Positions 1 through 64,000 are shown, numbered from the stretch's first letter. The stretch is 64,000 nt of DNA from Promethearchaeia archaeon (GCA_029856155.1 JAHQWL010000083.1:1-64000); one strand, 5' to 3'. A program made the numbers and translations. Notes: generated by a model from the letters alone, not told the origin.

Positions 1-39
1 AAATATTATCCTATAAAAATATAAGATTATTAGATAAAT

Positions 40-969
40 ATGCCAATAAACTCTCAAAAAATTGACGTTCACCATCACATTGTACCTAAAGAATATCTTA
101 CAGCTTTAGCCTCAATAGGCATCAAAAATGCTGTTGGTGAACCATTCCCTCAGTGGGATATTGAAAACACTCTTGCTTTTATGGATAGGCAAGGGATAGC
201 TATAGCAATTAATTCAATTTCTGCACCAGGTATTTATTTTGGAGATAATGATTTTACTCAAAAGCTAGCACGCAAATGTAACGAAATCTCTGCTCATATG
301 GTGAATGAATACCCAAATCGCTTTGGTGCGTTTGCTATTTTACCCCTACCAGATATAGAGGCATCCATAGTTGAATTGGAGTATGCCCTAGATACCTTAA
401 AACTAGATGGGGTGGTTCTACTTACAAATTTTGGAGGTATATACATCGGAGATGCCCATTATGATGATCTTTTTTATGAGCTAAACCGCAGGAAAGCTGT
501 GGTTTTTGTACATCCAAGTGTGCCTCCTTTAGATACATTACCCATGATAATAAAACCCGCAGTTTTAGAATTCGTTTTTGATACTACAAGAGCAATTGTT
601 AATCTTATACATAGAGGAGCAACAAAACGTTTTCCGGATATAAATTTTATATTTTCGCATGGAGGAGGAACTGTTCCCTTTATAACTTGGAGAATTACTT
701 TTGGAAATAAAAAGATAATTAATCAGTTAAAACGCTTCTATTATGATACGGCAGTGTCAGCAACCCCCTATACATTAAGTTCCCTGCTGAGTTTAGTGGA
801 ACCAACGCAAGTATTATATGGGAGTGATTATCCATTTTTACCAGAAAGGGTTGTAAAACTAATGAATGAAGGTCTTCAAAATCATAATTTTGAAAGAGAA
901 GCCCTCACGAAAATTGTCCAGCAAAATGCTGTTTCTTTATTTCCAAGGTTTAAGGAAATAATGTTTTAA
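40..969 (+). CDS. Amidohydrolase-family (ACMSD / 6-methylsalicylate decarboxylase-like) metal-dependent enzyme
   Basis: N-terminal IDVHHH metal motif, VFVHP, FSHGGGTVPF, YYDTA and LYGSDYPF motifs of Amidohydro_2. Confidence 0.85.
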   Translation: MPINSQKIDVHHHIVPKEYLTALASIGIKNAVGEPFPQWDIENTLAFMDRQGIAIAINSISAPGIYFGDNDFTQKLARKCNEISAHMVNEYPNRFGAFAILPLPDIEASIVELEYALDTLKLDGVVLLTNFGGIYIGDAHYDDLFYELNRRKAVVFVHPSVPPLDTLPMIIKPAVLEFVFDTTRAIVNLIHRGATKRFPDINFIFSHGGGTVPFITWRITFGNKKIINQLKRFYYDTAVSATPYTLSSLLSLVEPTQVLYGSDYPFLPERVVKLMNEGLQNHNFEREALTKIVQQNAVSLFPRFKEIMF

Positions 970-1009
970 AAATTTTAAAAAAATTTCAAGATTCTTTTAA
1001 TGGGGGATT

Positions 1010-1078
1010 GGAAGCGGAAAGGAGTGATAAGGTTTGAGATGAGAAAGGATTGGAGTACGTTCTAGAGTAGAATTTATT
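1010..1078 (+). repeat. Dispersed intergenic repeat, copy 1
   Basis: GGAAGCGGAAAGGAGTGATAAGGTTTGAGATGAGAAAGGATTGGAGTACGTTCTAGAGTAGAATTTATT; aligns with copies at 2581, 2946, 7011, 8428. Confidence 0.85.
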
Positions 1079-1096
1079 GCTTTAGTTTATTTAACG

Positions 1097-1759
1097 TTAA
1101 AACATGGGTACAGCGGCCACAGAAGCAGCAGCTTGTTTCCGTCCCCTTATTATTTGTTCTATAGCTTTAATTATATTCAAGATTATATATCGTGCATTAG
1201 GTGCGTAATATGGGGAATAAAGAAGTTCTTTAATCCTTTTCCTAACCTGCGTTCTAAATTTTCTAATAAAATATATTTTGAATAAACTGCATACCTTCAT
1301 TAGACTCAACAAACATAGCAATTCAATACCAGGGCTCATATTATTTATTACAACTTTTTTTATTTGGTCTAACAATAAATTCTTAATTTCTGGTTTTCCT
1401 AGATAGTATCTCCGTTTCTTAAATCCGCAAATTAGAATTCCTTGATTTTCTAATCGTTGAAAAATGTATTGAGAAAATTTTCCATAGAAATGTGAAACTC
1501 TATTTATCCAAGTTTTCAATTTTAATGGTCTTTTCGAGCGATATAAGAAAACCAGAATTTTATCTAGATATGGATATCCACTAGTATCATAATCTAAAAT
1601 TCTTGATTTTTTCCCATAAATAGAAAGTCTCCCTCTAAGATATAAATCTAAAATCATAGCTCCTGCCAATCCTAAATCTTTAGTAGCACGTCCTCTGGAA
1701 AAAATTTTACCTTTACACCCATCAAGAAGCATTAATATATACATTTCTGAAATAAGCAT
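1097..1759 (-). CDS. GOLPH3/Vps74 (GPP34) family protein
   Basis: LISEMYILMLLD start, LGLAGAMILDLYLRGRL motif, LENQGIL, Ala-rich C-terminus typical of GPP34 family. Confidence 0.75.
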   Translation of the reverse strand: MLISEMYILMLLDGCKGKIFSRGRATKDLGLAGAMILDLYLRGRLSIYGKKSRILDYDTSGYPYLDKILVFLYRSKRPLKLKTWINRVSHFYGKFSQYIFQRLENQGILICGFKKRRYYLGKPEIKNLLLDQIKKVVINNMSPGIELLCLLSLMKVCSLFKIYFIRKFRTQVRKRIKELLYSPYYAPNARYIILNIIKAIEQIIRGRKQAAASVAAVPMF

Positions 1760-1817
1760 GCTAAATTACCCTCGTTACAAATACAATTTAAATTTAAATT
1801 AAATCAAAGTGATAATA

Positions 1818-1894
1818 TTATGTTCACAATTAATTAATAAATGTACAATATTTAAATATTAGCATGTACTTATGTACATATAATGTGAACATAA
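1818..1894. promoter_or_regulatory. Operator-like inverted repeat in divergent promoter
   Basis: Perfect 11-bp inverted repeat TTATGTTCACA (1818-1828) / TGTGAACATAA (1884-1894) enclosing three ATGTAC motifs and the palindrome AATATTTAAATATT. Confidence 0.55.
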
Positions 1895-1923
1895 CAATAT
1901 AAAGATAGAGAAATAGAATTTAA

Positions 1924-2538
1924 ATGAATAATATAAATAATCAGATTGGCAAGAATAACGCATCTGAGAAGGTTCATATCCATACAACAATCCCAAAGCA
2001 AAGTAAAGAACTTATCGATAAATATTCTGATATGGAAGATAGAGAAGGGAATAAAGTTTTTGGTAAGAAAACTAAAGTCATTGAAAGAGCATTGCAGTTA
2101 CTAGATAATTACTATAATCCGAAAGAAAACGATATCGATATAATATGGTGTAGAGCCCGAAAAGAATTAAATATGGTATTAGTAGGTAAAACTACTTTTC
2201 TTTCTTACATTTCAGGGAATACAAAAAAAGCATATACAGAGAATATCGCTGTTGAAGCTGTTGAATGGTATAATGGTAAAAGAATGGAAGACATGGATTT
2301 AGAGGAATTTTTAAAGGGTTTGAAGGGTATGTGGTTTACAGCTAATTACTTTAGAAAAATTGATCTAATTAAATATGATGAGGGGGCTATACAAATGACG
2401 TTTAGTCATGATTTAACAAGAGATTATGGTAAATATTGGGCAGAGTATTTTATAACTTTATTAGAAAATAATTGGCATTGCTCTGTACAAAAATCAATAC
2501 GAAATGAATCATTTTATTTAATTATTAAGCAAGAATAA
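1924..2538 (+). CDS. Putative ribbon-helix-helix regulator with C-terminal V4R-like/ligand-binding domain
   Basis: N-terminal VHIHTTIPKQSKELID...KTKVIERALQLLD has the RHH strand-helix-helix pattern; C-terminal assignment tentative. Confidence 0.5.
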   Translation: MNNINNQIGKNNASEKVHIHTTIPKQSKELIDKYSDMEDREGNKVFGKKTKVIERALQLLDNYYNPKENDIDIIWCRARKELNMVLVGKTTFLSYISGNTKKAYTENIAVEAVEWYNGKRMEDMDLEEFLKGLKGMWFTANYFRKIDLIKYDEGAIQMTFSHDLTRDYGKYWAEYFITLLENNWHCSVQKSIRNESFYLIIKQE

Positions 2539-2580
2539 TGATTCTTATCGTTCCAATTTAGTTTTTATACCCGACCATTC

Positions 2581-2660
2581 GGAATGTGAAAAGGAGCAGT
2601 AAGGTTTGAGATGAGAAGTAATTAAAAGGAGTATGTTCTAGAGCAAAGATTTTTATTTTT
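2581..2660 (+). repeat. Dispersed intergenic repeat, copy 2
   Basis: GGAATGTGAAAAGGAGCAGTAAGGTTTGAGATGAGAA...AAGGAGTATGTTCTAGAGCAAAGATTTTTATTTTT; shares TAAGGTTTGAGATGAGAA exactly with copy 1. Confidence 0.85.
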
Positions 2661-2708
2661 CTTGTCTTTCTTCGTTCATGGTGATCTGTCTTACCGGAGA
2701 GTACGATT

Positions 2709-2933
2709 ATGAAATTGAAATTAACCCGTTCTCGGAAAGTGGGGCTGGTACTTCTTTCTGCGGGGGTGTTGTTGATATTCCAGTTTGCGATTTTTGGAGG
2801 GCTCTGGTTGGATTTTGCTGTTCCACGCGATGTTCAGGCGTGTTCTTGGATTTTGCTCTATGTTGGGATTATGTTGATACTTTGTGGGCTCTGTGTTTTT
2901 ATATGGGCAGAGTTGAAGCACAGCGACGAATAG
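2709..2933 (+). CDS. Small two-TM membrane protein (74 aa)
   Basis: Two hydrophobic helices, basic N-terminus, GGAGAG upstream; fills the interval between repeat copies 2 and 3. Confidence 0.6.
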   Translation: MKLKLTRSRKVGLVLLSAGVLLIFQFAIFGGLWLDFAVPRDVQACSWILLYVGIMLILCGLCVFIWAELKHSDE

Positions 2934-2945
2934 TAAGTAATTGTT

Positions 2946-3000
2946 GGTTTGAGGTGATAAGGGTTGGATGGAGCATTTTCTAGAACTAGATTTTACTTTT
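2946..3000 (+). repeat. Dispersed intergenic repeat, copy 3
   Basis: GGTTTGAGGTGATAAGGGTTGGATGGAGCATTTTCTAGAACTAGATTTTACTTTT. Confidence 0.75.
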
Positions 3001-3016
3001 GTTTTCTAAAAATAAA

Positions 3017-3358
3017 TTATGTCATTTGTTTAAATAACGCTTGAAATTCTTCTTTCACATCATTTAAACCTAAATTTCCAAGCAGATCAATGGATTTTTT
3101 ACTAAGAGAATAAAAAGAGCGAGGTTCAGAACGTTTGTATCCCATTCTTTTTTCATTTTTAATAAAATTTTTTTCTTTAAGGATTTTAAGATGATAATTC
3201 AGAGTATTCTCTGGAATGGAAGGTAAAAGTTCCCTTAATCGACTGAATGAGAGAGATTTTTCACTAGCTAATAAAGTTAGGAGTATCTTATATCGTGTTT
3301 TTTCTGATATGATTTCCAATTCTTTCCTCATATTTTCAAGGTTTTTGGGAGTATCCAA
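3017..3358 (-). CDS. ArsR-type winged HTH transcriptional regulator
   Basis: TRYKILLTL...LSFSRL...NTLNYHLKILKEKNFI...FYSLS pattern. Confidence 0.8.
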   Translation of the reverse strand: MDTPKNLENMRKELEIISEKTRYKILLTLLASEKSLSFSRLRELLPSIPENTLNYHLKILKEKNFIKNEKRMGYKRSEPRSFYSLSKKSIDLLGNLGLNDVKEEFQALFKQMT

Positions 3359-3531
3359 AACTTCTTCACTCTTATTATTTATATTTTATATTTCATCTAA
3401 TTCCAAATTAAATATGCAAAATCAGTTATTTAAATTTAACTCAAAATTAATTGAGTCAATTATTATTGGTATATAATAATTTATACCATAAATGAATTTC
3501 TAAATTATTTTATATTTATTGGGAGTAGAGA

Positions 3532-4023
3532 ATGCAGTTTTCACACGATCATGCGTGGGACGAATTTTTAGATGAATTTACTAATATTTTTTCAGTTTAC
3601 GATCTGAAGAAAAACAAGATCTTTATTTGTGGTTCATATAATGAAGAAACTTTCACTACTCTTCAAGAAGTACAAAAGATTGTAAATTCTATTGAGAAGA
3701 ACCTAGGGTTTTTTGAAAATGAATTTAGACGTACCCATCTTGAGAATTTAATTTTTAAATTTGATCTTATTGCTAAATTTTCGAATGAAATCATCATGAT
3801 TATAGAACACGATAAAGGAGGTCATATGATCGAAATGGGAATTATCCTCTCCTTTAGAGAATTTTCTAAAAAGACAAAGGTATTCGTATTAAGAGATGCG
3901 GAAATTACGGAAGTGCTTAAAAGAGGAGGTTTATTAAAACCTTTTTTTAAGGAAGAAGAAAGTTTATTTTACTTTGAAACTATTGACACATTAAAATCAT
4001 ATTTAAATAAGTTATATTCTTAA
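3532..4023 (+). CDS. Nucleoside 2-deoxyribosyltransferase-like (TIR/NDT fold) protein
   Basis: KIFICGS first strand; IIMIIE...GGHMIEMGII resembles the NDT GT.FE.G catalytic-Glu motif. Confidence 0.45.
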   Translation: MQFSHDHAWDEFLDEFTNIFSVYDLKKNKIFICGSYNEETFTTLQEVQKIVNSIEKNLGFFENEFRRTHLENLIFKFDLIAKFSNEIIMIIEHDKGGHMIEMGIILSFREFSKKTKVFVLRDAEITEVLKRGGLLKPFFKEEESLFYFETIDTLKSYLNKLYS

Positions 4024-4280
4024 GATTCAAAAACCGCCACTCTCAACAGCACGAGTGTGAGGTGTTGAAAGAGGAACCTAACACACATAACCCACTTAAA
4101 ATAAATAAAGAATAAAAATTCCTAACCAAATCGCCTTATACCTTATCCTCCTTTTAAAGGAAAAGGAATATTTTATTCTTATTTTATTTCTTTCAGGTTT
4201 TATAAAATAGTAGGGATAATTTTTTGGAGATCTTTTTAATAATTATCTTTTTATGAATATAGTATATAACAAATTGTATT

Positions 4281-4320
4281 AAGAAGTAAATCTCTTGAGC
4301 AGAGATTTTTACTCTTTTTA
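4281..4320 (+). repeat. Dispersed intergenic repeat, partial copy (3' half)
   Basis: AAGAAGTAAATCTCTTGAGCAGAGATTTTTACTCTTTTTA matches the 3' half of copies 2 and 4; contains perfect dyad AAATCTCT-TGAGC-AGAGATTT. Confidence 0.55.
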
Positions 4321-4382
4321 TTCTTTTTAGGTTGGGAAATAGAAATGGGTTTAAGGTATGATGTATTATTAAAAGTAATTAT

Positions 4383-4456
4383 GGGGTGGTAGTCCAGCTT
4401 GGTAGGATTCCTGGTTCGGGATCAGGAGGTCGAGGGTTCAAGTCCCTCCTACCCCA
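4383..4456 (+). tRNA. tRNA-Pro(CGG), intronless, CCA not encoded
   Basis: GGGGTGG/CTACCCC acceptor stem, CCTGG-TTCGGGA-TCAGG anticodon arm, GAGGG-TTCAAGT-CCCTC T arm. Confidence 0.95.
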
Positions 4457-4613
4457 GAGTGGAGTGTGTTTTAGACCAAAATTTTACCATTTTTAAAAAT
4501 TTTTAAATTATTATGGAAAGATTTCCGGTACTTGTCTTGATCCAACACCCACTTAGGGTGTTAGTAAACGATTATAAACAACATAAAAATTTTCGAAAAA
4601 GATTCGACGTAGA

Positions 4614-4712
4614 TTAACCGATCATTTGCGTACCTCGAATGACATAAATAACACCAATAATTATAATAACCATTGCGACCATAGCAATCAATATTCTGGC
4701 AATTTTCTTCAT
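4614..4712 (-). CDS. Putative 32-aa single-TM microprotein (MKKIARILIAMVAMVIIIIGVIYVIRGTQMIG)
   Basis: Read by hand; strong Shine-Dalgarno GGAGGTGA just upstream (4717-4724, - strand). Confidence 0.5.
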   Translation of the reverse strand: MKKIARILIAMVAMVIIIIGVIYVIRGTQMIG

Positions 4713-4962
4713 TAGATTCACCTCCTCTTTATTATAAAATTTCACAAAATAACTTTAAATATCACATTCTCTTAATGATATAAATATTTTATGCTCAATA
4801 TTTAGAACATAAGTTTCCAGTACATTAAAAAAAGCCAGAAAATTTGTAGATGTAATGTTAGATATATTAGTGTGACTTTTTCCAGCATGAACCTCAAAAT
4901 TTATAGAAATATAGAGTTATGAGCACAAAAGCTTAAAAAGAGCATTATCCTACAATTTCATT

Positions 4963-5505
4963 GTGAGACTTCGAAATTATGTGGGAGTTATTGGATTTGT
5001 GGTATTCATCGCGTTTATATCTAGTACAAGTTTATATATCCCAGCAGGCATCGTACCGATTGCTTTTTGGGAGTATCCCGTTTTCATAATAGTAGCTTTG
5101 ATTGGAACTTTCTTTCTTAATACATTTATTGAATATGGTGTTCTTTATGACATTTCGAGGTCGCATGATGTAAATAAACGAGAATTATTGCTATCTGTAA
5201 TAGTAGTGAACCTTATCACATTTCCAGCTGCCCACTTAACATTATATTTTTCATTAGCATTTACAGTAATTTTCTTATTATATTTTGGAGTAGTAATTGA
5301 AATTATGGTGATAATTATTGAGTGGATATTGTATCGATGGGAATTTCAAAAGCTTTTGTCAGAAACGCCTTCAAAAAAAACCCCCTCATCAAAAACCGTA
5401 TTATCAATATCAGCAATCATAAATATTTTATCGTTTTTAATAATTGGGATAATTGATTCTTATCTGATAAATGTCTACTTCATGTTTGGTATGAGGTATT
5501 TTTAA
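4963..5505 (+). CDS. Multi-pass membrane protein, unknown function
   Basis: About 5 hydrophobic segments; FIE..., NLIT.P and IE..V..IE motifs. Confidence 0.7.
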   Translation: MRLRNYVGVIGFVVFIAFISSTSLYIPAGIVPIAFWEYPVFIIVALIGTFFLNTFIEYGVLYDISRSHDVNKRELLLSVIVVNLITFPAAHLTLYFSLAFTVIFLLYFGVVIEIMVIIIEWILYRWEFQKLLSETPSKKTPSSKTVLSISAIINILSFLIIGIIDSYLINVYFMFGMRYF

Positions 5506-5609
5506 TACTTTTATTATAAGCATCCATTCCTCTTTTATTGCAGATTATTAAAATAGAAATTTGGGATAACATTTAACTATATAAAAATCCAGTATTTTTT
5601 TTCTTAGAT

Positions 5610-6887
5610 TTAATTTATTTCCCTAGTATAACCATGTCGCTTTATAATAATAATCAATGAAATCACAGAAATTGAGAAGCAGATAACAAATAATATGATA
5701 TAAAATGTCCATAATTTCTCATTAGTGAGTGATTTTCCATTACTTTCTGGATTTTTTAGTAAAAAATGATCAGATAATAGATAGATATTATTACTTGAGT
5801 CAATATCGATTGCTATTAAATCTTCATCATCTGAACCACCCCAAGTTAAATACCAATCAACATTTCCGGAGCTATTAATCTTTACAACGTATATGTCATA
5901 ATTATGGTGGTCTTCTGGGATGCTTATAATCGTACCAGCATAAATATTATCAAAAGAATCAAATCCTATATTAATTGACCAATAAAATTCTATATGATGT
6001 TCCCATACCCATTTTAAATCACCCAAATTATCATATTTCACTAGATATGATCTTTTTCCAACAATTATATTATCCGAAGAATCCACTGCTAGATTATAAT
6101 AACCCCTTTGTTCACTAATGATTTCCCACTTCAAAATCCCAGACTGATTATAGCATCTTATCCAATTAGAAGAATTGCCTTGTATATAATAAAAACCTGA
6201 AACTATTATATTGCTATTTGAATCAATCTCCATATCCCTTCCCTCATAATCTCCATCTATTTCTCCATAAAGATGAAACCATTGTTGATCCCCAGAACTA
6301 TTATATTTTGCTATAAATAAATCAAATTTAAATGCTTCGACTAAATCTGAAGTACCATAAATATATATGTTATCTTCTGAATCAACAGCAACATCATTAA
6401 TATCTCCATTAATTCCTCCATCCCATGTTTTTTGCCACTTTAAATCCCCAGAAGAATTGAATTTAAACAATATCATGTTTGGTACTATTGTTCGGTTTTC
6501 ATACATACTTGCTAAATATAAGTTAGATTTTGAATCCACAGCAATCGCAGAATAGTCCAATCTTAATCCCTCTAAATTGAAACTCCATAATTGATCTCCA
6601 GTACTGTTGTACTTTAATACTATTAGATCTCCATAGTACCAATAACCCATACTGGAATAGTAATTTTCAGCTGCCATGACATAAATACAATCATTTAAAT
6701 CAATAACCATGTCTAATCCAAAAAATTCAAAAGCAATTTCCCATGATTCGTCTAATTCATTAGTTTTAATCTTTAAATTATTGTTTTTATTATTCTGGTG
6801 ATCAAACCTGGATAATTTAAATTGAGGCAAAGAGCTAAAAAGCAAACTAATTACTAATCCTAATAGAATATAGGTTTTTTTTTTCAA
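5610..6887 (-). CDS. Secreted, C-terminally anchored SBBP-repeat beta-propeller protein
   Basis: Signal peptide, repeated IAVDSxxNIY / KYNSSGDxxW units, C-terminal TM helix plus basic tail. Confidence 0.85.
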   Translation of the reverse strand: MKKKTYILLGLVISLLFSSLPQFKLSRFDHQNNKNNNLKIKTNELDESWEIAFEFFGLDMVIDLNDCIYVMAAENYYSSMGYWYYGDLIVLKYNSTGDQLWSFNLEGLRLDYSAIAVDSKSNLYLASMYENRTIVPNMILFKFNSSGDLKWQKTWDGGINGDINDVAVDSEDNIYIYGTSDLVEAFKFDLFIAKYNSSGDQQWFHLYGEIDGDYEGRDMEIDSNSNIIVSGFYYIQGNSSNWIRCYNQSGILKWEIISEQRGYYNLAVDSSDNIIVGKRSYLVKYDNLGDLKWVWEHHIEFYWSINIGFDSFDNIYAGTIISIPEDHHNYDIYVVKINSSGNVDWYLTWGGSDDEDLIAIDIDSSNNIYLLSDHFLLKNPESNGKSLTNEKLWTFYIILFVICFSISVISLIIIIKRHGYTREIN

Positions 6888-7010
6888 TTTTCTAAATAGA
6901 TCTTCTATTCTCTATGAATAATTTTTACAGTTGTCCATATAATTATTTGGATTTTAAATTCATTAAATTTTGAATAAACTGACAATTTATAGATCAGACT
7001 TAGTTTGTGA

Positions 7011-7100
7011 GGGATGCGTAAAAGAATGGTAAGGTTTAATGATGGTTAATTTGAGATGAGAAAGGATGGAGGATATTCTTGAGTAGAGATTTTTTATTTT
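7011..7100 (+). repeat. Dispersed intergenic repeat, copy 4
   Basis: GGGATGCGTAAAAGAATGGTAAGGTTT...TTTGAGATGAGAAAGGATGGAGGATATTCTTGAGTAGAGATTTTTTATTTT; TTTGAGATGAGAAAGGAT identical to copy 1. Confidence 0.85.
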
Positions 7101-7198
7101 TAACTTTTTTTCTTATATAGAAAGATTTTATAAATTTCCATTCTTAATTATATACACTAGGGCATTCTAATTTTAGAAAATAATATAATTTAAAGTAG

Positions 7199-7837
7199 AT
7201 GGGTGAAATAATGTCTAAAGAAGGTAGTGAGAGAATTAGTTGGAGTACGAAAGGTGTGTGGTATGAGGCATGCGCCTCTGAGGGGTTGTGTTCATTTTAT
7301 TTTGGGAGAGACAGAGAAACTCCGTGTAAATCATTTCAGTTGTTCCAATATGATGAGGGAAAAATAGGCGATGTAGATATTAGTGGAGTCTTGGCTATTA
7401 ATGTAATTGATTTCTATTCTAATAAAGCTGCTGATGTTCTGCCTAAAGGTGGAGAGGGAGGGCTATACATTAGTGATAAAACTACTAAAGAACAGAGGAG
7501 GTATTTAGAACCTTTATTTATCAACAATATTTCTGGTGGGGTACTTTTAAAAAAGATCTTAGGAATAAAATATGTTGATATTAACTTAAGTCAAGAAGGT
7601 AATACTTACCATATTACTATGCCTTATGGAGAAATGAAATTATCCTATGCTCCAGGACTTGATGGGAAAAATCCTCAAAAACTTCAAAATTCTCTTTTTG
7701 GTATGTTCCTCTCAGATTTCAAAATTTGTAATACTCATTTTTGGAAATATAATGATTTTGGAAAAAAATGGGAGTTTAAGAATAGAAGTGGGATGATTGC
7801 GGCTTTTGACACACAGGGTAAGTCAAGGAAATTCTAG
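7199..7837 (+). CDS. DUF1326-family protein
   Basis: W..KG.WYEAC...C, DEGKIGDVDISG, LYISDK.T.EQR..LE pattern; true start may be 7211. Confidence 0.65.
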   Translation: MGEIMSKEGSERISWSTKGVWYEACASEGLCSFYFGRDRETPCKSFQLFQYDEGKIGDVDISGVLAINVIDFYSNKAADVLPKGGEGGLYISDKTTKEQRRYLEPLFINNISGGVLLKKILGIKYVDINLSQEGNTYHITMPYGEMKLSYAPGLDGKNPQKLQNSLFGMFLSDFKICNTHFWKYNDFGKKWEFKNRSGMIAAFDTQGKSRKF

Positions 7838-7908
7838 ATACTATATTTTTTCTCTTTTTTTCATAACAAATCCAAAAGAATTAGTTTCTTCAGAAATTAT
7901 TGTTTATT

Positions 7909-8394
7909 ATGAAAATTTTAATTGCATATTTTACAATGGGAGGAAGAACAAAAAAAACAGCAGAAGCTATCGCGAGTGCTCTAGCTACTCATGAAGTGAG
8001 TTTCTTTCCAATCGAAATAACCGGGAAATTTATTGAAAAGATAAAACTGTTAGACCAGTTCGAAAAAAAAGATTTTTCAAAAATAGAAACGGAATTGAAT
8101 ACTCTTCATGCGGCGAGTTATGATTTAATTATGGTCGGTATGCCCACATATGGAAATTTTCCACCAAAAGCTTTTGATGAAATCTTAGCGAGAATGGAAA
8201 ATCTTAGTGGAAAAAAAGCAATCGTATTCAATACAGCTCGTTTTACTGGTGGAAAAGCATTAGAATATATGAAAACAAAAGTCGAAGAAGCAGGAGCTGA
8301 AGTAATCGACCAAAGAAAATTTAGAAAAGTATTGTGGATCGGAACAAAAAATGCTAATAAATTTGGCAAACAACTCAATGAAAGATTAGAGTAA
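7909..8394 (+). CDS. Flavodoxin-like protein
   Basis: MKILIAYFTMGGRTKKTAEAIA FMN loop, YDLIMVGMPTY, LSGKKAIVFNT; ATG at 7909 preferred over GTG-type upstream extension of the track ORF (7900). Confidence 0.85.
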   Translation: MKILIAYFTMGGRTKKTAEAIASALATHEVSFFPIEITGKFIEKIKLLDQFEKKDFSKIETELNTLHAASYDLIMVGMPTYGNFPPKAFDEILARMENLSGKKAIVFNTARFTGGKALEYMKTKVEEAGAEVIDQRKFRKVLWIGTKNANKFGKQLNERLE

Positions 8395-8427
8395 GAATTT
8401 CAAAGCGTACGAGGATATAAAGTATCT

Positions 8428-8493
8428 GGAGCGGTAAGGATTGGGTGATTTGAGTTGAGTTAATAAGGAATATAGTTATGAGTAAAAATCTTT
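8428..8493 (+). repeat. Dispersed intergenic repeat, copy 5 (diverged)
   Basis: GGAGCGGTAAGG...TTTGAGTTGAG...AAGGAATATAGTTATGAGTAAAAATCTTT. Confidence 0.6.
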
Positions 8494-8526
8494 CAAGCAT
8501 TTGGATTTTCTAAAATAGCTTGAAAA

Positions 8527-8982
8527 TTAAGGAGTAAACGAATCAATCTGTTGAGAGAAATATCTAAAAAGGAAATCTTTTTCAGTAATCAAAATTAAGC
8601 ATAGAGTTGGTCCTGTTTTAAAACCAATTGAAATCCCACATCGCCCCGTTTCAGAGTCAGATTCACTACACCAACAGATAATTTTTAATTTGCTTTTAGT
8701 TAAATATTTCTGAATTGATAGATTAATTTCACGATAATTATCATGGGGAGTAAAATTCATTAAATCTTCGGATTCTTTTTCATTTTCTTTAATTGCATCT
8801 ATTTCTTCTTTAGCTACATCGCCAAATACACCAATGTCAAAAATGTCATTATTTTTTTTTACTTGGGTAAGAGCAAAATCTTCAAAATGCATATCTCCAA
8901 TAATAATATATTCATGCTTTGCAAGTTGTTCTTGAATTTTCTTATTCAAATCCCACATCATGTCTTCCAAAGTCTCTAACAT
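8527..8982 (-). CDS. Hypothetical protein
   Basis: 151-aa ORF with GAGGAG RBS upstream; no family recognised. Confidence 0.6.
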   Translation of the reverse strand: MLETLEDMMWDLNKKIQEQLAKHEYIIIGDMHFEDFALTQVKKNNDIFDIGVFGDVAKEEIDAIKENEKESEDLMNFTPHDNYREINLSIQKYLTKSKLKIICWCSESDSETGRCGISIGFKTGPTLCLILITEKDFLFRYFSQQIDSFTP

Positions 8983-9242
8983 AAACTCCTCTAAGAACTA
9001 TTTATATTTAAATAAAAAGGCTATAAATTATAGTGATCTAAATAATATTTCAATTATAATCATAAAATATAAGGATGGTGTAGAGAACCACGGGATCAGA
9101 TTTTTAATGATAGCTAAAGCAATAGTAGATAAAATATTTCAAGTATTTAGAGTTGTACTAATAGTTTATGAGCCAATCATATTTATAGCATTAATCTATT
9201 TAGATTAAGGATATTCCTATTACTAATGTGTTTGCGTAACCT

Positions 9243-9300
9243 GATTTGAATTAAAATGAGAGAGAGTAAGTTATTGACCACAGATTTTGTTTTTATTTTA
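9243..9300 (+). repeat. Dispersed intergenic repeat, highly degenerate copy
   Basis: GATTTGAA...ATGAGAGAGAGTAAGTTATTGACCACAGATTTTGTTTTTATTT keeps the order of repeat blocks. Confidence 0.35.
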
Positions 9301-9343
9301 ATCTCATAATATTGACAAAATTATAATACACAACAATTTCAAA

Positions 9344-9488
9344 TTATACACACTAATAAAAAACATCGTAAAATAATATTAATGGTCTCCATCTCTTTAT
9401 AAACAGCATTTTTCATAATTTTTTGGATCGAAATATTTAAATACTTATACACACTAATGTGTATTAGAGAAAAAAAAATATACACACT
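9344..9488 (+). promoter_or_regulatory. Promoter with repeated TTATACACACTAAT operator-like boxes
   Basis: Exact 14-mer at 9344-9357 and 9445-9458, third TATACACACT ending at 9488; dyad ATACAC-N6-GTGTAT (9447-9464) directly after TATA-like TTTAAATA (9436-9443). Confidence 0.55.
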
Positions 9489-9522
9489 CAAAAAAAAAAA
9501 TTAAAAAATGGAGGTAAAAAAA

Positions 9523-9606
9523 ATGGCAAATAATTACGAATATTACAAGAAAATGAAAACCCAGTTTGACGCAAATAATGTGTTTTTCGGTAAAATGTAT
9601 TATTAA
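9523..9606 (+). CDS. Putative 27-aa peptide MANNYEYYKKMKTQFDANNVFFGKMYY
   Basis: Read by hand; GGAGGT RBS at 9510-9515, own TATA box upstream, oligo-T terminator downstream. Confidence 0.6.
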   Translation: MANNYEYYKKMKTQFDANNVFFGKMYY

Positions 9607-9613
9607 ATACAAA

Positions 9614-9635
9614 TTTTTTTCTTTTTTCTTTTTTT
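9614..9635 (+). terminator. Archaeal oligo-T terminator
   Basis: TTTTTTTCTTTTTTCTTTTTTT right after the peptide ORF stop. Confidence 0.5.
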
Positions 9636-9775
9636 AAAATTGTTAATTATTTTTTAGTATCAGTACTTCTTTTGGTTTAATTTGTAGAAATAATAAGATG
9701 AAAATTAAATTAACTCCATGTATTGACTAATTTTTCACACTGTTTTTAATTAAATATTATCCTTGTTATATTAAA

Positions 9776-10009
9776 TTGATGACATCCAATTTTATAATAA
9801 AGGATCAGGAATCATTTGAACCTGTTAGTATAGTAAAATGTTATTATATGAAAGATAATAAAAAAACAGTATTTGGAAGATTACCAAATGGAAAGGTGAT
9901 TTGTATTCCAAAAACAACGATTCAATCTGAGTTCTCAAGAGAAAGAAATCTCTTACAAGACTTGGTTATCGATGATTGGATATTAAGAAAGTTTGGTTTG
10001 ATGATGTGA
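9776..10009 (+). CDS. Small protein paralogous to the C-terminal domain of 19948-20664
   Basis: IPKTTI...IDDWILRK vs IPKSRI...IDDWILKK. Confidence 0.7.
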   Translation: MMTSNFIIKDQESFEPVSIVKCYYMKDNKKTVFGRLPNGKVICIPKTTIQSEFSRERNLLQDLVIDDWILRKFGLMM

Positions 10010-10031
10010 AGAAAATAGTTTTTCGAGCTTT

Positions 10032-10910
10032 CTAGTCAGCTAATTTCTTCTTGATTTGAGCAACTAATTTTTTAGAATCTTCAGAATCAGTTATAAATTC
10101 AATTTCGTCTGGGGATGATATACCCACTCCTAGTTCTACTGCTCTTTTAATTTGTTCTTGCTCAAAAATCGAGCCTTTAGAAACTTCTGGAGTAGTTCCT
10201 AAAATCCGTAATATTGCTACTCCAACAGCATCTATGGCTACCTTGTCAGTTCCAGCAATAAACACATTTGCTTCTTTTCGGGTACCTTCCATTGGTCCAC
10301 GATCTACAAAACTTAGAATACCGTCCATGATAATTAAATCAGGTTTGTATACAGAGTTTATTTCAGCAACCATAACCCTTTGATTCTTAGATGAATGTAA
10401 TTCTCCCATATTTTTTTTAGACACTATTCCTACTGCGTTCTTTAGTGATAAAGTAAAGTGACCACCGTACATATGTGTTTTTAAGCAACAAGTTTCAACA
10501 ATGCATTCTGCATCATCATAAATTTTGGCAAAAAGGAATCCATCTTTCCAATGAAAACCCTCAGTATTTTTAAGCACATATTCTTCTCTAGGTATTTGAG
10601 TTAAGTCAATTATCTTAAAATCTAATTCATTCGCTAATTCATATAATCCTTTTTTCTTAAAAGTTTTAGCTGTATTTACTGGACCACTACGTTCAGCAAC
10701 AGTTATTGATTTAGCCCCCATTTCTTTTAACTTTGTAATCAGTTGCTTAATAGTCACCATTGAGCTCGAAGCTGGAGGAGGATCAGCTGTATTGAAATTA
10801 GGTTTGAATATTACATGTTTATCTTTAATGGGATTAATTCCTAATAATTCTAAGGATTTATTTACACCATAAACTCGATCTTTTGTAGCAATAACTGCGA
10901 TTTTGGTCAT
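10032..10910 (-). CDS. DUF362-family protein
   Basis: VIFKPN, LKTH, TLSLKN, DLIIMDGI, VAIDAV motifs; start placed at MTKIAV (GGTGA RBS) rather than 10964. Confidence 0.85.
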   Translation of the reverse strand: MTKIAVIATKDRVYGVNKSLELLGINPIKDKHVIFKPNFNTADPPPASSSMVTIKQLITKLKEMGAKSITVAERSGPVNTAKTFKKKGLYELANELDFKIIDLTQIPREEYVLKNTEGFHWKDGFLFAKIYDDAECIVETCCLKTHMYGGHFTLSLKNAVGIVSKKNMGELHSSKNQRVMVAEINSVYKPDLIIMDGILSFVDRGPMEGTRKEANVFIAGTDKVAIDAVGVAILRILGTTPEVSKGSIFEQEQIKRAVELGVGISSPDEIEFITDSEDSKKLVAQIKKKLAD

Positions 10911-11119
10911 CTTAATCACCATAAATGAGTATAAAACTAGATCTAAAATATTAAAATTTACCATTATAAAAATTAAGCTAGAGTAAGAGAGATTACATTA
11001 TATTATAATGTAAGGTGGGTATAGTCCAGTATTTATCCAAAGGTCCAATTAAGGTTCCGGATATAAAACCAAAAATATAATCCTCGCTTAATTATTTTTA
11101 AACACTTAGAGGTGATTTT

Positions 11120-11737
11120 ATGAAAGAATACTATGATGAAGTAAAGAATATGGATGTGATAGAAATGAGTGCTGAGGAACTTACCATTGAAGAGGTAGTA
11201 GAACCTGAACAAAAGGAAACTTCAGATTCATTTAAAGCATTTGTGTCTGAATATCCTAAATTTGTTGGGGGATTTGTTTCTATAATTGGAGTCTTAATTG
11301 GAATAGGAATATTAATTTCTGTTAATAGAATTGATCTTCTACTAGGGGTTAATATCGTTTTCATTACAATTGCCATTATTGGAGAGATAGTTGCGAAAAG
11401 CAGAGAATCAAAAAGTAAAATACAATATAAAGTTCCAACTTATGGTATTGTTGCTTTAGTTTTTAATATTCTAGCATTGATAGTGATAATAGGTGTTGAT
11501 GTACACGGATTAATGTCATTCTCCATTTGGAACAATCTTTATGCAGCTCCCTTAGTTTTTATAGCAATAGGCTGCACTTTAGGAGGATTTTATTATGAAC
11601 ATGACTATAGACCGGGTTTAGCTGTTTTAGGGCTTTTCCTTGGCAGTACCCTATTATTGATAAGCTTTTGGCAAGTTCTATTAGTTATTCTCATTATTAT
11701 TGGAGTTATTGCATATATCGCTAATGGTGGAGATTAA
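11120..11737 (+). CDS. Multi-pass membrane protein
   Basis: GAGGTGA RBS; acidic N-terminus followed by about 6 TM helices. Confidence 0.75.
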   Translation: MKEYYDEVKNMDVIEMSAEELTIEEVVEPEQKETSDSFKAFVSEYPKFVGGFVSIIGVLIGIGILISVNRIDLLLGVNIVFITIAIIGEIVAKSRESKSKIQYKVPTYGIVALVFNILALIVIIGVDVHGLMSFSIWNNLYAAPLVFIAIGCTLGGFYYEHDYRPGLAVLGLFLGSTLLLISFWQVLLVILIIIGVIAYIANGGD

Positions 11738-11925
11738 TTTAGTAATTTTATATTTTTTTTTCTTCTTCTTTATGCATTTCAATGAATTTGAAAGAATTTT
11801 TAACTAATTAAGTTTAAAGCTTAAATAGGGAAAAGACATAATAAAGCATTGAAAAGAAAAATCGAGAAAATAATTTAAAAATCAAATTTTTAAACAAAAT
11901 CAATTATAGTAGGAGAAATACAATA

Positions 11926-12306
11926 ATGAAAGATTTAACTGTTATTTTGAAAAATAAACCAGGAACTTTAGCGGATATGGGTGCGGCATTAGGTAAAAAT
12001 GGCATCAATATGGAAGGATTATGTGCGTTTCCCCAAAAGGGTGAAGGTGTCGTTCATATTTTAGTTGAAGATGAGACAACAACTCAATGGGCACTCGAAG
12101 ATGCAGGTTTTGAAGTCCGGGCTATTCGTGATGTACTAGTTATAGATATTGCAAATGTTATAGGAAAACCTGGTACGGGGGGAAAATTGGCTCGAAAAAT
12201 TGGTAATGCCGGAGTTAATATTGACTTAATCTATTTAGCTGAAAATAATAGAATCGTACTGGGAGTTGATAACTTAGAAAAGGCTCGTGCAGCTTTAGAG
12301 AGATAA
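11926..12306 (+). CDS. Tandem ACT-domain amino-acid-binding protein
   Basis: LKNKPGTLA...GINM and GKPG...AGVNIDLIY ACT motifs. Confidence 0.85.
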   Translation: MKDLTVILKNKPGTLADMGAALGKNGINMEGLCAFPQKGEGVVHILVEDETTTQWALEDAGFEVRAIRDVLVIDIANVIGKPGTGGKLARKIGNAGVNIDLIYLAENNRIVLGVDNLEKARAALER

Positions 12307-12380
12307 TGACAAGAATGAACTGTAAAATATTTAAGAATTATAATTTTATTTTTTTTTTTTAATTTATTAAAATAAGAAGG

Positions 12381-12872
12381 CTATAAATAGGGAAGACTTT
12401 TTATTTCCATTGATGTTCCAGTAGCCTTAATTAATTTTTGTAATTCTCCTCCAGAAATTTGTAAGGTTTCTGTGTTTACATTCGGATGGCAACAAATTTC
12501 TTTCGCATTCCACACATTTTCGTCTATTATGAACGTCACTTTATCGTTGATATCATTGACTAATCCAATTGGGGAAACTGCACCGGGAGTAATGCCTAAT
12601 GTTTCTGAAAGCTCTTCAGGTCCCGCAAAGCGAATTTTTGGAGCACCTATCATTTTACGAAATTGATTTAGATCCAATCGTTTTTCATGAGGAATTGTAA
12701 CTAAATATAACTGCCCAGATTTCGTATTTTTAAGAAGTAAATTCTTACAATGAGTCCCGGGGATGTGTCCGCAATGAATTTTAGCCTCGGGAACCGTAAA
12801 AACTGCCGGGTGAGTGTGTAAGATATATTGAATGTTATTGTTATCTAACCATTCCTTCAATGAATCTTCCAT
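12381..12872 (-). CDS. YbaK/ProXp (PrdX-like) aminoacyl-tRNA deacylase
   Basis: HPAVFT, KNLLLK, LGITPGAVSPIGL, HPNVNT motifs. Confidence 0.9.
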   Translation of the reverse strand: MEDSLKEWLDNNNIQYILHTHPAVFTVPEAKIHCGHIPGTHCKNLLLKNTKSGQLYLVTIPHEKRLDLNQFRKMIGAPKIRFAGPEELSETLGITPGAVSPIGLVNDINDKVTFIIDENVWNAKEICCHPNVNTETLQISGGELQKLIKATGTSMEIKSLPYL

Positions 12873-12898
12873 ATTGCCTCAATTTAAAATTTTAATAT

Positions 12899-14392
12899 TT
12901 AGATAATAAGTGTTTTTAGAAATTTTGGTGGTTGTCTTATTTTAGTTGCTTGCTCAAAGGCATATGCCAATTTAAGAAGAACTGGTTCTTGATATAATCC
13001 ACCAATAAATGAAATACCAACTGGAAGTCCAAAGACATAACCAGCAGGAACAGTTATATTTGGATAACCTGAAACAGCAGAAGGGGAAGAGCTTCCTCCT
13101 GTAGAATGATCTCCATTAATATAATCAATAATCCATGCAGGACCTCCACTTGGAGCTATAATTGCATCAAGTTGATTTTCTTGGATAAGTTTATCTATAC
13201 CTTCTTCACGAGAAAGTCTTCGACATTTTTCTAAAGCAGTTTTATATTCTTCACTAGAGAGAGGTCCTTTTTCTTCTGCCATTTTGAATATCTCTTGGCT
13301 AAAGTAAGGCATAATTTTACTTTTATTTTGATTATTATATTGGATTAACTCATTTAATGTTTGAGGAAAATCATCTGGAACATTATTCTTTAGAAATTCG
13401 TTAATATCATGTTTGAAATCATATAAAAGAACTTCATATTCGGGATCTTGTAGATCATTTATTATAGTGAAATCAGTTGGATCTATAATAGTGGCACCTA
13501 GCTCCCTCATCTTCTTAATAGCTTTTTCTATTACTTGATCTACATACTCGTTTCTGCCAAAAAAATTACGAGCAACACCAATTCTAGCTTCGTGCAATCC
13601 ATCAATATCCAAAAATTCGGTATAATCAGAAGGAATCTCTTTTTTATCTTTTATGGTACTTGGATCTTCTGGGTCAGCTCCAACAATAACGCTTAATATA
13701 ATAGCAGCATCTTCAACTGTTCGTGCCATTGGACCAGCAGTATCTTGGTTGTGTGAAATTGGAATTATTCCGGTTCGACTTACCAATCCGATAGAGGGTT
13801 TTATTCCAACAATTGAATTTATATGTGATGGGCATATAATTGAACCATCGGTTTCAGTACCAATTGCTCCTACACATAGATTTGCAGCTACAGCTACAGC
13901 TGAACCAGAACTAGAACCACATGGATTCCGATCAAGTACATAAGGATTTAAAGTTTGGCCTCCACGGCTGCTCCACCCACTAGTCGAACGTGTGGATCTG
14001 AAATTAGCCCATTCACTAAGGTTTGTCTTACCTAAGATTATTGCTCCCGCTTCTCTTAACCTATGAACAATAAAAGCATCTTGAGTAGTTCTATAACCAT
14101 CAAGAGCTAATGATCCTGCGGTAGTCATCATTTTATCTGAAGTAGATATATTATCTTTGATTAAAACGGGAATACCATGTAATGGTCCGTGTATCTTTTT
14201 ATTCTTCCTTTCGTCATCGAGAATATCTGCGATTTGTAGCGCATCAGGATTTAATTCAATTACTGAATTAATTTTTGGTCCCGCTTTATCGATTTTACTA
14301 ATCCTTTTTAGATAATTTTTCGTTAGAGCTTTTGCTGTAAGTTTCCCTACTTCCATTAACTTCTGAATTTCAGAAATAGTATATTCAATCAT
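12899..14392 (-). CDS. Amidase-signature family enzyme
   Basis: GPLHGIPVLIKDN, GKTNLSEWANFRS, GSSSGSA, GTETDGSI. Confidence 0.95.
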   Translation of the reverse strand: MIEYTISEIQKLMEVGKLTAKALTKNYLKRISKIDKAGPKINSVIELNPDALQIADILDDERKNKKIHGPLHGIPVLIKDNISTSDKMMTTAGSLALDGYRTTQDAFIVHRLREAGAIILGKTNLSEWANFRSTRSTSGWSSRGGQTLNPYVLDRNPCGSSSGSAVAVAANLCVGAIGTETDGSIICPSHINSIVGIKPSIGLVSRTGIIPISHNQDTAGPMARTVEDAAIILSVIVGADPEDPSTIKDKKEIPSDYTEFLDIDGLHEARIGVARNFFGRNEYVDQVIEKAIKKMRELGATIIDPTDFTIINDLQDPEYEVLLYDFKHDINEFLKNNVPDDFPQTLNELIQYNNQNKSKIMPYFSQEIFKMAEEKGPLSSEEYKTALEKCRRLSREEGIDKLIQENQLDAIIAPSGGPAWIIDYINGDHSTGGSSSPSAVSGYPNITVPAGYVFGLPVGISFIGGLYQEPVLLKLAYAFEQATKIRQPPKFLKTLII

Positions 14393-14541
14393 TTATAGTC
14401 TTCCTTTTCTTAGGAATAATAGATGAAAAAGGTTGTTAAAATTAAATAATTAGTATTTTATCCTCACTTATGAATTCTTCTTTAGACATTTTATTTATTT
14501 TTTTAAAAATATTTTTATAAAGGTGGTCAAAAGAAGATATT

Positions 14542-15225
14542 ATGGACATTTATAACATAATTAAAATAATTACAGCCATCATAACATTTATAATTTCTAT
14601 TACCATTGGATTTAGAGTTTTGCGATTAAATCCAAAAGACTTGTTAAATATATGGTTTACTTTATTCTTCATTTCCTCTTCCCTCGGATTTTTAATATAT
14701 ACAATTTACCATTTAATACTTAATAATCCACAGATTATAATTCCTATTATGATTACAGCTCAAATTTTTTTCAATTTTCTCGTTATTTCACTAATGATGA
14801 CAGTTTTTATTTTAGAAAAATACAAAAAGGTTGCAATGAGTCTGAAATATCTTGGATCAATGATGTTATTATTCTTCATAATGAGTGTTGGATATTTTAT
14901 CTGGACACCAGAATTAGATCTGGCTAGATATGCACAAGATATTGTTGATACCAACACCCCTACTGAATGGTTTATTTTCATTACTCTTCTCAGAATAGTA
15001 TTGTCTATTTATGTGGTATATAAGTATGCTATGATAACTAGACAGATTGAAGAGGAAACTAAAAAGAAAGTACAATGGTTTTTTATAGGTATTATATTCG
15101 CCATTATTGGGATGTTCGTCAATTTTATTGGAGGATTCCTCAGATCAATTATAATTGAGATTCTAGCATTAATTATCATTGACGTAGGAACAATAGCGAT
15201 ATTTAGAGGTTTTTTAATTAAATAA
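14542..15225 (+). CDS. Stand-alone ~7-TM membrane protein (HisKA_7TM-like)
   Basis: About 7 hydrophobic helices with LNIWFTLFF and KKKVQWFFIG patterns; no cytoplasmic output domain. Confidence 0.65.
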   Translation: MDIYNIIKIITAIITFIISITIGFRVLRLNPKDLLNIWFTLFFISSSLGFLIYTIYHLILNNPQIIIPIMITAQIFFNFLVISLMMTVFILEKYKKVAMSLKYLGSMMLLFFIMSVGYFIWTPELDLARYAQDIVDTNTPTEWFIFITLLRIVLSIYVVYKYAMITRQIEEETKKKVQWFFIGIIFAIIGMFVNFIGGFLRSIIIEILALIIIDVGTIAIFRGFLIK

Positions 15226-15300
15226 AATCCTATGAAATTTAAAGAATGATTGCAGAACTAGGATAAATATTTAAAATTTGAGAACATCGTTTGAAAAAGC

Positions 15301-15759
15301 TTAAGCATTTACTTCTTTTTTATTTATAACGTTATAAATCTCGATTTCTCCTTTATCTAGTATAAAAGAAACATCTATATCCCATATAATTTCATTATCA
15401 TTATACATAACAAGGGAACCGTTTATATCGTAATCCCATAATATTAACATCTGTAATTTCAAAATATATTTCATAATTTTAGCAGGCCTCCACATAGATT
15501 GTGTAAGATATGATTGATTTTTCATAGAATTTATTAATTTGTATAATAATAATTCTCCCCTTACTTCATCAGTAAAAGGTACAGATTTTAACGATTGTAG
15601 GAATACCCGAATTTCTAAGATAGGAATATATCCACTTGTTAATTCTTCAAGAATTTCTTCTATAAGATTAGACAAACTTAAATTAAGAACTGAATAAGTA
15701 GCTTGTAAATCTACAATATTCTCAGTACACACAATTTCTTGACAACTCATTTTTCTCAT
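15301..15759 (-). CDS. Hypothetical protein
   Basis: 152-aa ORF filling the gap between genes; no family recognised. Confidence 0.55.
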   Translation of the reverse strand: MRKMSCQEIVCTENIVDLQATYSVLNLSLSNLIEEILEELTSGYIPILEIRVFLQSLKSVPFTDEVRGELLLYKLINSMKNQSYLTQSMWRPAKIMKYILKLQMLILWDYDINGSLVMYNDNEIIWDIDVSFILDKGEIEIYNVINKKEVNA

Positions 15760-15959
15760 CGTTCCATGATGGTTTAATTAGAAATACTGCTGTGCCTATT
15801 TAAAGAAAAAATTTTCTATATTTCATTATACTAAGGAAATAATCAGAATCTCTCTATTAATATTATAATAAAAAGGTAAATTTATAAGGGAAAAACGAAC
15901 TCTACTAAATTCCATTGAATTTTTTGAAATCCCCTTAATTTAAACTGAAATTGTTAAAA

Positions 15960-16820
15960 ATGGAAACCCGAATTTTTGGAAAAACTGGAGTAAAGATTAC
16001 TATAATCACAATGGGAGGATGTGGACTCGGTTATGTTGATCAAAGTGAAGCAGATAAAGCTATACAACTTGCTTTAGACTACAATATTAATATGATTGAT
16101 GTGGCACCAAGTTATGGGAATGCAGAAGTTCGACTTAATCCTTGGATTCAAAAATATAGAAATAAATTTTTTTTAGCAGTAAAAACATTGAAAAGAACTA
16201 AGAGAGGAGCGTGGAGACAATTAAATCAGTCACTTGAAAACCTTGGGACAACGTATTTCGATTTATACCAATTCCACGCAGTATCATCAGTAGATGAATT
16301 AAATCAAATCTTAGAAAAAAATGGTGCTATGGAGGCTTTTAAAGAAGCAAAAGAAAGTGGGTTAATAAAACATATTGGTATTACGGTTCATAATGATGTC
16401 AGGTTACTCCAGAAGGCAATCGAGATGTCAGATGATTTCGACACAGTTTTATTACCTGTTTATGTTGCAGCTCTTGTAAATCCCTCTCCCGAAAATGATT
16501 ATAAGAAGATTCTTCAAATTACACAAGAAAAAAATATCGGAGTTACTGCTATAAAAGCAATATCTAAGGGTCGATGGATGAAAGAACCTATCTATAGAAC
16601 TTGGTATGAACCACTTGATGACCAGAAATTAGTTGAACAAGCAGTATGGTTTACCTTATCTCAGGAAGGGGTTACAACATATTCTCTACCTTGTGACGTG
16701 AGACTTTGGTCTTTAGTATTAAATGCTGGTAAGAGATATCGGAAACTTAATGATGATGAACAGAAGGAGATAATTAAAATGGCAAAACAAAATGAGTTTA
16801 AACCTTTATTTCCAGAATAA
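15960..16820 (+). CDS. Aldo/keto reductase
   Basis: R.FGKTG, IDVAPSYGNAE, SLENLGT.YFDLYQFH, GLIKHIGIT; ATG at 15960. Confidence 0.9.
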   Translation: METRIFGKTGVKITIITMGGCGLGYVDQSEADKAIQLALDYNINMIDVAPSYGNAEVRLNPWIQKYRNKFFLAVKTLKRTKRGAWRQLNQSLENLGTTYFDLYQFHAVSSVDELNQILEKNGAMEAFKEAKESGLIKHIGITVHNDVRLLQKAIEMSDDFDTVLLPVYVAALVNPSPENDYKKILQITQEKNIGVTAIKAISKGRWMKEPIYRTWYEPLDDQKLVEQAVWFTLSQEGVTTYSLPCDVRLWSLVLNAGKRYRKLNDDEQKEIIKMAKQNEFKPLFPE

Positions 16821-16965
16821 CTGGAAAGAATGTGTTAATAAAAATGGAAATTCACATCAATAAAAAATATATTTATATAAATCCATAATAAGTTTTATTT
16901 AATCTCCAAAAATTAATAAAACGAATTTTAGAAAACTTGATTTTCTGGATAAATCTAATTATAGG

Positions 16966-17502
16966 GTGTACATTATCTCGGAACAATTAAAATATAAATT
17001 ATGTGTTTTTGGTGATCAAGGAGTTGGAAAAACATCTTTAACTCGAAGATTTGTGACAAAGACTTTCAAAGAAGACTTAAAAAAGACAATAGGTACGGAT
17101 ATTACGAAAAAAACTCTTGAAATCGATGGAAAGAAGGTTGTACTACAGATATGGGATTTTGCTGGTGAACAAAAATATCAAATTCTTTTTCCTAGCTTTG
17201 TTAAAGGCGCACATGGCGGAATATTTATGTATGATATAACTAGAGAGAGTAGTTTAAAAAGTCTTGAAAACTGGTTATCATTCTTCAAAGACAATCAAGA
17301 TATTCTCTCAATTCCAATTATAATCGTTGGAGGTAAAATAGATCTGGAGAATTTAAGAACGATCGATATGGGACAAGCTATCGATCTGGCCCAATTACAT
17401 AATTTAGATGGATATTTTGAGTGTTCATCAAAAACAGGGGAAAATGTAGAAAAAATATTTGAATCAATAACAAGGTTTATGATAAAAAAAGTTAGGGTAT
17501 AG
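16966..17502 (+). CDS. Rab/Ras-like small GTPase
   Basis: GDQGVGKTS (G1), TIG (G2), WDFAGE (G3), GGKID (variant G4), ECSSKTG (G5). Confidence 0.9.
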   Translation: MYIISEQLKYKLCVFGDQGVGKTSLTRRFVTKTFKEDLKKTIGTDITKKTLEIDGKKVVLQIWDFAGEQKYQILFPSFVKGAHGGIFMYDITRESSLKSLENWLSFFKDNQDILSIPIIIVGGKIDLENLRTIDMGQAIDLAQLHNLDGYFECSSKTGENVEKIFESITRFMIKKVRV

Positions 17503-17593
17503 TACTTCTTTTATTTTCTACCAAATAGATATCAGTCTTTAGAATTCAATAGCCTTAATAAGATTTAAATTTTCAATTATTATTCTTTTCTTT

Positions 17594-17887
17594 ATGCCAA
17601 TATATATATTAGTAACTAAACTTCAAAATCCTGACTTAGTAGAGAAAAGGAAAGAACAAGGAGAAAATTGGTTAAATCTGGTTAGAGAGAAAGTCCCCGA
17701 TATTAAATGGATCGCACATTATGCCATTTTGGGGCGATATGATTTCCTTGATATCTTCGAAGTTAAAAATGAAAAAGAAGCAGCGAAAGTTTCGCTACTT
17801 TCTCGATCTGCGGGAGCAGTGTTTGCGGAGAGCTGGACTGCTATTCCATATACAGGTTTTCTTGAATTAGTTGAGGATTTGAAATAA
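17594..17887 (+). CDS. GYD-domain protein
   Basis: MPIYILV, YAILGRYDFLDIFE, ESWTAI. Confidence 0.8.
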   Translation: MPIYILVTKLQNPDLVEKRKEQGENWLNLVREKVPDIKWIAHYAILGRYDFLDIFEVKNEKEAAKVSLLSRSAGAVFAESWTAIPYTGFLELVEDLK

Positions 17888-17992
17888 ATTACAGATCCTA
17901 CAAAGTTAAAATCACTGTTCATTAACTCATGTAAACGATTTCAGAAATTTTTCTCTGAGTTTAAATTATTTTTTTTTAAAAATAAAATAGTA

Positions 17993-18202
17993 ATGCTTGA
18001 GTTAAAGTATAAAAAAAAACAAAAGCGAAAGTTCCAGAAAGCTAGAGATTCTTTTGCTTTGAGATATAGACATTGTAATCGATGTGAGAAGAATTTAGAT
18101 ATTCATAGTAATGAAGAAATCGTTTGTGCTTTGTGCGGAGAGACTTTTTGCGCTATCTGCATAAATCTTCATCAGAAATATTGTTATAGTGGGTATAATT
18201 GA
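17993..18202 (+). CDS. Small Cys/His zinc-finger protein
   Basis: CNRC...CALC.ETFCAIC...H...C. Confidence 0.65.
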   Translation: MLELKYKKKQKRKFQKARDSFALRYRHCNRCEKNLDIHSNEEIVCALCGETFCAICINLHQKYCYSGYN

Positions 18203-18261
18203 AATTTTTCGAATATTGCCAAAACTAAAATAATAAACATGGAAAGTATCTTGAAATACTA

Positions 18262-19647
18262 TTAAACTAGTGTAAATTTCATTTTCTCGACGTGTCTCCA
18301 TAGCCCATCTGCTTTTTCAGTCCAGTCATCAAAATCCTTTGGGGTTTCAGGAAAATTTTCATAATGTTCTCTGATTCTTCCAGAAATTTTCATATATTTT
18401 AACATAGTTCCTAAAGCTTTTTTGGAAAACTGCCTAGTTAGAAGACCCCAAAGAAATAACCCTACTATCTTTAGCATCCTTCCAAAACTCATATCTAATT
18501 CAAGATTTTCCCACATTGAAGTGAAATCCCGACCACTAAATATAAAACTTTTCTTAAAGAGATAAATTACGTCTTTTTTAGTCATATTGGCAGCACCCGG
18601 AATTTGAGCCAATAAAGCAGCGAGTTTTGCTCCTCGATTTCTGAAAAAAAGTACATTTATTGGCCATAAATTTTCTCTATTTAACTCTAAATTCTTCACT
18701 AAAGTTGTATGAATCACATCCGAGGCTGTAAGACTCACATTCCAAGAAGATTCGATTGCTTCACCACTAAAAGATTTTGACATACATGCACTATCACCAA
18801 TACAGAAGAATTCATTCCCAACAAGAGAAAATGGTGACCTACGATAAGCTGTAGTAGCTTTGTGTACTTCTAAAATTTCATAAGGGGGGAATGGAACTTC
18901 TTTTAGGAAGATTTCAGTAGCTTTTTCTTGATTACCATATCCTCCTGGTTGACCTCCGCCAAATATATTTGCATTTGGTAAGAAATGAGGTGCTACCCAC
19001 GTTTTATAATATAGATATGAAATTGATTCTTCATATTTTCCCATACCAGGGTGTGGGTCATCTGGGTTCTTCCATTGTATAACTCTCTGAATTACATACA
19101 TTTTATCTTCATCCTCAATTTTGAATGTTTCTACTCCAAAATCCTTAGGCAGAGACTGTCGTACAACTGCTGAAGAACCAGTAGAATCAACAATCAGCTT
19201 TCCTAGAACTTCATTGATTTTGCCATCTTTCTCAAATTTAACTCCTATTAGATTATTTTCTTTTATTATTGGTTCTTTAAATGCAGCTGAAAAGTTGAAT
19301 TGAACCCCATCTACTTCAGTCAAATATATTAATCTTTGTATAAAAAATTGAAATCTCATTGCAGTTACCGGATATTCCATTACCTGTTGATATTTACCAT
19401 ATGGACCATAGTATGAAGTCCACTTAAAATTTGTAATAAATTCATCTGTTCCTTCTACAGGCGGGGGTATTTTATACTTATCAAAAACCATAGTTTCTAG
19501 ATGAAACTGATCCATTTTTGAACCTGTATTTTCTTTAGAGTCTTTCTCAATAATTAAGACTGAACGTCCCTTTTTTGCCAATTGCCAACCAAAATATATT
19601 CCAACAGGTCCAGCACCGACTATAATAATATCAGCAGAATTTTCCAT
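18262..19647 (-). CDS. FAD-dependent oxidoreductase, geranylgeranyl reductase-like
   Basis: DIIIVGAGPVG, VDSTG, IGDSA...SGEAI. Confidence 0.8.
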   Translation of the reverse strand: MENSADIIIVGAGPVGIYFGWQLAKKGRSVLIIEKDSKENTGSKMDQFHLETMVFDKYKIPPPVEGTDEFITNFKWTSYYGPYGKYQQVMEYPVTAMRFQFFIQRLIYLTEVDGVQFNFSAAFKEPIIKENNLIGVKFEKDGKINEVLGKLIVDSTGSSAVVRQSLPKDFGVETFKIEDEDKMYVIQRVIQWKNPDDPHPGMGKYEESISYLYYKTWVAPHFLPNANIFGGGQPGGYGNQEKATEIFLKEVPFPPYEILEVHKATTAYRRSPFSLVGNEFFCIGDSACMSKSFSGEAIESSWNVSLTASDVIHTTLVKNLELNRENLWPINVLFFRNRGAKLAALLAQIPGAANMTKKDVIYLFKKSFIFSGRDFTSMWENLELDMSFGRMLKIVGLFLWGLLTRQFSKKALGTMLKYMKISGRIREHYENFPETPKDFDDWTEKADGLWRHVEKMKFTLV

Positions 19648-19800
19648 ATTAAATATCTCTTTTTCCTAAATATTCCAATTCTACTTTGTAATAATTTATA
19701 TGATTCTATAAAAAAAAATAGTCTATGATTTATTTGCTTTGCGGGTATTATAAAAATGATTAATTTAAAGGGAAAAATATATGCTTACTGAGAAAATTGT

Positions 19801-19935
19801 TTATAAAATCGGTAATTTTTCATCATCAAGCTTCTCAAATTCTCTAATTTCGTCATTTTTTGATAATACATGAATATGTCCATGATAAATTATGAATCTG
19901 TGTTTCTCAATATCAATTTCCTCAGAGTTAGGCAT
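19801..19935 (-). CDS. Putative 44-aa protein (MPNSEEIDIEKHRFIIYHGHIHVLSKNDEIREFEKLDDEKLPIL)
   Basis: Read by hand; starts 12 nt after the stop of the co-oriented upstream gene. Confidence 0.45.
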   Translation of the reverse strand: MPNSEEIDIEKHRFIIYHGHIHVLSKNDEIREFEKLDDEKLPIL

Positions 19936-19947
19936 GCTTTAGGATCC

Positions 19948-20664
19948 TTAAGAAAGAACTTCATTCTTTTTTAAAATCCAGTCGTCAATTAGGAACTTTT
20001 GATTATCATTTTTGTTTTGATCAAAACTTGAGTGAATTCTGGACTTAGGTATCCAAACATCAATTCCGCTATCAAATTGGATAAGTAGAGCTTTATCAGT
20101 TTCACCTTTGATAATTCCATTAACACTATGTATGTTATTTGAATTATCAATCTTTTCTGTATATTTTGTATCGTTAATTGAATTTTTTTTACTTGTAATT
20201 ATCTCCTCTTGAACTATAATGTTTTTCATTAATTCTGAATTACTTTTTTTTGAAATAATAGGAGTTGTAGCAAATTCTATTTTTTCTTTTAAAAAATGTT
20301 TCAATAATAATTCTAGTATCTTAATCTGAGCATATTCGAGCACTTTAGAATATTTACCAATGTGAATCCATAACTTATTGTATTCTCCATTTTCCCACTT
20401 GAAGGAAATTTGTGTTTTCGCATCTTTAAACGTATGATAACTTGACCATGAGTTAGTTTCTTTGTCTAATACACGAATGATCCAAACTATCTCTTCTAAC
20501 GAAAATTTAATAACTTTGCCTTCTCCGATACTTGGCTTTTCCCAAGAACCATCATTTTTGCATTTAATAAGTCTAAAAAAGATATGAGGCTCATTTTTAG
20601 AAGAACTTTGAATAATCAATCCTACTTTCTGGCCAAAAAAACTGTAGCTATGATTATCAACCAT
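19948..20664 (-). CDS. Two-domain hypothetical protein (possible Whirly/PC4-like N-domain; ETDKA...WIPKS C-domain)
   Basis: WEKP...IKFSLEEI segment; C-terminal domain paralogous to 9776-10009. Confidence 0.6.
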   Translation of the reverse strand: MVDNHSYSFFGQKVGLIIQSSSKNEPHIFFRLIKCKNDGSWEKPSIGEGKVIKFSLEEIVWIIRVLDKETNSWSSYHTFKDAKTQISFKWENGEYNKLWIHIGKYSKVLEYAQIKILELLLKHFLKEKIEFATTPIISKKSNSELMKNIIVQEEIITSKKNSINDTKYTEKIDNSNNIHSVNGIIKGETDKALLIQFDSGIDVWIPKSRIHSSFDQNKNDNQKFLIDDWILKKNEVLS

Positions 20665-20783
20665 ACATCTATCAATTATTGTGTATTTTTAAAGAAAAAC
20701 AGAGTATAAATTTAGTATTTTTGTCGAAAAAACAAAAATTACTTTCACAAAAATTTTTTTTATTTTTAATAATTCTTACTACT

Positions 20784-21623
20784 ATGGGAATTGAACATCA
20801 TAAAAAATCTGAGTGGGATGTAGTGAAATCTACTCAACATCCTAACACTATAACTTCATTAAAACAAGATTTTGAATCACTTGGTATCATGTCTGGACAA
20901 ATACTGATAATGCATAGTTCATTAAGCGCGATAGGGTGGACTGTAGGAGGTCCTGTTGCAGTTATAAAAGCATTAATGGAAACCCTTACATCAAAAGGAA
21001 CCTTGGTTATGCCCACATTTTCAGGTGATAATACAGATCCATCTAATTGGGAAAATCCTCCCGTACCAGAAAGTTGGTGGAATATAATTCGCAATGAAAT
21101 GCCCCCTTACCATCCGGAAATAACGCCTACACGAGGAATGGGAGTAATTGTAGATATTTTTAGAAAATGGCCTAATGTTATTCGCAGTCATCATCCAACA
21201 TCCTCTTTTGCTGCATGGGGCAAATATGCTGAATTTATTACAGAAAATCATGAATTAATAACTGATTTAGGTGAAGACTCTCCATTAGCTCGAATTTATG
21301 AACTGAATGGAAAAATTTTATTAGTTGGAGTATCGCATGAAAATAATAGTTCTTTACATCTTGCTGAATATCGAAGTGATTACCAGGGAAAACACTATAA
21401 ATTAAATTCATCAGCACTTCAAATAGATAGTGAAAGAAAATGGATAGAATGGAAAGAATTAAATCTTATGACTGATGATTTTGAACAATTGGGAGCAGAT
21501 TTTGAATCAAAAACCAATTATAATCCCGGTAAAGTTGGAATAGCAGACGTTAGATTATTATCACAGCGAGAAATGGTAGATTTTGCAGTCAAGTGGTTTA
21601 AGGAAAATCGAAAGACTGTTTAA
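20784..21623 (+). CDS. AAC(3)/YokD-family N-acetyltransferase
   Basis: MHSSLSAIGW.VGG, GTLVMPT, RS.HP.SSFAAWG, NSSLHLAE; start at MGIEH. Confidence 0.9.
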   Translation: MGIEHHKKSEWDVVKSTQHPNTITSLKQDFESLGIMSGQILIMHSSLSAIGWTVGGPVAVIKALMETLTSKGTLVMPTFSGDNTDPSNWENPPVPESWWNIIRNEMPPYHPEITPTRGMGVIVDIFRKWPNVIRSHHPTSSFAAWGKYAEFITENHELITDLGEDSPLARIYELNGKILLVGVSHENNSSLHLAEYRSDYQGKHYKLNSSALQIDSERKWIEWKELNLMTDDFEQLGADFESKTNYNPGKVGIADVRLLSQREMVDFAVKWFKENRKTV

Positions 21624-21632
21624 TACTAGTTT

Positions 21633-22238
21633 TTAAATATTTATATCTAATTTTCTCAATTCCTTCCGTAGATTTGTATTTTTTGAAAATAAAATCGTTT
21701 TTATACTCAGTTTTCTCGCTTGAGATAAAAAAGCGCGTACATCATCAATAAAAATACACTCTTCTGGTATTAAATTGTATTTATGAATTAATTTTTGATA
21801 AATTTCAAGTTCGGGTTTGATAACTTTTTCTTTCCCTGAAATGATCCTTCCATCAAAGAGAGATAGAAAGTCATACTGGTTTTCTACAAAATCAAACGCC
21901 TCAACTATGAAATTAGACAAGATATATATTTTATAACCATTAGATTTTAGATCATATAGTATTTTTACATTTTCTTGGATCGGAGTAAGCATTTCCATCC
22001 AATGTCTAAAAAACATCACTATGAAATCATGATCTTCGGGAAATTTCTTAATGAATTTGTCTTCAGCCTTTTTAAGTGAAATGGTTCCACGATCTAATTT
22101 TAACCATATTCTACTTCTAATCACTTTTGAAATAAACTCCTCTATATAATTTTCATCGTTAGTGTATCTGTGTAAGAATTTCTCTGGTTTGAAATTGAAT
22201 ATTACATTACCTAAATCAAAAATTATGTTCCTTATCAC
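21633..22238 (-). CDS. HAD-family phosphatase
   Basis: IIFDLGNV, LSN, KP..EIY, FIDD. Confidence 0.9.
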   Translation of the reverse strand: MIRNIIFDLGNVIFNFKPEKFLHRYTNDENYIEEFISKVIRSRIWLKLDRGTISLKKAEDKFIKKFPEDHDFIVMFFRHWMEMLTPIQENVKILYDLKSNGYKIYILSNFIVEAFDFVENQYDFLSLFDGRIISGKEKVIKPELEIYQKLIHKYNLIPEECIFIDDVRAFLSQARKLSIKTILFSKNTNLRKELRKLDINI

Positions 22239-22312
22239 AATTTTGTATCAACAAACTACGGGACTGAATTAAAATACAAAATAGGTAAATATAAATAAAT
22301 TTTTTTTAATAA

Positions 22313-22543
22313 TTAAGATAATATTGATGAAAATGGATTTGTATTAGAGATAATTGCATTTCGGGATTGATTATTAACTTCATCTATTGAATTAATCTCG
22401 GTAATATCCTTGGAACAATCCACTTGAACATTTATCAAGATATATTTACAATGATTAACTAAAATATTATTTACATATATGTTAGTTTCTCCATCTTCGA
22501 ATCTTAGTTCAAGAAACTTATTTATTCTAAATTTTAGCATCAA
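22313..22543 (-). pseudogene. Truncated copy of the N-terminal domain typical of Lokiarchaeal LRR-associated proteins
   Basis: FRINKFLELRFEDGETNIYVN...CKYILIN...SIDE motif, then a premature end without the usual FWGHCSNLQ segment (recalled, not searched). Confidence 0.5.
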
Positions 22544-22645
22544 GAGTTGATGTGATTTCTTAAGTTTTATTTTTTTGCCTTTAAAAACCTAATATATTTT
22601 TGGTTAATAGATATAATTAAATTCGAAACTCGAAAGATAATTAAT

Positions 22646-23038
22646 ATGAAAGATATTATAAAACTCCTCTATGAAAAAATACCATACTATTCGACATTAG
22701 GCTTTGAAATACGAGAGATCGCAAATGGAAGAGCTATTTTCGAAATTGAAATAAGAGAGGAACTTACCCAAAATGGAATGATCCATGGTGGTGTTTTAGC
22801 TTCCCTTGTTGATTCTACTTGTGGGTGTGCGGCATTATCTTTGATCCATCCTAATGGATATGTTACAACTATAGATCTACAAATTGAATTTCTAAAACCG
22901 GTATCTAAAGGACATTTAAAAGCAAAAGCAAAATGTATAAAGAGTGGGAAAAACATCTTTTTTTGTAAAGCAAAAGTATGGGATGAAAATGGAGAACTAA
23001 TTTGCACGGGGAGTTCACAACTTCTTCGAGTACAATAA
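22646..23038 (+). CDS. PaaI-family thioesterase
   Basis: QNGMIHGGVLASLVD, TIDLQIEFLKP. Confidence 0.9.
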   Translation: MKDIIKLLYEKIPYYSTLGFEIREIANGRAIFEIEIREELTQNGMIHGGVLASLVDSTCGCAALSLIHPNGYVTTIDLQIEFLKPVSKGHLKAKAKCIKSGKNIFFCKAKVWDENGELICTGSSQLLRVQ

Positions 23039-23216
23039 AATACTCACCCTCCGTATAAATCTTGTCTTATCCTATTCTATATTTTAATATACCTGAATTT
23101 TTACATTTAAGTAAGCGAATGGGTTGTATATAGCAAGTTTTTTTTATGTTCTACTATTACGGAAATCACCTTTTATTGTACTTTTTTAAATTAAAAACAA
23201 AATAGTAAATATTAAT

Positions 23217-23720
23217 ATGAAAAAAACAATAAAAATCGTTGTTTCTGGAGATGGTGGCGTTGGGAAAACCTCGTTTCTCAATCGGTTAATCCATGATAAT
23301 TTTGATGATAACAGTGAATTAACTAAAGGAATTGATTTTTTTTCCAAAAATCTTACAATAAATGGGCAAGAATATAATTTTGTAATGTGGGACTTTGCTG
23401 GACAAACTCAATTTAAACAATTGTTAAATGATTTTGTGGATGGTTCTATAGCTGCTTTTGTATTGTTTGACCTATCTCGATTCAACACACTTGAAGGCGT
23501 TGAAGATTGGATAAAAAAATTAAATGAATATGGTAAGATATCTGCTTTTATATTGGGAAATAAATCTGATATTATTGATATTTATGACTGTAAAATTTTT
23601 GATGATTTTATATTAAATATAATAAAAAGGTACAATAATATTATAGGCTATTTAAAAATCTCCTCAAAAACAGGAGATAATGTTAAGAAAGCTTTCATTT
23701 CTCTCATAGAAAGAATTTAA
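23217..23720 (+). CDS. Rab/Ras-like small GTPase
   Basis: GDGGVGKTS, TKGIDF, WDFAGQ, GNKSD, SSKTG. Confidence 0.9.
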   Translation: MKKTIKIVVSGDGGVGKTSFLNRLIHDNFDDNSELTKGIDFFSKNLTINGQEYNFVMWDFAGQTQFKQLLNDFVDGSIAAFVLFDLSRFNTLEGVEDWIKKLNEYGKISAFILGNKSDIIDIYDCKIFDDFILNIIKRYNNIIGYLKISSKTGDNVKKAFISLIERI

Positions 23721-23728
23721 AAAAAAAA

Positions 23729-24757
23729 TTATACTTTAGTAATCCATCCAAACTCGTCTTCTATCTCTAATCGTTGAATTCCTGTTAGTAATTTATATAT
23801 TTTATTAGTTATTTCCCCTGGTTCTCGGTTATTAAAGATTCGTTCTTTACCTTCTAAATTAACTGATGCAATTGGAGTAATTACCGCTGCAGTACCGCTA
23901 CAGAATGCTTCTGTACATGAATCTTCAAATAATTCTCTATAGGAAATTTCTCTCTCTTCAGCCTCAATTCCCAATTTTTTGGATGCGAGTTCTAAAATAG
24001 ATTCTCTCGTAATTCCTTCTAAAATTGTTCCCGACTTTCTAGGAGTGGCTAATTTTCCATTAATCATTGCGAAAAAATTAGCTGCACCAACTTCTTCGAT
24101 ATATTCTAAATGAACGACATCTAAATATAAAATTTGGGAAAACCCTCTTGCTTTCGCTTCTTTTGCGGGTAACATTGTCCCAGCATAATTACATATTGTT
24201 TTTGCTGAACCCGTCCCTCCTGGAGCAGCTCTTGTATAATTTTTTGAAATTTCTAACTTAATTCCTTTAAAACCTTCTGGAAAATACGGTCCAACAGGAA
24301 CTGTAAAAATTATCAATTTAAATTCTTCCGCGGAGTGTACTCCGAGAATAGGCCCATACCCAAATAGAATCGGCCGGATATATAAAGCTCCTCCACTATC
24401 ATAAGGAGGAATAAACTCTTCATTAGCCTTTACCACTCTCTTTACAGCGTCAATAAACTTATCTACATCATATTCTGGCATTAACATCCTTCTAGCGCTA
24501 AAATTAAATCTTTTACTATTTTCTTCTGGTCTAAACAACGTAACTTCTCCATTCTTTGCTCTTAAGGCTTTCATTCCTTCAAAAATACCTTGTCCGTAAT
24601 TTATTACACACGATGCTGGAGAAATTTCGAAATTTCCAAAAGGTAATAATTTTCCGTCTTCCCATTTGCCATTTTTATGATTTGCCATAAACATAGTTTT
24701 TGTTGCAATAAAATTAAAACCCAATGAATAGAAATCAATTTCTTTTGGATCTACCAT
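23729..24757 (-). CDS. ilvE: Branched-chain amino acid aminotransferase
   Basis: YGQGIFEGMKA, LYIRP, K..CNYA PLP lysine, ILEGITR, GTAAVITP. Confidence 0.92.
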   Translation of the reverse strand: MVDPKEIDFYSLGFNFIATKTMFMANHKNGKWEDGKLLPFGNFEISPASCVINYGQGIFEGMKALRAKNGEVTLFRPEENSKRFNFSARRMLMPEYDVDKFIDAVKRVVKANEEFIPPYDSGGALYIRPILFGYGPILGVHSAEEFKLIIFTVPVGPYFPEGFKGIKLEISKNYTRAAPGGTGSAKTICNYAGTMLPAKEAKARGFSQILYLDVVHLEYIEEVGAANFFAMINGKLATPRKSGTILEGITRESILELASKKLGIEAEEREISYRELFEDSCTEAFCSGTAAVITPIASVNLEGKERIFNNREPGEITNKIYKLLTGIQRLEIEDEFGWITKV

Positions 24758-24945
24758 AATGTTTAAATCCTCTTTATTAGACTATTAGGGTTAATATGTG
24801 AAGATTAAAAAGTCTTATTGATAAATATTATCATTACTATAAATAGCAAATTTGCATATTTCTAATGATCTTCTTTTCATGATCTCAATAATAACTTAAG
24901 TAAATTTTCATAACATTTTTCAAAGCTAATTAGTTATTTGAACAT

Positions 24946-25830
24946 ATGTCCTTACAAAAAGTAACTTCAAGAGATATTATAGAGAAGAAGAAAAAAGGCG
25001 AAAAAATTATTACACTCACATCATATGATTATTCATTCGCAAAAATTGTTGATAGGAGTGGTATTGATCTAATACTTGTCGGAGATTCACTTTCAATGGT
25101 TATGCTTGGATATAAAAACACATTATCAGTAACTATGGATGAAATGATTCATCATACAAAAGCAGTTAGCCGAGGAGTAACAAATGCTTTAGTTGTGGGA
25201 GATATGCCTTATCTCTCATATAAAATAAATAAAATAGAAGCTGTTAAAAATGCAGGGCGTTTTATCCAAGAAGGTGGTGCTGAAGCTGTTAAAGTTGAAG
25301 GAGGAACAGAAATTTGTCCTACAATTAAAGCAATGATCAAGGCAGATATACAAGTTATGGGCCATATTGGCCTTACTCCACAAGCTATTTATCAATTCGG
25401 AGGTTTTTTAGTTCAAGGTAAGACAATTGAAGCTGCTAAAAAATTAATATTAGATGCAAAAAATTTAGAAGAAGTAGGAGTTTTTTCAATCGTCTTAGAA
25501 AGTATCCCTTGGCAAATAGCTAAAATAATTACGAATTCCATTGATATCCCAACGATAGGTATTGGTGCTGGACCTCATTGTGATGGTCAAATCTTGGTTA
25601 TTCATGATATGTTAGGCATCTTTACAGATTTTAAACCCAAATTTCTGAAATATTTTGGTAATATTGGTGAATCTATTAGTCAGGCTTTAAATGATTATAG
25701 AGACGAAGTCATAAATGGAATATATCCAGATCGAGAACATTCATATGAATTTCCTCAACAAGACTTAAACAAAATCAACAAATGGTTCGAAAATATAGAT
25801 ATATGTGAAGAGGCTCATAAACTATCTTAG
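24946..25830 (+). CDS. panB: 3-methyl-2-oxobutanoate hydroxymethyltransferase
   Basis: [38 protein letters not shown]. Confidence 0.95.
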
Positions 25831-26124
25831 AATATATTTTTTTAAGCAGAATCTCATATTAATAAGAAAGGAAGTTCTTAGTGAGTATGAAAAATGTTAT
25901 TTTAATAATAGTCTATTTCTTGAAATTTTAGGACTTTCGTAATATTTTTGATTTTAAAAAAAAATATTATTACGATATCCTACATTGTTATTATTAAAAT
26001 AACAGAATATCGTTATATAAATAAAATTATAAATTTGTATTTATAGTTATAATATATAAAAGCTATACCATTTAAGAAAATAGTTCATAGTATAATAAAT
26101 TGAAACCTAATATAGGGAGATGTA

Positions 26125-27744
26125 ATGGCTGAAGAATATGATTATCTCTTTAAATCGATTGTCGTAGGAGATGGTGGAGTCGGAAAAACTGCTTTAACTC
26201 TCAGATTTAGTAAGGGTTTTTTCACTGAAGATTATAAAATGACGATAGGGGTAGATTTCCACGTAAAAACGATTAATATCGAATCTGTTGAAGGTACAAT
26301 ACGAGCAAAGCTTCAAATATGGGATACTGGAGGACAGGAGAGGTTTAGTTCAATTAGACCAATGTATTATAGAGGATCTTTAGGGGCATTATTGATCTTC
26401 GATCTTACAAATGGTGCAAGCTTTGAACACCTTCCTCAATGGATAGAAGAAGTAAGGGCGAATGTTAAAACAGAAATTCCTTTACTCCTTGTTGGTAATA
26501 AAAGTGATTTGACCGAACTAAGAGCTGTCTCTTTGGAAGAAATTAATGATTTCACAAGTAATTTTAATTTATATTATATGGAAACTTCAGCGAAAACAGG
26601 TGAAGGAGTTGGCGATTGTTTTTATATTTTAGCATGTTTAATGATCGGCTCAGGAGTCCCCGATCAGTTAATTTCAAAAGGAATTGTGTTCAGTCCTGGT
26701 CAAATTCTAACAACAGCAACAGGAACCTATCCAACTCCTCTAAGTCGATTAGAACCAGAATTTGATTTTGCGGCCCCTCCAGTTCCAGAACCTAGATCTC
26801 CCCAACCTAATATACCGAGTTCAACATTTGAACCAGAACCACAATTTGAGTTTGAAGCCCCGCCAGTTCCAGAACCAACACCTATATTGGAACCCGAATT
26901 TGAACCAGAAATACCTTTACCAGAATCCCAAGTTGAAAAAACAACTAAACAACCTGTAGTTTTCGACTTTAAAACACCAGAAGAAATATTAACGAGTGAA
27001 TTAAATGAAGAACAACTACAAAGCCCTCCTGAACCAAGCCTTATTACTAGTGGAGATGAAATCTATAAACCAAAAGCAGTTCCTTTTACATCAAGTATGC
27101 CAGTTCCTGCTCCTGCACCAGAAGGATTTCAATCTCCATTGGTAACGCCATCTATTGATAGTAAACCTTTAAGCGGTACTCATTTTTTAATGCCGCAAGA
27201 TACCCAAGAAAAAAAGTCAGATTCTTTGATGGATTACTTACCAGAACCAGTTTATTCTAAAAAAGAGATGAAAAAGGCTGAAAAACAGAAAAAGAAAGCG
27301 GAGAAGGAGAAGAAACTTCAAGAAGAAAAGGAAAGGCAACAAAAATTATTAGAGGATATGAAAAAAGCTAAGAAAGAAAAGAAAGAAAAACCTAAAAAAG
27401 AAAAGAAAGAAAAACTAGAATCTAAACCTATAGGCTCAATCCCTTCCACCCCCACAGCAGAAGCATCAAGCACACCCTCTCTATTTCAAACTTTAAGTCA
27501 AAAAACTGATGAGACAGAGAAATCTGTTGTCGCCGATTTTATGCCATTTACAGCAAAAAAAGGATCTGAAACTCAAGAGGCTAGTAAATTAAGAATTATA
27601 CCAAATATATCAGATATTGAAAGCAAACCAGTTCAATCAGAAGTATCAAAACCCTCAGAAAAAGAAATTATTATCTGTAAAAAGTGTGGAGCAATTCTAT
27701 CAAGCGATTATCAATTTTGTAATAAATGCGGAACCCCGTTATGA
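26125..27744 (+). CDS. Rab-like GTPase with long Pro/Glu-rich and Lys/Glu-rich tail and C-terminal zinc ribbon
   Basis: YDYLFK..VGDGGVGKT, IGVDF, KLQIWDTGGQERF, YYRG, GNKSD, ETSAK; C-terminal CKKCG...CNKCG. Confidence 0.9.
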   Translation: MAEEYDYLFKSIVVGDGGVGKTALTLRFSKGFFTEDYKMTIGVDFHVKTINIESVEGTIRAKLQIWDTGGQERFSSIRPMYYRGSLGALLIFDLTNGASFEHLPQWIEEVRANVKTEIPLLLVGNKSDLTELRAVSLEEINDFTSNFNLYYMETSAKTGEGVGDCFYILACLMIGSGVPDQLISKGIVFSPGQILTTATGTYPTPLSRLEPEFDFAAPPVPEPRSPQPNIPSSTFEPEPQFEFEAPPVPEPTPILEPEFEPEIPLPESQVEKTTKQPVVFDFKTPEEILTSELNEEQLQSPPEPSLITSGDEIYKPKAVPFTSSMPVPAPAPEGFQSPLVTPSIDSKPLSGTHFLMPQDTQEKKSDSLMDYLPEPVYSKKEMKKAEKQKKKAEKEKKLQEEKERQQKLLEDMKKAKKEKKEKPKKEKKEKLESKPIGSIPSTPTAEASSTPSLFQTLSQKTDETEKSVVADFMPFTAKKGSETQEASKLRIIPNISDIESKPVQSEVSKPSEKEIIICKKCGAILSSDYQFCNKCGTPL

Positions 27745-27844
27745 TATGTACTTTAGAAACAAGTCATTTTTATATCTTGCTTCCTTTAAAATGAATTTCT
27801 AAATATTTAGTATCTATCACATTTCGGGAGGTTAATTGTTTAAA

Positions 27845-28618
27845 TCAGAGCGATTTCCCACAAATTGGACATATACTCCACATTTTTTTAATTTTTGATT
27901 TGCAGTGGATGCATACTTTTAATTCGGGATCGATTTGTGTTTGTGGTTTACCAAATATTGTTTGTTCAGCTTTGGAATATTCATAAGGGTTTTCTTCTAC
28001 TGGAGCTTTAATTTGATCTTGAGGTATTACAGTGGATTTTTCAACCATTTCTCTTGTAACATGGGTTTTTTCTGGTGGTAATTCTACCTGAGGTTTAGTA
28101 TACTTTTGGGGTTTGATAGGTGTTTCTCTTATATTTTTTTCTAACACTTTATGCTCTGGTTTGGGTGTTTCAGTTTCAGTTTCTCCAAGTGGAACGCCAA
28201 CTTTATAAAAAAAGTATTTATTATCATTATTTTCTATAATTCTCTCTCCATCTTCCAAACACACTTCTACATAGTAAATAATAACCGAACCAATGGGAAC
28301 TTCAGCAATTTCTGCTATGTAATAATCCATTTTAGACTCCATTTCCATTTGATACCATGATTTCCCTTGATCAGCGCTGAAAATTAAATTTACCATAAAA
28401 ATAGCTTTATTAAAAGTTTCTTCAGTGATTTTTACAACAATTTTAATTGTTTTTTTATGGGCTTCCTTTGGAGTGGTGATAATTTCTGTATCATCCCAAG
28501 CTGCTCCGCATTTAGGACAATTAGTAAACCAATTAGGATATTCAAAACTACACTTAGAACAATTTTTTGTAAAATATCTTGTTGTTTTTATTCCAAGTGT
28601 TTTTTTTTCTTTACCCAT
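27845..28618 (-). CDS. Double zinc-ribbon protein with central beta-rich domain
   Basis: CSKC...CPKCG at N-terminus, CIHC...CPICG at C-terminus, Y.AEI...IIYYVE central domain. Confidence 0.75.
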   Translation of the reverse strand: MGKEKKTLGIKTTRYFTKNCSKCSFEYPNWFTNCPKCGAAWDDTEIITTPKEAHKKTIKIVVKITEETFNKAIFMVNLIFSADQGKSWYQMEMESKMDYYIAEIAEVPIGSVIIYYVEVCLEDGERIIENNDNKYFFYKVGVPLGETETETPKPEHKVLEKNIRETPIKPQKYTKPQVELPPEKTHVTREMVEKSTVIPQDQIKAPVEENPYEYSKAEQTIFGKPQTQIDPELKVCIHCKSKIKKMWSICPICGKSL

Positions 28619-28754
28619 TGTCTTAATTCCAAGTTTTTGAAATTAAACTCCCAAAAAATCTTACTAATAATTTAATAATAATTTGTACTAAATATATTTT
28701 TTTTCCAACGATATTAATTAAAACGGCAATTTTTATAAAACTTCTATTCGAATC

Positions 28755-29933
28755 TCAAGAAATTTTTAATTTTTTTAAAATTTTCTCTAAATCACCAGTA
28801 AAATTTTGTAAATGGGTTTTTTGAACATGTGGCATAATTACCACTCTAATAAGATTGAAATCTTCAAATTTACCTACCATCCAATTTCTCTTTCGTAATT
28901 CTTCATCAATTTTACAAATACTTTCTTTGTTTTCAGTAGTAATTCCAACAACATTTATAATTGGATTAGTAGCTAACTTTACTCCTTTTATTTCATTTAT
29001 TCGTTGAGTCAAATATCGAGTGTTATCCATACACTTTTTTATGATCTGTTTAAATCCGTTAAAACCTAAATATTTCAATATTACCCAAAATGCTATTACA
29101 GTTCCACCAGATCTAGTTCCCACTATATGGAAGTGTTTAAAATTTCCTCCAGCTAAATATGGTATTTCAAATCCTGTTTTTTCTAAAATTGAAGGATCTC
29201 TTAAAAAAAAACCTCCTGAAGGAATGATTCCTAAACCCATTTTATGTGGATCTGCGGTTATGGAATCAACTGAATCTACTGAAAAATCCCATGCAGGAAT
29301 CGGATAATTTAATTCTTTTAGAAAGGGTAATATAAATCCTCCAAATGCAGCATCGATATGAAAAAATATATCTTTATTCTCAATTAGATTTCCAATATCT
29401 TCTATTGGATCTATCAGACCTAAAGAAGTAGTTCCTGCAATTCCTACAACACCACAAGTATTATTATTTATTAATGAATTAAAATGCTCGAGATCTAGTT
29501 CAAAATTATCATTTAATTTTGTTTTCCTAAGTTTAATTCCAAGTAAATCAGCTGCTTTATCAAAAGACACATGTGCTGAACGGGGTACAACAACTTCTGG
29601 AAAAGAAATATCTGGTCTTAATTTTTTAGCAATCCTCATTGCTATTAAGTTTGATTCTGAACCCCCCGTAGTGAAAGTGCCTATTATCTTTTTCCCATTA
29701 AAAAGCCCACCAATCTCACTCACTAATTCTTCTTCTAACTCAGCAGTCCCCAAAAATAAACCTGGATCTCCAAGATTTTTAGCAACATATTTCATATAAA
29801 TTTCAACTGCAATAGCTAAAGGTTCAGTGCACATTGAACCTAATATTGAGCCTGATTCATATGAAAAATCACTTTTTAATTTTTCTTTGAGAATTTTCAG
29901 TATTTCTTGTTTTTCTAATCCTTCTTTTAACAT
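28755..29933 (-). CDS. mfnA: L-tyrosine/L-aspartate decarboxylase (PLP group II)
   Basis: ILGSMCT, NLGDPGLF.GT, GGSESN, HIDAAFGG, DPHKMG, GTRSG. Confidence 0.9.
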   Translation of the reverse strand: MLKEGLEKQEILKILKEKLKSDFSYESGSILGSMCTEPLAIAVEIYMKYVAKNLGDPGLFLGTAELEEELVSEIGGLFNGKKIIGTFTTGGSESNLIAMRIAKKLRPDISFPEVVVPRSAHVSFDKAADLLGIKLRKTKLNDNFELDLEHFNSLINNNTCGVVGIAGTTSLGLIDPIEDIGNLIENKDIFFHIDAAFGGFILPFLKELNYPIPAWDFSVDSVDSITADPHKMGLGIIPSGGFFLRDPSILEKTGFEIPYLAGGNFKHFHIVGTRSGGTVIAFWVILKYLGFNGFKQIIKKCMDNTRYLTQRINEIKGVKLATNPIINVVGITTENKESICKIDEELRKRNWMVGKFEDFNLIRVVIMPHVQKTHLQNFTGDLEKILKKLKIS

Positions 29934-30063
29934 ATTTGTATTATCAGATCAGTGATAGTTTCTTATTAATTCATAAAATAGAAAAATTTAAACAATTAAA
30001 ATTTTATAAATTATGAATAAAATTGTACTTTATTGAATAAAATTACTTTGGAATTATCCTAAA

Positions 30064-30381
30064 TTATAAAAATCGTTTTGAATCTCTATTTGAATATTTA
30101 TCAATAATTTTATTAAATTCTTTTCCTAAATCAATTTTGTAATGATTAGCAACACATATAATAGAAAAAAGAAGATCTGCTAATTCTTCTCCCAAACAAG
30201 AATCTAAATTATTGGACTTTTTCGGTTTATATCCTTCAAGAGAATTTACTTCTCTTGCAACTTCTCCTAATTCTTCCATAATAGCACAAATCATTGATAA
30301 AGGTGGCCAATACCCCCCATAATTATGGATCCAATTGTCTACGATTTCTTGAACTTCTTTAAGTAAATACTCTTTAATCAT
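30064..30381 (-). CDS. MazG-like nucleotide pyrophosphohydrolase (YpjD-like)
   Basis: GYWPPL, EELGEVARE, EELADLLF. Confidence 0.9.
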   Translation of the reverse strand: MIKEYLLKEVQEIVDNWIHNYGGYWPPLSMICAIMEELGEVAREVNSLEGYKPKKSNNLDSCLGEELADLLFSIICVANHYKIDLGKEFNKIIDKYSNRDSKRFL

Positions 30382-30427
30382 ATATAGTATAAAATATGAT
30401 AATATTTAAAAAATAGAAAAGTAAAAA

Positions 30428-32563
30428 TTAATAAAAAACATGCTCGCGTCTACGAGCTTCCCATTCCGCCCTTTTTCCGGGATTATATCTATTTACTTCG
30501 CTATAATATCCCGTAACTCTTGAATACACTTTTACGTTCTCAGAATTACACTTCGGACAACTAAATTGAGTCCCTCTAAACATTTTCCTACATGAAGGAC
30601 AATAAATAAAATCAATGGTGTAAGCAAAATAGGCTGTATTTGTATTAAGGCAAATGTTTTTGGTAAGTTCCCAAAGACCATAAACATCTGGTTTTTGTTC
30701 TCCTAACCAAATGTGAGTAATTACTCCACCCTCAATAATTGGATGTAAATCTCCTTGTTTTATTATACGTTCGAATAAAGGTAAATCCGCGTCATATCTA
30801 ATGTGGCTTGAATTGGTGTAATAAGCAGATTTACCTGATGACTGTACAATAGCTTTTTGGGGGAAATGTTTTAAATCTAATTTTGCTAGGCGATTAGCTG
30901 TTGATTCACTAGGCTGTTCCCATATAGAATAAGATTTACCGTCTCTTTGGGTCATACTATTACATTTAGCAACGATGTAATTCAAAATCTTTTTTCCTAA
31001 CTCATAAGCAGTATTATCTTCATGAAGTTCATATCCAGATAGACTTTTGACAGCTTCATTTAATCCAGTAAATCCTATTGAAAGATTCTGATCTTTTAAG
31101 TTGAAGATAGGATTACCTTTTATTTTACCACTACACAATGGTAAATGCCCTGTTTTTAATCTCCTCTCCATTAATTTCCATTTTTTTAATAAAATTCTTG
31201 CAGAAAGCTCAATTTTCTCATCTAGTACATTGAAATAATCAGATTCGTTTTCTGAAAGATAAGCATACCGAGGAAGATTTAAACTAACACTTTGAAGTGA
31301 ACCAATTGTTACATAATTTTCCCATAGGTTTGCATTTTTTCTTTTTTCAGGATCTAGATTACAATGCTCGATGATTTGATTTCCACTTAAGAATTTTCTG
31401 CAACATTGACTGTGGATTTCATCTGGCATCCAATCTGGACACATATTAAGGAAATACGGAGTTCCCATGGTAGCGATTTCTTCCATTACTTTTAAATAAG
31501 ACGGTTCAAATTCATGCAACCATTCTTTTTTAATCTTAATCTCATGTTTTGGAAATGCAAAAAGTTTTCCATTATGATCACCTTGAATATAAACATTTGT
31601 TAAAGCATCAAAAAGTTTGAGACATTCATCTTTATAATCTCCATATGTTCCTGCTAGTTCTCCATGTATTCCAACCGCCGGAATATTTAATAAGCCATTA
31701 GGTATAGTTGGAGTACAAGAAATTGAAGTGAATGGTACTTGTCCTCCTCTTGCTGCAAAAATTTGATTAGTCTCAAAAATCAAGCATTGCATTGATTGTT
31801 CAATCTCTCTGTCCGAAATACCACGTGCATATGGTGCTAAAAAAGTAGTTATATAATCATATCCCTGTCCCCCACTGAATTCGCCCTGAATTATTCCAAG
31901 CCACTTAGCGAGATGAGTCACAGCAACACGTAAGCTTCCTGCGGGTCCTGATTTACTACAATGCGCCCAACTATCTACCGGAGGTAATCCATGTTGTAGA
32001 ATCATACGTGGGTCCCATTCTTGACAGAAAGGTCTTAAATCAAAATATCTTAACATATGAACGTGAATATCACCGTATAAATGGGCATGAGCTTCTTCAG
32101 AATCTAAAATTCTTAATAAAGCATATTCATCTGATATTCTATTTGCAGCCCAATGATGAATACTTTCTGGATTCATATCTTGATTTGCATTCTCATCTAT
32201 TCCGTGTTCTAAAATTGCTTCATAATCCATTAATGGCATTCCTATTCTCGTATATATTTTTCGCTCGTCCTCAAAATGTTGTTCTGATAATATTGAGCAC
32301 ACAATTTCTCTAATATGAGGACCCGATAAGAACCTAATCCCAGAAGATATTATTCTCCTAACAACTAATTCGGTAATTCTATCCGCAGATTTTTGGGATA
32401 AACCCGTTTCATATATAAGACTTTGTTCAATCTTTATTGGATCGAATGGTACTACATCACCTTCAGTTCTAAAAACTCGTGGTAACAATTTTGTCAAATA
32501 TTTACGTCTAACTTTTTCAGCATCTTTCTCTTTTAATGGTTTTAAATCTGATACCAAGACCAA
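30428..32563 (-). CDS. nrdD: Class III anaerobic ribonucleoside-triphosphate reductase with ATP cone
   Basis: N-terminal ATP cone, SGGQG, SLNLPR, YYTNSSH, CPSC/CPKC, SRVTGYY glycyl-radical loop. Confidence 0.93.
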   Translation of the reverse strand: MVLVSDLKPLKEKDAEKVRRKYLTKLLPRVFRTEGDVVPFDPIKIEQSLIYETGLSQKSADRITELVVRRIISSGIRFLSGPHIREIVCSILSEQHFEDERKIYTRIGMPLMDYEAILEHGIDENANQDMNPESIHHWAANRISDEYALLRILDSEEAHAHLYGDIHVHMLRYFDLRPFCQEWDPRMILQHGLPPVDSWAHCSKSGPAGSLRVAVTHLAKWLGIIQGEFSGGQGYDYITTFLAPYARGISDREIEQSMQCLIFETNQIFAARGGQVPFTSISCTPTIPNGLLNIPAVGIHGELAGTYGDYKDECLKLFDALTNVYIQGDHNGKLFAFPKHEIKIKKEWLHEFEPSYLKVMEEIATMGTPYFLNMCPDWMPDEIHSQCCRKFLSGNQIIEHCNLDPEKRKNANLWENYVTIGSLQSVSLNLPRYAYLSENESDYFNVLDEKIELSARILLKKWKLMERRLKTGHLPLCSGKIKGNPIFNLKDQNLSIGFTGLNEAVKSLSGYELHEDNTAYELGKKILNYIVAKCNSMTQRDGKSYSIWEQPSESTANRLAKLDLKHFPQKAIVQSSGKSAYYTNSSHIRYDADLPLFERIIKQGDLHPIIEGGVITHIWLGEQKPDVYGLWELTKNICLNTNTAYFAYTIDFIYCPSCRKMFRGTQFSCPKCNSENVKVYSRVTGYYSEVNRYNPGKRAEWEARRREHVFY

Positions 32564-33013
32564 TATAAACCTTCCTCTTTTTCAATTTTTATGTATCCTA
32601 TTATAATATAGTGGAATACAACACTATTTTTAATCAAAAAATTTTGTCGGTAGTATGAACTGAATTTAGAGAATTATTAATTGTTTATTATCGTTAATAT
32701 TTTACCTCTTATGATATAAAAATTTATTTGTTTTTCCAATTTAAACTTATTTTATTAACACTTTATCTGTGAATCTAAAATTTGTTTACTAAAATTACGA
32801 AAAAATTCTTAATTCTTTGGAGTCTTTTCAATTTCTGATTTATTAATTCTTAAATTACATTATATAGAAAATTTTGTCGAACAAATTACCACACTTCACT
32901 AGTTTTAACTTTTAAAATTTTATAAGAATTAAGATTAAGTGTATTTATAAAAAAAAAGCACTGCTACAACTGAAGGCATATTTATTATGAGGAAAATCTT
33001 CTTAACTAAGAAT

Positions 33014-33367
33014 TTACCATTGATAAGCAGCAATAGCAAAAACCGTTAACATGCAGAAGATAAATTCTCCTAACAACCAATCACGAAAAAATTGTTTTTT
33101 CTTATCTCTATTGTTTTTTATCTTTGTAGCTAAGGCAAAACTAATTGCTGAGTTTGTTCCAGTAAATATCATAAAAGAATAGCTCATGGCTGTTACCTCC
33201 AAATCCAATATTTCTAAAACAATATCTAAAAATATCCAAGCACCCAGAAAACCCGCAAGCAATAATAAAAACCACCAACCTGAAAATTGAATGATTTTCT
33301 CAAATTTTATATCCAAATCTGAAATAATTGTAAGATCTTCAATACGTTTCTTCTTAACTTTCGACAT
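33014..33367 (-). CDS. Three-TM membrane protein
   Basis: Three hydrophobic helices; co-oriented with the NAC gene. Confidence 0.7.
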   Translation of the reverse strand: MSKVKKKRIEDLTIISDLDIKFEKIIQFSGWWFLLLLAGFLGAWIFLDIVLEILDLEVTAMSYSFMIFTGTNSAISFALATKIKNNRDKKKQFFRDWLLGEFIFCMLTVFAIAAYQW

Positions 33368-33445
33368 ATAAAATCAAAATTCGTACTTTTTGATTATAAA
33401 AATTTTATAACTCTTAATCTTTATTATTTGAATAATGCTTCGATA

Positions 33446-33925
33446 TTAAGGTCTATTCTTCAAAAACAAAATCGCTTTAGCAATATCTCCATTAAATTCT
33501 TTTAATATAGTCTCTGCTTCATTTTTATCTACATTTGCCTGTGTAGCCACTAGCATAATATCATTTTCAGTAATTGTTGTTTTTACCTCAGATTCTTCAT
33601 CGGGTTCCAACTCCATATAAGTATCATCACTTTTGATTGAAATACTCTCTGGAGAAACTTCTTCGGCTTGACCTATTATTTGATATATTTCTTGACCTGC
33701 TTGTTTCATCTTAACCACTTCGGGTTGCTCTATTATCAATGATTTTTCTGCACCCTCTATTATAACTCGAGTGGCATCGATAGGTTCCATATCTATACCC
33801 TGTTGAGCCATTTTTCTACGCATCTGTCTTGATCCAAATTGTTGACCTTCTCGCGCTTTAACGGGTTGTGGGCGTTTTGGTTTACTTTTCTCTTTATTTT
33901 GCATTTCCTTTGGTAATTTTACCAC
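33446..33925 (-). CDS. nac: Archaeal nascent polypeptide-associated complex protein
   Basis: RQMRRKMAQQGI, IIEQPEV..M, YQIIG, DIMLVATQA...GDIAKAI UBA domain. Confidence 0.9.
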   Translation of the reverse strand: MVKLPKEMQNKEKSKPKRPQPVKAREGQQFGSRQMRRKMAQQGIDMEPIDATRVIIEGAEKSLIIEQPEVVKMKQAGQEIYQIIGQAEEVSPESISIKSDDTYMELEPDEESEVKTTITENDIMLVATQANVDKNEAETILKEFNGDIAKAILFLKNRP

Positions 33926-33977
33926 TTTATTTCACATTGAAAAAACTTTTTTCTTAAAATATATAATTATTCAAAAT

Positions 33978-34469
33978 TTAAATTTTTGATTTATGAATAC
34001 CTTTTCTTATGTTAACTGCAATACCACTTGAAAACGTTTTTATATAATTAACAGGAATTTTTAACTTACCAATACCCAGCAATTCATCCTCTTGATTTAC
34101 GACAATTACTTCATCTAAAGGTCTTAAGTTTTCATCAATACTAACAACATGTTTACAGAAAACATTTCTTCCTTTTTTTATAAACTCTGATATATCATTT
34201 AAAACAATAACTCTTAGCTTTGGACACGCAGTATTCTTAATTATTTTAGCCGCTGAAAAGAGAGTTAAAGTAAAAAAACCATTTGTGGGTCTTAAAGTAA
34301 GTAATAAATTATCATTGTAATAGATATATCTGATTTTATTAGTATTTGGCGACCTTTTAACACTTATCTGATCAATTTCATCAAAAAGAATATCAGTAAT
34401 TTCATTACTAAATTGATAATCTGAAATTGCTTTAATTTGTCTTAAACCTAATAATAATTCAGTTTCCAT
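33978..34469 (-). CDS. Archaeosine TGT C2 + PUA domain protein (split arcTGT C-terminal part)
   Basis: DYQF, S.NT.KIRYI, LTLRP.NG, GRNVFCKHV...RPLDEVIVV. Confidence 0.8.
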   Translation of the reverse strand: METELLLGLRQIKAISDYQFSNEITDILFDEIDQISVKRSPNTNKIRYIYYNDNLLLTLRPTNGFFTLTLFSAAKIIKNTACPKLRVIVLNDISEFIKKGRNVFCKHVVSIDENLRPLDEVIVVNQEDELLGIGKLKIPVNYIKTFSSGIAVNIRKGIHKSKI

Positions 34470-34542
34470 AGATCAATAATTAAGAATAATATTTAATTTA
34501 GAAAAAGAAAGTAGCACATAAATAGATTGTTTAAATCATAAT

Positions 34543-35751
34543 TTAAGAGTAAAGGCGGGATTCTACCATTTGATCTTTAACTTTATTCATTACTTTACTT
34601 ACAGCATCAATAAAATCTTTGTTGATAATCATATCAGCATCTTTTCTAATTGCGAACATTCCCGCTTCTGTACAAATTGCTTTAATGTCAGCACCTGTTG
34701 CTCCCTCTGTAAGATTTACTAATCTTTTTAAGTCAATTTTGTCTTCGACAAGTAAATTTCTCGAGTGTATTTTAAATATCGCCTCTCGAGCTGTTTCCTC
34801 AGGAATAGGAAATTCGATCATACGATCAAATCTTCCTGGTCTTAATAGTGCGGGATCTAAAATATCTACTCTATTTGTTGCTCCAATGATTTTTACATCT
34901 CCTCTTTGTTCAAATCCATCTAATTCACTTAAAAGTTGCATAAGAGTTCTTTGAACTTCTCTATCTCCAGATGTAGCAATTTTAAGTCTCTGGGATCCTA
35001 TCGCATCTAATTCATCTATAAATAATATTGTTGGGGCTTTTTGTTTTGCTAAATTAAAGATCTCTCTTACTAAACGTGCTCCTTCACCGATAAACTTTTG
35101 TACTAATTCAGATCCAATAATTCTTATAAATGTTGCTTCCGTTTCATGCGCAACTGCTTTTGCTAATAAAGTTTTTCCAGTACCTGGTGGACCAAATAGC
35201 AAAACTCCTTTAGGTGGTTCAATTCCAATTTTTTTAAATAATTCTGGCTTTTTTAAAGGTAATTCTACAGTCTCTCTTACTTCTTGCATTTGATCTTCCA
35301 ATCCTCCAACATCCACATATGATATGTCTGGAATTGAATCAATTACTTCCATACCTTTAACAAAAGGATCTAATTTAGTAGGAAGGACCTCCATAATCGC
35401 AAAAGTTCTTTGATTTAAAGCTACCCTAGTTCCCGGTGCGAGTTTTTCATTTTTTACTTTTCTACTACTATTAACAACAAAACTTGGTCCTGTTGAACTT
35501 TTTACAATTGCTCTCCCTTTTTCGTCTAAAAAATCAATGATAGTTGCAGACACTAATGGAGGTTCTCTTAATCTGTCAATTTCATTTCTTAGACTATGTA
35601 ATTCTTGTTCTAATCTTAAGCGCTCTGCATCTAGTAATTGTTTTTCTGTCTCCAAATTTCTAAGTCGTTTCTCTAGATGTCTAGTATAAGTTATAAGATA
35701 TTCTCCATCTTTTGTTTCTTCTTTTTTTCGTTTATCTTTAGTCGTAGTCAA
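34543..35751 (-). CDS. pan: Proteasome-activating nucleotidase
   Basis: N-terminal coiled coil, GPPGTGKT, FIDELD, ALLRPGRFDR, C-terminal HbYX (LYS). Confidence 0.97.
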   Translation of the reverse strand: MTTTKDKRKKEETKDGEYLITYTRHLEKRLRNLETEKQLLDAERLRLEQELHSLRNEIDRLREPPLVSATIIDFLDEKGRAIVKSSTGPSFVVNSSRKVKNEKLAPGTRVALNQRTFAIMEVLPTKLDPFVKGMEVIDSIPDISYVDVGGLEDQMQEVRETVELPLKKPELFKKIGIEPPKGVLLFGPPGTGKTLLAKAVAHETEATFIRIIGSELVQKFIGEGARLVREIFNLAKQKAPTILFIDELDAIGSQRLKIATSGDREVQRTLMQLLSELDGFEQRGDVKIIGATNRVDILDPALLRPGRFDRMIEFPIPEETAREAIFKIHSRNLLVEDKIDLKRLVNLTEGATGADIKAICTEAGMFAIRKDADMIINKDFIDAVSKVMNKVKDQMVESRLYS

Positions 35752-35995
35752 AAAAAGTATACCCCTTCTTTTCTCACTTTAATTTATATTTTTAAGAAAA
35801 TACCTTAAAATATTAATAAACTTTTAATCATTTAAATTTAAGGTTAGTTCTGTATATTTACTTAAAAATGTCGATTTTTAAAAAATTTATAGTTTATAAA
35901 ATATAATGACAGTAAATCGTAAATTATAAGAATATTTAAACAAATTCTATATATGTAATACATTTCTATCTATAAATCGTATTTAAGATATAATT

Positions 35996-36532
35996 ATGCC
36001 AAAATCACGATATAATGAAATTGATAAGGAATGCCCCATATGTGGAAGTATTATTTGGGGTAAAGGACAAAGAGTTTTATTAGAAGGAGCTAAAATAACT
36101 GTATGTCATAATTGTGCTCAACATGGTGAAAAATTACAAAAACCACCAACAAACACGCAAATTAAAAAATATTATCCTTATACTAAAAAAAAACCTCCAA
36201 AACGACAAGTTTTAAAAAAAGATTTTGTTAGTGATTTGGAATTAATTTCTGATTATGCTAATAAAATAAGAAATAAAAGGAATTCCCTTGGACTCAATCA
36301 AGATCAATTCGCTCAAAAGCTAAATGAAAAACCTTCATTATTAAGAAGAATTGAGGCTGGAAAAGTAGAACCTACTATCAAATTAGCTAAAAAAATAGAG
36401 GATATCTATAATCTAGAAATTTTAAAAAAGACTGATGAGATTGAGTCTAATGTTCAAAATGATAAATATATGAAAAAATCAACTGGGACTTCTCTTGGCG
36501 ATATTGCCTTTATTAAGAAGAAGAAACAATAG
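35996..36532 (+). CDS. mbf1: Archaeal multiprotein bridging factor 1
   Basis: CPICG...EGAKITVCHNC zinc ribbon, HTH (LNQDQFAQKLNEK), TSLGD tail. Confidence 0.9.
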   Translation: MPKSRYNEIDKECPICGSIIWGKGQRVLLEGAKITVCHNCAQHGEKLQKPPTNTQIKKYYPYTKKKPPKRQVLKKDFVSDLELISDYANKIRNKRNSLGLNQDQFAQKLNEKPSLLRRIEAGKVEPTIKLAKKIEDIYNLEILKKTDEIESNVQNDKYMKKSTGTSLGDIAFIKKKKQ

Positions 36533-36553
36533 TAAATTGTATCTAGATCTATT

Positions 36554-38596
36554 TTAAGACTCTATTTTTTTAATTTCAACGATTGCAGAATTATAGGACC
36601 CAGAAAAGCCTAATTCTTCTGGTTCGTCGGGGATAAAACAGTTTACATTTGGACTTCCTTTTGAAGTTGAAGATAAACCATGATATATTAATGTTGTTTT
36701 ATGCTTTAATATCGGAGATTCTGCTAGTATGTAGGTTTCAGATCCGTATTCATTAGACACAAGAACCTCATGACCTATTTCTAAATTCAGCGCTTTTATA
36801 TCTTTTGATGATAAAAAAATTTTATTAAATTCATTCACATATTTGGAATTTAACTGCCCTAGTTGAGAGTGTAAGAAATACAAATGAGAAGGAGAAATGA
36901 GGACGAATTCATTTTTTTTCAAGTTTAATTTTCGCTTCAATTCATTTTCTCCAAACTTTAAGTGCGGGCCAATAATTTGAATCCGATTATTAGGAGTAGG
37001 AAACTCTAAGGTTTTAAAAGGGACATCATCATTATCAAATAATAAGTAATATCCTTCCTTATGAAGATGGTTTTGAATTTCTAACGGCAGCAATTTTATA
37101 CAATTTTTAAATATAGTTTTATCTGATTCTTGAAAGATCACCGAGTTTTCAAATCCTAATTTCCAAGCTAATTTTTGGAAGAATTCATAATTAGATAAAC
37201 AATCTTTATATGGACATGGACCCCCAATATTAATCGATAATCCCGGCATATAATAAGGAGATATTAAATCAAAAGATTCTAAATCAAATTTTGCAGGGAT
37301 GACTATATCTGCAAACTTAGTCGTTTCATTCAAGAACATATCTATTACTACTATAAATAGATTTTCCTTAATTAATGTGCTCCTTAAAAAATTTTGATTA
37401 GGTAATGAACTTGCTGGATTAAAATTATATATAAATAACAACTGATAATTCCCAGAAGATAAGGACGAGCCAAGTTTTATTATAGGAATTTCTTTCATCT
37501 TTGATTCACCGTTAAAATACGCTATATATTCATGAAGGGGTTGAAGAAGAGGTTTTAGAAAGTCACTTTGAGAATAAATCAACCCTGATCCAGATTTACC
37601 TAAATTTCCAAGCAAAATTTGGATTAAAGCAATAGATTTTACGATTCTACCACCATTATAGTCTTTCTGAACACCATACCCTACATTAAATAAAGTGTGG
37701 TGTTTAAATTTAATCAATAATTCAACAAAATTCTGAAATGTCTGATTATCAATTCCAATTTGCTCTAAAAGCTCCTTTTTATCAATATTAAATACTTCTG
37801 GAAAAAGAGAGGAATAATTATCAACATGGTTTTTCAGAAATTTTTCATCATAAGCATTACAGGTAATAAGTTCATTGAGTATAATTTTAACTAACAAATG
37901 TTCTGTACTTGGCATAATATGCAGAAAACAATGAGCTTTATTTGCTATTACCGTACGTCGAGAATCCACAACAACAAGTTTAGTTCCCATTTTTAAAGCT
38001 TGTTTAACTAAATAATAAGCATGGTTATTACTTTCTGAAAGATTACTTCCCCAATTTACTATTAATCTGGTGGAGGGATTTTTTAACTGAAAGGGATTTG
38101 CAGTAGAATAGGTACCAAATAATTGTGTAAGTCCCGCACATCCTCCTTCATTACAGATACCTCCATTGGTGATGGTGGCCCCCAATTTATTAAAAAATCT
38201 TAAAGGAGCGTACTTCGAAATTAAACCTGAATTTCCAGAATAAAAGGCTCCTAAAATAGAAGCTGGATTCCCTTTTTCCTTAATTTCAACTATTTTTTCG
38301 GCAATTATACTTATCGCATGGTTTAAAGAAATAGGTTTGAAACTATTTTCAAGTTTTGGTCCATTTCGAATTAATGTATTTTTCAATCTGTCTTGATGAT
38401 ATATCAAATCCTGTCTTTGAGTAAGTTTAGGACAAAAAAACCCATTAGTAAATGGATGTGCTTTCAATGGATGAGCATTTATAAATTTATATTCTGTGGC
38501 ATTATCTTTCCATATTCCTGTAAATACACAAGAACCATAGCAATCTTTTGTACATGTGCCAAATCGTATCTTTTTGAGATTTTTGTTTTCTTTCAT
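36554..38596 (-). CDS. Molybdopterin-dependent oxidoreductase with N-terminal [4Fe-4S] motif
   Basis: CTKDCYGSC...C, WGSN, NPASSLPNQ, ETTKFADIVIPA. Confidence 0.85.
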   Translation of the reverse strand: MKENKNLKKIRFGTCTKDCYGSCVFTGIWKDNATEYKFINAHPLKAHPFTNGFFCPKLTQRQDLIYHQDRLKNTLIRNGPKLENSFKPISLNHAISIIAEKIVEIKEKGNPASILGAFYSGNSGLISKYAPLRFFNKLGATITNGGICNEGGCAGLTQLFGTYSTANPFQLKNPSTRLIVNWGSNLSESNNHAYYLVKQALKMGTKLVVVDSRRTVIANKAHCFLHIMPSTEHLLVKIILNELITCNAYDEKFLKNHVDNYSSLFPEVFNIDKKELLEQIGIDNQTFQNFVELLIKFKHHTLFNVGYGVQKDYNGGRIVKSIALIQILLGNLGKSGSGLIYSQSDFLKPLLQPLHEYIAYFNGESKMKEIPIIKLGSSLSSGNYQLLFIYNFNPASSLPNQNFLRSTLIKENLFIVVIDMFLNETTKFADIVIPAKFDLESFDLISPYYMPGLSINIGGPCPYKDCLSNYEFFQKLAWKLGFENSVIFQESDKTIFKNCIKLLPLEIQNHLHKEGYYLLFDNDDVPFKTLEFPTPNNRIQIIGPHLKFGENELKRKLNLKKNEFVLISPSHLYFLHSQLGQLNSKYVNEFNKIFLSSKDIKALNLEIGHEVLVSNEYGSETYILAESPILKHKTTLIYHGLSSTSKGSPNVNCFIPDEPEELGFSGSYNSAIVEIKKIES

Positions 38597-38649
38597 AAAA
38601 AATCTAAAATAAATATTTAAAAAATTAATGTCCGAGTCGATTTAATTTA

Positions 38650-39225
38650 TTAATCAATTGAAATTTTGGTGTTTTCATTTAAAACAATCTTATTTTTTAA
38701 AAATTCAATTATAGCTTGATTATCTTGTGCTTCAAGTGGAGCCCCACAGTTAGGACACCTAAAATTAAGTTCAAAAGCTTCCTCAAAATTATATTTAATA
38801 TTTGAATCTTCACAATTTAAACAAATAAAGAAATAATTATTTTGCTCGAACTGCAACCTGTCTCGCAATTTTGATTCAATCAATTTCTTTTTTTCAATAA
38901 TAATTTCTTCAAGCAAATCAAATTCATGCCACCAATAATAAATAAACCACCCTGTTGATTTATCTCTTATACGTCTAAATTGAGCTATCTTTTCAGAATA
39001 AAGTTTATAAAGCGTTTTTCGAACAGTATTTAATTTTAAGATTTCAGTGTCATCTGGTTCGAAATCAATGTCCGTGCCTTCAATATGCTCTTTTATATTT
39101 TCTGTAATATCTTCATCTGTTATATCTTTAGATTCAGAATTCAGAAGCTCCATTCCAACATAAATTGCGATATCTCCACCAACAATGTATAAAAAAGACT
39201 GTAAGTAAGGATTTAATTCTATAAT
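38650..39225 (-). CDS. tfe: Transcription factor E alpha
   Basis: TDEDI...LNTVRKTLYKL, GWFIYYW, C..C, FEEAFELNFRCPNCG; frame stays open upstream of ATG 39153 to ATT 39225. Confidence 0.9.
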   Translation of the reverse strand: MIELNPYLQSFLYIVGGDIAIYVGMELLNSESKDITDEDITENIKEHIEGTDIDFEPDDTEILKLNTVRKTLYKLYSEKIAQFRRIRDKSTGWFIYYWWHEFDLLEEIIIEKKKLIESKLRDRLQFEQNNYFFICLNCEDSNIKYNFEEAFELNFRCPNCGAPLEAQDNQAIIEFLKNKIVLNENTKISID

Positions 39226-39327
39226 GACTTAGCCTCGTTTTTAATATAATTTTAACTTGATAAATAATTATCTTTGATAAAAATTAAATTTTTTTAAACA
39301 TTTCTAAAAAGAAATTAATTTTAATCC

Positions 39328-40110
39328 TTAGACGACGATAGAATATTGTTTTTCAATAATTTCACCATCTACATCGATAGTTCGAAATAGCGTACCTTTT
39401 CTTATAGCCATTACTCTTAATAATCTTGAATTTTTGATATTTTTAGGAATTAGAATGTCAACTATTTTGTAATTATTAAAAAGTACAATTGTTTTCCAGT
39501 TTTTAGGGAGGTCTGATTTAAAGTCTGATAATATAGCCTCTAACGTATAGTTAAGGTTTTTTTCAGTATTACTAATATATCCTGTACAAAATTGGATCCT
39601 TTTATTTACATCATCATCTTCAACCTTCTTTTTAGATGGCTGAGGTATGTTTTTTTTGGTTGTTACCTTACAACTCGGGTTTACGTTAAATGACACCAGA
39701 AAATAACTATGTTCCCGAAATCTTTCAATACTCTCTAATAATGTATCTCTATTTGTTTGGTCTATAATCTCCGTTTTATAATTTTTGGTTTGACCTGTTG
39801 ATTGTTTAAGATCCCAATCAAACCCTAAACTATTTATCACTTCAGAAATGTCTGCTCCAGATATTAATTTTCCTTTAATTTCGAATTTCTCAGCTGAATT
39901 TGAAATTCCACTCGTCACTATTTCAAGAATCAAATCTTCATATTCATGACTCCCTTTAAGTGTTAATTTAGCTTTTGTTTTAGAAATTTTTATTGCAGGT
40001 CCTATAAAATCTCCTCTAGAATATCTATAGAAATGCCGATGTATACTTTTATATTTTTCCGCAGGATCATTTAAAACTGGTGTTTCAATAATTTTTTTTA
40101 GAAAATGCAT
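39328..40110 (-). CDS. Conserved hypothetical protein upstream of tfe
   Basis: 260-aa ORF, HRHFYRYSRG motif; no function recognised. Confidence 0.7.
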   Translation of the reverse strand: MHFLKKIIETPVLNDPAEKYKSIHRHFYRYSRGDFIGPAIKISKTKAKLTLKGSHEYEDLILEIVTSGISNSAEKFEIKGKLISGADISEVINSLGFDWDLKQSTGQTKNYKTEIIDQTNRDTLLESIERFREHSYFLVSFNVNPSCKVTTKKNIPQPSKKKVEDDDVNKRIQFCTGYISNTEKNLNYTLEAILSDFKSDLPKNWKTIVLFNNYKIVDILIPKNIKNSRLLRVMAIRKGTLFRTIDVDGEIIEKQYSIVV

Positions 40111-40248
40111 AATTTTTGATAGCTTAATTTTCTTTGAAGATAATTTTGTTCTATTTATTAAATATCAAAAGATTATAATTATAAATTTTATTCATTAATA
40201 AAATTAAAAAAAAATAAAATATATCTAAACATACAAACCACAAAAAAT

Positions 40249-40464
40249 TTGTTGTTATTGGATATGGCTGGTATTCCTTCTTTATCTTTATGGATTTTTG
40301 CGTGGATTTTTCTTTTTATAGGGCTAGCATCATTGATAATTTTAGTAATTTATACAAAATATGGAAGAGAAGTATCAGTCCGACTCTCAATAATTAGTAT
40401 AGTTATTGCTTCAATATTCCTTGGATTCGCTTTTCATTTTTTACTTCTCTCATGGGGGATATAA
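40249..40464 (+). CDS. Small two-TM membrane protein
   Basis: Two hydrophobic helices; start probably ATG 40264. Confidence 0.65.
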   Translation: MLLLDMAGIPSLSLWIFAWIFLFIGLASLIILVIYTKYGREVSVRLSIISIVIASIFLGFAFHFLLLSWGI

Positions 40465-40635
40465 TTTAAACAATTTAACATACTTGGAATTAAATTTAGT
40501 TTTTTTCTAAAAGGGAACTAGCATTTCGATTTTAACAGTTTTATAATTTGTATTGTTAATATTTAAAAAAGAAGAAAAGTTTTCTTCTAATAATTAAAAT
40601 TTCTTCAATCTAATTATAAAAAAAGAGAAGATAAT

Positions 40636-41052
40636 ATGTTATTTCAGATGGACCCTACTCTTGAGTTTGTATTATGGCTTATTTTAGCAACAGTAATTGT
40701 AGCGCTAATTCTTTACATTGCGGTTCTACTTATTGTGTCAAAAACTAAAGCCTCAGATAAAAAGTTTTTAATAATTCTTTTGGCATTTATTTGTGTTCTT
40801 GTAATTCCATTAGTTTTAGGCGCAATTGGTTCAATATTTGGAATTTTTAGTCAAATTCCTTGGAGTGATGGCAATTATTTAACATTATTAATTCCAATAA
40901 TTGGTTTTCTAATAGTATTGGTACTAGTTAAATTTCTTTTAGACGTTGCCTGGGATCATTCTTTATGGATATCCTTACTAACATTATTTGTTTTATTCCT
41001 TCTGTATACTTTGATACCTGGACTTGCAAGCTTCCTTAAATTTACAGTATAA
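40636..41052 (+). CDS. Four-TM membrane protein
   Basis: Four long hydrophobic segments. Confidence 0.75.
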   Translation: MLFQMDPTLEFVLWLILATVIVALILYIAVLLIVSKTKASDKKFLIILLAFICVLVIPLVLGAIGSIFGIFSQIPWSDGNYLTLLIPIIGFLIVLVLVKFLLDVAWDHSLWISLLTLFVLFLLYTLIPGLASFLKFTV

Positions 41053-41190
41053 TTAATTTCAGAAATAAAGTAAACAACAAAACTATTTTTTTCTTTTAAT
41101 TAATCGTTAAACATGAAATTATTTAATAAATTTTCAATTTGATAAGTAAAAAAGTTAGTAAAGTATTAGATTTAAAAAAATAATATTGTC

Positions 41191-44100
41191 TTATATTTTT
41201 TCTTTTAACTTAAGTCTTGGAGCAAGTCCTAAACTCATCATCTCTTGTAATAGCAACTTGAATGCGTAAGAACATACAACCTTCGAAATGATAGTTCCTT
41301 CTCCACACACTGGACAATAACGCTTGTCTCTATTTCGATCATATACAGCTAAAAGTCCGCATTTTTCACATACTAAAATTACGGTTCGATCTGATTCATC
41401 TAAAAGGCGTTCTTTTAATAATAAGGCAGAGCCATGACCTACTAAACAATCTCTCTCCATTTCCCCAAATCTTAATCCCCCTTCACGAGCACGACCTTCC
41501 GTGGGCTGTCTCGTTAAAATTTGAACTGGTCCTCTTGCTCGAGCATGCAGTTTATCTGCCACTAAGTGATATAGTTTTTGGTAATAAATTGGAGCGCAAT
41601 AAATTCCTGCTTCATATTTTTCACCTGTGATTCCATTATACATTACTTCTCTTCCATTAAACTCAAATCCCGCTTCTACTAATTGTTCTTGCAGTTTTGT
41701 AATATCTGTCCACTCAAATGCGGTTGCATCTCCTAATTTTCCTGTTGTACAAGCAATCTTTCCACTAATACCCTCAAAAAGTTGTCCTAAAGTCATTCGA
41801 GATGGCATTGCATGAGGATTTACAATTATATCTGGAATGACTCCAGAGGTAGTATACGGCATATCTGCTTGATCTACTACTAATCCTAAAACCCCTTTTT
41901 GACCATGGCGAGAGGAGAACTTATCTCCTAATTCTGGGATTCTTAAATCTCTAACTTTTATTTTAACTAATTTATTTCCATCAACTGTTTCTGAAATAAT
42001 TACTGTATCTACAATTCCTTGTTCATTATGTCGCATATTTTTTGATGTTTCACGTCTATTTGGTTGCATAAGTTCAAATTCTTCATAAGATTTTATAAAT
42101 CTAGGTGGGGATGTCCTCCCAATTAACACATCTCCTCCATTTACTTGTGTCTCTGGTTCTATTATTCCATCCACTTCAGATAATAACCTATATGATTCAG
42201 CCGATTTGAATCCTCTCACTCCTCTTTCTGGGATTTCAAATTTATCAACCTCACCACCGGGGTATTTTCTTTCTTCAGCATCATAGGTTCTAAAAAAATG
42301 GCTTCGTGCAAGACCCCTCTCGATTGACGCTTTATTGATGATGATCGCATCTTCTATATTGAATCCTTCGAAACTCATCATTGCAATGATAAAATTTTGT
42401 CCGGCGGGTCTCTTATTTATCCCAATGATTTCCATTGGACTGGTTTTTACTAACGGTTGTTGAGGATAATGTAATGTGTGTCCTCTAGTGTCTAATCTCA
42501 AGTGCATATTAGCTGCAAATAAACCTAATGCTTGCTTTACCATCCCTGCCTCATATGTATTTCTAGGGGATTGATTGTGTTCTGGAAAAGGAATAATTGA
42601 AGCACAAATCCCAAGAATTGCGGCAGGGGATATCTCTAAATGAGTATGTTCTCCAGTAATATCCTCCTCGAACATGGCAATATATGCATTTTCTTCTTCT
42701 TCGGCATCTAAATATTCAATAACACCCTTTTGGATCAAATCTGACCAAATAAATTTATTTTGCTTTATCTTTTCAATATCATCTTTTGAAACGAGTAGGT
42801 TTTGATTTCTCAAAACAAATAAAGGTCTGGTTGCTCTTCCCGCATCACAATTAATTTGAATTTCTCTGGATTCATGATAATATCCTATATTTACATGTTG
42901 CCCTATCTCGCCTTTCCTTCGTTTTTCTCTCAATTGACGTATGAATGGATTATGCTGTTGATGTATACCAACTAATTTCCCATTTAAAAAGACTTTTACT
43001 TTCTCTCCTTTAATATTTTTTACCTCATTTATAGGGATCACACCTAAATCGATTAAAATATTTTCAATAATCCTTTCATTAGTTCCTACTGATATTATTG
43101 AAGCTAATCCAAGATTTTTAACTAAACCACAATTTGGTCCCTCAGGAGTTTCCGCGGGACATATTTTCCCCCATTGAGTTGGATGCAAATCTCTAGCTTC
43201 AAAATGTGGTTGACTCCGGCTTAGAGGCGATATAACTCTTCTCAAGTGGCTTAATGTACCAACATGATTTGTTCTGTTTAAAAGTTGACTGACGCCTGCT
43301 TTACCACCGACCCAATTACCTGTAGCTAATGCGTGTCTAATCCTTTCTGTAATCACATCAGCCCTTACCGCCGTTTTTATATTTGGAGCTCTACCTCGAA
43401 CTGCAGTCCTTTCTAATTGATATTTAATATCTTTAACAAGATTTAAAAAGGCTACCCTAAATAATGATGTGAATAGTTCACCCGCTAATTTTAACCTTTT
43501 ATTAGCATAATGATCTTTATCATCTGGTTCTCTTAAACTTAAAGCGAGTTCCATTACTTTTTGCGCCATCTGGCCCAAATAATACGCTTTTTTAATTCGA
43601 TCTCCTTCATCATTTCCGATATGGGGCAAAAGATATCTGTCTAAAACCTGTAAAGCTCTTCTAATACGATAATCTTTCGTTTGTCCAATTGCAACTCTTT
43701 TTCCTATATAATCAAGTGCATTATGCTGAGATTTTTCTGGATCTTTTAATACTTGTATCTCAGAAGCAACATCTATTACAGGAATTAATTCTTTCTGGAT
43801 TTCATCATTTTCTGAAATAGCTTCAAATATCTCTCTGTCTGAATGTAATCCTAATGAACGCATTAGTATTGCTAAAGGTACTTTTCCTGGAACTGATGGA
43901 AATGATACTCTAAGATTTCCATCTTTTTTTCGCTCAATTGTTACAGGTGCTCTAAAACCACTTCTTGTTGAAAAAACTTTCGCTTGATGAGTTGCACTAG
44001 AACTTCTACTAGCTTCTTCAGCAAGTATCCTATTCGGAGCAAGATCCTCCTGCGTAACGAGAACTCGCTCGGTCCCATTTATTATGAAGTAGCCGCCAGG

Positions 44101-44562
44101 ATCTAACGGATCTTCACCCCGATTGATCAATTCTTGTTCAGATAAGCTTTCTAAAGGGCACCGACAGCTTTTAAGCATTATTGGAATCTTTCCAATATAT
44201 ATACCTAAAGTTTCTTCAGCTTCTTCTCTCTGGGTTCGTTCATCAATAGTTATAGGGGTCATCTCTAAAGTAATATCTGCAGCATAGCTTAATTCTCTAA
44301 TTCTTGCTTCTATTGGAGTAATTTCCATAGTAGCTCCATCTGCTTCTCTTACTTTTGGCACTCCAACGTTAATTTTACCAAATTTAATTTTAAATCCCGG
44401 TATATCAGGAATGACTTCCCCCGATTCATCAACAATCGTCTGCATTTCATATTCAATAAAACTATTGTACGAATCTAAATGCTGACGGACTAAACCCTTT
44501 TCATCGAATAAGCTTTTTAAGATAATCCATTTATCTTCATTTGATAATTTTTCAGAACTCAA
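41191..44562 (-). CDS. rpoB: DNA-directed RNA polymerase subunit Rpo2 (B), unsplit
   Basis: GGYFIING.E, ETPEG, GDKFSSRHGQKG, RFGEMERD, C-terminal zinc ribbon. Confidence 0.98.
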   Translation of the reverse strand: MSSEKLSNEDKWIILKSLFDEKGLVRQHLDSYNSFIEYEMQTIVDESGEVIPDIPGFKIKFGKINVGVPKVREADGATMEITPIEARIRELSYAADITLEMTPITIDERTQREEAEETLGIYIGKIPIMLKSCRCPLESLSEQELINRGEDPLDPGGYFIINGTERVLVTQEDLAPNRILAEEASRSSSATHQAKVFSTRSGFRAPVTIERKKDGNLRVSFPSVPGKVPLAILMRSLGLHSDREIFEAISENDEIQKELIPVIDVASEIQVLKDPEKSQHNALDYIGKRVAIGQTKDYRIRRALQVLDRYLLPHIGNDEGDRIKKAYYLGQMAQKVMELALSLREPDDKDHYANKRLKLAGELFTSLFRVAFLNLVKDIKYQLERTAVRGRAPNIKTAVRADVITERIRHALATGNWVGGKAGVSQLLNRTNHVGTLSHLRRVISPLSRSQPHFEARDLHPTQWGKICPAETPEGPNCGLVKNLGLASIISVGTNERIIENILIDLGVIPINEVKNIKGEKVKVFLNGKLVGIHQQHNPFIRQLREKRRKGEIGQHVNIGYYHESREIQINCDAGRATRPLFVLRNQNLLVSKDDIEKIKQNKFIWSDLIQKGVIEYLDAEEEENAYIAMFEEDITGEHTHLEISPAAILGICASIIPFPEHNQSPRNTYEAGMVKQALGLFAANMHLRLDTRGHTLHYPQQPLVKTSPMEIIGINKRPAGQNFIIAMMSFEGFNIEDAIIINKASIERGLARSHFFRTYDAEERKYPGGEVDKFEIPERGVRGFKSAESYRLLSEVDGIIEPETQVNGGDVLIGRTSPPRFIKSYEEFELMQPNRRETSKNMRHNEQGIVDTVIISETVDGNKLVKIKVRDLRIPELGDKFSSRHGQKGVLGLVVDQADMPYTTSGVIPDIIVNPHAMPSRMTLGQLFEGISGKIACTTGKLGDATAFEWTDITKLQEQLVEAGFEFNGREVMYNGITGEKYEAGIYCAPIYYQKLYHLVADKLHARARGPVQILTRQPTEGRAREGGLRFGEMERDCLVGHGSALLLKERLLDESDRTVILVCEKCGLLAVYDRNRDKRYCPVCGEGTIISKVVCSYAFKLLLQEMMSLGLAPRLKLKEKI

Positions 44563-44607
44563 AATTCATTAAACCATATATAAGTTATTTTTCATAAAAA
44601 AACAATA

Positions 44608-44865
44608 TTAAGCTTTTTCCTTTTTCACATAACGATAATAATCTATAGATTTTACTGAAGTATTAGAGTCACGAATTATTTTTACAATATCTCCTTCTTT
44701 TGCTCCGATAGCGATTGCAACTGGATCTTTTTCAAACATTTGTGGTAAATCAGTTATGCCAATCCGATATTTTTCTAAAAGTTGTTGCGATTCTTCTTTA
44801 GTTAAGAGCAAATGTTTAGGGACAAATTTATGGAGCAAAACATCTATCTGTTTCTTTTTAGTCAA
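44608..44865 (-). CDS. rpoH: RNA polymerase subunit Rpo5 (H)
   Basis: H.FVPKH, LPQM...DPV...GAKEGDIVKIIR, YYRYV. Confidence 0.95.
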   Translation of the reverse strand: MTKKKQIDVLLHKFVPKHLLLTKEESQQLLEKYRIGITDLPQMFEKDPVAIAIGAKEGDIVKIIRDSNTSVKSIDYYRYVKKEKA

Positions 44866-44979
44866 GGAAAAATCCTCCCTTTTTACGAATTATAAATAAT
44901 GTAGTGTTGCTGTTCTAAAAAATTTTTCCATTTTTTTTTCATTTTTCTCATAATAAACGAGATTTCTATTATTTTACAA

Positions 44980-45609
44980 TTAATCAAAACAATTAAAAAC
45001 CCAATATCCACTCCTTTTGCATAAAATCTCAATATTTTCATTTGGAAAAGTATCTGTAAAATATTTTAAAATGTAAGCTGCCCCCATTTTTTTCTTAATT
45101 ACAAATTGAAAATACCCCTTTGATTTTAAATTGTTGCGAATTTCAGATAACAATACTAAAAATTCTTTCCTTCCTCGACGCAGAGGAGGATTCATATAAA
45201 TTCCATCAAATCTTAAATTTTTGGTTTTAATAGGGTCAAAATAATTTCCAGATAACGCAATTATATTTTTCCTTTCCCTCAGTAGATTTATTTTAATATT
45301 CTCTTTTGCACACCATATAGCCCGTCTATTAATATCTAATAGATAAACAGAACTTTGAGGAGACTCATAAGCTAAAACAATTCCTATTGGTCCATAACCA
45401 CATCCTAAATCAAGTAAAATATTAGATTCTTTTGGGATAGACATATGTTCAATAAGAACTTTAGTACCTAAGTCGACCTTTTTAAATGAAAAAACACCTG
45501 TAATGGTTTTAAAAATATAAAGGTGTTTTCTTAAACTTTCTGAAATAGTGTGAATTTTTACATTAACTTCGGGAATTTTGCTATAATAATGGGATTTATT
45601 ATTATCCAT
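44980..45609 (-). CDS. RsmC/MTS-like class I SAM methyltransferase
   Basis: GVFS...VDLGT, LDLGCGYG, NPP, SGYWV. Confidence 0.9.
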   Translation of the reverse strand: MDNNKSHYYSKIPEVNVKIHTISESLRKHLYIFKTITGVFSFKKVDLGTKVLIEHMSIPKESNILLDLGCGYGPIGIVLAYESPQSSVYLLDINRRAIWCAKENIKINLLRERKNIIALSGNYFDPIKTKNLRFDGIYMNPPLRRGRKEFLVLLSEIRNNLKSKGYFQFVIKKKMGAAYILKYFTDTFPNENIEILCKRSGYWVFNCFD

Positions 45610-45635
45610 AATATAAAAATCAGTATTGTCTAAAT

Positions 45636-46643
45636 CTATTCTTTTTTCTCATTCCAACGAGGATAGGTTCTTCTCTCCATGAAAACTTTATTAGTTTTTA
45701 CGAGTATTCCTGATTTAGCTTTATATATTTGAAGTGCATCTTTTAAAGCTGTACCAAACCCTATTAACTCTTTTTTTAAACTCATAAATGCAACTAACAT
45801 ATTATTCTTTATCCTAGCATCAATATAACATATACCTGCAGAGGCTAGATCTGCTCCATGACATAAAGCATCCACTGCGGTATCTCTAACATAAATCTTA
45901 GGTAGATGAGATACCATTTTCTCCATTGGGAATACAAATTTCTTCAAATAATAATTGTTTCCCTCTATTTGATAAATTGTAACCGCATCTTTTAAATTTT
46001 GTAGCGTTATTAGATTATCACTTTCTTTAAAATTACCCACCCTTGTTCTTCTTAACTCAAGCATATGAGCACCAGAACATAAAGCTTCTCCTAAATCAAA
46101 ACAAAATTTCCTCACATAAGTTCCCGCTTCACATCCAAGACGAAATAAGATATGATTATTGCTAACTTCAATAACTTCGCTATAATAAATCTCTCTTACC
46201 CGTAATTTTCTCGCAACAGATGATTTTAATGGAGGTCTTTGATAGATTTTTCCTGTAAATAATTCAAATATTTTCTCTATCTTTTTTCTTTTTTCTGGGG
46301 TGTGTAAATACATCACTCCTATATATTCCTTCCCGGCGTTTAATAATGCTGATAATACTCTTGTTGCTTTTCCAAGAGCACATGGTAATATACCGGTAAC
46401 TTTTGGATCAAGAGTTCCTCCATGACCCGCATTTGAAATACCCAAAATTTTACGAACCCATGATACTACTTCATGGCTAGTTGGACCACTTGGTTTATCA
46501 AGATTTATTACTCCATATTGTAAAAGTAATTCAATACTTCTTTTTTCAGGCTCAATGCCATAATTTGGGTCAGAATTATCTTGAGATTTTACTAAAAGTT
46601 GCTCAGGTTCATCAGAGGGTAATTTAAATTCTAAATTTTCCAT
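45636..46643 (-). CDS. cbf5: H/ACA pseudouridine synthase Cbf5 (TruB family)
   Basis: NLDKPSGPTSHEV, GHGGTLDPKVTG, QRPP..SSV, GTYVRK, PUA domain. Confidence 0.95.
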   Translation of the reverse strand: MENLEFKLPSDEPEQLLVKSQDNSDPNYGIEPEKRSIELLLQYGVINLDKPSGPTSHEVVSWVRKILGISNAGHGGTLDPKVTGILPCALGKATRVLSALLNAGKEYIGVMYLHTPEKRKKIEKIFELFTGKIYQRPPLKSSVARKLRVREIYYSEVIEVSNNHILFRLGCEAGTYVRKFCFDLGEALCSGAHMLELRRTRVGNFKESDNLITLQNLKDAVTIYQIEGNNYYLKKFVFPMEKMVSHLPKIYVRDTAVDALCHGADLASAGICYIDARIKNNMLVAFMSLKKELIGFGTALKDALQIYKAKSGILVKTNKVFMERRTYPRWNEKKE

Positions 46644-46759
46644 GCTAAATAATAGTGAAAGAAATAATTAATTAATTATAAACTTAAAGATCTCATAAAT
46701 TTTTCTTAATAAAATTTCTTTAGATGATAATCAACTATTAAGATGTTAGTGGAAAATAA

Positions 46760-46863
46760 CGGGCTATAGGGGAATTGAACCCCCGACCTTTCTTTTTAAG
46801 GGAGATATACCCTTAAATGTCAGGTTAAAAGCCTGCTGCGCTACCTGCCTGCGCCAATAGCCC
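46760..46863 (-). tRNA. tRNA-Lys(UUU) with a 30-nt insert at ~44/45 (probable intron 46789-46818)
   Basis: GGGCTAT/ATAGCCC acceptor, GCAGG-CTTTTAA-CCTG anticodon arm, GGGGG-TTCAATT-CCCCT T arm; insert has hairpin TTTAAGGG/CCCTTAAA. Confidence 0.88.
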
Positions 46864-46988
46864 TTAAAGAATTTTTTTTATGCGTAGACGTAAATTGCAT
46901 AAGAATAAATCCTTTATAATATAAAAATTTTATTTAAATGAGTTTCTTTCCTTCAAGTTTTAAATAATATATTAAAAGCTATAAAATC

Positions 46989-48014
46989 TCAAGCCCTTTT
47001 GTTGAAATGCTCAAAACCATGACTCTTTATTTCTTTTTTTTCACCCTCTTTAACAATATATATATGTTCCCCAGATAACACTTTTCCAATTTTAAAAATT
47101 TGTCCATATTTAGATTGAATTTCCTGTTGAGCTGTGTTAAAATCTGAAGGATCAATAGTAAATAAGTGAATAAATTCTTCACCTCCACTTAATACTAAAT
47201 CTTCTAAGGAAACATTGAATTCATTGGAATATTTAATCGCTTCTGCATCAATTAAATCATCATTAAAGTAGATTTCAAAACCTAAATTAGGATTTGATAA
47301 CATTAATTCTTGTAAAGATTTAGACAATCCGTCAGAGGAATCTATACTTGAAGTTGCTAAATTTCTTTCTGATAATATAAACGCTTCATTTCCGGTGATT
47401 TTAGGCTCTAATACACTCATAATTGATCTTTCATAATTTGGGAACTCATGAGGACCGCCTCTTTTGTTTAAAAGGATGTCAAAACCTACTCCGGTTAAAC
47501 CAAATTTATTATTAGCAACTAGAATATCACCTAGCTTTAACCCTCTCCTATAAATCATTGCTGAAGGACTTTTAAAACCAAATATAGTTGGATTTATGAT
47601 TAATTCTTTTGTTTCATTAACGTCTCCCCCAATATAATCCAGATTAAATTTTACACTATAATCAATAATCCCTTTTAATAATTCAATAAACTCATATTTT
47701 TTCATTTCCCTTGGAAGACCAAAAGAGATAATTAAACCACTTGGCTTAACACCTTTAACCAGTAAATCACTCACATTCATTATTACCGATTTCCTACCGA
47801 TCTGATAGGAATTCATTTGAGGTGGGGCATCTGTTGTGGAGACTAACATATCAGAATTTAAAACGATATTTCTATTTGAATATTGGTTTTTAAATTCAAA
47901 AAAAAAAGAATCATCTCTTAATAGCTCTTTTCCAGTTTTTTTCAAAACTAGTTCTTCTATAAGCTTTATTATTTTTGTTTCTCCTAAATTTCCTACCTGA
48001 AGATTATTATTCAT
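46989..48014 (-). CDS. thiL: Thiamine-monophosphate kinase
   Basis: LGE..II, DD, DML, N.SDL...G, GGD, DSSDGL, GGEEF, GFEHF. Confidence 0.9.
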   Translation of the reverse strand: MNNNLQVGNLGETKIIKLIEELVLKKTGKELLRDDSFFFEFKNQYSNRNIVLNSDMLVSTTDAPPQMNSYQIGRKSVIMNVSDLLVKGVKPSGLIISFGLPREMKKYEFIELLKGIIDYSVKFNLDYIGGDVNETKELIINPTIFGFKSPSAMIYRRGLKLGDILVANNKFGLTGVGFDILLNKRGGPHEFPNYERSIMSVLEPKITGNEAFILSERNLATSSIDSSDGLSKSLQELMLSNPNLGFEIYFNDDLIDAEAIKYSNEFNVSLEDLVLSGGEEFIHLFTIDPSDFNTAQQEIQSKYGQIFKIGKVLSGEHIYIVKEGEKKEIKSHGFEHFNKRA

Positions 48015-48080
48015 TAAATAAAATTTAAAATTTTATTATAATTATAATTTTTGAAGAAACTCGTATTTTTAAAATTTCTT

Positions 48081-48182
48081 GCCTCTGTGGCTTAGCGGGT
48101 ATAGCAACATTAAATGTCAGTTTGAAGAAAATGCTAAAGATTCGTAATCTGTAGGTCGGGGGTTCAATTCCCCCCAGAGGCT
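48081..48182 (+). tRNA. tRNA-Thr(CGU) with 29-nt intron at ~28/29 (48109-48137)
   Basis: GCCTCTG/CAGAGGC acceptor; spliced arm ACAGA-TTCGTAA-TCTGT; BHB-like AGCA/TGCT helix with ACA and AAA bulges. Confidence 0.9.
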
Positions 48183-48186
48183 TTCA

Positions 48187-49200
48187 TCATACTTCTTCAG
48201 TAAAAACAAAACGTTTAATCATTTGTAAAGCGAGCATTTTAAATGCATCATTTATATTCTCCCCTGTTTTGGCCGAAGTTTCAATATATGAAAGGTTCAA
48301 TTTTTCTGCGAGTTCTTCTCCTTGCTCAAGCAATACAACACGTTGATCTTCTAGATCTATTTTATTTCCCACCACGATTAGTGAAATTGTTGAAGAAACC
48401 TCCTTAATTTCATTGAACCATTTCTCTAATTTATCGAAGGTTTCTTTACGAGTTACATCAAAAACTAAAATACCTGCTTCGGCATTTCCTAGATATGTTT
48501 GCCTTACACGTTTAAATTGCGCTTGACCTGCTAAATCCCAGATAACAAAACGTACTTTTGATTCCAAACCTTGAAAATCGCACTCTTTTTTCATTATGGA
48601 TGTTCCAATTGTGGATTTATAATCAGTCTGAAACGCATCCTCAACAAATCGATGGACCATACTGGTTTTTCCGACACCACCTTCGCCACCAAGGATTAAT
48701 TTGAACGCATATTCTCCTGATTGTATCTTGATTTGCTGTAATTTATCAATTTTTCTTTCAATCTTTGTTGTTTCTTTTTCTGTGAATAATTTAGGAATTA
48801 CAGGACTTACAGTTCTTCCATCAAATATTCTGGCAATTTTTTCTGCTGCTAAATATGCATATGGAAAAATAGGATCTACCATGGCAATAGAATTCAAAAC
48901 GGTTACAAAAATTGCTTCGGGACCAGCTTCGCAAAAAATAAATCTTTGTTCTTCTGTATCGAAAGTCCCAGTTCCAAAAGATCCAGAACTAAATTCCTCT
49001 GTAATTCTGGTTAAAACGGGTTCTACTAATGCACTCACCCCACCAATTACATCTTCTTCTACATCTTGATCTAATGATCCTTTTAATGCAGACATTACTA
49101 ACCCTTCTCGATTTACAATGAGAGCAGCGATTAAGTTTTCTCCAACTTCTTGCTTATACCATTTTAGAAGTGCTTCAAGCTTATCTCGATCGACTGACAT
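48187..49200 (-). CDS. Roadblock/LC7-like domain fused to Rab-like small GTPase
   Basis: N-terminal LIVNREGLVMS roadblock-type pattern; C-terminal GEGGVGKTS, WDLAGQ, GNKID, ETSAK. Confidence 0.88.
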   Translation of the reverse strand: MSVDRDKLEALLKWYKQEVGENLIAALIVNREGLVMSALKGSLDQDVEEDVIGGVSALVEPVLTRITEEFSSGSFGTGTFDTEEQRFIFCEAGPEAIFVTVLNSIAMVDPIFPYAYLAAEKIARIFDGRTVSPVIPKLFTEKETTKIERKIDKLQQIKIQSGEYAFKLILGGEGGVGKTSMVHRFVEDAFQTDYKSTIGTSIMKKECDFQGLESKVRFVIWDLAGQAQFKRVRQTYLGNAEAGILVFDVTRKETFDKLEKWFNEIKEVSSTISLIVVGNKIDLEDQRVVLLEQGEELAEKLNLSYIETSAKTGENINDAFKMLALQMIKRFVFTEEV

Positions 49201-49544
49201 GAATCCGATAACCTTTGTACTTTGTTTTCTAATGTATAATAAATAAACTAAAATATATTATTTAATATAATAGATTTGTTATTAAAATTTATAGAATCCG
49301 ATAAAATTCAAAGAATTTAGAATTTAAGATTATCGTTAATAAAAATAAAACATACTCATGATTCATTCATTTTAAAGAAAGATCAAATATCATTTTCCCT
49401 TGAGGGTTAGAAATTGCACTCTTATTTTTTATTTTGATTTATTAATTAAAGATAATAAGGAAATAAAATTTTAAAAATTAAAATCATTATCATTAATCAA
49501 GTCCTCAACGGGAAACATACTAGTAAAAAAAGAATTTTATCATC

Positions 49545-49687
49545 GCAGGAGTTGCCAAGCCTGGTCTACGGCGCTAGAATATTGTACTTTTGTGCTTTTA
49601 TGGCGTTACTGAGGTTCTAGTGACATAGGTCTTCGAAGGAAATATCTCCTCGACCTAAATTCGTGGGTTCGAATCCCACCTCCTGCA
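49545..49687 (+). tRNA. tRNA-Leu(GAG) with two introns (49578-49607 at 30/31; 49632-49659 in the variable arm)
   Basis: GCAGGAG/CTCCTGC acceptor; spliced CTAGA-CTGAGGT-TCTAG; spliced variable arm TGACATAGGTCTTC; GTGGG-TTCGAAT-CCCAC. Confidence 0.9.
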
Positions 49688-49929
49688 TACTATACTTTTA
49701 AATAATAGAATTGAATCTGTAGAAGTATTGAAAGAAAACATTGAAATCCCTAAATTTTTATATTAATACTTATTGAATTAAAACGTGGATTTGTCAATTT
49801 TAATTTTAAAAACTTATTTTATTTAACTTAATATTATGATATATTTGATTTCTATAGCAGAACCATTTAAATTGAGATCCATTTTTCTAATTAATAAATA
49901 ATAATAAAATTAAATAAAATATTCTATAA

Positions 49930-51159
49930 GTGATTTTGATTTCAAGTTTACACTTAAAAAATGCCCCAAACACAATGAAGCACATAAATGCTTTGGCTTT
50001 TAACCGAACAGCTTCATCTACTGGAGAGACAGAAGCATTAAATTATATAGCAAACGAATTAGAACAGAATAATATTAAACCAGAAATTGAACATTTTAAT
50101 TGGACAGGCCCACTGAAAATACTTATAAGAGTGAGTTATATTCTTATAATTATCAATTTTTTAGTTTTCCGTATGATCCTAATTGTCATAGCTTATTTCA
50201 TTCTAAAAAATATGTCTGCAAAATTACGTAATATTTCATTTATAAAGACAGAGAAATCAAAAAATATATTTACGTTAATATCCGCTAAAGAAAAAGCACC
50301 TAATCGACCATTAGTTATAATTACTGCTCATTATGACTCCGTTTCTGCAAATCTTCCTTTTAATTTGCAAGTTATTATCTTTTTCATTTATAGACTGATA
50401 ATTTTTTTTTATGGAATAATCTTTTTTGTATTTATAGCAATATTTATACTCAATATTTTTGCATTAATCTCTTTCTCTCAGTTTATTATAACTGCAATAG
50501 CTTTTACTTCAAGTAGTGCGATATTTATTTCAATTCCCATCTTATATTTAGTATTTAGAGACCATCCGTCGTCAGGATCAATCGATAATGCAAGTGGAGT
50601 TTCTATATTAATTGAATTGGCAAAGGTTTTCAAAAAAGATCCTCTTGAAAGTACAGATATTCTGATTTTATGGCCTGGAGCCGAAGAATGGGGTTTAAAG
50701 GGCACAAAAAAGTTCTGTAAAACACATTTTAGAAGTCTTAACCAGATATATGATCTTGATAAATCCTTTAATATTAATATTGATATGATTGGCAGTTATA
50801 TTGGGCTTTTAAATAGATCTGGTTTGTTTAGAAAAAAAATAAATCGAAATTTAAATGAAATTTTTGGAGTAATAGCAAAACAATTGAATATTCCCCTAAA
50901 TATATATAACAAAACTTTTAAACCCAACAGTGACTATAAAACCTTCAAGAAATATGCTAGAAAAGTGAGGAGTAAATTTCAAGTAATGTGCTTTCATTCA
51001 AGTAAGGATTCAAAATATATACATTCGTTAAGAGATACACCTGACAAATGTTCTTTAGAAAATCTAAATGGGTGTTTAAATATATGTCATCACGCATTAA
51101 GAAGTATTGATTTAAGTATAGAGGATGTTAAAAAAAGTCAGATAGCTTATGCTGTTTAA
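49930..51159 (+). CDS. Membrane-embedded M28-family peptidase
   Basis: TAHYDS, IDNASGV, GAEEWGL.G, NIDMIG, SDY, IHS..DT; internal TM hairpins. Confidence 0.85.
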   Translation: MILISSLHLKNAPNTMKHINALAFNRTASSTGETEALNYIANELEQNNIKPEIEHFNWTGPLKILIRVSYILIIINFLVFRMILIVIAYFILKNMSAKLRNISFIKTEKSKNIFTLISAKEKAPNRPLVIITAHYDSVSANLPFNLQVIIFFIYRLIIFFYGIIFFVFIAIFILNIFALISFSQFIITAIAFTSSSAIFISIPILYLVFRDHPSSGSIDNASGVSILIELAKVFKKDPLESTDILILWPGAEEWGLKGTKKFCKTHFRSLNQIYDLDKSFNINIDMIGSYIGLLNRSGLFRKKINRNLNEIFGVIAKQLNIPLNIYNKTFKPNSDYKTFKKYARKVRSKFQVMCFHSSKDSKYIHSLRDTPDKCSLENLNGCLNICHHALRSIDLSIEDVKKSQIAYAV

Positions 51160-54100
51160 TTTTTGGATTATTCGTTAGACTTTCTACGTATTCCTCAATT
51201 AATTCCATACTTTGTTTTGTATAGTTATCTAGATTAAATATTTTAACTAAACTTAAGGCTCGAGGAATGTATTTTTCAATACCCCCGCGATTTACTGTTA
51301 ATATTATTCTATTTCCGCATTTAGGGCATTTAACGCCGTTTGATAAGGGAGGACGCCTGTATTTTTCATTGCATTTAACACAACGAAAATTTTGGACTGA
51401 AAATTTTCTTAAATTACCAAGAATATCTGGATTGAAATGAGTAATTAATATTTTTTCAGCTACTTTCTTTGCATTAACAGGTTTGATGATTTTTGCAAGT
51501 TGTAGTTGAGCTTCAATCTTATCATCCATAGTTTCATATAATTTGTAGGCAGTAGTTTTAGGGCCTTCATTAATATCATCAGTTGGAATATTATAACCAA
51601 TATTTTCATACTGTTCTGCTGTACCTAAACGATTTTTAACTAGGTTCATTATTGGTTCTATTTCTGATGGCGAACAATACCGTTCAGTTGCTTCATAAAA
51701 CCCTAAAGGATATTTAAATAATGTATCTATATTATGTGCTTCCACATCAATCTCATTAGGGTCAATCTTTGTACCAATTACTAAAGTTGCATCCATCCGA
51801 CCTCCTATTTTACTTGGAAGATAATGTCTGGAAAAATTTAATAAAGGATCTAAAAGTAACATAACCCCGTCTTCATCCCCATCACAATTTCTTCTCTTTG
51901 CAGCATGCCAATAAGGATGGGCATAAATTGATCGAGCTGGAGTAAACCCAATTATTCTCCCTATAATTCCAGCACTCGTATGAGGAGCTAAACCCACAAC
52001 TAAATGTCCTATTAAATCTTCTTTAACGGATACATTATAAAAGCACTTCAGTTTATAAAACAACTCTAATTCTTCATCTAAGAACTTTGCTACTTTTATA
52101 AAATATTTAGCACAATCATCAGATAGAATCACATCTTGAACTTTCAGTTCTAAAACTTGATTTTCATTATTGAGAGGATCTTTATACTGATCGGTCTCAT
52201 ATCCTAATTTTTTTAATGTATTAATTGATGTACCAATTTCATTTGGCTTGAAATGAGTTAACGGTATATCTGTCGCATCATATCTTATCTCAGCTGTTTT
52301 ATAAACTAAAACCTCATTTTTTGCTCTTAGGATTCCTTTTTCAAGTGGTTCTGGAACTTTATATTCATTACTTAATCCAATAATACCTTTTATTTTTTTA
52401 GGTAATTGCATATTAAATGCTTTTAATATTGAGTTTACATATTTTTTCATGTTAAATTTAGCTTCACTTGAGGTTTTAAGAGTCTCCTGGCACTTTGAGC
52501 ATTTTTCCTCAAATGTTGGATATAATAATTTGCATCGTGAACAGATTTTTTGTAGTTCAGTATGAGCTCCACAAGCCGGACAAATATTAAAGATGCCCGA
52601 CATCCCACAATTCATACATTTTTTTCTGCATACATCGATTCTGACTTTACCAGTTTCTACAACGTTATTTTTATTACTAAAATTGGATGCCGTCCTTTTT
52701 TTAGATCCAAATTCATTTTCATTGTTTTTTTTAATATTAGATACTATAGCTTTTTCAAGTAACCTTGAACTGCCAACAACATCACTTAAAGGAAATAATG
52801 TATGAACCCCTTTCATACTTTTTCTTTCTGATTTTTCTGGTCTTCCCATACGTGAACCCATATAATATGGTGCCTTATTTTTTATTTTGAGTGAACAATT
52901 CTTATAAAAATATTTGAAAACATCATCATTCTTTTCAATTTTTATAGGGTTTTTATCTTTTAAGTTAAAAATTGTTTTATAAATGAGACTCATTGTTTTA
53001 CTAAATACTATTTTATTATCTTTTACTCTATGACATACAAATGCTTTTTCTAAAATTTTTTTTATCGATTTCTCATAATTTAACTTGATATTTCGTTCAG
53101 ATTCAGAGAAACTCTTAATTAACGTAGTTCGTAATAAATCCAATTCTTCTAATGTAATATTCCCCCAGAAATCCAAATATGCAGGATGTAAGGGAATATC
53201 AAATCTTTTTGAAATTTGAATTGCTTCCTCTGCTGTAGGAATATTTTTAAAAGGATTTTTAATAAATAATTGTAGTTGCTTATCACTTTTTTCTAGGTTA
53301 ATAACAGATTTTTCCAATTCTAAAGCCCACCACTCTTCTACATATCCAGAGGGTATTAATAGATGGTTATTTTCGGTAAATTCACCATATCCAAACAATA
53401 TATCGCCAATAAATAATATTTTTTTAATTTCAGGAAAAATCTGCTTAGCTTTTTTGATGCTTGAGACTTTTATTACATCTCCATTTTTCAGTTTTACTAT
53501 TGGCGGTTCAATCCCATCCACGGGACATATACTTGTACTTTTTCCTGGACGTTCAATTCTCAATTGTGTTCCAATTGCTACAAAATCATCTAAAACAGCC
53601 ATTGTGGCCGGATGCATCCCTCCTGCTGCTAATCCTGTATTTCTAGATCGCCCATATCTTATTCTATGCCCGCCTACTTCTGAAGGATGGCTGAAAACTG
53701 GTCGCCCTGCAATAATATCAGCAACAAATTTAGAATTTGGGGTGATTTTTGCCTCATTTTTTTTCTCACTTTTTTCTTCTTTCTCTTGTTTATCTTGTTT
53801 CTGAGCAATTTTTTTTAATTCCTCAAGCCAGTCCCAACCCTCTAATTTCATAGCCTTAGCAATCTTAAGTAATTTTGGTGCTTTAAGAAGAATACCATCG
53901 TTTAAAACCAAACAAGCGCCCCCTCTAACGTTATTTGTTTCAATCCTAGGTAGATCCCTAAATGCAGAAACTTCTTCGTCTTCAGTTGCATCACCATTTA
54001 TTTCTACTGGTAGTCGATTCACAGCATATCGAATTTCTTGGTTAGATGAAGGGTATTGTAAATGTACTATTCTGTCATATAATTTAACCTCCTCAACATA

Positions 54101-54649
54101 TCTACCAATTTCAGCTTCAGATGCTTCATATTTCGGAATATTTGATTTTTTTCTTACATAATCAGCAATCAGTACACAAAGTGCAGCGGTTGTTCCCCCG
54201 GCAGCTCGAATTGGTCCTGCAAAGTAGAGAGATAGATACTTTCTGCCAAAATTATCTTTTCGAATTAAAATTTTAGAAATTCCTTCAAGTGGAGCACTTA
54301 CAACACCCATTGTTTTGATAGCTAATCCTATTCTTATTGCTCTATCTACTCGAGCCCCTAAAGAATCAATTTTACCAATTTTTTTATCTAAAATATCAGC
54401 AACTACTTTGAATACAAGCTCATCCTCAGTCAATCCTTTTATTTTTAAATCCCGTATTACATCTGCAACACCCAATGGCCCTACAAGTTTTTCTACTCGT
54501 CCAGCTAAATCTTTTGCTTGGGGAGATTCCACCTCTAATTCAGGATCGAAGCCTTTTTGCCGTGCTTGCTCAGCAATTGAATAGCATTCATTAACTTGCT
54601 TTTGAATTTGATTAAAGTATATTTCCATAGCTCTACTCATGTCTGACAT
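51128..54649 (-). CDS. polC: DNA polymerase D large subunit DP2 (no intein)
   Basis: GPIRAAGGT, RYGRSRNTG, RMGRPEK, HAAKRRNCDGDED, C-terminal PIP-like QHKLSDFF. Confidence 0.97.
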   Translation of the reverse strand: MSDMSRAMEIYFNQIQKQVNECYSIAEQARQKGFDPELEVESPQAKDLAGRVEKLVGPLGVADVIRDLKIKGLTEDELVFKVVADILDKKIGKIDSLGARVDRAIRIGLAIKTMGVVSAPLEGISKILIRKDNFGRKYLSLYFAGPIRAAGGTTAALCVLIADYVRKKSNIPKYEASEAEIGRYVEEVKLYDRIVHLQYPSSNQEIRYAVNRLPVEINGDATEDEEVSAFRDLPRIETNNVRGGACLVLNDGILLKAPKLLKIAKAMKLEGWDWLEELKKIAQKQDKQEKEEKSEKKNEAKITPNSKFVADIIAGRPVFSHPSEVGGHRIRYGRSRNTGLAAGGMHPATMAVLDDFVAIGTQLRIERPGKSTSICPVDGIEPPIVKLKNGDVIKVSSIKKAKQIFPEIKKILFIGDILFGYGEFTENNHLLIPSGYVEEWWALELEKSVINLEKSDKQLQLFIKNPFKNIPTAEEAIQISKRFDIPLHPAYLDFWGNITLEELDLLRTTLIKSFSESERNIKLNYEKSIKKILEKAFVCHRVKDNKIVFSKTMSLIYKTIFNLKDKNPIKIEKNDDVFKYFYKNCSLKIKNKAPYYMGSRMGRPEKSERKSMKGVHTLFPLSDVVGSSRLLEKAIVSNIKKNNENEFGSKKRTASNFSNKNNVVETGKVRIDVCRKKCMNCGMSGIFNICPACGAHTELQKICSRCKLLYPTFEEKCSKCQETLKTSSEAKFNMKKYVNSILKAFNMQLPKKIKGIIGLSNEYKVPEPLEKGILRAKNEVLVYKTAEIRYDATDIPLTHFKPNEIGTSINTLKKLGYETDQYKDPLNNENQVLELKVQDVILSDDCAKYFIKVAKFLDEELELFYKLKCFYNVSVKEDLIGHLVVGLAPHTSAGIIGRIIGFTPARSIYAHPYWHAAKRRNCDGDEDGVMLLLDPLLNFSRHYLPSKIGGRMDATLVIGTKIDPNEIDVEAHNIDTLFKYPLGFYEATERYCSPSEIEPIMNLVKNRLGTAEQYENIGYNIPTDDINEGPKTTAYKLYETMDDKIEAQLQLAKIIKPVNAKKVAEKILITHFNPDILGNLRKFSVQNFRCVKCNEKYRRPPLSNGVKCPKCGNRIILTVNRGGIEKYIPRALSLVKIFNLDNYTKQSMELIEEYVESLTNNPKIKQHKLSDFF

Positions 54650-54889
54650 AAACTGACCTATTTTTAAAATTGAAAAAAACTAATTTAATAAAACTTAGAA
54701 TTAATATTCTTATTTTTATGAATTAAATTAAATTCATTTATTAATCAGCTATTTCATTTATAAAATTATAGAGAATGCTAATTTTCTACACTCTTTGCTT
54801 ATAAAAATAAAGATGTTTTTCCTTTAATAATAAATGATTTATTTAATTTCCTCAATAATTATTATAATTCCATTTTAGATTGTAGAATA

Positions 54890-56683
54890 TTGAAAACCGA
54901 TATTATAAGTGAAAAAAAAGTCATTATCAAAGAATTGGTCAATTCTGGCATCAATATAACACCATCAATTCTAGATTTTCTTATAAATTTAGAGGAACCC
55001 TTAAAGAAAGTAAAATTAATTATTAAAAATGTTAGTTTTCTCCCTAATTTTGATGGTCATTTAACAAAAGATATTTTAAAGAAAATTTCAAACGAAGAAT
55101 TAAGCAAGTCATTAAAAACAGTCTTATTAAAAGAAGTAAGTTCAGAAGCAATTCAAGACAAAGATTTAAGAGAAAATGGTAAAACTGAGTTGCTAAACCC
55201 ACTAAGTATGATAGATAATGAAAATTTCAACACAAAAACTCATGAAAAATCTGAAGATGCAGTTCAACTTAAGAATCAATTAGAAATTAATGAGGATCCC
55301 CTATTCTTAAATAATCTTAATAACGATTCGCTTAAAATCATGAAGAAGAATACCCTAAAAGTTACTCCTTTTGAAAGTTCGAAATCAACGGTAGGATTTA
55401 AGCCAATAGCAAAAAATTTTGACTTTCATTATGAAATTTTAAAAGATCCTACTGGAAAACTCTATACCAACGGAGCCTATGAAGATTTTTACAATTTAAC
55501 TCTGGATAAATTCAATAAACTTCGGAATCTAATCAAAAAAAGACCAGAAGTACTTTCAGCTAATAATATTAACAATATTTTAAGATTAACTACTAAAGTA
55601 GAAGTTTCTGCGATAGGAATGGTTAATCAAATTCGGAAGACTAAAAACGGTAATTTTTTTTTAACATTGGAAGATCAAACTAATTTGGTTAATATCATAA
55701 TTCGTAAAGATTCAGAAAACCAAGATGTTGTAAAAATAGCGGAAAGAACTCTTAATGATCAAATGATTTATATCGAAGGTACTTACAATCCAGGAGAAAG
55801 AGGTAAAAGTGGGATAATTTATTGCAATTATATATCAAAAATTGATATCCCAAGGAATAATATACCAAACAAATCATCAGATCCTTTATCAATTGTTTTG
55901 ATTTCTGATACTCACATCGGTAGTAAAGAATTTGAAGAAAAATTATGGAATAGGTTTATAGATTTCTTAAATGGGAAAATAGGAAATAAGAGTCAAAGAG
56001 ATCAAGCTGGGAGAATTAAATATATAATAATAAATGGTGATCTCGTTGATGGTATCGGAGTATATCCTACCCAAAAGGATGATCTTAACATACCGGATAT
56101 CTATAACCAATTTAATAAAGCTGCAGAAATGCTTTCAAGCATTCCAGATTATATAAAAATTTTCTATAGCTCAGGAAACCATGAACCAGTAAGGAATGCA
56201 ATTCCTAGACCCGCGGTACCAAAGAAATATTCAGCAGAACTTATAAATAGTGGTGTTATTTGTATAGGAAATCCCTCACTTATTCAAACGCACAATGTAA
56301 ATACATTAATTTTTCATGGTGATAGTATTCTTGATTTAAATATGCTGATACCAGGTTTAGAAAACAATAAACCAGTAGAAACAATGAAAGAACTCTTGAT
56401 ATGTAGACATTTAGCTCCAATATACGGAAAGAAAACTCAAATAGCACCCACAAATAAAGATTGGCTTGTAATTGATAATATTCCAGACATCTTTCACACA
56501 GGACATATTCATATTAATGGAATGGATTATTATAATAATATTGCATTAGTTAATTCTGGTTGTTTTCAAAGTCAAACAGATTTTATGAATTCTTTAGGAA
56601 TACATCCAACTCCCGGTATTTTATCTATAATTGATTTGGATACTTTAAAAGGAACTCAATTAGATTTAAAAAATAATGGTTAA
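54890..56683 (+). CDS. polB: DNA polymerase D small subunit DP1 (proofreading exonuclease)
   Basis: OB fold, ISDTHIGS, GDLVDGIGVYP, GNHE, HG.S, RHLAP, HTGHIH. Confidence 0.95.
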   Translation: MKTDIISEKKVIIKELVNSGINITPSILDFLINLEEPLKKVKLIIKNVSFLPNFDGHLTKDILKKISNEELSKSLKTVLLKEVSSEAIQDKDLRENGKTELLNPLSMIDNENFNTKTHEKSEDAVQLKNQLEINEDPLFLNNLNNDSLKIMKKNTLKVTPFESSKSTVGFKPIAKNFDFHYEILKDPTGKLYTNGAYEDFYNLTLDKFNKLRNLIKKRPEVLSANNINNILRLTTKVEVSAIGMVNQIRKTKNGNFFLTLEDQTNLVNIIIRKDSENQDVVKIAERTLNDQMIYIEGTYNPGERGKSGIIYCNYISKIDIPRNNIPNKSSDPLSIVLISDTHIGSKEFEEKLWNRFIDFLNGKIGNKSQRDQAGRIKYIIINGDLVDGIGVYPTQKDDLNIPDIYNQFNKAAEMLSSIPDYIKIFYSSGNHEPVRNAIPRPAVPKKYSAELINSGVICIGNPSLIQTHNVNTLIFHGDSILDLNMLIPGLENNKPVETMKELLICRHLAPIYGKKTQIAPTNKDWLVIDNIPDIFHTGHIHINGMDYYNNIALVNSGCFQSQTDFMNSLGIHPTPGILSIIDLDTLKGTQLDLKNNG

Positions 56684-56722
56684 TTATTCTTCTTAAAATA
56701 AATATGAACTAAAAAAAATCTT

Positions 56723-57403
56723 ATGAATTTTGCAATTCCTCGTAATGATAATTCAGAAATGTTATTATACATTTGGAAAATAATAGATCTCCCGTTTATA
56801 CTAATTGAAGATTTAATTTACAGAATTGCATTTGATTTATTTATATTACCACCTGAAAGGGCAAATTATTTCATTATAAATTGTATTAAAAATAAACTCC
56901 TTATCAAGGATAATAATTTCGTTAGATTATCAGAGGAGTTAGACCAAAGGTTAAAAAATTGGCAAAAGAAAAGAGAAAATGAAATATTAGGGAAAATTAG
57001 TACTGCTAAAAAAGTTAATCATTTAAAAAATGATATTGATAAAAAACATTCGTCTAAGTTCAGTATTTTAATCAATGCATTTGTAGATAAAGGAACTCTA
57101 AATAGATCTGTAACCATTTCTGATGCTGCATTTGAATTTTTAGAACATGATCGCTCAAAAGGACTTATCACATCAAAAGTCACAGGTACAAAAGAAGAAT
57201 CTTATTTTATAGAAATAGATACGAATAAAAAGATCTTACGGCACAATTGTCATGATTTCGAGGAAAGAAGAGCTCAAAATAAGAAGTTCTGTAAACATAT
57301 AACAAAACTTTTCTTACTATTAAAAGAGAAAAACCATGATTCCGCTGAATTTTTTCTTAATCAATTAGCTGAAGAAATAGATAAATGGGAATTTACTAAT
57401 TAA
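56723..57403 (+). CDS. Protein with N-terminal DUF2240-like helical domain and SWIM-like zinc finger
   Basis: HNCHDF...KFCKHI matches the SWIM CxCx(n)CxH motif with first Cys replaced by His. Confidence 0.65.
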   Translation: MNFAIPRNDNSEMLLYIWKIIDLPFILIEDLIYRIAFDLFILPPERANYFIINCIKNKLLIKDNNFVRLSEELDQRLKNWQKKRENEILGKISTAKKVNHLKNDIDKKHSSKFSILINAFVDKGTLNRSVTISDAAFEFLEHDRSKGLITSKVTGTKEESYFIEIDTNKKILRHNCHDFEERRAQNKKFCKHITKLFLLLKEKNHDSAEFFLNQLAEEIDKWEFTN

Positions 57404-58707
57404 ATAAGCTTTTTAAATATGTTGTTTTTTAATTTAACTTTATCGGTTTGTAAAAATACTGGTTTATAATTCATAATACCATGAATTTTGTCAATCTTTG
57501 ATAAAACATTTTCTATTAGTTCCATACCAATATCAAATTTAATTATTTTGGTTCTTCCATAATGTCCCATAGATTTAACCTCTGCTGATATTATTCCTGC
57601 TAATGATAACTCGTTAATATAATCACTAATTCTCCTTTTTGTTAATTGTCTAACTCCTGGTATCAAACCTCTAATCTCTGAGTGAACATCATAAATATCT
57701 CCAGAAATAATAACATAATCCGGACTAAATCTTGAAATTAGATAAATTGATGCAATAATCAATTGAGCTTGGAGTGGCATACCTTTTATGTACTCCATAA
57801 TGTGATCATTTTCTAAATCTCCTTGAGCTTTTTCTACATGCTTAGCTGTGACAATTTTGTTTTGATCTCTTTCAGCTAATTCACCTGCCTTCCTTAATAA
57901 TTGTAGTGCTTTTCTAGCATCTCCATTTTCTTTTGCAGCGAGAGCAGCACATAAAGGAATAACTTCTTCCTTTAAAACACCATCCTGAAAAGTTATTTTA
58001 GCTCTTTCAATTAAGATATCTCTCAACTCACTTGCATCATAAGATGGAAAGACAATATGTTCCTCACCTAAACTCGATATTATTCGAGGATCCAAATTCT
58101 CTCTGAATTTCAATTTATTCGATATTCCAATGATACTCGTTTTACTATTATCTAAGTTTTCATTTAATCTTGTTAAATCGTATAAAATTTCATTTCCACC
58201 TTTTTTATCAACCAAAATATCAATTTCATCTAGAACCAAAAAGCAAATTGAATTACCAACCCTCGAATCTAATAACCCAAGCAATTTTTTAAAGATTATA
58301 TCCTTTGGAAGCCCAGTGGGGGGAATCTTCTCCTTTCTCGAAATAGTGTTGTAAATATGAGCTAAAATACGATAAGGTGTTGAAACTACATTACAATTAA
58401 TATAAATCCACCATGGTTTAATTTTTGAGTTCTGTTGCGCTAACTTTTGACTTACATACCTTATAGTTGCTGTTTTCCCCGTTCCTGTCATTCCATAACA
58501 TAAGAAACTGGGGGGGGTATCTCCTAATAAAGCACAAGCAGTCTTTTCTGCAATATTTTTTATCTGAGTATCACGATGAGGTAATTCTCTTGGAATGTAT
58601 GATGATTCCAAAGCATCTCTATTTTTAAAAATTCTTGGACCACTAAGATAGTTTTTATAAAATTTATCGATATTGAATTGAGGATTATTATTATGATTTT
58701 TCAACAA
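57400..58707 (-). CDS. cdc6: Orc1/Cdc6 replication initiator
   Basis: Y.P.ELPHRD, GMTGTGKT, VLDEID, LDPRI.SSL, GDARKA, C-terminal wH with GRT. Confidence 0.95.
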   Translation of the reverse strand: MLKNHNNNPQFNIDKFYKNYLSGPRIFKNRDALESSYIPRELPHRDTQIKNIAEKTACALLGDTPPSFLCYGMTGTGKTATIRYVSQKLAQQNSKIKPWWIYINCNVVSTPYRILAHIYNTISRKEKIPPTGLPKDIIFKKLLGLLDSRVGNSICFLVLDEIDILVDKKGGNEILYDLTRLNENLDNSKTSIIGISNKLKFRENLDPRIISSLGEEHIVFPSYDASELRDILIERAKITFQDGVLKEEVIPLCAALAAKENGDARKALQLLRKAGELAERDQNKIVTAKHVEKAQGDLENDHIMEYIKGMPLQAQLIIASIYLISRFSPDYVIISGDIYDVHSEIRGLIPGVRQLTKRRISDYINELSLAGIISAEVKSMGHYGRTKIIKFDIGMELIENVLSKIDKIHGIMNYKPVFLQTDKVKLKNNIFKKLI

Positions 58708-58744
58708 TTAAGACACCATTGCCCCATTATTTTAATAAAAATGT

Positions 58745-58787
58745 TTCCACTCGAAATTTTAAGATATATTCAATATTTCAATTGCAT
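58745..58787. promoter_or_regulatory. Mini-ORB-like motif(s) upstream of cdc6
   Basis: TTCCACTCGAAA (58745-58756) fits YTNCANNNGAAM; weaker inverted copy TTTCAATTGCAT (58776-58787); followed by ~250 bp very AT-rich DNA. Confidence 0.45.
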
Positions 58788-59037
58788 ATTTAAAATTTTT
58801 TATTAATCTTTAATTTAGTAGAAAAATGTTAAAGCCTTAATAGCTAATTTTGATGAATCTTTTTAATAATTTATAATATTATTGTCGGTATTTTAAAAGA
58901 ATATTATTTATGAAGCAATATTTATTAATTTCTCATTAATAGATTTTTCAATTAAAAAAAATTTAATTCAATTAAATATATGTTTAATTAATTATATTGT
59001 TTGTAAAAAAATAAACCAAATATAGTAAAATTGAGCA

Positions 59038-59799
59038 TTGCCAGCCGAAATTGAAATTGAAAAAAATCATAAAAAGATTGCTATAATCCTAGCTATTATT
59101 TTTGCATGTTTAATCTTAGCAAATTTCCTAATTATAGCTTTAATCTTCAATTGGGCCGATTGGATTGCTTTATTAATTTTTAGTCTTCTATTCATTGTCC
59201 CTGCATATATTTCAAATGCTTCGATGGTTATCACTGGTGGAGGTAAACCCATTGATGGTGGAAGAACATTACGGGATGGTAGGCGACTTTTAGGGGACCA
59301 CAAAACTTGGAATGGATTAAAGGGCCCATTATACATTGGAATTCCGATCTCTTTTTTGATATTTCTTCTTTTCAATTTATTATGGGAACCAATAAAGGAT
59401 GTTATTATTGACGCGGGTGCTCAAGGACAATATATACTTTATAGCGATATTAGAATTTTTGAATATTACTTCATAGGTGGAGAATTCCCAATCAACTTCC
59501 TCGTTTTAATTATAAGAATTATATTAGCTTCATATGGTGCTGTAGCAGGTGATTTAATTGGTTCTTTTCTGAAAAGAAGATTTGATATCAAAAGTGGAGC
59601 ACCTTTCTGGATCGTAGATCAGTTAGATTTTGCTTTAGTAGCATTATTCTTTGTTTCAATCCCTGGATTAATATCACCAACTCTCTTCTTGCTTCCCGAT
59701 ATCTATATTATAATATTTCTTATAATACTGACTCCCGCAGTTAGTATTATCGCGAATACAGTAGCTTATGTTCTCGGTCTAAAAGATGTTCCTTGGTAA
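59038..59799 (+). CDS. carS: CDP-archaeol synthase
   Basis: PAYISN, PIDGG...DGRRLLGDHKTW.G, GDLIGSFLKRR, DQLDF, LGLKDVPW. Confidence 0.93.
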   Translation: MPAEIEIEKNHKKIAIILAIIFACLILANFLIIALIFNWADWIALLIFSLLFIVPAYISNASMVITGGGKPIDGGRTLRDGRRLLGDHKTWNGLKGPLYIGIPISFLIFLLFNLLWEPIKDVIIDAGAQGQYILYSDIRIFEYYFIGGEFPINFLVLIIRIILASYGAVAGDLIGSFLKRRFDIKSGAPFWIVDQLDFALVALFFVSIPGLISPTLFLLPDIYIIIFLIILTPAVSIIANTVAYVLGLKDVPW

Positions 59800-59817
59800 T
59801 ATAACTGTAAATTGATT

Positions 59818-60318
59818 TTAATCCTTAAATTTACATTTGATTTGTAATGGAGTACTACGGTTTTCAAAAACAACATAATTTTTAAAGATTTCATTTACTG
59901 CTCTAATATAATCTCCGTTACGACCGATCGCAATCCCTCTTTCTTTATAGAATAAAAAATATATAGATATTTCTCTCCTCCCAGAATCATTATCAGATTC
60001 TATTTTTATATTATCAATATTCAAATCGGGGAAGAAACTGAAAAGTAAATTTATCAGAATTCTCTCTGTCCTTATGATTAAAATCTTTCTTTTGGTGATT
60101 TCCCTTCTTATAGAGTCTAAACACATTTTAGCACTAAAATAATTGTCCTTTTTAATAAAAAAGAAGATAAACTGATTGATTACCACTATAAATTCTGGAT
60201 ATATACCTTTTGTGCGAGAGTAAAAATATTCTCGTAATTTAAGCTCAAAATTTTTATATTTCTTAATAAATGATAACAACTGATAAAATATCAAATCATC
60301 CGCAATCGTATAGAACAT
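59818..60318 (-). CDS. Divergent archaeal NusA-like KH-domain protein
   Basis: C-terminal RGIAIGRNGDYIRAV KH GxxG loop; first KH lacks GxxG. Confidence 0.6.
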   Translation of the reverse strand: MFYTIADDLIFYQLLSFIKKYKNFELKLREYFYSRTKGIYPEFIVVINQFIFFFIKKDNYFSAKMCLDSIRREITKRKILIIRTERILINLLFSFFPDLNIDNIKIESDNDSGRREISIYFLFYKERGIAIGRNGDYIRAVNEIFKNYVVFENRSTPLQIKCKFKD

Positions 60319-60424
60319 ACTGTATTATTTTCTATAATCAATTTAAACTACTAAGAAATCTATATAATTACAAAAATATTATATATATCATACATTACAA
60401 TATTACTCAATTAGGTAATATTAT

Positions 60425-60862
60425 ATGAGGAATACTGGTTATAGGTTTTTGGATCATACTGCTGATGTTTCAGTCGAAGCTCAAGGCAAAAACTTGGAAG
60501 AGGCTTTTGAACAAACGGCTTATAGTTTAATGGAAACAATTACTCCTAGCTTAAGAACAATATCACCGGAAATTGAAAGAACTATAATAATCGAAGCAGA
60601 AGATAAAGAAGCATTGTTATTTGATTTTTTAACTGAATTTCTTTATCTATTTGATGTAGAGGAACTTATTTTTGGTAAGATTAAAATTCACCCAATAAAA
60701 CATACTCAGGAAAAATTTTATTTAGAAGCAAATTTAAAAGGAGAAAAATTTAATACGAATAAACATGAACCAGGTACTGAAGTTAAAGCTATAACTTATT
60801 CCTATATGAAAATCGAAGAAAAAAAGAATGGAGTTAAAATAAATATTGTATTTGACATTTAG
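60425..60862 (+). CDS. Archease
   Basis: YRFLDHTAD, LEEAF, EVKAITY, VFDI C-terminus. Confidence 0.95.
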   Translation: MRNTGYRFLDHTADVSVEAQGKNLEEAFEQTAYSLMETITPSLRTISPEIERTIIIEAEDKEALLFDFLTEFLYLFDVEELIFGKIKIHPIKHTQEKFYLEANLKGEKFNTNKHEPGTEVKAITYSYMKIEEKKNGVKINIVFDI

Positions 60863-60892
60863 AACACACATAAAATTTTAAAGTTAAATAAT

Positions 60893-62365
60893 TTATCCCT
60901 TTACTACACCTATTGGTACTAATCTAACTATTTTTTCAACGATTCCCAAATCATGACTAACTTGAACAACTTGATCTATGTCTTTATATGCACCAGGAGC
61001 CTCTTCAGCAATTACTTTCATCGAAGCAGCTCGCACTAAAATACCTTGTTTATTTAGATTATCTTTAACTCGCTCTCCCCAGTATCTCTTAATAGCTTTA
61101 GATCTTGACATAATTCTCCCAGAACCATGTGCAGTAGAACCAAATGATAGATCCATGGCTTTCTTTTTACCCACACAGAGATAGGATGCAGAACCCATAG
61201 TTCCTGGGATTAATACGGGTTGTCCAATAGATTTATAATCTGAAGGTAGATCAGGATGTTGTGGGGGAAAAGCTCTTGTTGCTCCTTTTCTATGAATATT
61301 CAATTTCATTTTTTTACCATCAATTTCATGCTCTTCTATTTTCAAAATATTGTGGCAGACTCCATATATTAAATGGAAATCTAAATCGTCTATATCCTTT
61401 TTAAAGGTATTTTGAAAGGATTCTCTTAACCAGTGTGTAATCAATTGACGATTTGTGAACCCAAAATTAGCTGCACAAGCCATCTGTTTTAAATAATTCT
61501 GAGCTTCAGGTTTATCTGCTGGAACACATGCTAATTCTCTATCAGGAACTTTTATATTATATTTTTTCATTGCTTGTTCGATACTACGCAAAGAATCTGT
61601 ACATACTTGATGGCCAAGAGCTCTACTTCCTGTATGGACCATTACAGTGACTTGATTCTTTTCATGTATTCCCAAAGTTTTCGCGATATTCTTATTATAA
61701 ATCTCATCAACTTTTTGTATTTCAAGAAAATGATTTCCACTCCCTAAAGAACCAAGCTGTTTAATTGCTCGTTGTTTTGCTTTTTGGGAAACTAAGCTAG
61801 CATCTGCATCCTTTAAACATCCATTCTCTTCCAAATGTTTATAGTCTTCTGCATCAGCATATCCATTCTCTAATGCCCAATTCACACCGTTTTTTAATAC
61901 ATTATCTAAATCTGAATAGCTTATGTTTAATTTACCTTTTGATCCTAAACCGGAAGGGATATTTTTGAAGATTGAATCTAATAGATTTGGAAGTAAACCC
62001 TTAATGTCTTTAAAAAATAAATTAGTTCTCAGTAATCTCACACCACAATTAATATCATAGCCAACACCACCGGGAGAAATCATCCCATCTTCCGCATCAG
62101 TTCCAGCAACGCCCCCTATACAAAATCCATAACCTTGATGGGCATCCGAGAGAGCAATGGCATGTTTCTGTATCCCAGGTAAGCATGCAACATTGCAAAT
62201 TTGATCTAAGGTACGATCTAACTTAATTTTTTCTAAAATATAATCATTCGCATAAATTTTAACCGGAACTCTCATCTGAAACTTCTCAATATTACCTTTA
62301 ATCCTTACCATTAAAGTCTTTGGAGGAATCTCGAAGATGTTGTCATCAATTTTATTAACATTCAT
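60893..62365 (-). CDS. rtcB: tRNA-splicing ligase RtcB (no intein)
   Basis: DAHQGYGF.IGGV, GVGYDINCGVR, GSGNHF, HTGSR, HRKGAT, HGSGR, EEAPGAYK. Confidence 0.97.
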   Translation of the reverse strand: MNVNKIDDNIFEIPPKTLMVRIKGNIEKFQMRVPVKIYANDYILEKIKLDRTLDQICNVACLPGIQKHAIALSDAHQGYGFCIGGVAGTDAEDGMISPGGVGYDINCGVRLLRTNLFFKDIKGLLPNLLDSIFKNIPSGLGSKGKLNISYSDLDNVLKNGVNWALENGYADAEDYKHLEENGCLKDADASLVSQKAKQRAIKQLGSLGSGNHFLEIQKVDEIYNKNIAKTLGIHEKNQVTVMVHTGSRALGHQVCTDSLRSIEQAMKKYNIKVPDRELACVPADKPEAQNYLKQMACAANFGFTNRQLITHWLRESFQNTFKKDIDDLDFHLIYGVCHNILKIEEHEIDGKKMKLNIHRKGATRAFPPQHPDLPSDYKSIGQPVLIPGTMGSASYLCVGKKKAMDLSFGSTAHGSGRIMSRSKAIKRYWGERVKDNLNKQGILVRAASMKVIAEEAPGAYKDIDQVVQVSHDLGIVEKIVRLVPIGVVKG

Positions 62366-62490
62366 CTTAAGTTTATAAGTAAAACAATTTTCAAAAATAT
62401 TTTCATTTGATGCTATAAAATATCAAAAAATAAAGAATTCAATTAAGAGACTAATAGAAAAATTAGATTTCTAAAAAATAGATTTATACT

Positions 62491-63216
62491 TCATTTTATT
62501 TCAATAAACGAAAGTAATCCTAAATCATCTAAACTCCCTATAATACGTTGAATCTCTCCCTCTGGGCGTCCACTCTCCTCAGCTATCTCAGAAATTGTAT
62601 GAAATCCATCCGCTAAATGAGCTATTTTATATTCCTTCTTATCTAAAAATCCTTGATTAATAATTTGTTTAGGTAGCCTTTTACAAGTCCACTCCGGCTT
62701 CACATCCCTAACTTCGCGTAAATCTTCCTTGGATAATATTAAACCCTTCTTCGCAATCTGCTTCTGGGATTTTTGAAAATCTTTCTTGAAAATCTTCAAA
62801 ATTGGAAGTCTCAACTGAACCTCGGCGAGTCTACCAATCTTTAAAACGTCATCAATAATTTGGTCAAAATCTCGAAAGATACGGACATCACCAGACCAAC
62901 TTTCAAGGCGATCTCCAAATTCAGTAACAAATTTATCAATAATATCAGTTAATGCCTTATGCGTTATCTTAGCATCATCATTTTTATCGGCTGCGGCAGT
63001 TATTAACACACCCTCTTTAAAAACTAACAATAAATAAAAAACTTGCATATCAATTACTTTAAGTTCCCCGCTCCCTTTAGAGAATTCAACAGAAAAATCT
63101 TTTAGGGCTGTTAAAAATCCTGATACTAAATCTTGGTTAAATTCTATACTCCCATACTTCCGATGTATTAAACAAATGCCGGTGTGTTGGTGTATAAGAT
63201 AAACATTATGTAACAA
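62491..63216 (-). CDS. Longin-domain protein with C-terminal winged HTH
   Basis: VYLI...GICL, DLVSGFLTAL..F longin signature; C-terminal DG..TISEIAEESG...I..L...GLL. Confidence 0.75.
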   Translation of the reverse strand: MLHNVYLIHQHTGICLIHRKYGSIEFNQDLVSGFLTALKDFSVEFSKGSGELKVIDMQVFYLLLVFKEGVLITAAADKNDDAKITHKALTDIIDKFVTEFGDRLESWSGDVRIFRDFDQIIDDVLKIGRLAEVQLRLPILKIFKKDFQKSQKQIAKKGLILSKEDLREVRDVKPEWTCKRLPKQIINQGFLDKKEYKIAHLADGFHTISEIAEESGRPEGEIQRIIGSLDDLGLLSFIEIK

Positions 63217-63408
63217 TTTTCCATACCTTAGTAAAATATCTTAATTGTATATTTAATAGAATTATACTAATTTAAATTTCTTTATATGTCTTTAGAACTA
63301 AATTTTTTTAAAATGAAATTGACATTAATTTAAGAATCCTAATCTAACTCATCTATGATTTAAAAGGTATAATATAAAAATTCTAAGAATTCAGAGTTTT
63401 TATGGATA

Positions 63409-63543
63409 TTAACGATCTAAATCAATATTTTTTAGAGGGTTTAAAGATCCCCCACACATTGGACAGAGTCGGCTGTTTATATCAATTTCTACGCAAAATC
63501 TACAATATGGGCATTTGATATATACAATATTATGAATAAACAT
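63409..63543 (-). CDS. 44-aa CPxCG-type zinc-finger microprotein (MFIHNIVYIKCPYCRFCVEIDINSRLCPMCGGSLNPLKNIDLDR)
   Basis: Read by hand; CPYC and CPMCG knuckles; locally GC-richer than the flanking DNA. Confidence 0.65.
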   Translation of the reverse strand: MFIHNIVYIKCPYCRFCVEIDINSRLCPMCGGSLNPLKNIDLDR

Positions 63544-63877
63544 AATATTCAATCTATAATACCTTATTTAAATTACAATATAAAATGAGATTTTAAAAAA
63601 ATTTGGTTTTAAAGTTCTTCATATATTTAAAGAGATTTGTCGATTTTTTTAAGGAGAAAAAAAATTATTAAAAGATTTGATAAACAATTACTCTAAATAA
63701 TCCTAAATTATTTTAATTCTTATATTATTCCTAACTTTTACTTTTTTGATAGGCATCTTAAATAATTTCCATTTATTTAATTAGACTAAAAGAACCATAT
63801 AAGATCAATAAAGCTTAAAAAAGTTGATATTAAGTATTGCATTAATCAGAATTACAATTATCAAAAAAAGACCTATA

Positions 63878-64000
63878 ATGAATTATTTTATTTTTCTTGT
63901 AACAGTTCCAAATATTAAAGAAGGTCAGAAGATAGCAAAAATTTTAGTAGAAAATAAGTTTGCTGCTTGTGTGACTATCATTCAGAATGTTTTTTCTATC
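63878..64000 (+). CDS. cutA: Divalent-cation tolerance protein CutA (partial, runs off window)
   Basis: MNYFIFLVTVPN...IAKILVENKFAACVTII..V.SI. Confidence 0.85.
   Translation, partial: MNYFIFLVTVPNIKEGQKIAKILVENKFAACVTIIQNVFSI

Follow-up and report, generated by a model that had tools for sequence, protein, structure and literature searches.

What sequence divides the accessory genes at the left end of this 64,000-nt stretch of a Promethearchaeia genome (GCA_029856155.1, JAHQWL010000083.1; the window, on contig C83) into modules, and where does it come from? An earlier note on the same DNA described a same-strand repeat between the modules and proposed an integron-like acquisition array. We identify the repeat as the 3′ trailer of the 23S rRNA gene, to which long copies add the last ~150 nt of the 23S sequence. 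In these Lokiarchaeia-type Asgard archaea, the end of the rRNA gene acts as a landing pad at which small blocks of accessory genes accumulate and are shuffled. We found no published description of 23S-trailer cassette arrays.

A clustered, co-oriented repeat separates the modules

A profile was built from the five + strand copies that the earlier note had placed at 1010, 2581, 2946, 7011 and 8428. Run with nhmmer against the 4.1-Mb genome, it recovered all five as strong matches (E about 1e-11 to 1e-17; Table 1). Only three other strong copies were detected in the genome, all on the − strand at one end of contig C34 (186–299, 2080–2180 and 3620–3731), and the remaining ~54 kb of the window contained none, as the note had stated. 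The genome-wide scan confirms clustering and strand bias, with strong copies confined to the window and the C34 end, on one strand in each. Partial copies suspected near 4281 and 9243 were also recovered, with E values that are weak genome-wide but with a context that makes them credible; a third degenerate copy, immediately after the tRNA gene, had been overlooked. The copy at 4292–4319 is credible because it lies ~200 nt past a match to the 23S 3′ end (4034–4078; a 45-nt stretch that is 96% identical to the 23S part of a long copy), and because the same order of repeat, tRNA-Pro and repeat recurs in two other species, represented by genomes G005 and G027. The ortholog of the overlooked copy is a short copy at 8887–8921 of L024 in G005, and orthologs of the copy at 7011–7108 precede the DUF1326 module in both of these genomes.

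Table 1 Repeat copies, modules and flank in the window, in order of position
Feature	Position	Strand	Evidence
Amidohydrolase, 309 aa, end of a three-gene module common to G005 and G001	40–969	+	Pfam PF04909; synteny
23S-trailer repeat, 5′-truncated, core GGAGTACGTTCTAGAGT	1004–1092	+	nhmmer E 6e-13; CM match; alignment
GPP34/GOLPH3-like gene (1097–1759, −) and divergent 204-aa gene (1924–2538, +)	1097–2538		Pfam PF05719
23S-trailer repeat, core equal to consensus	2581–2669	+	nhmmer E 1.8e-16; core mismatches 0/16
Single-gene module, 74-aa membrane protein ORF (2709–2933)	2670–2923	+	G+C
23S-trailer repeat, 5′-truncated, overlapping the stop of the 74-aa ORF	2924–3008	+	nhmmer E 1e-13
Winged-helix regulator (3017–3358, −) and divergent 163-aa gene (3532–4023, +)	3017–4023		Pfam HTH_20/DUF7347; families F4, F3
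Relic of 23S rRNA 3′ end, orphan piece of a degenerate long repeat	4030–4085	+	Sequence match
Degenerate repeat core with oligo-T tail, 5′ of tRNA-Pro	4292–4319	+	nhmmer E 9.6 genome-wide
tRNA-Pro(CGG), own module between two degenerate repeats	4382–4457	+	ARAGORN; Rfam
Degenerate repeat core immediately 3′ of tRNA	4460–4494	+	nhmmer E 3.5 genome-wide; orthologous short copy in G005
180-aa protein (+) and 425-aa SBBP beta-propeller protein (−)	4963–6887		Pfam; families F29, F30
Near full-length trailer repeat	7011–7108	+	nhmmer E 7.5e-16; alignment
DUF1326 protein (212 aa) and flavodoxin-like protein (164 aa)	7199–8394	+	Pfam; families F18, F8
Oldest-looking strong repeat copy, six core mismatches	8407–8503	+	nhmmer E 1.5e-11; 46% identity to genuine trailer
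Degenerate last repeat copy, bordering the conserved flank	9241–9300	+	nhmmer E 1.5 genome-wide
Start of conserved right flank: DUF362, ACT, YbaK-type editing domain, amidase	10032–14392		Pfam; synteny

Module content and order vary among related species, in agreement with the proposed gain, loss and shuffling of modules. The GPP34/GOLPH3-like module is confined to this species among those compared, and both of its ORFs are singletons in clustering. Its single-gene neighbor has a G+C content of 0.449, compared with 30% genome-wide, which ranks it in the top 0.3% of 300-nt windows, and no relative of the 74-aa membrane protein was found in the genome or the fetched loci. The winged-helix regulator and its 163-aa partner are common to eight genomes, the DUF1326/flavodoxin-like module is repeat-flanked in three species, and the 180-aa/SBBP module occurs twice in G008, at other positions. 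A second tRNA-Pro(CGG) is present elsewhere in the genome. The right flank bounds the array in several species, with synteny across G005, G027, G003, G011 and G017.

Within an array, all repeats lie on one strand at a median spacing of about 1.2 kb, and many cassettes are tiny (0.3–1.5 kb), with single ORFs tightly packed between repeats. Copies usually begin 0–100 nt past a same-strand stop codon and are also found after opposite-strand genes; around 81–83 repeats, neighboring genes are of mixed orientation (upstream 44 + vs 32 −, downstream 43 + vs 35 −). The convergent, tandem and divergent settings described earlier are consistent with the ORF map. Such clustered, co-oriented module boundaries, flanked by genes of mixed orientation, support the view that the repeats are not promoters or terminators of particular genes.

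The repeat derives from the 3′ end of pre-23S rRNA

In alignment, the window copies are 5′-truncated versions of a ~250-nt unit, purine-rich and almost without C on the + strand, and every copy terminates in an oligo-T run. Alignments of full-length copies cover both the trailer and ~150 nt from the 3′ end of 23S. On C34, Rfam places an archaeal LSU rRNA at 3761–7141 (−), ending 30 nt short of the copy at 3620–3731. The earlier note missed both this identity and the rRNA gene as the left anchor. Several independent long copies begin at nearly one 23S position, near TGAGTATGCGAG, which hints at a preferred site.

The conserved core, GGAGTATGTTCTWGAGC, is predicted by cofolding to be the 3′ strand of a bulged pre-23S processing helix, pairing with the 23S leader, which contains the complementary GCTCATAAGAACATACTCC. 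The predicted leader–trailer cofold has an energy of −120 kcal/mol in G000, where a 12-bp helix, a bulge, a 4-bp helix and a loop are followed by a further helix, and of −142 kcal/mol in a second species (L186). The genome holds only one leader-type partner, and among the copies only the genuine one is predicted to form the long leader–trailer helix with its bulged motif. A 17-nt core is nearly invariant in an alignment of ~90 copies from ~25 genomes, and the part that it is predicted to play in the processing helix already explains it. Within the repeat itself, RNAalifold predicted no hairpin or consensus structure (0 pairs, eight copies), and no Rfam family matched it.

Arrays start at the 23S gene and decay away from it

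On its left, the array is anchored at the 23S rRNA gene. The window would hold the distal half of an array that starts immediately behind the single assembled 23S gene and ends, about 10 kb into the window, at the conserved housekeeping flank; the halves lie on separate contigs, and at least two genes known from relatives are missing between C34 and C83. An array built on this repeat follows the 23S gene in at least seven species assemblies and on two metagenome contigs, with starts at the LSU rRNA 3′ end in G001, G005, G008, G011, G024 and G027 and on contigs L186 and L193. The model of this repeat found copies in 28 of 36 genomes of the same genus and in none of 24 from other genera. A closed genome of another genus shows the same layout with an unrelated trailer: three 5′-truncated, same-strand copies of its own trailer lie within the 23 kb downstream of its 23S gene.

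The arrays are also polar. ORFs adjoining the 23S gene are nearly all clustering singletons, and shared modules lie distally, beside the conserved flank. The farther a copy ranks from the 23S gene, the more mismatches its core tends to have (Spearman 0.42), a noisy age gradient whose p value of 0.002 is overstated because copies of different species are partly orthologous. Distal copies retain 46–69% identity to the genuine trailer, with the core kept better, at 76–90%, which could reflect either selection on a recombinase site or invariance of the source sequence. Predicted pairing with the leader, best in the copy adjoining the 23S gene, is strong for the two copies nearest the gene (−75 and −88 vs −95 kcal/mol) and weaker for distal copies, down to shuffle level; the copy at 2924–3008 would be a relic, since its pairing is at that level.

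Cassettes are shuffled, with breakpoints in the repeat

Single-gene cassettes of families F55 and F56 lie between repeats at differing positions in three or four genomes. At the strain level, the breaks between variants fall within a repeat or at its end, where the earlier note had expected breakpoints. Window positions 7105–9151 are matched at 100% identity by JGI contig L157, which differs upstream from the oligo-T run on; its upstream 127-mer has two further continuations, on contigs C58 and C64 of this genome. L198 matches C34 at 99.2% identity as far as the 5′ half of a repeat, beyond which the 3′ half and the cassette both differ. The crossovers in these two cases differ in position (mid-repeat in L198, the oligo-T run at 7105 in L157), the boundaries of one cassette vary between genomes, and 5′ truncation points vary among copies. 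Such variability in crossover and truncation is expected for homology-driven, not site-specific, events.

Array contigs carry no detectable recombinase

The earlier note suggested that a recombinase might lie to the left, but it is the rRNA gene that lies there. Searches with PF00589 returned one XerA-like tyrosine recombinase (311 aa) per genome, on C81 in this genome, and none on the array contigs of G000, G001, G005, G008, G011 and G017. No serine recombinase was found in this genome, and no recombinase domain appeared among the tested flank and cargo proteins (Pfam, with PHROGs for proximal cargo). Matches to the repeat core in viral contigs were no better than chance. A trans-acting integrase could have gone unseen because MAGs are incomplete and plasmids and viruses are usually unbinned.

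Two known kinds of element do not match these copies. Xer-dependent dif modules have 28-bp dyad sites in alternating orientation, whereas the copies here are all direct, with a core in which no two arms form a dyad about a spacer. A MITE or other non-autonomous transposon is contradicted by the lack, in the region, of an inverted-repeat pair matching the copies or their ends, and by strong genome copies that form one array and are not dispersed.

How the arrays may grow

We favor, with some reserve, a process in which recombination between homologous rRNA-trailer sequences adds cassettes in a polar manner and shuffles them. The copies are displaced pre-23S 3′ ends, each comprising the 3′ strand of the processing helix and an oligo-T terminator, with the last ~150 nt of 23S in long ones; ‘scars of insertion’, a phrase close to one in the earlier note, comes near the truth. 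Foreign or relocated DNA would enter the 23S end or trailer, and each insertion would have to keep a working 23S end beside the gene. The previous trailer, shortened to a varying extent on its 5′ side, would be displaced downstream and decay, and the array would extend mainly at the rRNA-gene end. Copies could then serve as portable homology, with crossovers at differing repeat positions deleting, swapping and moving cassettes within and between lineages. The reaction would presumably fall to the cell's general machinery for homologous recombination, which would use the highly conserved 23S gene as its anchor while the other end is joined illegitimately, a homology-facilitated event and not the work of a dedicated site-specific integrase.

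The small, regular, single-ORF cassettes nevertheless resemble a dedicated cassette system more than the products of sporadic illegitimate recombination. An unrecognised or unbinned recombinase (XerA-like, of a novel family, or a plasmid or virus integrase) might use the trailer core as an attachment site and insert and excise circular cassettes, making the system integron-like in function. Several features fit: dense co-oriented single-ORF arrays (on L193, eight of nine main ORFs are co-oriented, spaced 0.4–1.4 kb apart), the near-invariant core, polar growth as by insertion at attI, and the same cassettes recurring at different places. Moreover, integrons have been reported in Archaea (bioRxiv 10.1101/2022.02.06.479319). 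We still rate such a system as possible but unlikely, given the lack of an integrase on the array contigs of six genomes and among tested cargo and flank proteins, a repeat with neither hairpin nor dyad, variable crossovers and cassette boundaries, chance-level core matches in viral contigs, and a core accounted for by the predicted processing helix. Of the integron-like acquisition array first proposed, the co-oriented array and variable cassette order stand, whereas an adjacent integrase and a hairpin are missing. More broadly, Lokiarchaeia and other archaea might practice dedicated gene capture with the pre-23S processing trailer as attachment site, through an unrecognised recombinase family or a mechanism coupled to rRNA processing or termination. 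This idea is doubtful and, we think, rather unlikely; if true, it would give archaea a functional equivalent of the integron that is founded on an rRNA gene and supplies Asgard genomes with accessory genes such as those for surface proteins, regulators, small GTPases and defense.

Two further explanations do without cassette capture as the primary process. Copies could be kept for an RNA-level role, as terminators or insulators against rRNA read-through, alternative partners of the 23S leader, or small RNAs, with modularity secondary. Their terminal oligo-T runs are of the type that terminates archaeal transcription, most copies closely follow a same-strand stop codon, and the two proximal ones are predicted to pair well with the leader. 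We consider this role very unlikely, however, given that distal pairing falls to shuffle level as cores decay with distance, that there is one leader-type partner and neither a consensus structure nor an Rfam family, that some copies follow opposite-strand genes, and that 5′-truncated 23S fragments and cassette shuffling would be left unexplained. It seems extremely improbable that rRNA genes were duplicated in tandem and then lost their bodies, leaving the copies behind. Two or three 23S genes are indeed present in other genera of the order, and the ~150 nt of 23S in long copies would suit such an origin, but the genes found in the intervals are unrelated ones and vary from one species to the next, the arrays contain no 5′ or internal 23S fragments, only 3′ ends truncated at many points, and relics of lost operons would be expected to be dispersed, not stacked behind the surviving gene.

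Comparison with known systems

Integrated elements accrete in tandem at the 3′ ends of tRNA and tmRNA genes, and She and colleagues reportedly described archaeal ‘gene capture’ by integrases in 2001. As in such accretion, the direct repeats here copy the 3′ part of a stable-RNA gene that stays intact, share their 3′ end and vary in 5′ extent, and successive insertions pile up in one orientation beside the gene while older copies decay. Here, by contrast, the target is not a tRNA but the 23S rRNA end with its processing trailer; neither an integrase gene nor a split int fragment was found at any border searched; units are tiny, comprising one to five genes, none of them for replication or from a virus; and junctions, in the two cases available, do not fall at one fixed position.

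Polar accretion through trailer homology, the process that we favor, would resemble homology-facilitated illegitimate recombination, by which de Vries and Wackernagel are said to have seen, in 2002, foreign DNA with one homologous anchor integrate in naturally transformable bacteria in the laboratory. One conserved anchor, the 23S gene, and a microhomology join would insert donor DNA without a dedicated enzyme and could leave a truncated copy of the recipient 23S end and trailer. Unlike in those experiments, we only infer the process here, and we know of no report that it builds ordered arrays.

Archaeal pre-rRNA stems contain bulge-helix-bulge motifs that are cut by EndA and joined by RtcB (PMC7038931, PMC12918454). 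The genuine trailer is predicted to be the 3′ strand of such a stem, with a long leader–trailer helix and a bulged 4-bp segment at the core, although the predicted fold is not a textbook 3-4-3 motif. Distal copies, lacking a leader partner and having lost pairing, would be relics and not processing sites.

Compared with sedentary chromosomal integrons of the Vibrio type and archaeal integrons, the arrays have no IntI beside them and no attC hairpin with R and L boxes, their repeats come from an rRNA trailer, many modules are multi-gene or on the opposite strand, and crossover points vary. Nevertheless, both kinds of array combine a fixed platform with polar addition of numerous small cassettes, which are mostly poor in promoters, have unknown functions and alternate with co-oriented repeats of ~60–140 bp, and in both cassette order is shuffled among relatives.

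Results

Repeat copies in the genome

Repeat scanning and direct reading identified a sequence of ~90 nt common to the window sites at which an earlier note had placed a repeat between gene modules. An nhmmer profile built from the five copies of that note, run against the whole genome (4.1 Mb, 104 contigs, 30% G+C), recovered all five among eight strong copies (E 1e-11 to 1e-23) and no other copy with E < 0.6, confirming the repeat far beyond chance. The remaining strong copies lie on a second contig of this genome, C34. Both partial copies that had been proposed are weak genome-wide, and one additional weak copy was recovered. Near the start of a further contig, C53, at ~1050, there is a match with one mismatch to the repeat core, a conserved segment of ~17 nt. 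Window copy 1004 has this variant too, and the C53 match may be an allelic counterpart of the part of the array around that copy.

Coordinates of the repeat copies and of the 23S rRNA gene in the source genome
Feature	Location	Strand	Basis and remarks
Repeat copy	window 1004-1092	+	nhmmer
Repeat copy	window 2581-2669	+	nhmmer
Repeat copy	window 2924-3008	+	nhmmer
Repeat copy	window 7011-7108	+	nhmmer
Repeat copy	window 8407-8503	+	nhmmer
Repeat copy	C34 186-299	-	nhmmer; near contig start
Repeat copy	C34 2080-2180	-	nhmmer; near contig start
Repeat copy, trailer of 23S gene	C34 3620-3731	-	nhmmer
23S rRNA gene	C34 3761-7141	-	Rfam; 3381 nt
Weak repeat copy	window 9241-9300		E 1.5 genome-wide
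Weak repeat copy	window 4292-4319		E 9.6 genome-wide
Weak repeat copy, additional	window 4460-4494		genome-wide nhmmer

The ORF map bears out the placement of copies in convergent, tandem and divergent gaps, and the orientations of genes neighboring the repeat are mixed (44/32 upstream, 43/35 downstream), so that a promoter or terminator role for particular genes does not fit, as had been argued. Other readings were rejected. For a small RNA or riboswitch, there was no Rfam match with E up to 1 in positions 1-12000 besides tRNA, and no consensus structure; for a micro-ORF, linker length differences are not multiples of three and reading reveals in-frame stops; C/D-box sRNAs and replication-origin boxes were matters of motif resemblance only, dropped once the rRNA origin was clear.

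Origin of the repeat in the 23S rRNA gene

A copy in a relative is preceded by a G+C-rich stretch, from which BLAST led to full-length copies of ~250 nt; the window copies are 5'-truncated versions of this unit, and its G+C-rich part is the 3' end of archaeal large-subunit (LSU) rRNA (Rfam). The copy directly behind the 23S gene on C34 is the trailer of that gene. No 16S gene occurs within 16 kb of this 23S gene, indicating that the rRNA genes are unlinked here. Upstream, the 23S leader holds GCTCATAAGAACATACTCC, the complement of the most conserved repeat segment, GGAGTATGTTCTAGAGC, and it is the only leader-type partner in the genome. Leader and trailer cofold at -120 kcal/mol in this genome, where the core is predicted to form a 12-bp helix followed by a bulge (AUA of the leader opposite A of the trailer), a GCUC:GAGC helix of 4 bp, a small loop and another helix. 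In a second species (metagenome contig L186), the cofold energy is -142 kcal/mol. A bulged processing stem is the expectation for archaeal pre-23S rRNA (PMC7038931, PMC12918454), and the leader-trailer helix, as modeled, is this expected stem; we do not claim a canonical 3-4-3 BHB. An rRNA-trailer origin also explains why the + strand of the repeat is purine-rich, has no self-structure and matches no Rfam family.

A relic of the 23S 3' end itself (45 nt, 96%) survives at window 4034-4078, ~200 nt ahead of the degenerate core at 4292. Three independent long copies (L029 13350-13605, L026 9090-9362 and, on the reverse strand, L193 ~5270-5531) begin at nearly the same place in the 23S gene, ~160 nt before its end and near TGAGTATGCGAG, which has the heptamer GAGTATG in common with the trailer core. 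This recurring start may mark a preferred join, or may be chance.

Layout, spread and decay of the arrays

A sequence-only covariance model detected the repeat in 28 of the 36 same-genus genomes and in none of the 24 genomes from other genera to which it was applied. The records are MAGs assigned to 'Promethearchaeota' (Lokiarchaeia-type Asgard), with marine sediment and salt marsh as their sources. Within each genome, copies are grouped on one or a few contigs and on a single strand, which is the clustering and strand bias that a profile scan had been proposed to look for. Arrays of six further species start at an LSU rRNA 3' end that itself runs off the contig, which is why arrays are found at contig ends. 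Two metagenome contigs have the same 23S-anchored layout, one with nine copies within 8.2 kb directly behind the 23S gene. The other boundary is a conserved flank encoding an ACT-domain protein, a YbaK-type editing domain, an amidase, a Ras-family GTPase and a GYD protein; in one relative (G005), the full interval from 23S gene to flank lies on one contig, spanning ~12 kb with nine copies. The array of the present genome is split: the 23S gene is on C34, together with two cassettes and the first three copies, the window holds the distal part, and at least a two-gene stretch known in relatives is missing between them. Exact-protein matches fall mostly on contigs collinear with the window, and two proteins had no record in this look-up.

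In a closed genome of another genus, G050, the 23S trailer is unrelated to the one here, and three 5'-truncated copies of it follow on one strand, at distances of 4.7, 19.8 and 23.2 kb downstream from the 23S gene, all ending at the same oligo-T run; three other closed genomes have no such trailer copies within 20 kb of the 23S gene. Two single-contig 'chromosome' records (G006 and G023; for example, CP070831.1) contain no 23S rRNA gene in an Rfam search and thus are not truly closed at the rRNA locus, so they say nothing on anchoring and their 'dispersed' copies are not interpretable. One repeat alignment row from these records begins with N.

The arrays are polar. In all-against-all clustering, ORFs adjoining the 23S gene are nearly all singletons; distal modules (a winged-helix regulator with a 163-aa gene, tRNA-Pro, and DUF1326 with a flavodoxin) are common to several species, in the same order and adjoining the flank. 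The farther a copy ranks from the 23S gene, the more core mismatches it has (Spearman 0.42, p 0.002); partial orthology among distal copies makes this p value overstated. Within the source genome, the trailer directly behind the 23S gene is the genuine one; identity to it drops from 0.69 to 0.46, and pairing energy with the 23S leader drops from -95 kcal/mol to shuffle level, marking distal copies as relics rather than working processing sites. The best-pairing copy is the one adjoining the 23S gene.

Cargo and strain variants

Cargo in the window comprises an amidohydrolase, a GPP34/GOLPH3-like protein, a winged-helix regulator, an SBBP propeller protein, DUF1326, a flavodoxin-like protein and small membrane proteins. 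The module for one of these, of 74 aa (2670-2923), has 45% G+C against 30% for the genome, placing it in the top 0.3% of 300-nt windows; no relative was found in the genome or in any fetched array, and a reading of it as an rRNA fragment or structured RNA was rejected (no genome similarity; fold z-score -0.7). Other arrays carry LRR proteins, a Ras-family GTPase and large surface proteins with beta-helix and Ig domains. The G050 array (C1 86108-109432; L168, L173) encodes defense-like proteins (AAA_16 with an Mrr-type nuclease domain, PRTase-CE and an HD-domain protein), two LRR proteins and an LVIVD-repeat protein. Ras-family small GTPases are Asgard 'eukaryotic signature' genes; one forms a single repeat-flanked cassette, the first behind the 23S gene, in G008 (L026 689-1372), and such signature genes may travel through these arrays.

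Three or four genomes have single-gene cassettes of two ORF families, F55 (164 aa) and F56 (73-80 aa), between repeats at differing ranks and with differing neighbors; counted from the 23S gene, F56 ranks first in L193 and eighth in G008. Strain comparison for module shuffling with breakpoints in the repeat, which the earlier note had proposed, yielded two cases. JGI contig L157 is 100% identical to window 7105-9151, and upstream of this the two diverge exactly from the oligo-T run at the end of repeat 7011-7108. Two contigs of the source genome itself, C58 and C64, both start with the 127-mer found upstream in L157 and continue differently, so that one junction has three right-hand neighbors in the sampled populations. 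Over the first 128 nt of C58 and C64, the shared 127-mer consists of a gene end and the minimal repeat remnant AGTTCGCAAGGATTTTTTTT, followed by divergence; it is in a different sample that this 127-mer leads into window 7105, and the fork is an assembly-graph mark of array strain variants. In the second case, JGI contig L198 is 99.2% identical to C34 across a 501-aa cassette and the 5' half of a long repeat, then switches mid-repeat to a different 3' half and an F56-type cassette, at a point where C34 instead runs on into a copy, 95% identical, of the 88-aa gene that it already carries. Together, these breakpoints indicate that repeats can be hybrids and that crossover points vary between events. 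This copy, just past the long repeat at C34 (L001) 1-145, matches 2312-2456 at 95%. The latter stretch is the 5' part of the 88-aa gene, which lies two cassettes upstream; the array thus contains a duplicated cassette gene, the probable cause of the contig break.

Discussion

All copies share a 3' end at an oligo-T run, and their 5' truncation points vary (model start positions 2 to 79). With the best-pairing copy at the gene, this is the arrangement expected for insertion into the end of a stable-RNA gene with restoration of that end, a pattern known for tRNA genes. The array is real, and the enzyme is a matter of inference, with a dedicated recombinase as the rival. A trans-acting, site-specific recombinase that inserts cassettes would suit the regular, integron-like density of single-ORF cassettes, the well-kept repeat core and the one 5' boundary that recurs in long copies. 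We regard it as a serious rival and the less likely reading, given variable junctions and searches that returned no recombinase on the array contigs. The enzyme gene that had been suggested beside the array was not there: each genome has one XerA-like tyrosine recombinase, never on an array contig and in this genome at ~1.2-2.1 kb of contig C81; no serine recombinase was found in this genome; and Pfam and PHROGs searches detected none in the flank or cargo tested. Viral or plasmid carriers were likewise rejected, as the 17-mer has nine matches in IMG/VR, which is the estimated chance level, four of them being one phage coding sequence without wider similarity to the repeat, and no virus contig carries the repeat site. 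Nor is there a viral signature in proximal cargo, for which PHROGs gave only an LRR protein family.

The lack of a detected enzyme and the variable junctions favor homology-driven events. We infer that repeat copies recombine with each other and that donor DNA would be imported with the highly conserved 23S gene as its anchor; its opposite end would be joined illegitimately, leaving the recipient's truncated 23S end or trailer behind.

Mobile DNA classically lands in stable-RNA genes; the cases known are tRNA and tmRNA genes at which integrases act. Across an Asgard genus, and in a second genus with an unrelated trailer, this role falls to the end of the large-subunit rRNA gene, where small cassettes, up to 13 or more of them, form ordered arrays with no integrase visible. 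Full-text searches of the literature turned up no account of 23S-anchored arrays. Our contribution consists of core-leader pairing, polarity statistics, two strain-level breakpoints inside repeats, the second genus in a closed genome and the recombinase survey. The arrays bear on gene gain and exchange in the closest prokaryotic relatives of eukaryotes, with cargo including GOLPH3-like, Ras-family and LRR proteins, and they account for Asgard MAG contigs breaking at the 23S locus. Stacked old rRNA trailers form a dated record from which the sequence of acquisition events can be read. A dedicated enzyme, should there be one, would constitute a new recombination system with a defined, conserved target.

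The integron-like array first proposed was partly right: the repeat and its role as a module boundary stand, and the defining features of an integron do not. The array works like a sedentary integron but has no integrase and no attC hairpin. It also works like tandem island accretion at tRNA genes, from which it differs in having no integrase and no fixed crossover.
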